Origin: an uncultured Fibrobacterota bacterium
GTDB lineage: Bacteria > Fibrobacterota > Fibrobacteria > Fibrobacterales > Fibrobacteraceae
Direction of reading: 5' to 3'
Assembly: GCA_903876665.1 (NCBI GenBank)
Contig: CAIRAY010000133.1
Span: 7,742-39,741 of the forward strand
DNA: 32,000 nt
Shown: piece after piece, positions 1 through 32,000 of the stretch
Layout: every line of letters begins with the position of its first letter
How positions within the stretch are numbered: the first letter of the stretch is position 1
Position numbers and translations under genes: made by a program
Notes under the pieces: generated by a model
Databases searched by the model: none
The model's input: the letters and a program-made list of their open reading frames with translations, nothing else
What the model was told of the DNA's origin: nothing

Positions 1-1
1 C

Positions 2-1279
2 GATCTGCAAACCTATCCGTACATTACCCTGGGCCGTCAAGTGTGGATGGCAAAAAATCTGAACTTCGACACCTTGGATGGGACCGGGAGCTGGTGCTAT
101 GAAAACCAGGCTTCAAACTGCAATCTATATGGGCGCCTTTATAATTGGAGCACATCTCTTGCGCTCCCTGCAAGCTGCAACAGTACGGCATGCTCAGCAA
201 GCATTCAAAGTCCCCATCGGGGCCTCTGCCCCTCGGGCTGGCATGTTCCCTCGGATGAAGAATGGAAGACGATGGAGGTATTCGCAGGAATGAGCCAAGC
301 ACAGGCTGATTCGACTGGATACCGGGGAACCGACCAAGGGACAATGCTTAAGGCCAATAGTAGCCTATGGTCAACCAATACGGGGTCCGATTCCTTCGGG
401 TTTTCTGCTCTACCTGGTGGTCTCCGGAGCGCTACCGATTCTTTTGCATTCGAAGGGACCTTCGCCCAGTGGTGGACCGCGACCGAAGCGGGTGCTAGCC
501 TCGGACAGCGTAGATATATTTACGCGGACCTCCCTACGATCCATAGGCAAAACTTGAACAAGTACGGAGGAAACTCCCTACGCTGTATCCGGGATACACT
601 CTTTGAAAATTGGAGCCAGTTCCTGAATCCAACCCTGACCTATGATTCCTTGGTCGACGGACGCGATGGGCAGGAATATGCCACAATCTGGATCGCAAGT
701 CAGCACTGGATGGCCCAGAACCTGAATTTCGGCCTGATGATTACGCCGACTGCAGGCCAGCGGGTGGATTCCCAAACTGAAAAGTACTGTGCAGGTGACT
801 CGGCCCAAAACTGCAGCGAAGGGCTGGGGGGACTCTACCAGTGGGCCGAAGCCATGGCTCTCCCATCGACGTGCAATAACATCAGCTGTGCGGACTCCAT
901 TCAGGCCGTCCACCAAGGAATCTGTCCTGCCGGATGGCGCATTCCCTCCCCAGCGGATTGGGATTCGCTGACCGCCCACACCGGTGGTAGTGCTTCTTCC
1001 GGAGCCCAACTCAAGTCCAATTCCACAGGCTATGCGGCTTGGAATTCCATCGCTTTCAACTCAGGGAATCCTCATGGGTTCTCAATCGTACCCGTTGGAG
1101 ACATTAGCGGGGTCAGTCCAGCTATAGAGTATAAGGGGACAGGCGCCATGTTCTGGCTTTCTGCAGAAAATTTGACATGGGGTTATGAGCGTCGTTTCAT
1201 GTCAAGCCTTTCTTCTGTCCAGGCCAATCAAGGCAACAACAAGATTCGGGCATACAACATCCGATGTATTGAAAATTGA
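2..1279 (+). CDS. Secreted protein with two tandem FISUMP (Fibrobacter succinogenes major paralogous, TIGR02145-like) domains; 5' end cut by window edge
   Basis: Frame is open from nt 2 (DLQTYPYITLGRQVWMAKNLNF), so the M at 41 is internal. The pattern W(M/I)AxNLNF..C(Y/A)....YG(R/G)LYxW......CP(S/A)GW(H/R)(V/I)PS..(E/D)W...RCI occurs twice (track aa ~1-190 and ~215-412). Confidence 0.75.
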   Translation, partial: DLQTYPYITLGRQVWMAKNLNFDTLDGTGSWCYENQASNCNLYGRLYNWSTSLALPASCNSTACSASIQSPHRGLCPSGWHVPSDEEWKTMEVFAGMSQAQADSTGYRGTDQGTMLKANSSLWSTNTGSDSFGFSALPGGLRSATDSFAFEGTFAQWWTATEAGASLGQRRYIYADLPTIHRQNLNKYGGNSLRCIRDTLFENWSQFLNPTLTYDSLVDGRDGQEYATIWIASQHWMAQNLNFGLMITPTAGQRVDSQTEKYCAGDSAQNCSEGLGGLYQWAEAMALPSTCNNISCADSIQAVHQGICPAGWRIPSPADWDSLTAHTGGSASSGAQLKSNSTGYAAWNSIAFNSGNPHGFSIVPVGDISGVSPAIEYKGTGAMFWLSAENLTWGYERRFMSSLSSVQANQGNNKIRAYNIRCIEN

Positions 1280-1289
1280 AGGGTTTCGT

Positions 1290-2912
1290 TTAAATCCCTC
1301 CCGAAACTTTGAGGGACAAGTCTCCACCGAACCAGTTGATTCCCTTCAAATCACGATGTTCGCGAACCCATCCTTCCAGGTCGATTTTCCAATGAGAACC
1401 TAAGGACCGTCGGATTAATGCACCCGCTCCACCCGCTCCGCCCACATGATCTTCTTCCATAGCAAACAAAACGCCTACCTGTGGGCCCATTTGAAACGAC
1501 CCCTTGGACCAGGAAATATCAAGGCGCGAATCACCGGCAAAGAAAGTATGGTCACGCGCTTCAGCCGTTAATCGATAACCCCACAAATACAACGGACTCT
1601 GCCTTCTTTGATCAAGCTGGGCAACCCATTGCCAATGGGCGCTTCCTTTTTCTGCCCCATATTTGTCACCCAATGCATAGACAAATTGAGTTTGTCCGAG
1701 TGTAGAGAATCCCTGTGCTTTCCTGGTTATCCGCAGGTATGAAATGAATAAATCCCCAAGTTCCGTGTCTGCATTTTCTCCCCTCCACTGGAACCCTGTT
1801 GCGGCATCAAGCTTGGTTCCAAGCAAAAATTCCCCCTGATAGCCAAGCAGACCCCCTGCAAATGCACCTGGAGAAGCCAGTGGATTTGAGATATCCAAAC
1901 TCCGGTCCAAGGTCTGGGTTGCGACCTGATAACGACTTGCGGTCCACTCAATGGAGGAGCCGCCCATTCCTCCCAGAGCCTCCAATGATATTCCTACGGG
2001 AGAAACCCATTGGGCACTAAACTGGGTGCGGTCACGACCTTGGATTTCGTTTTTTTGGTTCTGGTATCCTGCAAGGATTCCCGTGGATACTCCAAACCGG
2101 AAGGCTCGGTTAGGGCGAAAAATAATCTGAGCAGGTGCGGCGATTGCATCAAGGGAAGATTGGCCGTTTGACACCCGTCTTCCGTAATCCAATTCGAAAG
2201 AATAGGAAAGTTGTTCCAATGGGGGTTCTGGAATTTTTGGGGCAGATAGGGAAGAATGTGTTTGTTTTGCTTTCCCGTAGCGATGCCCTTGTCCCCACTT
2301 GGAATCCTGTAGTGCCAAGTTTGCATGGGCACCCACCCACCATAAAGTGTCTCCTTCAATTTTTGAATCCTCCAGCGTGGTGTTGGATGTCCCTTGAAGC
2401 CTCAGCACAAAAGAACTTCCTGCAAAACTGCAGTCATCAAATTGTAGGACTCCTGCTTCGGCCCAAACGTGATTGCCCACGCCCGAGAAATTTATTTTCA
2501 AGGCCGAAAGTTGCCCCCCTCTCAGATGAACTCCTACCGAATGATTCACCACCAGCTGTGTCTCATACATGAGGACCTGGGCTCCCTCCTGTAAAAGAAT
2601 TCCTTGGCTCATATTCTTTAGCCGGGCTCCCAAAAAAAGAGCCACTCCACCTCTTTCCACCTGAATTCCTTGACCTCCGTCCCATTGTGAAGTCATTCCA
2701 GAATCATTGGACATCAGCAAAACCCCATGGACACTCATGCCGGCATTTGGCGCAAGGACGATGGATGTCCCTCCATGAATTCGAAGAGTGTCACTTGCAG
2801 GGACGGTATAAATCGAATCCAAGCGAATCGCGCCACTCCAGTGCATGGTCGTTGCAAAGGTCAATTGGGCTAGACAGAGGCCCAGGCATATAGCGAAGGA
2901 ATGAAAGCTCAT
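1290..2912 (-). CDS. Secreted/outer-membrane protein: N-terminal beta-helix-like region plus C-terminal beta-rich (barrel-like) region; function unknown
   Basis: 540-aa ORF. Signal peptide MSFHSFAICLGLCLAQLTFA. First ~220 aa are short G/N-rich strand repeats (VHGVLLM, GIQVERGG, GILLQEGA, VGVHLRGG, VLRLQGTS). The last ~300 aa show an alternating hydrophobic pattern but no terminal aromatic residue (ends KVSGGI). The ATG overlaps the upstream stop as ATGA (2909-2912). Confidence 0.6.
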   Translation of the reverse strand: MSFHSFAICLGLCLAQLTFATTMHWSGAIRLDSIYTVPASDTLRIHGGTSIVLAPNAGMSVHGVLLMSNDSGMTSQWDGGQGIQVERGGVALFLGARLKNMSQGILLQEGAQVLMYETQLVVNHSVGVHLRGGQLSALKINFSGVGNHVWAEAGVLQFDDCSFAGSSFVLRLQGTSNTTLEDSKIEGDTLWWVGAHANLALQDSKWGQGHRYGKAKQTHSSLSAPKIPEPPLEQLSYSFELDYGRRVSNGQSSLDAIAAPAQIIFRPNRAFRFGVSTGILAGYQNQKNEIQGRDRTQFSAQWVSPVGISLEALGGMGGSSIEWTASRYQVATQTLDRSLDISNPLASPGAFAGGLLGYQGEFLLGTKLDAATGFQWRGENADTELGDLFISYLRITRKAQGFSTLGQTQFVYALGDKYGAEKGSAHWQWVAQLDQRRQSPLYLWGYRLTAEARDHTFFAGDSRLDISWSKGSFQMGPQVGVLFAMEEDHVGGAGGAGALIRRSLGSHWKIDLEGWVREHRDLKGINWFGGDLSLKVSGGI

Positions 2913-3643
2913 GGTACCCCCTGAATCTGAATATGCAAAGTGCCCTTTTCTAAGGAAAAAGCAGGAGGGACTTCGGTGGCGGGGGGAGGTATGATTATAC
3001 TAGGAGTCGGCAAATCAGGCACGGGCAATGAGTTGTTTTGATTGGCCGATGAGACTCGATCAGCACTAAAATTTGTGGGAGCAGGTACAGTCGTTGCTTC
3101 AAGGACTTGCAGCTTTTGTCCTGGCTTTAATAAAATCCCACTCCCTTTTCCCTGGGTGGGGTTCACTTGTAGAGAGCCCTCCTCAAGTTCGATAATGCTG
3201 GATCCCGTAATTTCATCCACTGAAATTCTAAAGCGAGTGCCCTCTGCGCCAGCCACTGCAACCGGAGTCCTCACTTGAAAACGCCCCTTGGAATCTTTTT
3301 GTTTGACATCGAAGTCAAATTCTCCCCAGCGTGCAATCGTCTTCTTTCCATTCTTTTTCATTTCAGCAAGCACCAGTACCGAATTGGGTCCCATTTGCGC
3401 TCGACTCCCAGAATTAAATCGCACGACAAGTTCAGCCCGATCAAAGGTTTTTAGGCTGTCTCCTTCGACGACGTGGCTACCAAAATCCAGGCGTCGACAA
3501 TCCACGTTGGCTGCACAAGCATCAGCATGGTTTCGCACGGATACAATGGTTCCATTTTCCTCTTGAGCAAAAAGGAGGTGGGTAAGAACCCCAATAAGCA
3601 TGAGAGTCCTGAGCAGGGGAGAATGATTGTAAAGCGGTTTCAT
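2909..3643 (-). CDS. FecR-domain periplasmic protein
   Basis: FecR-like strand patterns GDSLKTFDRAELVVRFNSGSRAQMGPNSVLVL and RFQVRTPVAVAGAEGTRFRISV. Signal peptide MKPLYNHSPLLRTLMLIGVLTHLLFA. ATG at 3643 is preceded by AGGAG (3649-3653, minus strand). The track's GTG at 3679 (GTGA overlap with the cyclase stop) is the alternative start. Confidence 0.7.
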   Translation of the reverse strand: MKPLYNHSPLLRTLMLIGVLTHLLFAQEENGTIVSVRNHADACAANVDCRRLDFGSHVVEGDSLKTFDRAELVVRFNSGSRAQMGPNSVLVLAEMKKNGKKTIARWGEFDFDVKQKDSKGRFQVRTPVAVAGAEGTRFRISVDEITGSSIIELEEGSLQVNPTQGKGSGILLKPGQKLQVLEATTVPAPTNFSADRVSSANQNNSLPVPDLPTPSIIIPPPATEVPPAFSLEKGTLHIQIQGVP

Positions 3644-3675
3644 GAATACTCCTACGAAGGATAGTGTACCAATTC

Positions 3676-5949
3676 TCACGTTGGATTACGAGTGGTTAAC
3701 CACTTCGATAGCTCCTCATGATCCGCTTCCGGCATCCCTTCAAAACGTACCCGGATAGTCCATGGGGGCTGGCCATCGCTCACTTCCAGGATGTGGCTTT
3801 TCAGTTTTTCCATAACGATTCCATTGGGTAACTCAATGGAAATTTCAATGGAATCACCTGTTTTTGCCAAAATCATTGTGTTGCAGTATAATCCCCCGAG
3901 ACTGATGTTTGCAAGGACTGATTCGGAGTCGACTCCATTAGGGCAAAAAATCCTTGCAGGCCAACTGACATTATGGCGCATGGAGCCACGCCGGTCATTG
4001 CCTTCTAAGGACAGGAGGCCTGTTATGGAGTAGACACGAACAGGTTTAGCCTTTCCCTTTACTGCAAGCTCTTTGGAATGCCCGACAATGACCTTTTTTA
4101 CAATCTCCCGATAGGTAGAACTACTCACCAAAATTTCACCAGGTCCAGCAAGGGAACAAAGGCGCGCTCCCAAGTTGACATTGTCTCCAATCAGAGTAAA
4201 ATCCATGTATTGTTCCGAACCAATATTTCCCATGATCACAGGCCCCGTATTGATTCCAATTCCGATCTGAATATCGGGTTTCCCTTGTTCCGCCCATTTG
4301 ATTCGCAAAGTGGAGAGTGCTTCCTGCATTTCCATGGCTGTTTTGACTGCGCGCCATGCATGTTCCTCAGGATAGACGGGTGCTCCATAGTAAGCCATGA
4401 TTTCGTCGCCAACAAACTTATCGATAATTCCGTGATTGGAAAAAACGATAGGAGTCATTAGCGCCAAGTATTCATTGAGTTGTTCAACCACCTCAGTGGC
4501 CTCGTGGGTTTCTGAAATGCTGGTGAAGCCACGGATGTCAGAAAATAGAACGGTAACTTGCTCTTTTCGCCCACCCACCTTGGTCAGTTCTGGTTTCTCC
4601 AATAGCTGGTTCATGACTTCCTGGGTCACATATTTAGCAAACATGCCCTGGACCTTTTTCTTGATCACGCGTTCTTGGGCATATCTCGAAACATTATGCC
4701 ACACGAGCAAACCGATCCCAAGCAGGGTTGGCAAAAATATGGGTAAATGATAATGAAATACTATAAAGACAAACTGTGTCGTTAATAGATAAAGAGTTAA
4801 AAAGAGTAGGACTCCAACTTGCCAGCCAAGGGTGTCCCGATAGAGTAAAAGAGAGACCACGATCACTAAGGCGAGTATAAGCAACCAGTGTTGCAACCCA
4901 GAGAGAACTCGAATATAATTTCCCGAAAGTAATGTTTGCAATACGGCCATGTGCAGGCCAATGGCGGGATGGCGACTTTGCAAGGGTGTATTCACAAAAT
5001 CCGTCGAGTTCTGCCCTACGCGCCCTATCAGCAGAATTTTACCACGCAAATGCTTTAAAGAATCCATAGGAAGCAGGGGTTCAAGCCCTTCCATGACTTG
5101 CTTGTAGCTGAGGATAATTTCTCTGAAGGAATAGTGAGGCAGCGTCTCGTAGCGACCCGGCCAGTTCAAAATTAAATTTCCATTCCCATCGAGAGGAACG
5201 TTTTTCCCATTAGGCAGGCTCAGCTGATAGGAATCCATGGTAAGATCCTTGGCCTGCAAATGCATCAAGCGCAACCAAATTGACATTCCCAATTGGGGGA
5301 ACAAAAATTGATTGCATTCCAAGAATGGAGGGGTGCGTCGAATGACGCCATCAGGATCTTCAAAAATATTTACAAAACCCATGCCGGCAGAGGCCAAATC
5401 CAGTCCTTCCAAGGGTTCGGTAAGCAATCCCCGCATTTTGAGGTCGGGCCGAATGACCCCATTCGCGCGAACCTGATTGAGACCATACCCATGCTTGAGA
5501 ACCCCTTGGAAAGGGGAGTTGGGTAGCGTTACTGCATCCTCATAGGGTGAAAAGCGAAGAGGAAAATGGGTAAACCCAGCCTCCTGACTCATTTGCAATA
5601 AAAACTGATCCGAGTTCGACTCATTCGCTCCCACAAAGGAAACATCATACAAAAGAGCCTGAACACCGAGTTGACTTGCTGCATCAATGAACATTCCGTG
5701 TACTTGCCGCGGAAATGGCCAGGAACCAAACTCCTGCATGGCATCGTCGGCGATATCCACGATAATCAAAGAGGAATCGGTAGGAACATCTCCACGCAGT
5801 TGGAAGCGAAAATCAAGGAGTTTGTTTTCTGTGGTTGTTTGCCAACCCAATGCGATCACCAGGGCTGCTCCCACCACGGCCAATAGAGGCGGAAAGAACA
5901 CGCTAAGCTGGAAAAGCCACTTACGCTGTTTTTTAGTTGTTAGTTCCAT
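3676..5949 (-). CDS. CHASE2 sensor / class III adenylate cyclase with C-terminal PilZ domain
   Basis: N-terminal TM, ~300-aa extracytoplasmic region and a TM cluster (CHASE2 layout). Cyclase motifs VTVLFSDIRGFT, IDKFVGDEIMAYYG, MDFTLIGDNVNLGARL. PilZ motifs RRGSMR (RxxxR) and NISLGG ((D/N)xSxxG). ATG at 5949 is preferred over the track's TTG at 5958. Confidence 0.8.
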   Translation of the reverse strand: MELTTKKQRKWLFQLSVFFPPLLAVVGAALVIALGWQTTTENKLLDFRFQLRGDVPTDSSLIIVDIADDAMQEFGSWPFPRQVHGMFIDAASQLGVQALLYDVSFVGANESNSDQFLLQMSQEAGFTHFPLRFSPYEDAVTLPNSPFQGVLKHGYGLNQVRANGVIRPDLKMRGLLTEPLEGLDLASAGMGFVNIFEDPDGVIRRTPPFLECNQFLFPQLGMSIWLRLMHLQAKDLTMDSYQLSLPNGKNVPLDGNGNLILNWPGRYETLPHYSFREIILSYKQVMEGLEPLLPMDSLKHLRGKILLIGRVGQNSTDFVNTPLQSRHPAIGLHMAVLQTLLSGNYIRVLSGLQHWLLILALVIVVSLLLYRDTLGWQVGVLLFLTLYLLTTQFVFIVFHYHLPIFLPTLLGIGLLVWHNVSRYAQERVIKKKVQGMFAKYVTQEVMNQLLEKPELTKVGGRKEQVTVLFSDIRGFTSISETHEATEVVEQLNEYLALMTPIVFSNHGIIDKFVGDEIMAYYGAPVYPEEHAWRAVKTAMEMQEALSTLRIKWAEQGKPDIQIGIGINTGPVIMGNIGSEQYMDFTLIGDNVNLGARLCSLAGPGEILVSSSTYREIVKKVIVGHSKELAVKGKAKPVRVYSITGLLSLEGNDRRGSMRHNVSWPARIFCPNGVDSESVLANISLGGLYCNTMILAKTGDSIEISIELPNGIVMEKLKSHILEVSDGQPPWTIRVRFEGMPEADHEELSKWLTTRNPT

Positions 5950-6160
5950 AAATCTCAATCATGCGTGGATAGTCGTTAGAAAATACATTTTCTTGAAAAT
6001 AGTCGAACCAGTCCTGAAAGAATTTGGAAAGCCGAATTTACCTGGCCAAACAATGGGCCGTTAAGCAAAATGCCATGTAAATGGGAAAAATATGTGTTGT
6101 GTGTATTTCCCAAGAAGGAAGGGGGAACGTTTGCCGTAGTGTGGTTTCTTTCTCTTTCCA

Positions 6161-8479
6161 TCAATGCGGACTTCGTCCCAGCAAATCATAATGGCTTGTA
6201 GTACCTGCCCCAGAAAGTCCTTGTGGCGTTGTCTTGATGTTCACGGGGGCCTGGGTGTCGGTGAGGCTCAGCAGAACCGTGCGTCCAGCGTCGCGCCCCG
6301 TAGGAAAGGTCACGGCGATGGTGCTGCCCTGACTAGTCGCGTTCCAGTTGACGCCTGCGCCGGAGAGGTGCAAGTTGGTCTCGATGGTTGCCGAGTTTGC
6401 AAGGTGGGTGGGGTCCGCCACGGCAAGCTGCAGGGATGCTCCATTGTGGATAGCTATGAGAGTTAATCCTTTGCTCGCTTTGTAGATGGTTCCATCCGCC
6501 AGGGTTACGCTATCGGCAGAAAAGAAAACGCTACCCAGCCAATTTTGGCTTGTGACTTCGATGGATTGTACTTGGGCGGTGTTCTTGCGGATGGCAAAGG
6601 GTGCTGAATGGGTCCAGGTGGTAAAGGCTGTGCGGTCTAGGCCGGGCACAACGGCGTAGGCAAAACCTTTGCTCGTGCCTGCGGTACCGTGGTCGAACAT
6701 GGCAGAGAATACGGTCTTGGTAATTGGGGTGGCCGAGGCGCTGGTGCTTGTCAATTGCCAGGAGCCTGTGCGACTGCGCACTACCACTTCCATGCTCGCA
6801 GGGGTAGGGAACCAATAGCCGATGGTATCGTGCCAGAGCCACTGGATATCGGTGGCGGAGAGAGAATCTGTGAAGGCTGATGCCACAGAGGTTCCACGTT
6901 GCATCCAAACTTGTCCGGTAAGGAGTTGTTGGTCCACCGTGGTGCCGACCTTTTTAGTCTTGCTGTAATTGAATCCGGCCCCTAAAAAGACCGCAAAGCC
7001 ATTCACGAAGAATCCCGACTTTTTGCCGGTGATTCCCGAGACCGCATGATCATAGCCTACCGCAGAGGTTGGCCCGGAGGAGGCCCCGCCCGCATAGACG
7101 GTGTTGCCCATGTTGTTCTGCTTGCCTCCTGGCATTTGGGTGAAAATGGGGAAGGTATCCACCTGGTCTACGGTCAGGCCCGGCAGGCGAGCCCAATTCA
7201 TTACCGGGAAAATATTTGGATCCATTGCGCGAATATGGATCCAGTGGACCCCGTATGGTAAGAACCAACCCCGCAAATTTTCGCCATTCATCTGCTCGGT
7301 GCCAATATTGCGGTTGCTGACCGTGCGCCAGGCGATGTTGAACTTGGCCCCGTGGTAGGTGGAGTAGTCGCTGTTCCAAAATATCTTGGCCGCCTTGCTT
7401 GCCCAGGGCCATGCCCCGCCTCCTAGGTAGGTGTAGGCTTCTGCCAATTCGGCTTGCCGGTATCCACTGAAGGAGACGGCCTGCCAAGTATTGGCCAAAG
7501 TCTTTGCCGTGCCTGCACCGTGAGTGGTGTTGCGGGCGATCTCGCGCCCAAACACATGAGCATCGTAGCGACCTGCGAAGGTGGTGAAGGCGTGGCCATC
7601 GATCAGCTCGTCCACCAGCATTTGTTTGTCTCCCGCGGTCCAGCCAAAGGAGAGCCCTTCGGCAATGGCAAGCCAGTCGGCTTCTGAGGCCAGGAAGGAG
7701 GTGCCATAGCCACCGTTGTAGATCACTCCGTGCTGATTGAAGGCGCGGTCGCGCAATATGCCATCCACGGAGTCCACTTCGTTGCCTTCAGCGCGAAACA
7801 GGCGCATGGTGGAATCAATCACGGTGGGGTTATTTTGAATGGCGGATTTGTAGATGAGGCCTTCGCCTTCCCAAAACAGGTTTGCGCCCGTAGTCAGCTG
7901 CCCGGTGTAGGCTGGCCAATGGTTCAAGAGGGTAGGCACCATGCGGTTGGACCAACGGACCAAGGTCGTGTCAGGTAAAATGCCCCGCAATAGGAGCAGG
8001 GTCTTGCCATAAGGAATGGCTTCGCCGATGTCGTTGTGGAACCAGTTCGCGCTGAAGATGGGGCATGGGGGAGCAGCGCTCTTGAGGGTCACGCGGTCTA
8101 TGCAGGTAGCAAGGGTAGAGTAGCGGTAGCTGATGTAGAATTCAAAACCCAGCTTGATGCGGTCCAGCAGGTTGAACCCATTCCATGTGGTGCGCCCAAT
8201 GGTTGCGAGCTTCGCAAAGGCCTGTAAGCGGTTGATGTGGTTGACCGGTTGCCAGTTGTTGCGGGCAGTGTCCTTGTAGTTGATGTCGGTCCAAGAGCCG
8301 TTGGCCTGTTGTGATAAAAGCCAGGTGTGCACCGAGACGCTATCGACCGTTCCTTCGGTGGCCATGAGGTGCTGGTATTGGCGTGCCACTAGGGTGTCTA
8401 CTTCCCAAGACAAGGCTGCGGACCATGTCTGCGCAATGAGGACGGATAACACACAAACAGAAAAAAATCTCCAGCCCAT
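6161..8479 (-). CDS. Polysaccharide lyase family 8 (chondroitin AC / hyaluronate / xanthan lyase-like), secreted
   Basis: Signal peptide MGWRFFSVCVLSVLIAQTWSA. PL8-type motifs SANWFHNDIGEAIPYG, FNQHGVIYNGGYGTSF (catalytic His/Tyr region) and FGREIAR. The 772-aa length fits the alpha/alpha toroid plus beta-sandwich layout. Confidence 0.7.
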   Translation of the reverse strand: MGWRFFSVCVLSVLIAQTWSAALSWEVDTLVARQYQHLMATEGTVDSVSVHTWLLSQQANGSWTDINYKDTARNNWQPVNHINRLQAFAKLATIGRTTWNGFNLLDRIKLGFEFYISYRYSTLATCIDRVTLKSAAPPCPIFSANWFHNDIGEAIPYGKTLLLLRGILPDTTLVRWSNRMVPTLLNHWPAYTGQLTTGANLFWEGEGLIYKSAIQNNPTVIDSTMRLFRAEGNEVDSVDGILRDRAFNQHGVIYNGGYGTSFLASEADWLAIAEGLSFGWTAGDKQMLVDELIDGHAFTTFAGRYDAHVFGREIARNTTHGAGTAKTLANTWQAVSFSGYRQAELAEAYTYLGGGAWPWASKAAKIFWNSDYSTYHGAKFNIAWRTVSNRNIGTEQMNGENLRGWFLPYGVHWIHIRAMDPNIFPVMNWARLPGLTVDQVDTFPIFTQMPGGKQNNMGNTVYAGGASSGPTSAVGYDHAVSGITGKKSGFFVNGFAVFLGAGFNYSKTKKVGTTVDQQLLTGQVWMQRGTSVASAFTDSLSATDIQWLWHDTIGYWFPTPASMEVVVRSRTGSWQLTSTSASATPITKTVFSAMFDHGTAGTSKGFAYAVVPGLDRTAFTTWTHSAPFAIRKNTAQVQSIEVTSQNWLGSVFFSADSVTLADGTIYKASKGLTLIAIHNGASLQLAVADPTHLANSATIETNLHLSGAGVNWNATSQGSTIAVTFPTGRDAGRTVLLSLTDTQAPVNIKTTPQGLSGAGTTSHYDLLGRSPH

Positions 8480-8597
8480 AGGGACCCCGCTTCAAACAAA
8501 GCCAATCCATAAAGTATATCTAAAGGGGGGTGGGGCGGAAATGATTTCCGGGCACCCCGGTTCAAAACAATGGACAACGGGTCATATATGTCCCCGC

Positions 8598-8640
8598 GAA
8601 GACGAGGATCTAGGGCTGGGAGTCCCAGACCCTCGTCTTC
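8598..8640 (-). other. Imperfect long hairpin between cheY and the PL8 gene (possible che-operon terminator, no U-tract)
   Basis: GAAGACGAGG (8598-8607) pairs with CCTCGTCTTC (8631-8640). The interior holds a second near-palindrome, CTGGGAGTCCCAG. Confidence 0.3.
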
Positions 8641-8674
8641 ACTTCGTTCGCGAGGGTGACGAGAGGGTCCGATT

Positions 8675-8711
8675 GCCGTGCCGGGCATGACAATCACATA
8701 AGGATGACATG
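8675..8711 (-). repeat. Copy of the dispersed intergenic repeat (core TTGTCATGCCCGGCACGGC, minus orientation) preceded by a degenerate half copy
   Basis: The reverse complement of 8675-8693 equals 31862-31880 exactly (19 nt). A degenerate TGCATGTCATCC copy lies ~22 nt upstream on the same strand. Confidence 0.7.
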
Positions 8712-8765
8712 CACAAAATATTGTCCTCGGCGACCGTTTGCTCCTGCAAAGCGAAGCCTCCCCAT

Positions 8766-9164
8766 TTAAGCGGTGGGAACTTCGGGCGCCTGGAATCCGT
8801 ATTTTTTTGACAGCTCGGTGAGTTTCTGTGCCAAAATGGCCTTTTGCACAGGTTTAAAAATGTATGCCTGCACGCCCGCCTGAACTGCTGCGACAATGTT
8901 CTTCTTGTCGCCTTCCGAGGTCTGGAGAACGAAGGGGATCTTCTCGAATTTTGGGGTCGCCCGCACATAGCGCAGGAACTCAAGGCCTGTTTCTCCGGGC
9001 ATGTTGAAATCCGAAATGATCAGGTCGAACATTTTTCCCTGCATCAAATTGCGGGCCTCGCTGACATTGTTCGCCTCAGTAATTTGTTTGTAACCGAGGC
9101 CACGCAACGCTTCAACAGTCATGAACCGAACCATTTTGGAATCGTCAGCGATTAGAATTTCCAT
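8766..9164 (-). CDS. cheY: CheY single-domain response regulator
   Basis: 132 aa. Acidic pocket IADDS, phospho-acceptor IISDFNMPG, Thr in LQTSEG, Lys in IFKP. Overlaps the cheR stop by 13 nt. Confidence 0.9.
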   Translation of the reverse strand: MEILIADDSKMVRFMTVEALRGLGYKQITEANNVSEARNLMQGKMFDLIISDFNMPGETGLEFLRYVRATPKFEKIPFVLQTSEGDKKNIVAAVQAGVQAYIFKPVQKAILAQKLTELSKKYGFQAPEVPTA

Positions 9165-10030
9165 GAAAGTACCTCGTTAGAAGGGTGTGGTTGTGGAGCT
9201 TGATAGTAAAAACTTTTGCCATGGGTCCTTTGCAGAAACTCTACATTGGTGCCGTACATGCTCTCGGATGATCCCAGAAACAGCATTCCTGCGGGCTCAA
9301 GGATTTTGCGAAGTTGTAGAAGAACGGCGGTCTTCTGCTCGGGAGAAAAATAGATGATCATGTTGCGACAAAAAATGATATCGAACCTTCCCATTTCCAT
9401 GATGGGTCGGGAAAGGTTTACATGCTGAAATGTAACTCGCTTGCGCAGGGATTCCGCAAGGGTCCATTGGTCACCATTTTTGGAAAAATAGCGTTCCCGA
9501 TCTTCGATGGGGAGGTTATGGCCAATCTCCATATCGGTATAACGACCTTGCCGGGCCCGTTCCAATGCGCGGGTAGAAATGTCAATACCGGTAATGGAAA
9601 AATCCTCTGCGGTCCATTCCGGATTCGAGGATTGCCAGTTACTGATGCTCATCGCAAGGGTGTATGGTTCTTGTCCATAACTACACCCAGCGGATAAAAT
9701 TCGAATGCAAGGGGACTTGTGTGTTCTTTTCGCAACCTTTTGCAAGGCCAATGCAGGCAGGATTTGTTCAACCAGGGTCTGAAAATGGAAGGGGTCCCGG
9801 TAAAATCCGCTTTCATGAGTCGTCATAGCCTCAATGGTGGAGCGGATCAGGGATTCCCGGCCTCCGGTGAGCAAGACTAAGAAATCAGAGAAGGAGCCAC
9901 AGCCTTCTTTTTGCAGGAGTTCTCCGAGTCGGGTGGAGAATAAATATTGCTTGGCCTCGGGCACGTCGATACCCGTTTCGCGCAGGAGGAATTTGCGTAG
10001 CAGTTGGAATTCATTTTCGGAGAGTTGCAT
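9152..10030 (-). CDS. cheR: CheR chemotaxis protein methyltransferase
   Basis: N-terminal helical domain (FQLLRKFLLRETGI), SAM-binding RILSAGCSYGQEPYTLAM, and DIIFCRNMIIYF. TAATG junction with cheB. Confidence 0.9.
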   Translation of the reverse strand: MQLSENEFQLLRKFLLRETGIDVPEAKQYLFSTRLGELLQKEGCGSFSDFLVLLTGGRESLIRSTIEAMTTHESGFYRDPFHFQTLVEQILPALALQKVAKRTHKSPCIRILSAGCSYGQEPYTLAMSISNWQSSNPEWTAEDFSITGIDISTRALERARQGRYTDMEIGHNLPIEDRERYFSKNGDQWTLAESLRKRVTFQHVNLSRPIMEMGRFDIIFCRNMIIYFSPEQKTAVLLQLRKILEPAGMLFLGSSESMYGTNVEFLQRTHGKSFYYQAPQPHPSNEVLSWKF

Positions 10031-11079
10031 TAGCCACCTCCCACAAGTTCGTATATGCGATTTGCTATGTCACCTAATGGAACGATTTCATCGGCAATGC
10101 CTGCCCGCACAACGCTTCCGGGCATTCCCCAAACCACGGAACTTTGTTCGTCTTGCACCATCACCGCGCCACCGGATTTTTTAATCTCGATTGCGCCATT
10201 AGTTCCATCGCTCCCCATGCCGGTGAGCACAATGGCCAGGGTCCGGCTCCCCAATACCGGGCATGCTGAACGGAACAGAACGTTGACCGAGGGTCTGCAG
10301 CCATTGTCAGGGGGAGCATCGTTGAGCACCAGGCGAGGCAAGTTTTCGGGGCTGCGCTCCAGTGTGCAATGACGGCCTCCCGGAGCCAGATAGACCCGTC
10401 CTGGCTGAAGAGGCTCACCGTCCTGCGCTTCGCTGACGCGAATGGGACATTTACGATCCAATGCTGCCGCCATGGCCCCGGTAAATTCTTTGGGCATGTG
10501 CAGGACAATCACAATGGGAATGCGGGTAGAAGGGTGGAGGCCTGAAAGTAGTGTTACCAAGGCTTCCGGGCCTCCTGTGGAAACCCCAATCAGAATGGCA
10601 TCAAATTTGGATTCGCCCTTCAGTCGTGGAACAGGTGCCGGGGCAATGTTTGCTTTGGGCCGACTGATTTGCGCCAAGCGGGAGTATTGTTTTATGGAGC
10701 AACAACGAATTTTGGAGAGCAAAAGATTGGATACGGTATGGCTGGTTTCCAACCCAGGGACAACATCAAATGCTCCCACAGCGAGGGCATCGACAATTCG
10801 CTTGGCCCCAGTCGGTTCTTTGCTTTCCGATATGAGGATGATTCCGGCGTGGGATGAAATCTTCCGCGCCTGCACGGTGAATTCCACCAAATCCTGGCGA
10901 TCTTCGAGGAGCACAATGTCAGGGGAAAGTGTGCGCACCAGGTCAAGCCCGGTTTTCATTTCCTTGGCGGTTCCCACGATTTCCATATCCTGGGTGGCCT
11001 GGACGATCCCTTGAACAGATGGACCTTCGGTTGCCGAATTTTTGCTTACGAAAATAATGCGAATTCGGTCCTGATTCAT
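10030..11079 (-). CDS. cheB: CheB methylesterase with a degenerate receiver domain
   Basis: Catalytic Ser (GVSTGGP), His (VLHMP) and Asp (GMGSDG) are present. The N-terminal receiver-like fold lacks the acidic pocket and the acceptor Asp (see findings). ATGA overlap with the cheW stop. Confidence 0.85.
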   Translation of the reverse strand: MNQDRIRIIFVSKNSATEGPSVQGIVQATQDMEIVGTAKEMKTGLDLVRTLSPDIVLLEDRQDLVEFTVQARKISSHAGIILISESKEPTGAKRIVDALAVGAFDVVPGLETSHTVSNLLLSKIRCCSIKQYSRLAQISRPKANIAPAPVPRLKGESKFDAILIGVSTGGPEALVTLLSGLHPSTRIPIVIVLHMPKEFTGAMAAALDRKCPIRVSEAQDGEPLQPGRVYLAPGGRHCTLERSPENLPRLVLNDAPPDNGCRPSVNVLFRSACPVLGSRTLAIVLTGMGSDGTNGAIEIKKSGGAVMVQDEQSSVVWGMPGSVVRAGIADEIVPLGDIANRIYELVGGG

Positions 11080-11561
11080 GCAGTTGCTCCGAGGATTGCG
11101 CCAGCATTGAGGATTACTAGCGGGAGAGGGTCCAATCGAACCACACCTTCGACATAAGAACGGTATTGGGCCAATAGGTGAGAGGGGGCATCCTCAATAC
11201 GGGAAGGCTCAACCGTCACAATGTCCCCTACGGAACCCACAAGGAATCCGACGGGAATCGAACCCAAATAATCGAGGTCGAAATTTGGAGTATAGTCGGA
11301 AACAGCTTCGATCTCACTTGTGGTTTTGAGAATGATGATTTGGGAGTCGTCGGTGATCTGTTGTTCGGAGCCTCCCAGGCTTACCCGGAGGTCTAGTACC
11401 ACCACGACCTGGCCGCGAATGTTGACAACCCCGCTCACATCCCCGACTTTCAATGGCACGGGAGTAATGTGGACCGCAGGGGTAATTTCTTTTACTAGGC
11501 GGATGTCGAATCCGAAGAGTCCACCGGGTACTTGAAAAGAGACGAATTGTTGATGTTTCAT
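11076..11561 (-). CDS. cheW: CheW coupling protein
   Basis: FVSFQVPGGLFGFDIRLVKEI...VNIRGQVVVVLDL is typical CheW. The start is set at the internal ATG 11561, which forms an ATGA overlap with the cheA stop (11558-11560). The track's upstream extension would lie inside cheA. Confidence 0.85.
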   Translation of the reverse strand: MKHQQFVSFQVPGGLFGFDIRLVKEITPAVHITPVPLKVGDVSGVVNIRGQVVVVLDLRVSLGGSEQQITDDSQIIILKTTSEIEAVSDYTPNFDLDYLGSIPVGFLVGSVGDIVTVEPSRIEDAPSHLLAQYRSYVEGVVRLDPLPLVILNAGAILGATA

Positions 11562-14500
11562 GGTGAAAATTCCCGAACCCGCGCCAAAAGGGACTTCACA
11601 GCTTCGCCTAGCATAGGTAAGTTGCTTTTGGTACAAAAGTCGTCGAACCCTGCGTCCAGGGTGCGTGGCCGCATGATTTTTTCGTCCATGGCTGAAATCC
11701 CTAATAGCGGAATATGACTGAAGGCTTCGCTGGATTTAAGGTGCCGCGCCAAATCGAGCCCGTCCATGACTGGCATTTCAATGTCGCTGACCACGCAACT
11801 CACTTCGGTGTTGCGAATGATCTCCAGTGCCTCTTTGCCATTGTTTGCCGTGAGAACCTCGAGGCCGATTCCCCGCAGGTAGGATGTGACAAGGGCCCGA
11901 TAGAGGAAAGAGTCCTCAGCAAGAATGATTCGATTCGCTGCGGCATTGGGCATGTCCAACGAAGACATCCAGCCAGGTTCCACGATTTCAACCAGGGCGC
12001 AAAGGTCCAAAAGGGTAGTCGCGAACCCATTCACAATCTGAGAACCAATGATGGCAGCCTGGTCCGTGGAATGGATCAAATTGGCGTTTTCGACTTCCAC
12101 GATGCCAATGATACTGGAAGCCGCGATCCCCACAGGCTGGCCGATTTTGGGGATAATGACATGCAGGAATTCGTGGTCGTAGAGGGAGGATATGCCCGTG
12201 ATGGCTTGTTCGATGCGAACAAGGGGAATCAGGGAATTTCTGAAGCAAAGGAACTCACGCCCTCGAGCAATTTGGATTTCCTGAATCCGGATCTCATCTA
12301 CCCGCATCAGCAAGCTCAAGGGCACGGCAAATCGTTCTACTCCGTTAGTAAACACCAACATCTTTTGCTGTTCATCCTGGTTGGCAAGGACTTTGGTAGT
12401 CTGGGTTTCGGTCTTTTCGCAGCGGATTCCCCCGGTGCGGGCCAGCTCGGAAACATCTAGAATGAAGGAGGTGGTGCCATCTCCCAGAACCGTTACGCCC
12501 GCATATACCTTGCTCGCCTTGAGCTTGTCATGCAGAGGTTTGACAACGATTTCCTCTGTATCCACAATTCGCTCCACGCATAGGCCAAAGGTGTCGCTTC
12601 CGACGCGCAGCACGATGATGTAGAGGGCATTTTCCAATGCCACCCGCCGATCACGGATTTCTGCCCGCTTCCCGGTGTCGAATTCGCCTCCTTTTTGTCG
12701 GCGATCGGGAGCTTCCTCGCGACGATCCGCCACAATATCTCCGGAAATCGGATCAACGTAGGAGCGAGGGATGTTGAGAACCTTGGAAAGCCGGATAAGG
12801 GGAAGCATGTTTCCCCGGAGCCAATAGACTTCGCTCTCATCGATTTTCTGGATGCATTGGTATACCTCGTCTCCATGCAACCACACCACTTCGATGACAT
12901 TCACCTGGGGAACGGCAAAACACTGTTCCTCTACGGCGAGGATGATGGCTGGAATAATGGCAAGGGTCAGAGGGAGCTGAATGGATATGGTAGATCCGAA
13001 CCCGACCACGGAGGTGATTTCGACGATTCCACCCAATTTTTGTAAGGAGGCCCGGACCACATCCATCCCCACGCCACGTCCTGAAACTTCGGTGATCTGT
13101 TTTGCGGTGGAAAACCCGGGCAGGAATATGAGATTGAGGGCTTCGCGGTCCGAGAGGTCTTCCACCTGGGTTGGGGTCATTAAGCCTTTTTCAACTACGG
13201 CGGCCCGGATTTTTTTGGGATCGATTCCTTTCCCATCATCGGAAACCTGGATATTGACCAAGCCTGCTTGATGCTGGGCTACGAGCGAGATATGACCGAC
13301 AGCGGATTTACCACCCACTCTTCGCTCTTCGGGGGATTCGATTCCGTGATCTACCGCATTACGCACAAGATGCATCAAGGGCTCAACCATGCCATCGACG
13401 ATGCTTTTGTCCAGTTCCACATCGGATCCGCTGATGGTCAGTTCCATCTCTTTGCCCAGGCTGCGACTCAGGTCCCGAATCACCCGGGTAAACCGTCCAA
13501 ATACGCTTCCGATTGCCTGCATGCGGGTTCGCATGACGATGCGCTGGATGTCGGAGGTCACCACATTGAGGCGTTGGTTTACTGCAGAAATTTCGCGGGT
13601 ATTTCCGCTTGACTGCAACTGGGCCGAGCGGTTGCGGACCACAACCAGCTCCCCAGCAAGGTTCATGAGTTTGTCTGCAATTTCCACCGAAATGCGGACG
13701 GTTTGTTCCTGGGAGCGCGAGGCGGGCACCTGCTCCCGGGAAGTTGCAGGGACGGGTGGTTGTGGATTCGCCGTGACTTGGACTTTGGGTACTTCGATGG
13801 GTGGAGGCGCGCTTTCCGCCGGAGCGGGAAATTCTTCCGGCGTGTAATGAACAAAGGACAGCGGCTCGATTTGCAGCCCAGGAAACAGAAGGTCGGGATC
13901 ATCGATCATGGTGGCGAGAAGAAATGAGCAATCGGAAAAGGAAGGGGGAGCTGCAGTGAATGCGCTTGCTTCGGGTTTTGAATCCAGCAGGATTCCGAGG
14001 GATCCAATGGATTCATAGAGTGCAACAGGAGTGGCGGAGCTGCGGGAACATTCCTTATGGGGGTCTAGCAGGATTTCAAAAATATGCAAGCCTTGACTCT
14101 TGGCTTCGCTGGTGTCGTATTTTCGCAAATCAAAAATGGTGGCCGGCACCGCTTTGACGGGATTGGATTGGGGTGATGCGGACTGGGTGGGCTGTTGCGC
14201 AATCCTTTGCAGGTGCTGGAGGATTTGATCCACATCTCCAAGAACGCCCTTTCCGGATAAAATTCCACTTTTTAGCTTGTCCATTCCCTCAAGCAAAGTC
14301 TGGGTGATTTCGGAATTGGGCAAAAGGGTACCGTCTCGGAGCAGACCAGCTACGCTCTCCATGGCGTGGGCGAATTCCTTGACACGGTCGAAGTCCACGC
14401 AGGCTGCACCCCCCTTGATGGTGTGCAGAGCTCGGAACAGGCGGTTCACGGTCTCCTTGTCTTCCCCTGCGCCTTCTTCCAGGGCAAGGATATCCTCCTC

Positions 14501-14563
14501 GGCAGTCACCAGGTGTTCCTGTGCCTCGGTGATAAATTCCTTGATTAAATTGGCGAGATTCAT
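11558..14563 (-). CDS. cheA: Hybrid CheA histidine kinase: HPt, dimerization, HATPase, two CheW-like domains, C-terminal receiver
   Basis: HPt LFRALHTIKGGAA; N-box HLVRNAVDHGIE; G1 DDGKGID; G2 GRGVGMDVV. CheW-like 1 starts at QCFAVPQVNVIEV and CheW-like 2 at KMLVFTNGVERFAVPLSLL. Receiver: IILAEDS...VVSDIEMPVMDG...GISAM...FCTKS. Confidence 0.9.
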   Translation of the reverse strand: MNLANLIKEFITEAQEHLVTAEEDILALEEGAGEDKETVNRLFRALHTIKGGAACVDFDRVKEFAHAMESVAGLLRDGTLLPNSEITQTLLEGMDKLKSGILSGKGVLGDVDQILQHLQRIAQQPTQSASPQSNPVKAVPATIFDLRKYDTSEAKSQGLHIFEILLDPHKECSRSSATPVALYESIGSLGILLDSKPEASAFTAAPPSFSDCSFLLATMIDDPDLLFPGLQIEPLSFVHYTPEEFPAPAESAPPPIEVPKVQVTANPQPPVPATSREQVPASRSQEQTVRISVEIADKLMNLAGELVVVRNRSAQLQSSGNTREISAVNQRLNVVTSDIQRIVMRTRMQAIGSVFGRFTRVIRDLSRSLGKEMELTISGSDVELDKSIVDGMVEPLMHLVRNAVDHGIESPEERRVGGKSAVGHISLVAQHQAGLVNIQVSDDGKGIDPKKIRAAVVEKGLMTPTQVEDLSDREALNLIFLPGFSTAKQITEVSGRGVGMDVVRASLQKLGGIVEITSVVGFGSTISIQLPLTLAIIPAIILAVEEQCFAVPQVNVIEVVWLHGDEVYQCIQKIDESEVYWLRGNMLPLIRLSKVLNIPRSYVDPISGDIVADRREEAPDRRQKGGEFDTGKRAEIRDRRVALENALYIIVLRVGSDTFGLCVERIVDTEEIVVKPLHDKLKASKVYAGVTVLGDGTTSFILDVSELARTGGIRCEKTETQTTKVLANQDEQQKMLVFTNGVERFAVPLSLLMRVDEIRIQEIQIARGREFLCFRNSLIPLVRIEQAITGISSLYDHEFLHVIIPKIGQPVGIAASSIIGIVEVENANLIHSTDQAAIIGSQIVNGFATTLLDLCALVEIVEPGWMSSLDMPNAAANRIILAEDSFLYRALVTSYLRGIGLEVLTANNGKEALEIIRNTEVSCVVSDIEMPVMDGLDLARHLKSSEAFSHIPLLGISAMDEKIMRPRTLDAGFDDFCTKSNLPMLGEAVKSLLARVREFSP

Positions 14564-14580
14564 TCCTTCTCCGCCAAGAT

Positions 14581-16515
14581 TCAGGCAATAATTTTTAGGA
14601 CATCATTCAGCTTCTCGACATCGCTGGAGACCTGGTTAAGCGAGTTGAACATGTCTTGTATGTCTTCCGTGAAGGTCATGGCGGCGGTTTTGGATTGGTG
14701 CATGATTTCGGCTGTAGTCTCCGCCATGGAAAGGGTGCCGGAAATTCTTTCGTTCACATCCCCAATGGCCATTGCCGTACCTGCAATATTTTTCGCAACC
14801 ACATTGGCGCCTTGGGCGATTTCGTTGATGTTGTGCGAAACCTGCTTGGAGGCGTGGGCGGTTTCGGCAATCTGCCGAGCGATGGCACCTGAGCCGGTAG
14901 AGGCTTCGGAGATGTTGCTCGAAATATAGTTGGTGGCCAAGGTTTGTTTCTCCACCATATCCGAAATGACTTTCTGCAGGTGGTTGATGGTATCAATGAT
15001 GGACGAAATCAAGGCAATGGCGGAAACAGCCTTTTGAGTGTCGCCCTGAATTTTTTCGATCCGGGCCGTAATGTCTTCGGTCGCGGTTGCCGTTTGTTTG
15101 GCCAGCTCCTTCACTTCGTTTGCCACCACGGCGAAACCTCGGCCTGCGTCGCCGGCACTTGCCGCTTCGATGGCCGCGTTGAGGGCAAGCAGATTGGTTT
15201 GCTTGGCGATGACCTGGATTACGCTGGTCACTTTGCCGATTTCGTTGGCGCTTTTGCCGAGCATGCCCATGATTTCAGAAGTTTCCTTGGCTGCTACGGA
15301 AGCATTCCCTGCCACGGTGGTGCCTTCACGGGCATTTTGGGCTACGCTGTTGATTGCAGTCGAGAGGTCTTTTACTGCATTGTCCACAATGCGGAAATTG
15401 CTGGACATTTGTTCGGCGGTGGCGGCCACGGAAATCATGGTGGTGCTAATTTCTTCCGAGGTGCTCGCCACGGTATTGATGTTGGTAGAAATCTCTTCCG
15501 CTGCTGTAGCCACGGTGGAGATGGAGGAAGCCATTTTCTCGGAAGATGCCGTTAGGTCCTTGGTATAGTCCTCAAGAATTTTAATGGCCTCAATGCCGGA
15601 GCTAGTCTGAACATCATTTTCCAGAATGGTGTTTGCCATCTTTTCGGCTAAGGATTTCTGCTTGTCTGTCGAGGATCCAATGGCCTTGGCGCAGGTGGCG
15701 ATTTGTTGTTGCGTTTTGTCAATAAGCTGATTGAAAGCCACAAACAGTTCCCCTAACTCGTCTTGCGAGGTGACGGCAAGGTGCTTGGTTCCCGTTTCGC
15801 CATTGTTTTGGGTCACCAGGTTTTGTACATGGAGAATTGACTTTCGCAGAGGAACGGTGATGCTGATTCCAATGCGGTAGGAGAGAGCGAGGAGTCCGAG
15901 CAGGACCAGTATTCCAAAGCCAATTAGGCCCCGCAGAAAGTTTGCGATCATCTGGTTTGCGCTGGCTTCGGAAGCCTGATTGAGCTGGTTGGCCTGGATG
16001 ACGACCTGGTCAATGGCCGCCCGGTGGGCCTTGTATTGTGGCTTCAAAGACTTTTGCAAAACTTCCTGTGCCTGGGGGTAGTTCTTGGCTGCCAGAGCAG
16101 GTAGGAATTCCCTTTTCACGACAGCATAAAACTCCATGGCCGGTTCATAGGCCTTGTCCGTCATGGTCTCTTTTAATTGCCCATCTGGCAAGGCCCGTTG
16201 CCAAAACTTATTGCGGGTTTTGTATTCGGATTCCAGGCCTTGAAGTTTGTCCTTGAGGGCCTGGGATTCACGCGGATCCCGTTCATCCGCCAGCTGTTCG
16301 ACGGTCAGGTAGGACTCGATGATATATTCTGGTGGAGGGAGGATGTCGGCAATTAGGTCTTTTCCATTGACGATTTGTTGGTAAAGATCGCCGTTGATAC
16401 GCAGGGTCATGATTGTTTTGTAGGAGGCAAGGCCGAAAATGAGCAGTGCCGCCAGAGAAAAGGCCACAATTGCAGAAATTTTCCGGGTAATGCTTAAGCG
16501 GTTGAGAATAGCCAT
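14581..16515 (-). CDS. mcp: Methyl-accepting chemotaxis protein (two TM segments, ~165-aa periplasmic domain, HAMP, long signalling domain)
   Basis: Hairpin-tip motif [33 protein letters not shown]; HAMP around [19 protein letters not shown] at 16515 ([12 protein letters not shown]) is preferred over the track's TTG at 16584. GGAGAAGGA Shine-Dalgarno sits in the 17-nt gap before cheA. Confidence 0.9.
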
Positions 16516-16631
16516 GAGTGTTTCCTGTTTTCGGAATGATCTTTGAGGTGCGGGTATTCTACCACCAAAGCGGTTCAAAGTCAAGAGAATGGCCTGGGCG
16601 GGCTAGTAATACTGATGTTATCTTTGAAGGC

Positions 16632-17633
16632 ATGAAGAAAGTATCCCTCACTGGCATCAAACCTACCGGCACTCCCCATCTTGGAAATTACCTCGGCGCG
16701 ATCCGGCCGGCCCTAGAACTGGCCCAGACTTACCAGCCTTTTTACTTCATTGCCGATTACCACGCGCTGACTTTGACGGCGATGCATAATGCTCCCGCCC
16801 TTCGGGAGTCCATTTATCAGGTCGCCGCGACTTGGCTTGCCCTGGGTCTGAATCCTGAGGAAGCCTGCTTCTACAAGCAAAGCGATATTCCCGAAATTTT
16901 TGAATTGAATTGGATCTTGAGCTGCTTCACTCCCAAGGGCTTTATGAATCGCGCCCATTCCTACAAGGATAAGGTGGCCAAGAATGTCGCCGATGGTCTG
17001 GATTCCGATGAAAACATCAATATGGGTCTTTTTGGATACCCCTGTCTGATGGATGCAGATATTTTGATGTTCAAGTCCCATGTGATCCCAGTGGGCAAGG
17101 ACCAGAAGCAACATATCGAATTTGCCCGTGATGTGGCGCATCGTTTCAATAATCATTACGGCAAAGACCTGTTTGTTATTCCGGAACCCATGATCCGCGA
17201 AGAAACCGATGTGATCCCCGGACTCGATGGTCGAAAAATGAGCAAGTCCTACGGAAACACCATCGAAATTTTCCTGGAGCCCAAAGCCCTGAAAAAGAAG
17301 ATTGGGTCCATTGTCACCAATTCCCAAGGCGTAGAGGAACCCAAGGACCCAGACACATGCAATGTGTTCAAGCTCTTCAAATTATTCGCGACTGCCGACC
17401 AAAGCGCTGACCTTGCTGCCCGCTACCGTGCTGGTGGACTAGGGTGGGGGCACGCCAAGGCGGAGCTCCATGGAGTCTTGGAGTCCACGTTTTCCGAGGC
17501 CCGTGCCCGCTATAACGTCCTGATGGCCGATACCGCCCTAATCGACAAAATCCTCGCCTACGGAGCGGCCAAAGCACGCCCCGTCGCCAAGACGCTCATT
17601 GAGGAAATCCGCGAAACCATTGGAATTCCATAG
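16632..17633 (+). CDS. trpS: Tryptophanyl-tRNA synthetase
   Basis: HIGH-type TGTPHLGNY, exact KMSKS. The 333-aa product from ATG 16632 is typical bacterial TrpRS; the track's upstream extension is implausible. Confidence 0.9.
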   Translation: MKKVSLTGIKPTGTPHLGNYLGAIRPALELAQTYQPFYFIADYHALTLTAMHNAPALRESIYQVAATWLALGLNPEEACFYKQSDIPEIFELNWILSCFTPKGFMNRAHSYKDKVAKNVADGLDSDENINMGLFGYPCLMDADILMFKSHVIPVGKDQKQHIEFARDVAHRFNNHYGKDLFVIPEPMIREETDVIPGLDGRKMSKSYGNTIEIFLEPKALKKKIGSIVTNSQGVEEPKDPDTCNVFKLFKLFATADQSADLAARYRAGGLGWGHAKAELHGVLESTFSEARARYNVLMADTALIDKILAYGAAKARPVAKTLIEEIRETIGIP

Positions 17634-17662
17634 GGGATGACCCTAGGAAAAACAAAAAAATA

Positions 17663-17684
17663 GCCCCGTTTTGGGGTTGTTTTT
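17663..17684 (+). terminator. Weak rho-independent terminator after trpS
   Basis: CCCC (17664-17667), 5-nt loop, GGGG (17673-17676), then TTGTTTTT. The stem is very short. Confidence 0.4.
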
Positions 17685-17687
17685 CTG

Positions 17688-17743
17688 CTTTTGCATGCCC
17701 GCCTGTCTTTGTCATGCCCAATTGCTTTGTCATGCCCGGCAGG
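17688..17743 (+). repeat. Three tandem copies (19/18-nt spacing) of CTTTG(T)CATGCCC, the last extending to TTGTCATGCCCGGCAGG
   Basis: CATGCC starts at 17694, 17713 and 17731. Same core as the repeats at 8675-8693 and 31862-31880. Confidence 0.75.
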
Positions 17744-17816
17744 GGCATCACCGCACCATTCAGCAATACTCTGTGATATGAGCCTGCCCCCGGAACAGGG
17801 GGTGCCGGGCATGACA
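17728..17816. repeat. Perfect 14-nt inverted repeat TGTCATGCCCGGCA / TGCCGGGCATGACA, 61 nt apart, enclosing a CCCCC-GGAACA-GGGGG hairpin
   Basis: 17728-17741 is the exact reverse complement of 17803-17816. The inner hairpin is at 17787-17802. Confidence 0.75.
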
Positions 17817-17985
17817 CATTTTATGCATCCCAATTTTCATATTTTGGGCCCCGTTTGCATTTTCAAGCATTTCCCCTGGGGCAAAAACCGATATCCTTGC
17901 AATCTTCGGGAAAATTGGGTATCTTGAGTGAAACGCTATTTTTAGCGGAAGTGATTCACTTTTCACAAGATAGGCGGTCTTTGCT

Positions 17986-19851
17986 TTGAAATTGCTTTCA
18001 ATTTTCCTTGCAGTTTTACTTGGGCTTTCGAGTCTGGGATTTGGCCAAGAGTCTGAAAAGGAACGCCGTTCCCGGCAATTCTCAGCTTATTATGAGTCAT
18101 TGGTAAACCAGTCGCTTACGCGGTATTACCATAACACCTCGTTCATGGTGGATGCCCGGGTGATCCTTGCCGAGCAATCCCAGGCGCTACCGGATTCCCT
18201 CGCCGCTGCCGTGGAGCCCGCAATTGAGCCTCCATCCCAAGCGGAATCTAACAACGAGTTCCGCAATCCCGATGGGCTCGAAGCCCTTCCTGGCCTTCCG
18301 GTGATGCCCGAACAAATGCGCACCGGCGGAAAACCCTTGTTCAATCTGGAGCCCGCCAAGGCCCGTTCCCCCGCTCCCAACCCAGTGACCCGCACGGAAC
18401 TTGGAATTGAGTACATCGACATTACGGTTCTGGTGGATACCGTGTACTCTCCGGAAGATGTGGAGTTCATCATGGAGCTTGTGGGCATGGTATCCAAATT
18501 GGATGATGCCCGTGGCGACCGGGTTTTTGTCCGTAAGAAGGTATTTCCTCGGATGTCCCGGGAGCTGGAATCCGAACACCGGGTCCGCAATGACAGCATG
18601 CCCCATCCTGTCGATACGGTTCATCTGGATTCACTTGCGGAGAAATCCCATCCTTGGAATGCCTATTGGGAGCAATTGCCCTCCTTGCTTCCCCTCTTGC
18701 TGATTCTGGTTTTTTTGACCGTGATTGTCGCTGTCGTGGTCCGGGGTTTGCGTAGCGCACAAATTCCACCCGAGCTGATCAAGCACCTGGAAACCTCGCG
18801 AATGCCCGTGATTCCTCCTGTGGTGGAACCGTCCAAGCCCATGCCACAAGCCCCCGAAGCTTTGGATCAGGCCAAGTTTGACACACAACGTACCGCCTGT
18901 TTGAATGCGCTCATCGGCGACCCGGTGGGTGGAGCCATGTTGCTCAAAAACTGGATTGAGGCCGACCGTTCTAAAGGCCTGAGCGACACTGCGGTATTCA
19001 TTGAATCCCTGGACACCAAGGTTCTGGAAATTCTCAAACCCCACTTCCAGCCCCAGGATCTGAAGGGCTTGCATTTGCAGATGGACGTGCAGACCATGCC
19101 TTCCCTCGAAGACCGCACCAGTCTTCTCCTTACCTTCCACAAGGAATTGCGCAATCTCCGGTCACGAAGCACGGACGGAACTATCGCCGATATTTTTGGT
19201 TTCCTTCATCAGCTTTCCACGCCTCAGCTCATGCACATTCTAAAAGACGAACCTGTGGGGATTGTGGGACTTGCCTTGGCGCAAATCCCGGGCGAGCGTG
19301 CAGGCCTAATTCTGCAACAAATGGAGCCCGACTTCCGCACCCAGGTTTTGGTGGCCATGGGTCAAATCGACACCATCCCCGTGCAAGCCTACAAAGAAGT
19401 CGCTAATCGCCTATCCCGCAAGGCTCTTGAGGTGGGGAACATGCGTTTTGTTGCTGCGGATGGCGTACAAACTGTTCTCGATATTGTTCAGGGTCTGGGC
19501 CTGGTGGAACAGGTGGAATACCTGCGTTCTATCGCCGAGCGCGACTTGAATTTGGCCGGTCGCCTGCGTCGGTTCTATGCCCTGTTTGAGGAAATTCCCT
19601 ATTTGCCCGAGCCCATTTTGGTCAAGGTTCTCAATACTTTCGAGCGGGAACAGCTCGTTTCATCCCTGGTGGGAACCGAGGCGGATTTCCGTGAAAAACT
19701 CTTGATGTCCATGCCTCAGAGATTCCGCATGGCTGTTGATTCGGGCCTGGAAAGCAAAATGGATCAGAGCCCTCTGGAAACCGAAAGAGCCCGCAAGCTT
19801 TTGCTTGGGCTTATCCGTCAAGAATTGCAGGCCGCAGGAGGTCGCACATGA
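17986..19851 (+). CDS. Membrane-anchored FliF-RBM-like / FliG-like fusion protein (putative rotor component)
   Basis: TTG start; the frame opens only at 17974 and the next ATG is at codon 54. It gives a good signal/anchor, MKLLSIFLAVLLGLSSLGFG. Periplasmic part: YESLVNQSL..FMVDARVIL and IEYIDITVLVD...DVEFIMELVGMV...DRVFV (ring-building-motif-like). TM at aa 231-254. Cytoplasmic aa ~296-621 match FliG along their length (see findings). Confidence 0.7.
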   Translation: MKLLSIFLAVLLGLSSLGFGQESEKERRSRQFSAYYESLVNQSLTRYYHNTSFMVDARVILAEQSQALPDSLAAAVEPAIEPPSQAESNNEFRNPDGLEALPGLPVMPEQMRTGGKPLFNLEPAKARSPAPNPVTRTELGIEYIDITVLVDTVYSPEDVEFIMELVGMVSKLDDARGDRVFVRKKVFPRMSRELESEHRVRNDSMPHPVDTVHLDSLAEKSHPWNAYWEQLPSLLPLLLILVFLTVIVAVVVRGLRSAQIPPELIKHLETSRMPVIPPVVEPSKPMPQAPEALDQAKFDTQRTACLNALIGDPVGGAMLLKNWIEADRSKGLSDTAVFIESLDTKVLEILKPHFQPQDLKGLHLQMDVQTMPSLEDRTSLLLTFHKELRNLRSRSTDGTIADIFGFLHQLSTPQLMHILKDEPVGIVGLALAQIPGERAGLILQQMEPDFRTQVLVAMGQIDTIPVQAYKEVANRLSRKALEVGNMRFVAADGVQTVLDIVQGLGLVEQVEYLRSIAERDLNLAGRLRRFYALFEEIPYLPEPILVKVLNTFEREQLVSSLVGTEADFREKLLMSMPQRFRMAVDSGLESKMDQSPLETERARKLLLGLIRQELQAAGGRT

Positions 19852-20972
19852 AGCGCTTGATTATTGCCCTTGCTCTTTTATGCGCCTGGCCCTCGTTTGC
19901 GGAAGACCTGAAGGCTCCGGCTTCCTCCAAAGAAAAGCAAAAAGTTCTTTTCTACGAAGACATGTACGGAAGCCGTACCGGCATCAAGCAATTCTATGAC
20001 ATCCTGAGTCAGATGCAGCGCGCCATCGGCGATCTTCCTCCCGACATCCAGCGCCTCGCCATGTACAATCTGCGTGTGGACCGCGATGACTTTACCCCGG
20101 GGATGATGAAGTTTTTTCAAGGAAAAATCGAAGAAACCTTTATCAAATATGGCCGCCGTCAGATCGTTGCCGCACCCGAATTGCGCTCCACTCGCATTGT
20201 TTCCACCGATACCTCCTTTGTCCTTTCCAATACCTTGCCTACCCAGAATGACCTGTGGAAAATTGGAGAAGCCTTGCGCCTGGACGGATTCATCGAAGGC
20301 AATTTAACCCGCAGCGAAATGGGGGATATTATGTTGAGCCTGAAGGTATTCCGCCACAAAAGCGCCGAGGTGGTGTGGTCGGGAAGCTTTGTCTCTGGGC
20401 CCAATGAGGATAAATACTATTTCCCCCTTATGGATATTGGAACTCGACTTTCCTTTGGCTATTGGCCGGTTTCAAAATACACGGATGAAACCGAAACTAT
20501 TCGGGAGCCGACCCTCAAATTGGACATGTACCAATACGCGGTGGAATTTACCGTGAGTGAAGCCGCAAATAGCAACCGGAGACTTTACTTGGGCGCAGCT
20601 GCTGGGCTAAGTTTTCTTTTCCCGGTGGCCGATAATCCCCGGGATTCCGTGGTGGGTGACTTGCCTTCGAACTGGGTGGGCATTGCTGGGGCCGATTTGG
20701 TGTATGTATTTGTTGCCAAAGAGAATTTTGACGATGGGTATTGGCTTGGGGCCTATTTAGGAATGCGGGTGTATTTCCCACAAAAATTGATCATCATCCG
20801 TCATGGCTACTCCAGTCGAATTTCTCGCCACTTCATTCTTTCCGCAGGGTTGCAATTCATGCCACTTCTCGATCAGCTGATTGCAAGCAAGTCTCTATTG
20901 TCCACTACGGGTGATTACGAGCTTAAACTGCAGAACCCTACCTATGAAGTGAGTATTCAGTATGCCTACTAA
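19848..20972 (+). CDS. Outer-membrane protein: periplasmic alpha/beta domain plus C-terminal beta-barrel
   Basis: AGGAGG Shine-Dalgarno and ATGA overlap with the upstream stop. Signal peptide MKRLIIALALLCAWPSFA. The N-domain ends in LRLDGFIEGNLTRSEMGDIMLSLKVFRHKSAEVVWSGSF (TolB-N/CsgG/LpoB-like pattern, low confidence). The C-terminal half has amphipathic strands ending YEVSIQYAY, an OMP-type terminal aromatic. Confidence 0.6.
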   Translation: MKRLIIALALLCAWPSFAEDLKAPASSKEKQKVLFYEDMYGSRTGIKQFYDILSQMQRAIGDLPPDIQRLAMYNLRVDRDDFTPGMMKFFQGKIEETFIKYGRRQIVAAPELRSTRIVSTDTSFVLSNTLPTQNDLWKIGEALRLDGFIEGNLTRSEMGDIMLSLKVFRHKSAEVVWSGSFVSGPNEDKYYFPLMDIGTRLSFGYWPVSKYTDETETIREPTLKLDMYQYAVEFTVSEAANSNRRLYLGAAAGLSFLFPVADNPRDSVVGDLPSNWVGIAGADLVYVFVAKENFDDGYWLGAYLGMRVYFPQKLIIIRHGYSSRISRHFILSAGLQFMPLLDQLIASKSLLSTTGDYELKLQNPTYEVSIQYAY

Positions 20973-21747
20973 TCCTTTTTGGTTGCCACGGATCCTGGGC
21001 CTAAGCATGGTCTGCGCTTTGGTGGCTTGCTCCAGCAATCCTCCCCAGGAAGAGGGCTACTTGCCTGGTTCCGCATCGGATGATTCCGCTGGCTGGGCCC
21101 AAACTCCGATCCGTCCCGTACAAAAGCAGAGACCCGTTTCGGGGATCACCATGACGTACCACAATGATGCGTCGACATTGCAGATGACGATTGACCCATA
21201 CGATGAAAATTTGAACATCGAAATGAAACGGAGTCCGCACACCCAAGAGGTGGCTGTTCCTGAAAAACCGCGCCGGGATACGGTCTTCATGATGTCCCCG
21301 CAAGCAGCCTCGGCTCCTACAAATGTATCGGTACAAGCTCCTCCGACTTCCGTGAATGTGCAATTACAGCTTCCTCCAGAGCGTCGGGATTCCTCCAAGG
21401 CGGTTCCAGCGATTGATACTGCCGGGCTCGGCCAAAAGCAGCTGGACCTGCTCAAATCCAAGGAGAAGGAATGGGCAGATGCGACCGATGAGGTGATCAC
21501 CAATATTCGTCTGGCCCAAGAATACTTCTACAAACAGGACTATTCCTCTGCGCTTCGTCTGGTAAAGATCGCAGAAGAAAAGCGCCCTACCGCCGAGGGA
21601 TATGCCCTGCGGGGAAGCATCATGTATATGTTGCGGGATAACGGCGCGGCCCGTTTTTACTGGAGCCAGGCTCTAACGCTCAATCCTAATCTTCCCGATG
21701 TAATCCAAGCGCTTTCCAAGCTGGATCAGACGAAGGAAGGTCGCTAA
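20962..21747 (+). CDS. TPR-repeat lipoprotein
   Basis: Lipobox LVAC|SS. ~150 aa of low-complexity P/S/Q-rich linker, then C-terminal TPR-like helices (AQEYFYKQDYSSALRLVKIA..., GAARFYWSQALTLNPNLPD). 11-nt overlap with the upstream gene. Confidence 0.65.
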   Translation: MPTNPFWLPRILGLSMVCALVACSSNPPQEEGYLPGSASDDSAGWAQTPIRPVQKQRPVSGITMTYHNDASTLQMTIDPYDENLNIEMKRSPHTQEVAVPEKPRRDTVFMMSPQAASAPTNVSVQAPPTSVNVQLQLPPERRDSSKAVPAIDTAGLGQKQLDLLKSKEKEWADATDEVITNIRLAQEYFYKQDYSSALRLVKIAEEKRPTAEGYALRGSIMYMLRDNGAARFYWSQALTLNPNLPDVIQALSKLDQTKEGR

Positions 21748-22562
21748 TGCCTCTTTCACTGTCCACTCTTGCCGGAGTGATTTTTGGAACCATTGTGGTG
21801 ATCTGGGGTATTTCCACTGCAACCACCAACACGAGGGCCTTTCTGGATCTGGGAAGTTTTTTGATTGTGGTGGGTGGAACGTTGACCTCGACATTTATCG
21901 GGTTCCGGGCCCGCTACATTTTTAAGGCGTTGCTCGCTCTTCCGCTGATTTTTCTGCGTCAGCGCATTAATCCAGAAAGCCTGCGTGATGATATTCGTAA
22001 GGTCATTGATTGGAATAAGCGAATTCAGGAAGGTGGGGCAAAGGCTCTGGATGTTTTGGCGACGGATTCGAAAGAGTCGGATTTTGTGCGTTACGTATTT
22101 GGCCTGGTCGCAACGGGATACAAGGAACATGAGGTCGAAGCATTTTCTACCACACAGATTGAGGAAGAATATTTCCGTGGCCTTCAGCAGCCCAATATTC
22201 TAGCCTACATGGCTGCTGCCGCCCCGGCTTTTGGAATGCTCGGTACTTTGATCGGTCTGATTGCGATGTTGGATAAATTGGATGATCCATCCAAGATGGG
22301 ACCCGGCCTTGCTCTCGCCCTGATTACCACCCTCTACGGAGTGATCGCTGCCCGCTTTGTCTTTTTACCTGCATCTACCAAGGTAAAGCAGATTTATGGC
22401 ATTCAGCGTTTTCGCAACTATTTGCTTCTCGAGGGGGTGGGCCTAATCATGCAGAAGCGGTCGGCCCTGTACATTCAAGATCGGTTAAACTCTTTTATGG
22501 ATACCAAGTATCGACTTTCGGTGCTGGATGAGAAGACCAGCCAAGCCAGCAAGTCCAAGTAG
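21747..22562 (+). CDS. motA: MotA/PomA-type stator proton-channel subunit
   Basis: 4-TM MotA topology: two N-terminal TMs, a ~95-aa cytoplasmic loop, then two TMs. Conserved prolines in AAPAFGMLGTLIGL and FVFLPAS. TAATG junction upstream. Confidence 0.8.
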   Translation: MPLSLSTLAGVIFGTIVVIWGISTATTNTRAFLDLGSFLIVVGGTLTSTFIGFRARYIFKALLALPLIFLRQRINPESLRDDIRKVIDWNKRIQEGGAKALDVLATDSKESDFVRYVFGLVATGYKEHEVEAFSTTQIEEEYFRGLQQPNILAYMAAAAPAFGMLGTLIGLIAMLDKLDDPSKMGPGLALALITTLYGVIAARFVFLPASTKVKQIYGIQRFRNYLLLEGVGLIMQKRSALYIQDRLNSFMDTKYRLSVLDEKTSQASKSK

Positions 22563-22568
22563 GTCTCC

Positions 22569-23249
22569 ATGTCTCTTAAGAGTCAACCCAATCGCTACCG
22601 CAATGATGAAGGATATGATTCTGCGGGCATGGATGAATGGCTGGGAACCTATTCCGATATGGTTACTCTGCTTCTCGCCTTCTTTGTTTTGATGATGGGA
22701 ATTTCGAAGGTGGAACCCGCATTGTGGGAATCCATGAAATCAGGTCTTCGTTCCGAAATTTCTGGCCAGGAAAAAGTAAAAACACCCCTCGCTGAAATTA
22801 AGCATGACTTGGATTCTCTTCTCTCGGTGGAGCAAGCCCAGAACCTGGTAAAAATTGAAATGACCCAAGAAGGGATTGTGATGAAATTTGCCAGTTCCGC
22901 CTTTTATCAGGCGGGAAGCGCCGAGGTCGGAGCCCAAGCCAAAGGGATCATGGATCGGGTTGTTGTTGCGATGAAGAATATCGATTATTACCCGTTTCAA
23001 ATTGATATTGAAGGGCACACGGACAATGTCCCCATACATACCGAACGATATCCCTCCAATTGGGAACTTTCCGTGTCTCGGGCAACCAACATCGTGAAGT
23101 ACATGCTCGCCCAAGGGGTTGCCCCCGATCGTCTCAAGGCGGCTGGTTACGCGGATACCAAGCCAATTCTCCCCAACCTCGATTCATTGGGGAAGGGAAT
23201 CGACTCCAATCAGGCCCAGAATCGGCGCATTGTCGTCCGTATTCATTGA
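22569..23249 (+). CDS. motB: MotB-type stator subunit with OmpA-like peptidoglycan-binding domain
   Basis: Single TM carrying the channel Asp (TYSDMVTLLLAFFVLMMG). C-terminal OmpA-like IEGHTDNVPI...SNWELSVSRATNIVKYM...GYADTKPI...NRRIVVRI. Confidence 0.8.
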   Translation: MSLKSQPNRYRNDEGYDSAGMDEWLGTYSDMVTLLLAFFVLMMGISKVEPALWESMKSGLRSEISGQEKVKTPLAEIKHDLDSLLSVEQAQNLVKIEMTQEGIVMKFASSAFYQAGSAEVGAQAKGIMDRVVVAMKNIDYYPFQIDIEGHTDNVPIHTERYPSNWELSVSRATNIVKYMLAQGVAPDRLKAAGYADTKPILPNLDSLGKGIDSNQAQNRRIVVRIH

Positions 23250-23260
23250 TTTTAAACGCC

Positions 23261-23977
23261 ATGCCCAGCCAATACAGCGAGCTTCATGGCGTTCATATTC
23301 GGAAGACCATCGAGAAATTGTGTCGTCGCATTCACGAGCGTTTTCCTGGGTCCGGACTGGGTGGAGTTGCTGCGGAGCTGGAGCAGGTTTCTGCGGAAAA
23401 TGAACGAGTGGTGAGCCAATTACAAAAGCCGATTTGGTGGCTGCGAGTGCTCACCGTGATTGCGATTGGCTCCTTGGTTAGCTTGTTTTCTTGGGTCGCC
23501 TTTCGGTTGGCAACCCTTGCGCTTACGGGTGCAGCGACTCTTTCCGACGTTCTGCAGGGCATGGATGCGGGCATCAATGAAGTCGTCTTTCTTACTTTGG
23601 CAATAGCCTTCCTGGTGTCTTTGGAGAATCGTATCAAGCGTGGCAAGGCCTTGCGCATCCTGCATAAATTGCGGAGCATTGCGCATGTGGTGGATATGCA
23701 CCAACTTACCAAGGATCCAGAATATCTATTATATCCCGAGGCTCCTTTGGCCAATTCTCCGGAGCGCTTGTTGGACCGACATCAATTGGTCCGCTACTTG
23801 GATTACTGTTCCGAATTGCTTTCCTTGACCGCAAAACTTGCCGCATTGCACGGGCAGTCCATGCAGGATGCCCAGGTGCTAGAAACGGTCAATGATTTGG
23901 AAAGCCTTGCTTCGGATCTCTCCCGCAAGGTTTGGCAGAAGATCTCCATCTTGAGATCCTCCGGCGATGGAAATTAA
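23261..23977 (+). CDS. Hypothetical membrane protein (helical N and C regions flanking a 2-TM hairpin)
   Basis: ATG at 23261 is the first start after the motB stop; the track's longer ORF overlaps motB. TMs IWWLRVLTVIAIGSLVSLFSWVAF and VVFLTLAIAFLVSL. No motif I recognise. Confidence 0.55.
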   Translation: MPSQYSELHGVHIRKTIEKLCRRIHERFPGSGLGGVAAELEQVSAENERVVSQLQKPIWWLRVLTVIAIGSLVSLFSWVAFRLATLALTGAATLSDVLQGMDAGINEVVFLTLAIAFLVSLENRIKRGKALRILHKLRSIAHVVDMHQLTKDPEYLLYPEAPLANSPERLLDRHQLVRYLDYCSELLSLTAKLAALHGQSMQDAQVLETVNDLESLASDLSRKVWQKISILRSSGDGN

Positions 23978-23980
23978 CGA

Positions 23981-25075
23981 TTAGACATTGAAGAGGAAGT
24001 GAACGATGTCGCCGTCTTGGACGACATATTCCTTGCCTTCGGTGCGCATGACTCCGGCTTCTTTGGCACCGCCCCAGGATCCGTATTTGCGGAAGTCCGC
24101 AAAGGCGACCGTTTCCATGCGGATGAAGCCCCGCTCGAAGTCCGTGTGGATCACGCCGGCGCAGGCAGGAGCCTTCCAGCCCTTATGGAATGTCCAGGCG
24201 CGAACTTCTTTTTCACCGGCAGTGAAATAAGTCTGCAAGCCCAGAATGTTATAGCCGGTGCGTACCACTGTGTCGAGTCCACTCTCCGGCAGTCCGAGTT
24301 CCTTGAGGAATTCAGCCTTGTCGGCGGGTTCCATGGTGGAAAGCTCTTCTTCGATTTTTCCGCTGATGACAACGACCTGGGAGCCTTGGGCGTCGGCAAA
24401 CTTTTTAAGGGTATCCACATAGGCGTTGCCAGTGAGAATGTCTTCTTCTTTGACATTGGCGCAATAAAACAGAGGCTTGGCGGTGAGGAGAGCGAGCTCC
24501 TTGATGAGCTCCAGGCCCACATCGCCGGCGTCGATTTTGCGGGCGGGAACGCCTTTGCCGAGTTCTTCGACGATGTATTCCAATGCGTCAAGGCGGGCCT
24601 TGGCATCTTTGACACCTACGCGGGCATTTTTTGCTTCGGCAGGGCGACGCTTCTCCACGCTGTCTAGGTCCTTGAGAATCAACTCCGTCTCAATGATCTC
24701 CACATCGCGCAGGGGGTCGGTGGAACCATGAACGTGGATGATGTTTTCATCGTCGAAGCATCGCACCACTTCCATGATGGCTTCGCATTCGCGGATGTGG
24801 GTGAGGAATTGGTTGCCCAGGCCTTCGCCTTTGGATGCACCCTTTACCAGACCAGCGATGTCAACAAATTGGGTGACGGCCGGGAGGATTTGGCGAGGCT
24901 TGTGGACTTTGGCGAGCTCATCAAGGCGGCCATCCGGAACATTAACCATGCCCACATTGGGGTCGATGGTGCAAAATGGGTAATTGGCGGCTTCGGCGCC
25001 GGCATTGGTGATTGCATTGAAGATGGTGGATTTGCCCACATTGGGGAGACCGACAATACCGCACTTGAAACCCAT
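23981..25075 (-). CDS. ychF: YchF/Ola1-type ribosome-binding ATPase
   Basis: MGFKCGIVGLPNVGKSTIFNAIT P-loop, NYPFCTIDPNVG, C-terminal FERGFIRMETV. The 364-aa product from ATG 25075 is a typical length. Confidence 0.9.
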   Translation of the reverse strand: MGFKCGIVGLPNVGKSTIFNAITNAGAEAANYPFCTIDPNVGMVNVPDGRLDELAKVHKPRQILPAVTQFVDIAGLVKGASKGEGLGNQFLTHIRECEAIMEVVRCFDDENIIHVHGSTDPLRDVEIIETELILKDLDSVEKRRPAEAKNARVGVKDAKARLDALEYIVEELGKGVPARKIDAGDVGLELIKELALLTAKPLFYCANVKEEDILTGNAYVDTLKKFADAQGSQVVVISGKIEEELSTMEPADKAEFLKELGLPESGLDTVVRTGYNILGLQTYFTAGEKEVRAWTFHKGWKAPACAGVIHTDFERGFIRMETVAFADFRKYGSWGGAKEAGVMRTEGKEYVVQDGDIVHFLFNV

Positions 25076-25193
25076 AGAAACCTCACAAATTTTGAAGTCC
25101 AAATGTAGAAAATGCAACCGAGTCCCTGCGATGCCTCGTATTTCTGACATTATGATGGAAAATCTAGGGCGAATGAATGATTAGATTTCCCCC

Positions 25194-25991
25194 ATGAAGT
25201 CTTTAGCAGCCCTTTTCCTGACCTTAATGCTGTTTGCTGGTTGCTCCAAGCATCCCGAACCTGGAGTAGAGCCTTCCCGGGGCGAAGCCGCGCCTTGTGA
25301 CGGGTGCGCTCAAGGTGGGGACCCCAAGCTCACCGTGGTGGATTCTTCCATTTGGATGGAAACGGTTCCCGGGTTTTCCCTAGGCCAAATTTCACGTCCC
25401 CTGGGTGTTTTGCCTTTTATCCAGGTGGAGGCAATCTCTCCCCCAAAGTGCAAGTTCTGCCAGGCTTTTAGCGGGGAAGGGGTTGAGTTTGATTTTGGCT
25501 CGGCCCAGGACAGCCTTCTTTCCGCAGTGGATTCCACCCTGCAGCCTTCCTTGCTCATGCCTGGATTGCAGGTTCCCGAACGGGATTCGGTTTTGTTTCC
25601 CCTACTGCTCGATTCGATTGCGGCACTCCCCTTTGTCGAGGGGAAAGCGTTATCTGACTTTGGCCCCTGGGAAGAACGGGGAAACCAGACCACGGAAATG
25701 CTACGGAATATTCCGCCCTCCTTGAGGACCAAGCTCTCTCAGCTCGCTACCCGGTATGGAGTGAATTCCCTGGTTATGCCCGTGAGGTGTCGAGTGGAAA
25801 TGGATCCCGGTGCCGGGGAAGAGGGTGGCTATACTTTCCAGATTCTCTGGATGCTATTTGACGCGAAGAAGAGTCAGTTTAGCATGATTGTGCACGCCAA
25901 ACTGACGATCGAGACCCAAGGCGACGCCCCTCCTGATCGAGGTTGGAGTCACCCATTCATGGTCTGGCTTGGAAAGAACCTAGCCCAATAG
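25194..25991 (+). CDS. Hypothetical lipoprotein
   Basis: Lipobox LFAGC|SK; no recognisable domain. Confidence 0.55.
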   Translation: MKSLAALFLTLMLFAGCSKHPEPGVEPSRGEAAPCDGCAQGGDPKLTVVDSSIWMETVPGFSLGQISRPLGVLPFIQVEAISPPKCKFCQAFSGEGVEFDFGSAQDSLLSAVDSTLQPSLLMPGLQVPERDSVLFPLLLDSIAALPFVEGKALSDFGPWEERGNQTTEMLRNIPPSLRTKLSQLATRYGVNSLVMPVRCRVEMDPGAGEEGGYTFQILWMLFDAKKSQFSMIVHAKLTIETQGDAPPDRGWSHPFMVWLGKNLAQ

Positions 25992-25994
25992 GGC

Positions 25995-28900
25995 CTATTT
26001 TCTTTCCAGCAAAATCATGGGTGTCGTGGCGTCCAAAATGGATTCCCATTCCCTGCGGATTCCCTCATATTCCGATGCGTCCGCGTAAACCGACAGAGTT
26101 TCCCAGCGCATGCTGCTCGAGCTGTTCTGGGTTGTTGGCTTCTGGTCCAGCTGGATGTAATTCAGAGCATCCAACCCTTGGGATGCTTGCTTCAGTGAAA
26201 TCCCGAAACGATCTGGTCCACGGACCTTGAGGCTCCAGGAGAAGGTGGTTTCGTGGGGTAAGCGCAAGGGGTGATGGCGTTTGGTGATTTTGGGTAAACG
26301 CATGAAGCTTCTCTCCCAAATATTCGGGAACGCCCCTTGAATCCGGTCGGGACTCTGCCCAAAGTAATGAGCGGAAGTAAAGGTGACAATGAGGACCAGC
26401 GGTTTTGCAAATTCCTGCACGTTCTCTACTTTTAGGCTATTGATGGTGGCGTCAGGAATGGCTTGTTCGAGCCAGTTTGCGAGATAGCGGGTCCGTTCCT
26501 TTTGATCGCGGGAAATCATTTGTGCGCGCATGGCCGAGCCAAATTTGCCAAATAGAGTCAAGCTATCACGAAATTCGGCTTTTCCGGTGGAGTCGATGTA
26601 GAGGCTATGAGCGATGAAGGCTTGGTGTTCCTGGTCTTTTTCGAGAACCGGAGTCACGGAAATTTGAGAAGAATCCCCGTTGATGATTAGCGAAACCTTG
26701 CCTTCCAGATCTAGCGCAATGGGTCTGCGCGCTCCAGCCTTGTCGGTAGGATCTAGCCAAAGATCAGGCCAGTTTTTGCCTGCAGGCACATAGAGGACCA
26801 TGTGGTTGAACTGTTGTATGGTGGGTAAGGCCTCCGAGCCTGGTTCCTCCAAATTGACCAAGGCCATGCGGGACTTGATTCCAATGGTTTCCAGCATTTC
26901 CTTGAGGAGGAGGGACTGATCCTTGCAGTCGCCCTGGCGTTCGTTCAGGGTTGCCAGGGAAAGACTTGGAATCAAGGAATGCCCGCCAAAGGCGATGTCG
27001 CGATAGCGGATGTTTTCGCGCACCCAATCCGCCATGCGGAATATGGTCTCTTGATCGAGGGCGCGGCTACCACGTACTTCAAAGGCCTTTTCCCGTACCG
27101 GAATACTGGATTTAAACTGGTGCTGGATCATGTTCTGGTAATCCCGTCCCACCTGTTCCCAGCTCTGTTTTCCGGCGATCAGGACTCCCGCCCCGAAATC
27201 CCGGTAAACGGGCATAAATACTTCCTTGCGAATGACCACGGGAGCATCCACCGTCCATTCGATTCCACCCGGAACAGCCATTCTTTCAATGGGGCCGTAT
27301 TCTTCGGTAACGATGCTCGAGGTGTCGGTCAGCAGACGCAGAATGTCTTTGCCCACGGGAATGTCCTGTGAAGCCATGTGATGGGTGAAAGGAATCACCC
27401 CGGTATTTTCAATGCTGGTGCGGGAGACTTGAAAATAGATGAAGTCCCCGGGCTTGAGGTCGGTGAGGGGAAGGTGTGCCATTTGGGCATCGCTACCCGA
27501 TCCAGCCTCATTGAGGTAGGTGATGTATGCCTCTTTCACCGACCAGCGGGTTTTGAGCTTCCAACTGGAATCATAGACTTCAAGCGCATTCACAAATATG
27601 CGGTCGAATCCAGGGAGGAATGTGTAGGTAAATTCCTGGAAGAGGCCTGCGCCCCGCGGATCCAAAATCTCGATGAGGGCTTGCTGGGTACGGATCCAGG
27701 ACGCATTCTTGTTGGTCTTGAGAGCCTCTTCCTGCCAGTGGACCACGGCGGGAAATTCCTCGGCCCGGGCGGAATCGACGAGTCCCGCCTTCAATTCATC
27801 CTTCAGGTTACGGGGGCGGGAAACCACGGGTTCAATGGTGGCTTGCAAGGCCCGGATGTCCGCTTTTCCCAGAAACGCCTTGGTCGCGGAAAGGAAACTT
27901 TTCGCATCTTCATCGTCTGGCTTCAGTTCCAAAGCCTTATGCAGGGTGTTCTCTGCCATGCGGAATTGTTTCAAATGGAACTGGGTCTTCCCGCGGGCAT
28001 TCCAAACTTCAAAATTGTTGCTGACTTTGGGAAGTAATTCATCGGAGATGGCCAATGCCTCCTGATGTCTCCCCAAGAATGTGAGCGCATCGATTATGGC
28101 AAGTCCAATATCTTTGTTCAGAGTGAAACGACGTTTTACCGAATAAAGAAGATCCACCGCCTCTGAGTATTGATCGAGGCCCATCAAGGTTTTTGCGACA
28201 TATACGCCAAGCCGTGCCGAGGGTTGCTTGCGGTAAAGACCTTGCACGATCTCCAAGGATTGGGTGCGTTGGCCGATACCCCAAAGGGCGTCCGAGGTGT
28301 TGATCACCAGCTCGGGATCATGTGGGCTATATTGGAGTGCCATCTCATAGTATTGTAGAGCCCGATTGTAATCATGCAGCGATTCGTACATTTCGCCCAG
28401 AATCGCAAGCAGCTTTCCGCTCTTTTTGATCAAGTCGATTTGGGATAGGAAATGGTCTGTTCCCGGGCCGAATAAATTCCTCATTTGGTAAACAAATCCA
28501 CAATTGATCAAATACAAGGGTTCGGAAGGATCCATGTGGTTTGCTTTTTCAAAATAGGACAATGCGACCAGAGGCTGATCTTCGGCTAGGCGCAACAAGC
28601 CGACTTGATTTACGATGCGTGCGTTGAATTGTTGCAGGCGGGCCTGCTGGGGGAGACCTCCGGCCGGAACGGGCTCCAGCTTGAGACCATCAAGGGCGCG
28701 GTCAATCGCTTTGCGGTATCCACCGGCCAAAGAATTTTGGGTCCAGGTCGCGATCAGGATTCCGCGCCCATTTTCGTAAAAGAATCGTCCCCGATAAAAG
28801 AAGTCATAGCCACTGATCAGGCGGACGCTTTGGAAATCCTGGGTGAATACGTCCCCACTGCCTTTTTTTGTGGTTTCGAGATCGGGCGAGTCCGGGTCGA

Positions 28901-29786
28901 GTCCCAGGCGAACCATGAATACCCGGAAAAGGTCCCGGCTGGATACTTCCCCAGGGTCGACAACGGCGCCATATACGAACAGGGAGATTTCTTCGGAGGC
29001 GTTGGTGAGGGTCAAATCAGGATCGGAATTGATGGCCTCAAGACTTGTCCAGCGGTGCCAAAGGGTGTCTGGGCTTGTCCAGCGGTAACCCAGGGTCGAG
29101 GACTGGTAATTCTGCATGCGCTCCGGACTGACCGCAGGTCCTTTGGCTTTGAGGAGGTTCTGGTCGATTTGCAAGCCCGCAAAAAAGTTTTGGAATAGTC
29201 TGCGGAATTCTGTCCGGTCTCGGACCTGGTCTGCCCCACTGAGCGCTAAGGTAAAAACCTGGTTGCCGGCAAGGGCGGACAAGCCAACGGATTGAACGGG
29301 CTGGCCATCTTTTTCGCTGGCGCTTTCCCATCCCATCCCAGAAAGTTGGCCCTGGTCCATGGGCCTCAATTCTGAATAATGGATTTTCAGACTCCCGCTT
29401 TCGCGGCTTTGAATTTCAGCCTGGGCGCGGTCGGCAACCTGGGCGGCTTCATCGGGGGAGACCTCGTCCGAGGAGAGGACGGCGCGCAGCCCGGATTTGG
29501 GGTCGAAAAATTCCAGGGCCGCCAAAGGGTTGCTGGGATCGCTGACGAGGACCCATTCGGGGCCAGGAGCCACAAAGCGAAAGCCAGATCTTTGCAGATC
29601 GAGTGTTACCCCCGTGCCTTGGTCGAGAACCTGCTCCGCGGCAGTTGGAATCTCGCTCGGGGAGGTCTTGGGGGCTGCCCGTGAGGTTGTTTCGGTAGCC
29701 TTGGAGGGTTCCGCTGTGGCAGAGGGGTGCTGGGAGCAACCTAGGGCCAGGAGGAGGGGGAGCAATGCGCAAGTCTGGTTTCTCAT
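25995..29786 (-). CDS. Large lipoprotein with TPR repeats and a transglutaminase-like (Cys-His-Asp) core, DUF3857/DUF3858-style layout
   Basis: Lipobox LLALGC|SQ. TPR-like repeats at aa ~395-640. Triad motifs QGDCKDQS, FNHMVLYV, WLDPTD at aa ~950-1015. Confidence 0.7.
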   Translation of the reverse strand: MRNQTCALLPLLLALGCSQHPSATAEPSKATETTSRAAPKTSPSEIPTAAEQVLDQGTGVTLDLQRSGFRFVAPGPEWVLVSDPSNPLAALEFFDPKSGLRAVLSSDEVSPDEAAQVADRAQAEIQSRESGSLKIHYSELRPMDQGQLSGMGWESASEKDGQPVQSVGLSALAGNQVFTLALSGADQVRDRTEFRRLFQNFFAGLQIDQNLLKAKGPAVSPERMQNYQSSTLGYRWTSPDTLWHRWTSLEAINSDPDLTLTNASEEISLFVYGAVVDPGEVSSRDLFRVFMVRLGLDPDSPDLETTKKGSGDVFTQDFQSVRLISGYDFFYRGRFFYENGRGILIATWTQNSLAGGYRKAIDRALDGLKLEPVPAGGLPQQARLQQFNARIVNQVGLLRLAEDQPLVALSYFEKANHMDPSEPLYLINCGFVYQMRNLFGPGTDHFLSQIDLIKKSGKLLAILGEMYESLHDYNRALQYYEMALQYSPHDPELVINTSDALWGIGQRTQSLEIVQGLYRKQPSARLGVYVAKTLMGLDQYSEAVDLLYSVKRRFTLNKDIGLAIIDALTFLGRHQEALAISDELLPKVSNNFEVWNARGKTQFHLKQFRMAENTLHKALELKPDDEDAKSFLSATKAFLGKADIRALQATIEPVVSRPRNLKDELKAGLVDSARAEEFPAVVHWQEEALKTNKNASWIRTQQALIEILDPRGAGLFQEFTYTFLPGFDRIFVNALEVYDSSWKLKTRWSVKEAYITYLNEAGSGSDAQMAHLPLTDLKPGDFIYFQVSRTSIENTGVIPFTHHMASQDIPVGKDILRLLTDTSSIVTEEYGPIERMAVPGGIEWTVDAPVVIRKEVFMPVYRDFGAGVLIAGKQSWEQVGRDYQNMIQHQFKSSIPVREKAFEVRGSRALDQETIFRMADWVRENIRYRDIAFGGHSLIPSLSLATLNERQGDCKDQSLLLKEMLETIGIKSRMALVNLEEPGSEALPTIQQFNHMVLYVPAGKNWPDLWLDPTDKAGARRPIALDLEGKVSLIINGDSSQISVTPVLEKDQEHQAFIAHSLYIDSTGKAEFRDSLTLFGKFGSAMRAQMISRDQKERTRYLANWLEQAIPDATINSLKVENVQEFAKPLVLIVTFTSAHYFGQSPDRIQGAFPNIWERSFMRLPKITKRHHPLRLPHETTFSWSLKVRGPDRFGISLKQASQGLDALNYIQLDQKPTTQNSSSSMRWETLSVYADASEYEGIRREWESILDATTPMILLERK

Positions 29787-29862
29787 TCTATCAACCTACA
29801 GAAACCCTTGCCATACATGGGAAAGGGGAGGGGAATTTTACATTATTTTACCGCATCCATGA

Positions 29863-30945
<1,083 letters not shown>

Positions 30946-30973
30946 TTCGTGACCTGATTCATTCAGAATCTTT

Positions 30974-31008
30974 GGGCCCTGCTCTTCGGAGCGGGGTCCT
31001 TTTCTTTT
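30974..31008 (+). terminator. Strong rho-independent terminator after gap
   Basis: GGGCCCTGCTC-TTCG-GAGCGGGGTCC (11-bp stem with two G-U pairs, tetraloop) followed by TTTTCTTTT. Confidence 0.85.
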
Positions 31009-31119
31009 GGGACTACAAAAGCTAAAGGCGAGTATATATTTCTTCTACTGGGTCCAACTTTCCCAGAATTTCCTTGAAACTGACTCCTGGTTTGCGCATA
31101 ATCAAATCAGACACACCCT

Positions 31120-31125
31120 AGGAGG
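31120..31125 (+). promoter_or_regulatory. Shine-Dalgarno AGGAGG for the pilin-like gene
   Basis: AGGAGG lies 4 nt upstream of ATG 31130. Confidence 0.6.
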
Positions 31126-31129
31126 CTGT

Positions 31130-31810
31130 ATGCTGGGCTTAAATACAAGCAAACAAAAGAAGAATGGCGGGTTTACCTTGATCGAAATGATTGGGGTGCT
31201 TGCGATCATCGCCATTCTGGTGGCTGCAGTCGCTCCGCGGATTTTTGAAGCGATCGAGGATTCCAAGGTGACCAGCGCTTCGACAATGGCCAAGTCCGTC
31301 CAGGTGGCCTGCACCAAATATTATGCCGATATGGGCACTCTGAATCCAATTTTAGATGTGAGCGCAGCCACTCCCGCTTTTGGGAATTCGGATGGGTCCG
31401 CCCTTGCCGGGTCCTTGGCAGGAACGCTTACGCACACAAGGGATCCAGCGACTCAGAATGCGGGTTCCTGGCCAAGATTCCGTGGCCAGTATCTTGAGGC
31501 ATTCAATAATGCCGACGCTCCTTTGGGGACCGAAATGCGTTTAGCGGCAGTGGTGGCGGCAGCCCAGGGTGCAACCACCGCTGGAACAGAAACAAATTTT
31601 GACTTGACCGGGGATGGCAATGATGATCTTGTAACTCCAGCGACGGTGGTTTCCCTTGTATTCAATGGAGTCAGCGCCCGTGAATGGGAAAAACTGGATG
31701 CCATTATTGATGCTGCAGGCCTTGAAGGGAAAAATGAGACTCAGCGGGCGACTCAGGGTCGGGTCAAGTATAATGCTGGAACGGTCCGCATTTACATAGG
31801 TCACAAATAA
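31130..31810 (+). CDS. Type IV pilin / T2SS pseudopilin-like protein
   Basis: Prepilin leader MLGLNTSKQKKNG|FTLIEMIGVLAIIAILVAAVAP with Gly-1, Phe+1, Glu+5 and a hydrophobic helix. The track's upstream extension is implausible. Confidence 0.8.
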   Translation: MLGLNTSKQKKNGGFTLIEMIGVLAIIAILVAAVAPRIFEAIEDSKVTSASTMAKSVQVACTKYYADMGTLNPILDVSAATPAFGNSDGSALAGSLAGTLTHTRDPATQNAGSWPRFRGQYLEAFNNADAPLGTEMRLAAVVAAAQGATTAGTETNFDLTGDGNDDLVTPATVVSLVFNGVSAREWEKLDAIIDAAGLEGKNETQRATQGRVKYNAGTVRIYIGHK

Positions 31811-31843
31811 AATACATCAATCGTTTAGGGTGGTTTGTTGTTC

Positions 31844-31880
31844 TTGCCATGCCGTTGTTGTTGTCATGCCCGGCACGGCC
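31844..31880 (+). repeat. Copy of the dispersed intergenic repeat: degenerate CTTGCCATGCC then TTGTCATGCCCGGCACGGC, 17-nt spacing
   Basis: 31862-31880 is the exact reverse complement of 8675-8693. Same tandem architecture as 17688-17743. Confidence 0.7.
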
Positions 31881-31886
31881 GATGTG

Positions 31887-31911
31887 CTGCCAGTTACGGT
31901 TACTGGCAGCT
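31887..31911 (+). other. 9-bp perfect hairpin right after the repeat (GCTGCCAGT-7 nt-ACTGGCAGC); possible terminator lacking a U-tract
   Basis: 31887-31895 pairs with 31903-31911. Confidence 0.35.
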
Positions 31912-32000
31912 ATGCAAAGCTTGGCCACTTTTGGCTTCGCCAATTTCCACACAGTGGATATGTGCCTGTAACCGCTGAAGCGGAACAGGCATATCAAGTC

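Follow-up and report, generated by a model that had tools for sequence, protein, structure and literature searches.

A conserved gene cassette joining a FliF-FliG fusion to a flagellar-type stator probably encodes an ion-driven envelope machine

RESULTS AND DISCUSSION

Organization of the locus

The window (the whole 32,000-nucleotide stretch that was analyzed) contains six consecutive open reading frames on the forward strand, here called g1 to g6, and a hairpin upstream of them.

17656..17684, + strand: terminator-like hairpin, 13 pairs and a T run, 3′ of trpS
17986..19851, + strand: g1, 621 aa, predicted natural FliF(RBM3)-TM-FliG fusion; proposed rotor subunit
19848..20972, + strand: g2, 374 aa, secreted, two domains
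20962..21747, + strand: g3, 261 aa, predicted TPR lipoprotein
21747..22562, + strand: g4, 271 aa, MotA/PomA-type stator A subunit
22569..23249, + strand: g5, 226 aa, MotB-type stator B subunit
23261..23977, + strand: g6, 238 aa, two TM segments; no known family

The genes are tightly packed. g1 and g2 overlap by 4 nt (ATGA), g2 and g3 by 11 nt, and g3 and g4 by 1 nt (TAATG), and the spacing is 6 nt between g4 and g5 and 11 nt between g5 and g6. These coordinates and junctions, proposed earlier in a sequence-only reading, were matched by an ORF check and by public gene calls on identical contigs, and gene identification bore out the housekeeping genes trpS, ychF, and gap that it had placed immediately beside the cassette. 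The hairpin 3′ of trpS is the upstream boundary of the cassette. This means that a promoter of its own is expected in positions 17685-17985; a search for a sigma-70-type promoter between the hairpin and g1 gave no match, a consensus that may not suit this phylum. g6 is probably cotranscribed with the other genes in this window. No g6 homologue adjoined the cassette in ~100 other loci, and therefore the conserved unit consists of the five genes g1 to g5; by this comparison, g6 is a lineage-specific gene outside it.

Genes for signaling were also observed at two loci: the window has a CHASE2-cyclase-PilZ gene, and another locus (L063) has a set of CHASE2 kinase, PP2C, and FHA genes near the cassette.

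g1 resembles a FliF ring-building domain fused to FliG

Homology searches and an AF2 model indicate that g1 is one chain in which an RBM3 ring-building domain of the FliF type is followed by a transmembrane helix and then a full-length FliG-like module.

17986..18042, + strand: aa 1-19, hydrophobic N-terminal segment by hydropathy, modeled with a helix at 2-18
18055..18537, + strand: aa 24-184, periplasmic alpha-beta-beta-alpha-beta ring-building motif (model secondary structure)
18187..18387, + strand: aa 68-134, variable insertion at the FliF beta-collar position, pLDDT below 50
18286-18309, + strand: aa 101-108, invariant LPGLPxxP motif within the insertion
18676..18756, + strand: aa 231-257, transmembrane helix (FliF TM2 equivalent)
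18853..19836, + strand: aa 290-617, full-length FliG-like module with N-, M-, and C-like helical domains

The AF2 models were built on shallow alignments (19 and 16 sequences; pTM 0.35 and 0.50). The N-terminal segment may be a signal peptide or may correspond to TM1. In Foldseek searches with the model, the periplasmic domain matched more than 15 FliF RBM3/collar structures, with E values that were marginal (6e-3 and weaker) and matches that were consistent; an example is 6sd1_A (TM-score 0.55 on the target, probability 1.0, E 6e-3). By hhalign, g1 aligned with E. coli FliF 372-430 at E 1.2e-5. PF08345 was present in 14 of the 19 members of the g1 family, and in the window's own g1 it was below reach of the Pfam search at E <= 0.1. 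The ring-building motif noted in the sequence-only reading thus turned out to be of the FliF RBM3 type. Its topology is the same split one as in Salmonella FliF, where RBM3 comprises residues 228-270 and 382-438 with the collar (271-381) in between (PMC8270960), and the insertion interrupts the g1 fold at the same place. Within the insertion, columns L101, P102, G103, L104, P105, and P108 are invariant. FliF also has RBM1 and RBM2, whereas g1, with only ~210 aa of periplasmic sequence before the TM helix, has neither; in the flagellum these domains form the inner M ring, the presumed seat of the export gate (PMC8270960). The g1 periplasmic domain was found almost exclusively in ~600-aa proteins of this fused architecture.

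The FliG-like module, also proposed earlier, was recovered by profile and structure searches. Pfam matches to FliG_M (4e-10) and FliG_C (5.5e-11) were both over the gathering score, and the family profile matched PDB FliG structures at 3e-29 (1lkv), with 8umd_B spanning profile positions 304-607. The model aligned with full-length FliG over 313 to 334 columns (Foldseek: 3hjl, 8umx_B, E 3e-8), and hhalign paired g1 with E. coli FliG 108-320 at a probability of 98.4. In this module, the EHPQ motif for FliM binding is not conserved.

The stator pair and its proposed interface with g1

g4 matched MotA_ExbB in Pfam (1.8e-21), and its closest solved relatives are PomA (4.9e-27) and MotA of Clostridium sporogenes. 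As the sequence-only reading had it, the protein has four TM segments and both conserved prolines; the cytoplasmic loop lies between TM2 and TM3. g5 carries MotB_plug and OmpA domains (Pfam) and is closest to flagellar MotB among solved structures (1.6e-31), and the channel Asp and OmpA-like anchor previously assigned to it were both recovered.

22656-22658, + strand: g5 Asp30, channel Asp in the TM helix
22902-23171, + strand: g5 aa 112-201, OmpA-like peptidoglycan-binding domain
19714..19785, + strand: g1 aa 577-600, torque-helix equivalent

TolQ and ExbB models scored just 14 to 20 bits on the stator, which by homology is clearly of the flagellar type and not of the TolQ/ExbB type. MotAB-type motors also power Zorya, and an antiphage defense system of that kind would account for the weak match of g5 to ZorB models (61 bits), a match that any MotB would give. 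However, no cassette protein matched ZorA, ZorC, or ZorD, g4 had no PADLOC match and is short and PomA-like (271 aa) without any long extension, and the context is housekeeping and syntenic rather than a defense island. The probability of a Zorya-like role is close to negligible.

Residues that would form the rotor-stator contact were compared using the pairs listed for E. coli (PMC12505986). First, all 55 window-plus-locus sequences share g1 R579, the equivalent of E. coli FliG R281; in the KSB1 homologue (L064), Lys takes its place. Second, g4 Q94 and D102 occupy the PomA R88 and E96 positions, and g1 has S586/G587 at the positions of E. coli FliG D288/D289. With Q94 in g4 and S586/G587 in g1, the window's clade lacks one of the two classical charge pairs. 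Third, the R90-D289 pair differs by clade. For example, the MotA residue is Gln in Fibrobacterota (8 of 8, window included) and Lys/Arg in Balneolaceae (41 of 41), and the rotor residue is Gly (13 of 15) and Glu (40 of 40), respectively; the Elusimicrobia-labeled locus has stator Lys95 and rotor Asp-Glu. The KSB1 locus departs from this trend. Thus, KSB1 apart, the R90-D289 contact residues appear to covary between clades, a pattern that comprises few independent lineages.

These observations bear on whether the cassette is a motor at all. The g1 ring could instead serve as a static scaffold in the membrane or sense, for instance, ion-motive force or envelope stress; MotAB would then be a gated ion channel, and the FliG-like domain would offer a surface for docking or regulation. 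The missing charge pair in the window's clade would fit such a role, as would the signaling genes nearby in some loci (those in the window and in L063). Against this, the torque-helix Arg, stator prolines, channel Asp, and plug are all conserved, the interface residues covary, and two outer-envelope proteins are strictly coinherited with the motor parts. A nonmotor role is decidedly improbable.

Two outer-envelope proteins accompany the proposed motor genes

g2 consists of a signal peptide, an alpha/beta domain, and a barrel, and g3 has a lipobox followed by a Pro/Ser/Gln-rich linker of ~140 aa and a TPR domain.

19974-20396, + strand: g2 aa 43-183, TolB-N/LpoB-C/PelC-like alpha/beta fold
20433-20966, + strand: g2 aa 196-373, 8-stranded OmpA/OmpW-like outer-membrane barrel ending in YAY
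21019-21030, + strand: g3 aa 20-23, lipobox LVAC
21475-21720, + strand: g3 aa ~172-253, C-terminal TPR domain, TPR_2 match over the cutoff

No family in Pfam, NCBIfam, or PADLOC matched g2. Its AF2 model (pLDDT 79.9) matched LpoB 4q6z (target TM-score 0.70), TolB 4pwz (E 5e-6), OmpA 1bxw, OprG, and OmpW in Foldseek, in agreement with the outer-membrane barrel predicted earlier. The lipobox and the TPR_2 match likewise support the earlier call of g3 as a TPR lipoprotein, which is predicted to be of the outer-membrane type.

Both proteins recall Tol-Pal, in that g2 shares a TolB-N-like fold and g3 is a CpoB-like TPR lipoprotein; most nonproteobacterial CpoB proteins are reported with a lipidation signal (PMC12204202). 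Instead of rotating continuously, the machine could transduce force in the manner of Tol-Pal or Ton. In that case, conformational work on g1, an inner-membrane adaptor replacing TolA/TonB, would be energized by the Mot-type 5:2 unit and relayed to g2 and g3 for outer-membrane tethering, constriction, or lipoprotein/outer-membrane-protein homeostasis. The Pal-like OmpA domain of MotB is in keeping with this, and 5:2 motors drive many envelope systems, with more expected. However, the stator is not TolQ/ExbB, and what it would drive is a complete FliG that keeps the torque-helix Arg and is joined to a ring-building motif; this gives g1 the geometry of a rotor and not that of an extended rod like TolA/TonB. 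TolB also has a beta-propeller, which g2 lacks in the model and in Foldseek, and a separate TolB-like protein has been described from Balneolaceae, which may have a Tol-like system of their own. A force transducer is unlikely overall, although the Tol-Pal-like alternative raised in the sequence-only reading retains some weight for the periplasmic half (g2 and g3).

Conservation and carriers of the cassette

The order g1 to g5 was intact in all 80 related loci with enough sequence, which comprise Fibrobacterota, Balneolaceae, one Elusimicrobia-labeled contig, and KSB1; this arrangement is far beyond chance. All five proteins are recognizably homologous in the Elusimicrobia-labeled and KSB1 loci, g1 identity across the four phyla is 26 to 35%, and many alignment columns are invariant. 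By these comparisons, g1 to g5 form a single unit of inheritance, found in four or more bacterial phyla. Of the six-gene unit proposed before, five genes are thus conserved and g6 is not. A decaying, functionless remnant of a flagellar locus, the other alternative raised earlier, would fit the inferred loss of flagella in Fibrobacteraceae, yet all ORFs are intact, gene order is identical despite the low g1 identity, and g2 and g3 are not flagellar genes. This reading is highly improbable, effectively excluded by conservation.

A functioning flagellum had to be considered separately. No flagellar structural or export genes were found among the large ORFs of the window, and to this extent the earlier statement that nothing else in the 32 kb is flagellar stood. 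The window nevertheless has two motility-related features, of which the chemosensory operon had gone unmentioned in that reading.

8766-16584, - strand: complete chemosensory operon (MCP, CheA-REC hybrid, CheW, CheB, CheR, CheY), 1.4 kb upstream of the cassette
31007: type IV pilin-like gene

The cassette could be part of a genuine flagellum whose remaining genes lie elsewhere in the genome. The fusion and the Mot pair would form a real or second MS/C-ring and stator, with g2 and g3 scaffolding the stator or acting as a bushing in the manner of MotX/MotY, FlgT, or PflA/PflB; known motors do have periplasmic TPR or Sel1 stator scaffolds and, in FlgT, a TolB-N-like domain. The groups of some carriers have flagellated members, such as Balneola vulgaris, and many Fibrobacterota that are not Fibrobacteraceae have predicted flagellar genes; the chemosensory operon is also nearby in the window. 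However, that operon is unlinked to the cassette at other loci, and the loci examined had no flagellar gene up to ~10 kb from the cassette; their flanks are housekeeping genes that differ between lineages. Nor does g1 have RBM1/RBM2 or a conserved EHPQ motif. The cultured Gracilimonas tropica DSM 19535 carries the cassette, is described as nonmotile, and has just 17 COG-N genes, too few for a flagellum. On this indirect evidence, a flagellar role is improbable.

A model for the encoded machine

The cassette probably builds an ion-driven envelope machine. It is best read as a flagellar-type rotor-stator with neither filament nor switch that would do mechanical work on the envelope, and a probability of roughly 0.55 is assigned to g1 to g5 being such a self-contained motor. 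The machine unrelated to a filament that the sequence-only reading had envisaged accords with this on grounds of homology and conservation; rotation, ring formation, and output we infer by analogy. First, g1 would oligomerize via its RBM into an inner-membrane ring whose cytoplasmic face bears the FliG-like torque domains as a 1:1 crown. Second, peptidoglycan-anchored MotA5MotB2 stator units, conducting H+ or Na+, would push on the FliG-like torque helix through a presumed MotA-FliG contact and turn the ring. No switching of direction would be expected of the motor, which has no FliM/FliN and no conserved EHPQ, and because RBM1/RBM2, export gate, and rod are lacking, the g1 ring could not build a flagellum.

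The literature library that was searched has no paper on this cassette, which probably encodes an undescribed machine that reuses the torque-generating core of the flagellar motor together with an outer-membrane barrel and a TPR lipoprotein. More speculatively, the periplasmic face of the ring, with its LPGLPxxP insertion, may act with g2 and g3 to relay work to the periplasm or outer membrane, where that work might maintain the envelope, move a surface component, or have some other output.

A five-gene cassette conserved across lineages

The gene block comprises six plus-strand open reading frames (ORFs). Their positions as originally read from the sequence were borne out by public gene calls, which list the same genes on identical contigs; these contigs are on public record and were reached through a look-up of g2. 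The exact g1 protein, looked up as a whole sequence, had no database record.

Genes of the block
17986-19851, plus strand: g1, FliF-FliG fusion and putative rotor subunit, 621 aa; 4-nt ATGA overlap with g2
19848-20972, plus strand: g2, outer membrane barrel protein, 374 aa; 11-nt overlap with g3
20962-21747, plus strand: g3, TPR lipoprotein, 261 aa; 1-nt overlap (TAATG) with g4
21747-22562, plus strand: g4, MotA-type stator subunit, 271 aa; 6-nt gap to g5
22569-23249, plus strand: g5, MotB-type stator subunit, 226 aa; 11-nt gap to g6
23261-23977, plus strand: g6, lineage-specific protein, 238 aa; last ORF of the block

The block is delimited at both ends, upstream by a strong terminator-like hairpin on the 3′ side of trpS (17656-17684) and downstream by the convergent ychF, 3 nt past the end of g6. 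A sigma-70 promoter scan 5′ of g1 returned no site, and an Rfam scan of the whole window returned no match. The longest ORF for ychF (23981-25150, minus strand) is 389 aa compared to 364 aa in the public call on the identical contig, and translation probably starts at the internal Met immediately ahead of the GTPase motif.

Homologous loci were collected from genomes (60 loci, from Fibrobacterota MAGs and many Balneolaceae) and from metagenomes (43 further loci). Loci with sequence reaching at least 5.6 kb beyond the start of g1 were considered informative, and in all 80 of these the genes g1-g2-g3-g4-g5 occur in the same order and on one strand. The five genes, all recognizably homologous, are also present on Elusimicrobia-labelled, KSB1, and deep-branching Fibrobacterota contigs. 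Gracilimonas tropica DSM 19535, a described type strain, and Balneola sp. EhC07 carry the cassette and are both deposited under strain, not MAG, designations, which makes the cassette experimentally reachable. The sequence-only reading had proposed a conserved arrangement of six genes; this held for g1 to g5 and failed for g6, which never accompanies the cassette elsewhere. The g6 protein has two transmembrane (TM) segments, belongs to no family, adjoins motB at 11 nt, and is known only from contigs of the same organism. Its sole Pfam match, SPACA9, lies below threshold and is probably spurious. As a candidate sixth core component, g6 was rejected because no homologue adjoins the cassette in ~100 loci.

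The flanks were assessed by clustering the ORFs around the 60 genome loci and reading the representatives by eye, and from Pfam-annotated gene calls at three more loci. They vary by lineage and look housekeeping in nature (RpoB/C, SMC, methylmalonyl-CoA mutase, MeaB, SufE, PBP1C, and others); the by-eye reading also found an alpha-2-macroglobulin and a TonB-dependent receptor among them. Some neighbors recur. Two genes downstream of the cassette, the window encodes a protein of 1263 aa that combines TPR, DUF3857, and transglutaminase-core domains (25995-29786, minus strand), and a 1253-aa protein with at least TPR and transglutaminase-core domains directly follows the cassette on a distant Fibrobacterota contig (L065, 15221-18982). 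This shared neighbor, which is absent from the Balneolaceae loci, could reflect deep synteny or a functional link. The upstream trpS is likewise found in L065 and in another locus, L002. At the Elusimicrobia-labelled locus (L063), same-strand genes for a CHASE2-Ser/Thr kinase, a PP2C phosphatase, and an FHA/YscD-like protein immediately precede the cassette (5641-9773) and may regulate it in that lineage.

The g1 protein joins a FliF-like ring-building domain to a FliG-like module

In Pfam, g1 exceeds the gathering scores for both FliG_M (PF14841, 40.2 bits versus 25) and FliG_C (PF01706, 43.1 versus 23.3), as do all 19 members of the family, and FliG_N was found in 14 of the 19. Among solved structures, the profile of 19 homologues matched FliG at 3e-29, with one match covering residues 22-319 of Salmonella FliG. 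In the AF2 model (pLDDT 74.5), the cytoplasmic region (aa 290-617) is all-helical, and Foldseek aligned it with full-length FliG over 313-334 columns. Judged from these matches and the model, the cytoplasmic part is a full-length N-M-C FliG-like module, as had been claimed for the end of g1. The protein scores below the FliG equivalog cut-offs (TIGR00207, 62.4 versus 226.7 bits; NF004260, 20.6 versus 550).

The periplasmic part (aa 24-184) is modelled as an alpha-beta-beta-alpha-beta fold with a 65-residue low-confidence insertion behind the first strand. Foldseek matched it to more than 15 FliF structures covering ring-building motif 3 (RBM3) and collar (probability 1.0, target TM-score ~0.55, E 3e-3 to 5e-2), and hhalign aligned aa 139-188 with E. 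coli FliF 372-430, the RGD..V...F motif included (E 1.2e-5, probability 81%). The Pfam family YscJ_FliF_C (PF08345) was detected in 14 of 19 g1 homologues (best 3e-7), the window's own g1 giving no match at E ≤ 0.1. As modelled, then, the periplasmic part resembles FliF RBM3 with an insertion at the collar position, followed by TM2. In Salmonella FliF, the collar (271-381) divides RBM3 into two pieces, 228-270 and 382-438 (PMC8270960), and the periplasmic domain of g1 is split at the same place. The stretch ahead of the TM segment is ~210 aa long and holds a single RBM; a Pfam scan of g1 gave no match to RBM1/RBM2 (the SctJ-homology region, PF01514), the part of FliF that makes up the inner M ring surrounding the export gate. 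Within the insertion, an LPGLPxxP motif is invariant in the alignment of 19 homologues. The periplasmic and cytoplasmic matches together therefore identify g1 as a natural fusion in which a FliF part, consisting of RBM3, insertion, and TM2 but lacking RBM1/RBM2, is joined to a complete FliG. The FliM-binding EHPQ(R) motif is not kept (E. coli DEHPQI aligns with g1 DEPVGI), consistent with the lack of FliM and FliN genes in the window and in the loci examined.

The g1 family is rare. When the periplasmic domain alone was searched against 1.84 billion representatives, only 56 clusters were recovered, nearly all ~580-680 aa in length and of g1 architecture, with no canonical FliF among them; a second profile search in a 5.8-billion-protein set added no further family members. 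The source appears to be a Fibrobacterota MAG, and the closest named relative is a Fibrobacteraceae bacterium (64% identity). Public labels of the homologues are "flagellar motor switch protein FliG" (given by pipelines to P0012, P0022, P0023, P0025, P0031, P0033, P0042, and P0051), "FliG C-terminal domain-containing protein," or "hypothetical protein." Under the FliG label, such proteins could lead genome-based predictions to overstate flagellar motility in Fibrobacterota and Balneolaceae.

g4 and g5 are divergent flagellar-type stator proteins

The sequence-only reading had assigned genes 1, 4, and 5 to FliG, MotA, and MotB, and profile and structure searches recovered these same families. 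The g4 protein matches MotA_ExbB (PF01618) at 76.7 bits (1.8e-21). In NCBIfam, the MotP, PomA, and MotA models score best (E 1e-25 to 3e-36), compared to 6e-4 for TolQ and 0.04 for ExbB (14-20 bits), and all ten of its PDB matches are flagellar stators. PomA 2-252 aligned with g4 end to end (4.9e-27), with APAFG and FLP kept. Hydropathy gave four TM segments in g4 and one in g5; the large cytoplasmic loop of g4 lies between TM2 and TM3, and the TM3 and TM4 prolines are conserved, so that the four-TM stator topology and both prolines ascribed to MotA stand. The g5 protein matches MotB_plug (48.6 bits) and OmpA (55 bits) in Pfam, and Asp30, in its single TM helix (SDMVTLLL), aligns with Clostridium sporogenes MotB and PomB. 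These features match the channel Asp and OmpA-like peptidoglycan anchor that had been read in the gene.

By these sequence comparisons, g4 is closer to flagellar stators than to TolQ/ExbB. Every equivalog cut-off was missed, by g4 (best MotP, 125 versus 394 bits) and by g5 (155.6 versus 283 bits), and the two proteins are thus placed in the flagellar-type stator family as divergent members and are not classed as orthologues of any named stator. At the positions of PomA T158, T185, and T186, which we take to be tied to Na+ use, g4 has Thr; g4 may couple to Na+ through these residues, which is a lead only.

Putative rotor-stator contact residues vary together between lineages

In E. coli, MotA R90 contacts FliG D288/D289 and MotA E98 contacts FliG R281 (PMC12505986). 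The R281 equivalent, g1 R579, is invariant in 55 of 55 window-plus-locus sequences and is Lys in the KSB1 homologue. At the E98 position (g4 residue 102), Fibrobacterota have Asp or Glu. The D288/D289 positions correspond to g1 residues 586/587 and are S/G in the window's clade, and the equivalents of E. coli FliG K264 and R297 are not conserved in the g1 family.

Residues at the putative rotor-stator interface
Fibrobacterota, including the window: g4 residue 94 (R90/PomA R88 position) Gln in 8/8; g1 586 Ser or Gly, 587 Gly in 13/15
Balneolaceae: g4 residue 94 Lys/Arg in 41/41; g1 586 Ser, 587 Glu in 40/40
Elusimicrobia-labelled locus (L063): g4 Thr94, Lys95; g1 586/587 Asp-Glu
KSB1 locus: g4 Gln94, Arg95; g1 586/587 Ala-Ser, no acid; outside the covariation pattern

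Such joint variation of stator and rotor is as expected from a physical MotA-FliG contact and, with few independent lineages, is suggestive only.

No flagellar genes were found near the cassette

Nothing else in the 32 kb had looked flagellar at first reading, and the window ORFs of at least 150 aa include none for flagellar structure or export (type III export apparatus, rod, hook, or filament). The same was true of flagellar genes in the cassette flanks of the loci inspected, both in the by-eye cluster reading and at the three Pfam-annotated loci. Gracilimonas species are mostly non-motile, and G. tropica is described as non-motile, with only 17 COG-N genes in its genome. Fibrobacteraceae are reported to have neither flagella nor chemotaxis genes, whereas other Fibrobacterota have both, and Balneola vulgaris is flagellated. 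The cassette is therefore carried by at least one organism described as non-motile, and it also occurs in groups with flagellated members.

Compared with the flagellar motor core (FliF MS-ring, FliG, and MotAB/PomAB), the cassette draws on the same four protein families, and several shared features are apparent. First, the RBM3 is split at the collar position, the FliG fold is full, and the R281-equivalent Arg is present. Second, the stator pairs a PomA-like four-TM A subunit having both prolines with a MotB having plug, channel Asp, and OmpA-like domain. The stator and rotor are clearly flagellar in type. The differences are as follows. FliF and FliG are in one polypeptide and RBM1/RBM2 are lacking; FliM/FliN, export, rod, hook, and filament genes are not near the cassette, and EHPQ is not kept; g2 and g3 always accompany the cassette, which is present in a non-motile bacterium; and its proteins score far under the NCBIfam equivalog cut-offs of flagellar proteins (FliG, 62 versus 227; MotP, 125 versus 394).

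The nearest described object to g1 is the Chlamydiaceae FliF-FliG fusion, likewise a natural, shortened FliF joined to a FliG-like cytoplasmic region. That protein has ~330 aa, with RBM2, one further RBM, and a FliG_M-like region only; it lacks a SpoIIIAG-like RBM3 domain, comes from an organism not thought to have flagella, and has no described association with MotAB (Bergeron 2016, PMC4768692). The g1 protein is the converse, with RBM3 only, a full N-M-C FliG, and MotAB always adjoining. Engineered and spontaneous FliF-FliG fusions of Salmonella and Vibrio show that a covalent 1:1 chain can form rings, and PDB entries 8z4d and 8z4g are among the structure matches of g1 (profile search and Foldseek). 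Those fusions have full-length FliF and a complete flagellar system, whereas g1 is naturally minimized and belongs to a separate cassette. The SpoIIIAG sporulation ring also has an RBM with a collar-type insertion and forms a large periplasm-like ring that is not a flagellum, but it has no FliG and no stator, belongs to another phylum, and serves another function; it was not recovered among the g1 matches.

g2 and g3 resemble Tol-Pal components

No family in Pfam, NCBIfam, or PADLOC was found for g2. In its AF2 model (pLDDT 79.9), a signal peptide is followed by an alpha/beta domain (aa 43-183) and then by a beta-barrel (aa 196-373) that ends in YAY. For the alpha/beta domain, Foldseek gave matches to the C-domain of LpoB (target TM-score 0.70) and the N-domain of TolB (E 5e-6) as well as to GNA1162 and PelC; the barrel matched OmpA, OmpW, OprG, and Ail. 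The g3 protein has a lipobox (LVAC) followed by a ~140-aa Pro/Ser/Gln-rich linker and a C-terminal TPR domain, for which solved structures offered only generic TPR relatives (designed TPR proteins).

The cassette shares features with Tol-Pal (TolQ-TolR-TolA-TolB-Pal-CpoB), in which an operon similarly ties a 5:2 inner-membrane motor to the peptidoglycan and outer membrane. The g2 domain has a TolB-N-like fold, g3 is a TPR lipoprotein like lipidated CpoB, a form reported outside Proteobacteria (PMC12204202), and g5 has an OmpA-like peptidoglycan-binding domain. Unlike Tol-Pal, the motor is of the flagellar type (TolQ model, 19.7 bits versus a cut-off of 221), there is no TolA-like rod protein, g2 has no beta-propeller, and the protein that would be driven is a putative ring subunit carrying FliG. 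The sequence-only reading of a self-contained machine is partly supported: it gains from the parts, their co-inheritance, and the lack of flagellar genes nearby, whereas the Tol-Pal-like features of g2 and g3 remain on the other side. Because g2 and g3 resemble Tol-Pal components, a role in transmitting energy from the inner to the outer membrane is plausible by analogy.

The general logic is shared with other 5:2 machines, in which ion flow through an inner-membrane unit of the MotA/ExbB family powers envelope work: ExbBD-TonB, GldLM (type 9 secretion), the gliding motor AglRQS, and ZorAB (PMC12204202; PMC12505986). Those motors have non-flagellar ("GIT"-clade) or Zorya-type A subunits and non-FliG partners, and flagellar-type stators are treated in a recent survey as a clade tied to flagella (PMC12505986). 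The cassette differs in pairing a PomA-like stator with FliG outside a flagellum. Zorya and other defense systems were considered and rejected: PADLOC found no ZorA and no ZorC/D/E, g4 had no match, and the only match was a generic ZorB/MotB one at 61 bits.

A candidate filament-free rotor-stator machine

The analysis establishes which parts are present, how they are predicted to span the envelope, and that they are inherited together. We consider a flagellum-independent rotor-stator module the best explanation, with a probability of roughly 55%. By analogy with the flagellar motor, whose FliF assembles into a ring of ~33-35 subunits, g1 would form an inner-membrane ring through its RBM, bearing a 1:1 FliG-like crown, and peptidoglycan-anchored stator units would turn this ring by ion flow. 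The absence of FliM and FliN would make it a motor without direction switching, and without RBM1/RBM2, export gate, and rod, no flagellum would be built. More speculatively, the periplasmic LPGLPxxP insertion together with g2 and g3 might serve as the output or as a bushing. The fuller proposal, an unrecognized rotary nanomachine in which Mot stators spin a FliF(RBM3)-FliG ring and the work is used through g2/g3 at the periplasm or outer membrane, is tentative and falls somewhat short of even odds.

The protein families are known; the architecture, gene set, and non-flagellar context are new, and no description of the cassette was found in the full-text literature searched. To our knowledge, FliG is known only as the flagellar rotor part that takes MotA torque. 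Here, a complete FliG, a FliF ring-building domain, a flagellar-type stator, and two outer-envelope proteins are strictly co-inherited with no flagellar genes nearby. If the cassette works as proposed, the flagellar rotor-stator module has a second, filament-free use. FliG would then act as a rotor outside a flagellum for the first time, and the cassette would provide a very small system (one rotor gene and two stator genes) in which to study torque without a switch complex. The cassette would be either a minimized offshoot of the flagellar rotor and stator or a surviving relative of a form that existed before coupling to type III export. This bears on whether secretion or rotation came first in flagellar motor evolution, and on whether a rotor-stator is possible without an export apparatus.

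Other genes of the window

A complete chemosensory operon lies at 8766-16584 on the minus strand, which is unexpected if the source organism is a member of the Fibrobacteraceae, given that the family is reported to lack chemotaxis genes.

Chemosensory operon
14581-16584, minus strand: MCP
11558-14563, minus strand: CheA with CheW-like and C-terminal receiver domains
11076-11636, minus strand: CheW
10030-11079, minus strand: CheB
9152-10030, minus strand: CheR
8766-9164, minus strand: CheY-like single-domain regulator

As part of the cassette this operon was rejected: it is unlinked in every other locus, and "CheA" matches elsewhere are weak and fall in unrelated sensor-kinase-type genes. The gene at 31007-31810 (plus strand) encodes a type IV pilin-like protein that carries an N-terminal methylation motif, and this gene and the chemosensory operon suggest pilus-based behavior in the source organism. 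A three-gene run on the minus strand (1290-5958) encodes a 540-aa protein without a family (1290-2912), a FecR-like protein (2909-3679), and a protein in which a CHASE2 sensor is fused to a nucleotidyl cyclase of class III and to PilZ at the C terminus (3676-5958); the fusion of a cyclase to PilZ appears to be unusual. The window also encodes a protein carrying the Fibrobacter succinogenes major domain (Fib_succ_major; 41-1279, plus strand), which favors a Fibrobacterota origin, and a family 8 polysaccharide lyase with all three PL8 domains (6161-8479, minus strand).

Follow-up and report, generated by a model that had tools for sequence, protein, structure and literature searches.

The window, a 32,000-nucleotide stretch of a Fibrobacterota contig, carries a five-gene cassette in the order: (i) a fusion of a FliF-like ectodomain to FliG-like cytoplasmic domains, (ii) an outer-membrane barrel protein, (iii) a TPR lipoprotein, (iv) MotA and (v) MotB, with frames that overlap or abut (Table 1). 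A terminator-like hairpin sets the cassette apart from the upstream gene, and the repeat of the candidate operator region (CTTTGTCATGCCC) also occurs there as a perfect 14-nt inverted copy (17728-17741 / 17803-17816). The targeting signals of the encoded proteins are consistent with inner-membrane, lipoprotein and outer-membrane locations. Neighboring genes are not retained as members of the cassette. The chemotaxis cluster located 1.4 kb upstream in the window adjoins the cassette in no other locus, and the 'CheA' matches of Balneolaceae are an unrelated hybrid histidine kinase. No match in other loci is found for the ORF that follows motB (23246-23977), three ORFs of unknown type upstream in Gracilimonas tropica are present in 3 loci only and in differing places, a TonB-dependent receptor follows motB in locus L015 but not in G. 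tropica (L032), and a TPR/transglutaminase protein of the window is shared with locus L001 alone.

Table 1. Features of the cassette and its upstream region (positions in the window; residues are those of the fusion protein).
Feature	Position	Strand	Remark
Terminator-like hairpin after trpS	17656..17684	+	13-pair stem, then T run
Candidate operator region	17688..17816	.	three direct copies of CTTTGTCATGCCC, spacing 19 and 18 nt
Fusion gene	17986..19851	+	signal peptide, RBM3-like ectodomain, TM helix, linker, FliG-like N/M/C
aa 1-20, Sec-type signal peptide (…LGFG|QE)	17986..18045	+	orthologues end …AQ|; predicted cleavage
aa 24-67, RBM3a-like opening helix and strand	18055..18186	+	AlphaFold2 H24-45, E53-67
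aa 68-134, Pro-rich disordered insertion	18187..18387	+	length varies; at FliF beta-collar position
aa 101-108, LPGLPxxP motif within insertion	18286..18309	+	candidate partner-binding site, putative role
aa 135-188, RBM3 closing strand-helix-strand	18388..18549	+	…VLVDT.YS..D..F…RGD.v.v…FP
aa 231-254, single TM helix	18676..18747	+	AlphaFold2 helix 225-257; hydrophobic stretch
aa 255-295, Pro-rich cytoplasmic linker	18748..18870	+	22% Pro
aa 296-397, six-helix FliG-N-like domain	18871..19176	+	fold-level assignment
aa 414-485, FliG_M domain	19225..19440	+	
aa 515-612, FliG_C domain	19528..19821	+	
aa 574-590, torque-helix equivalent	19705..19755	+	
Gene 2, outer-membrane barrel protein	19848..20972	+	374 aa; start overlaps fusion stop (ATGA)
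Gene 3, lipoprotein with C-terminal TPR repeats	20962..21747	+	261 aa; LVAC lipobox; overlaps gene 2 by 11 nt
MotA/PomA-type stator A subunit	21747..22562	+	
MotB-type stator B subunit	22569..23249	+	plug helix, channel Asp, OmpA-like peptidoglycan-binding domain

The fusion ORF encodes 621 aa and opens with TTG, a start that the original prediction had described as forced by the reading frame. This is borne out, since an in-frame TAG (17971-17973) makes the TTG at 17986 the earliest possible start, no ATG or GTG occurs before codon 54 (which already lies within the conserved ectodomain), and the signal peptides of the homologues likewise start at the equivalent of TTG 17986. A second TTG is located at 17992. 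The AlphaFold2 model of the fusion (pLDDT 80.4) agrees with the segment layout proposed at the outset: helix 2-18 is the signal peptide, a closing block of the ectodomain is formed by strand 135-150, helix 156-169 and strand 179-184, and residues 290-617 are entirely helical. Of the 'signal/anchor' assigned earlier to aa 1-20, the signal part stands: the segment looks like an SPase-I signal peptide that is cleavable (…AQ| in orthologues) and not like a first TM helix. Y47 is invariant in the family alignment. The insertion at aa 68-134 is 18% Pro, compared to 7% overall, and its LPGLPxxP motif is invariant in the 40-sequence alignment, with L104 dropping to at least 90% in the wider set.

The fusion carries a FliG-like N/M/C array, and its similarity to FliG far exceeds chance. 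FliG_M (PF14841) matches at 40.2 bits (gathering score 25) and is detected in 40/40 family members, FliG_C (PF01706) matches at 43.1 bits (gathering score 23.3), and the family profile matches Thermotoga maritima FliG-MC among PDB sequences at E = 5e-30. Alignment by hhalign to E. coli FliG 110-320 (98.6% probability) places the landmarks named in the original prediction as proposed: DEPV on EHPQ (one residue off), ADGV on GGV, FYALFEE on MFLFENL and MPQRF on MSQRA. The structural comparison with FliG and FliF RBM3 suggested earlier is likewise favorable to both halves, in that Foldseek ranks 1-13 with the fusion model are FliG and ranks 14-30 are FliF MS-ring/RBM3 structures (probability 0.99-1.0). 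Full-length FliG aligns to the model over 319/321 residues, which implies an N-like domain in addition to M and C. At the level of sequence, aa 296-397 align weakly to E. coli FliG 4-71 (sub-profile hhalign, P = 0.006), the Pfam FliG_N match (18.5 bits, under the gathering score of 25) overlaps the M domain, and the matches of MgtE_N extend into the aa 296-397 region in some homologues; thus, the FliG-N domain is a putative assignment made from the predicted fold.

The fusion departs from flagellar FliG in several respects. FliG is a soluble protein of ~330 aa found among flagellar genes, whereas the fusion is a membrane protein, and its scores fall far below the FliG equivalog level (TIGR00207, 62.4 bits vs a cut-off of 226.7; NF004260, 20.6 vs 550). 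The FliM-binding EHPQR motif is lost; the EHPQ of E. coli corresponds to E422-P-V-G, where Glu alone is kept (37/40 members). In the torque helix, P577 is invariant, R579 (the equivalent of E. coli R281) is Arg in 38/40 members and Lys in the other 2, E589 is retained in 36/40, and D/E593 and E600 are also conserved acids. Retention of R281 and loss of K264 and R297 had been proposed for this helix and are confirmed, but the retention of one of D288/D289 is not: D585 aligns to R287, the S586/G587 columns are not acidic across the family, and K264, D288/D289 and R297 correspond to V562, S586/G587 and S595 in the fusion, such that none of these charges is kept.

The ectodomain (~210 aa) corresponds to a single ring-building motif (RBM) with the topology alpha-beta-[68-134]-beta-alpha-beta in the AlphaFold2 model, in which the insertion lies exactly at the collar site of FliF RBM3. 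YscJ_FliF_C (PF08345) matches 17 of 40 homologues (4 above the gathering score; best 31.5 bits vs 23.8), always on the closing beta-alpha-beta block (profile positions ~71-147 of 147). For the fusion of the window, the Pfam search gives neither a YscJ_FliF_C nor a YscJ_FliF match. The closing block aligns by hhalign to E. coli FliF 373-431 (P = 1.8e-4, probability only 48%), with an RGD...FP/F motif common to both, and the Foldseek TM scores by target length are ~0.45-0.56 for RBM3/S-ring-only chains and 0.52-0.56 for the RBM3/collar structure 6sd1 and others. Among PDB sequences, no FliF is retrieved with a profile built from the N-terminal ~240-280 residues of 20 diverse members; thus, the link to FliF is drawn from the Pfam matches of the homologues, hhalign and the fold. 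The reading of aa 32-62 as the helix and ARVHL strand that open the motif agrees with the fold and is weak in sequence. The opening helix and strand align co-linearly but weakly to E. coli FliF, starting at residue 235 (P = 0.003), and, taken alone, align to the 'ARVHL' of E. coli FliF RBM2 at P = 0.086 (sub-profile hhalign). The opening half of the RBM is thus predicted from fold, and the split, RBM3-like motif proposed originally is upheld by topology, the homologues' YscJ_FliF_C matches, hhalign and Foldseek. RBM1 and RBM2 (YscJ_FliF, SctJ-like), which form the seat of the export gate, have no match in the window protein or in any of 40 members. The pair of TM helices that flanks the periplasmic region of FliF has no full counterpart, the fusion having a cleavable-looking signal peptide and one TM helix, and the C-terminal FliG-binding peptide of FliF is replaced by a covalent link. 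Overall, both halves of the FliF/FliG fusion reading hold.

The strongest support for the fusion reading comes from the MotAB cassette, which lies outside the segment on which the original prediction was made. The stator pair includes MotA_ExbB, MotB_plug and OmpA domains, and its best matches are PomA, MotA and MotP, with scores under the NCBIfam equivalog cut-offs; for MotA, the best PDB matches are PomA 8bri (E = 5e-27) and MotA 6ysf. The TolQ-type A subunit profile scores only 19.7 bits vs a cut-off of 221, and no TolA/TonB-like gene is present within the cassette. The equivalents of E. coli MotB D32 and of MotA P173 and P222 are invariant in 55/55 cassettes, and the MotB plug is conserved across cassettes. 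Of the two conserved MotA charges that face FliG in the flagellar motor, R90 and E98, the R90 equivalent is Lys or Arg in 41/55 cassettes and Gln in the window; the MotA E98 column lies in an alignment gap relative to E. coli MotA, and PomA E96 corresponds to D102 in the window. As judged from these residues and domains, the stator is of the flagellar type, with an intact ion channel, plug and peptidoglycan anchor. Gene 2 encodes a signal peptide, a TolB-N/LpoB/PelC-like periplasmic domain and an OmpA/OmpW-like outer-membrane beta-barrel that ends in a C-terminal aromatic residue; it has no family match in profile searches and is assigned from its fold and targeting signal. No flagellar counterpart is detected for genes 2 and 3.

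The five genes occur in the same order in every one of 59 loci whose contig extends far enough, and the carriers span four phylum-level lineages: Fibrobacterota, Balneolaceae, Elusimicrobia and KSB1. In all 59 representatives (nearly all 560-680 aa), the N-terminal module is joined to the FliG-like array, and it is never found split from it. All five genes are under purifying selection: dN/dS lies at 0.06-0.20 in the fusion, at 0.00-0.14 in MotA/MotB, at 0.05-0.18 in gene 2 and at 0.14-0.33 in gene 3. Among the carriers is G. tropica DSM 19535 (locus L032), a non-motile species (PMC4642740) without flagellar-assembly genes according to a KEGG survey (PMC9909488), in which the partial flagellar pathways of non-motile Balneolaceae are interpreted as gradual gene loss. 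A scan of the window's ORFs of at least 150 aa (all but 31007-31810) and an inspection of the flanks of L001-L003, L015 and L032 reveal no other flagellar gene; the absence of flagellar genes from carriers thus refers to one paper's KEGG survey and to flanks of ~10 kb. IMG annotates the exact fusion protein as 'flagellar motor switch protein FliG'. No description of the five-gene cassette was found in the literature on FliG, FliF and MotAB in Fibrobacterota, Balneolaceae, Bacteroidota or non-flagellar contexts. Since the lineages that keep the cassette include a non-motile, flagellum-less species, it probably encodes a non-flagellar motor that has yet to be described, a finding that corrects both the automatic 'FliG' labels and the survey's reading of broken flagellar pathways in Balneolaceae.

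The cassette most likely encodes a rotor ring that MotAB drives and that is coupled to the outer membrane. On balance, the fusion is probably a one-polypeptide rotor, and the operon probably encodes a non-flagellar, envelope-spanning, ion-driven motor. The full form of this reading is advanced more tentatively, namely that the system is an unrecognised ion-driven rotary machine in which a one-protein rotor (S-ring-like RBM3 ring, TM helix and FliG ring) is turned by MotAB without type III export, rod or filament and is mechanically coupled to a module of outer-membrane barrel protein and TPR lipoprotein. Flagellar FliF forms a ring of about 33-34 subunits. The RBM3-like domains would likewise assemble into a ring, similar to the S-ring and directly outside the inner membrane, and this assembly would bring together a ring of FliG-like C domains beneath the membrane. 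Peptidoglycan-anchored MotA5B2 units, conducting protons or Na+, would push on the torque helix (P577, R579, E589) and turn the ring as in the flagellar motor. The loss of the EHPQR motif implies a rotor that would have no FliM/FliN switch, and the absence of RBM1 and RBM2 a motor that would have neither export gate nor rod. More speculatively, the LPGLPxxP loop at the beta-collar position may bind the TPR lipoprotein, the barrel protein's TolB-N-like domain or both, and may in this way pass rotation or force on to the outer membrane, where it could serve surface movement, envelope remodelling or transport.

A less likely alternative is a force transducer analogous to TonB or TolA, in which MotAB would act on the FliG-like domain, whether or not the ring is closed, and the Pro-rich LPGLP loop would pull or tether the outer-membrane barrel protein and TPR lipoprotein, for envelope integrity, outer-membrane constriction or gated transport. 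In outline, the partner set is Tol-Pal-like, as it combines a motor of the 5:2 type with a TolB-N-like domain, a TPR protein and a peptidoglycan anchor of the OmpA-like kind. The extended, Pro-rich stretch in the periplasm, with its short invariant motif, is reminiscent of the spacers and binding boxes of TonB and TolA, and axle, rod and export gate are all absent. However, the stator is flagellar rather than ExbB/TolQ in type, the periplasmic domain is an RBM closest to FliF RBM3, and the FliG-like M and C domains with their torque-helix Arg have no known purpose except to receive torque on a ring. A purely regulatory role, in which the FliG/MgtE_N-like domains would sense a cytoplasmic ligand (Mg2+ or a nucleotide, for example) and control a MotAB-like ion channel with no mechanical output, is very improbable. 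Several canonical torque charges are missing, and MgtE_N, a regulatory domain of Mg2+ channels and a homologue of FliG, weakly matches 29/40 members; these matches, however, are sub-threshold in most members and overlap better-scoring FliG_M matches. A regulator would also have no need of a ring-building domain in the periplasm or of dedicated partners in the outer membrane, and the MotB retains plug and peptidoglycan anchor like torque-generating stators.

Two further alternatives retain a tie to the flagellum. The fusion could form the MS-ring/C-ring of a real, if unusual, flagellum or type III secretion machine whose remaining genes lie elsewhere in the genome, which is very unlikely. Some Fibrobacterota lineages outside Fibrobacter are flagellated, and the window has its chemotaxis cluster upstream. 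Engineered FliF-FliG fusions also form working assemblies in Salmonella and Vibrio (PMC4768692; PMC10941966, PMC11481574). Against this stand the absent export-gate seat (RBM1/RBM2), the lost FliM-binding motif, the non-motile carrier G. tropica with no flagellar-assembly genes (PMC4642740, PMC9909488), the lack of conservation of the che cluster beside the cassette and the lack of flagellar genes in any inspected flank. Least probable of all, and already disfavored, is a decaying, functionless remnant of a lost flagellum. The interpretation of incomplete Balneolaceae pathways as gradual gene loss (PMC9909488), the IMG label on the exact protein and the homology of cassette parts to flagellar proteins are in line with such decay; purifying selection on all five genes (dN/dS 0.0-0.33), an identical gene order in four phylum-level lineages, invariant ion-channel residues, two genes of five with no detected flagellar counterpart and a fusion architecture that is conserved throughout are not.

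The MotAB-driven rotor ring has its nearest precedent in the much smaller FliF-FliG fusion of Chlamydiaceae (CT719 family; Bergeron 2016, PMC4768692), also a natural single chain of FliF-type RBMs, TM and FliG-like region in an organism without flagella. The chlamydial protein, of ~330 aa, has an RBM2, a second unassigned RBM, two TM helices and an FliG-M-like tail only, and is discussed as a possible injectisome partner with no MotAB reported alongside it (PMC4768692). By contrast, the window fusion, as compared by architecture only, has one RBM3-type domain, a cleavable-type signal peptide with one TM, FliG-like M and C domains and a putative N domain with torque helix in the array, and its own MotAB pair and outer-membrane partners in the operon. 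The flagellar core (FliF S-ring and FliG with MotAB/PomAB) shares with the cassette FliG_M and FliG_C, the R281 equivalent, a flagellar-type stator, the RBM3-like fold, an insertion at the collar position and an RGD...F motif before the TM helix. The cassette differs in that: (i) one polypeptide replaces two, (ii) RBM1/RBM2, beta-collar, export gate, rod, hook, filament and FliM/FliN are missing, (iii) EHPQR and several torque charges are lost, with a FliG equivalog score of 62 vs 226.7 bits, and (iv) it occurs in a non-motile, flagellum-less species. That FliF-FliG fusions work in Salmonella, as stated in the original prediction, is supported by the literature (PMC4768692). The covalent chain of the engineered Salmonella and Vibrio fusions forms rings (PDB 8z4d/8z4g; PMC10941966, PMC11481574), and the Salmonella fusion can drive rotation with 1:1 stoichiometry (PMC4768692, PMC10941966, PMC11481574); unlike the cassette protein, these are laboratory constructs with full-length FliF (RBM1-3) that operate in a complete flagellum.

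Outside the flagellum, the Tol-Pal and Ton systems (TolQR-TolA-TolB-Pal-CpoB; ExbBD-TonB) similarly couple an inner-membrane 5:2-type motor to outer-membrane components and have a TolB-N-like domain, TPR protein, OmpA-like peptidoglycan anchor and Pro-rich periplasmic segment. The cassette stator instead belongs to the MotA/PomA group, its force receiver is a cytoplasmic FliG-like ring protein and not a TolA/TonB helix inside the stator, and neither a TolB beta-propeller nor Pal is detected. The components of the T9SS/gliding motor of the same FCB superphylum are unrelated (GldL/GldM are not MotA/MotB-type, and FliG or RBM3 homologues are lacking), yet this motor, with GldLM driving a GldK ring, is likewise non-flagellar, ion-driven and rotary, and extends from inner-membrane stators to an outer-membrane-associated assembly (10.1101/2024.09.23.614571).

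The cassette retains the rotor-stator core alone, together with outer-membrane proteins, and would thus show that this core is selectable by itself. The FliG-MotA torque interface is, to our knowledge, known from flagella only; if the rotor reading is true, the cassette would be its first non-flagellar use. It would then be a living model for the rotor-stator core as it was before the flagellum, or else a radical re-use of this core following flagellum loss, and so would bear on the origin or re-use of the flagellar motor. Just three classes of ion-driven rotary motors are counted in a review-style statement of a recent preprint (10.1101/2024.09.23.614571). A one-protein rotor would also provide a minimal, genetically simple system for torque generation and 1:1 FliF:FliG stoichiometry, and would point to a new envelope function in Fibrobacterota, Balneolaceae, Elusimicrobia and KSB1. 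Two of the carriers, G. tropica DSM 19535 and Balneola sp. EhC07, are cultured; thus, direct testing is possible.

The fusion gene occupies 17986-19851 on the forward strand and encodes 621 residues from a TTG codon, exactly as the original prediction placed it. The TTG start is, as had been argued, forced by the reading frame: an in-frame TAG precedes it by four codons, and 17986 is the earliest possible start. The earliest ATG or GTG occurs at codon 54, already within the conserved domain, and the signal peptides of fusion homologues begin at the point matching the start of the window protein. A terminator-like hairpin is located 3' of the upstream gene, trpS; thus, the fusion gene has a 300-nt regulatory region of its own. 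The direct and inverted repeats of the cassette promoter region look like a candidate operator of some regulator. The fusion is the first of five closely spaced genes in the window.

Coordinates of the cassette genes, the upstream repeats and the modeled elements of the ring-building motif (window positions, or residues of the fusion where marked aa)
Feature	Position	Detail
Direct repeats, CTTTGTCATGCCC	17688-17816	cassette promoter region; three copies, spacing 18-19 nt
Inverted copy, TGTCATGCCCGGCA / TGCCGGGCATGACA	17688-17816	perfect, 14 nt; after the direct copies; 61 nt apart
Fusion to gene 2		stop/start overlap ATGA
Gene 2	19848-20972	11-nt overlap with gene 3
Gene 3	20962-21747	one-base overlap with MotA start
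MotA	21747-22562	then 6-nt gap to MotB
MotB	22569-23249	fifth and last cassette gene
Helix	aa 24-45	AlphaFold2 model
Strand	aa 53-67	AlphaFold2 model
Disordered segment	aa 68-134	AlphaFold2 model
Strand	aa 135-150	AlphaFold2 model
Helix	aa 156-169	AlphaFold2 model
Strand	aa 179-184	AlphaFold2 model

The C-terminal half of the fusion is FliG-like. Pfam recovers both expected domains: FliG_M reaches 40.2 bits over aa 414-485, where the gathering score is 25, and FliG_C reaches 43.1 bits over aa 515-612, where it is 23.3. The quoted FliG landmarks all align at the positions originally assigned. The profile built from 40 family members matches Thermotoga maritima FliG-MC (E = 5e-30) and Escherichia coli FliG 110-320 (hhalign probability 98.6%). 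Ahead of FliG_M, aa 296-397 are modeled as a six-helix domain; the sequence match of this N-like domain to FliG is weak (P = 0.006), and in Foldseek the predicted structure aligns with full-length FliG (3hjl) over 319 of 321 residues. The fusion is not a FliG orthologue, since it scores 62 bits against TIGR00207 (FliG), under the cut-off of 227. IMG annotates the exact window protein as 'flagellar motor switch protein FliG'. When 5.8 billion proteins were searched with the single sequence, all matches were FliG-domain proteins about 600 aa long, bar two of lesser length, one or both of which are partial, and no canonical FliG was among them. The FliM-binding EHPQR motif is reduced in the family to a single conserved Glu. 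Of the torque-helix charges, classically five, the family keeps just one, the equivalent of E. coli R281, as R579 (Arg in 38 and Lys in 2 of 40 members), adjoining an invariant Pro. The retention of R281 had been predicted; that of D288 or D289 had been as well and does not hold, these positions being Ser/Gly in the fusion, while the counted Asp, a nonconserved residue, lines up with E. coli R287.

The N-terminal half had been read as a FliF/YscJ-type ring-building motif (RBM) split by an insertion. The AlphaFold2 model (pLDDT 80.4) bears out the alpha-beta-beta-alpha-beta order and sets the insertion between strands 1 and 2, where the collar of FliF RBM3 sits (PMC4768692), in keeping with the proposed likeness to RBM3. 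RBM1 and RBM2 are both missing. The insertion is 18% Pro and varies in length among homologues; within it, an LPGLPxxP motif shows no variation across the 40-sequence alignment and almost none in a wider second set. Residues 1-20, taken as a signal or anchor, form a cleavable-looking signal peptide, and a first TM helix is the less fitting of the two. In Foldseek, ranks 14-30, behind FliG, are FliF MS-ring/RBM3 structures (probability 0.99-1.0), with TM scores by target length of about 0.45-0.56 for chains of RBM3/S-ring only. By sequence, the window protein has no Pfam match to YscJ_FliF; 17 of the 40 family members match PF08345 (YscJ_FliF_C), four of them above the gathering score (top 31.5 bits), and the end of the Pfam model always falls on the conserved block VLVDT.YS..D..F...RGD.v.v...FP. 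This block aligns by hhalign with E. coli FliF 373-431 (P = 1.8e-4, probability 48%), which ends in the shared RGD...F motif directly ahead of the TM helix. The sequence link to FliF is real, though thin, as a profile of the N-terminal region searched against PDB sequences retrieved no FliF.

The five-gene order is identical in all of 59 loci wherever the contig reaches far enough; Fibrobacterota, many Balneolaceae, Elusimicrobia and KSB1 are represented, with flanks that vary from lineage to lineage. The N-terminal module is confined to proteins of about 560-680 aa, and 1.84 billion representatives yield only 59 clusters of it. Purifying selection acts on the whole cassette, with dN/dS on unsaturated genome pairs of 0.06-0.20 (fusion), 0.05-0.18 (gene 2), 0.14-0.33 (gene 3) and 0.00-0.14 (MotA/MotB). 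The stator is intact: MotB has a plug and an OmpA-like domain, and the channel Asp (E. coli D32) and MotA prolines P173 and P222 are invariant over 55 cassettes. Gene 2 has no family match, and its product is modeled (pLDDT 79.9) with an OmpA/OmpW-like beta-barrel behind a TolB-N/LpoB/PelC-like domain; its orthologues carry targeting signals in the form of an initial signal peptide and a last residue of Phe or Tyr. Clustered at 90% identity, gene 2 (P0053) groups with a 50-aa 'hypothetical protein' ascribed to Paenibacillus sp. T2-29, probably a fragment or contaminant contig in that assembly. Gene 3 encodes a TPR protein whose orthologues nearly all have a lipobox Cys; an Elusimicrobia version (locus L002, 12950-14341) is far longer, at 463 aa, and its N-terminus lacks this Cys.

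The favored reading is a minimal rotary machine in which the RBM3-like domains would form a ring and the FliG-like C domains a torque ring, rotated by peptidoglycan-anchored MotAB units without switch complex or axle. Engineered FliF-FliG fusions of Salmonella and Vibrio show that such chains are able to form working rings. A more speculative step is that the TPR lipoprotein and the outer-membrane barrel protein would be linked to the ring through the LPGLP loop. The main rival builds a TonB/TolA-like force transducer from the same parts; the nearest relatives of the cassette MotA are PomA, MotA and MotP, and TolQ scores just 19.7 bits.

Other explanations are less likely, such as a true flagellum of an odd type or a regulator of a channel. 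No flagellar genes occur in the cassette flanks inspected, and the carrier Gracilimonas tropica DSM 19535 has just 17 genes in the motility category and is described as non-motile (PMC4642740); a comparative study finds G. tropica, Balneola and others to be without flagellar-assembly genes (PMC9909488). Partial flagellar annotations in the family were interpreted there as a pathway in decay, which would make the cassette a flagellar relic, a less likely reading because the selection data and the synteny across phyla speak against decay. The nearest published case is the chlamydial FliF-FliG fusion, which by contrast has about 330 aa, RBM2 plus another RBM, a FliG-M-only tail and no reported MotAB (PMC4768692). 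A recent survey of MotAB evolution mentions neither the cassette lineages nor a fused rotor (PMC12505986), and literature searches found no published description of the cassette. The cassette as a whole has a substantial chance of being a new kind of machine.

The cassette neighborhood holds several further genes. A complete chemosensory cluster (9152-16584, reverse strand; MCP with HAMP, CheA fused to CheW and a receiver domain, CheW, CheB and CheR) ends 1.4 kb ahead of the cassette and is not conserved as a neighbor in other loci. An ORF directly after motB (23246-23977, alternative start 23060) overlaps the motB end, has no Pfam or NCBIfam match and has no counterpart behind the cassette in any other locus. 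Nearby, a protein of 1263 aa (25995-29786, reverse strand) combines TPR, DUF3857 and transglutaminase-core domains. Balneolaceae loci lack it, and a remote relative, 21% identical over part of its length, lies directly 3' of motB in a distant Fibrobacterota locus (L001, 15221-18982). One Balneolaceae chromosome (L015) has an ECF-like sigma factor (DUF6596) ahead of the cassette and, behind motB on the same strand, a 974-aa TonB-dependent-receptor-like protein with a Plug domain (15012-17936); such neighbors are not seen in G. tropica. Elsewhere in the window, a Fib_succ_major-domain protein and a family-8 polysaccharide lyase are encoded at 41-1279 and 6161-8479, respectively; the former hints at a Fibrobacter-like genome as the source. 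Three genes in an apparent operon (1290-5958, reverse strand) encode a FecR-like protein, a weak beta-helix protein and a 760-aa CHASE2-adenylate/guanylate cyclase-PilZ fusion, unusual as a cyclase that bears its own PilZ domain.
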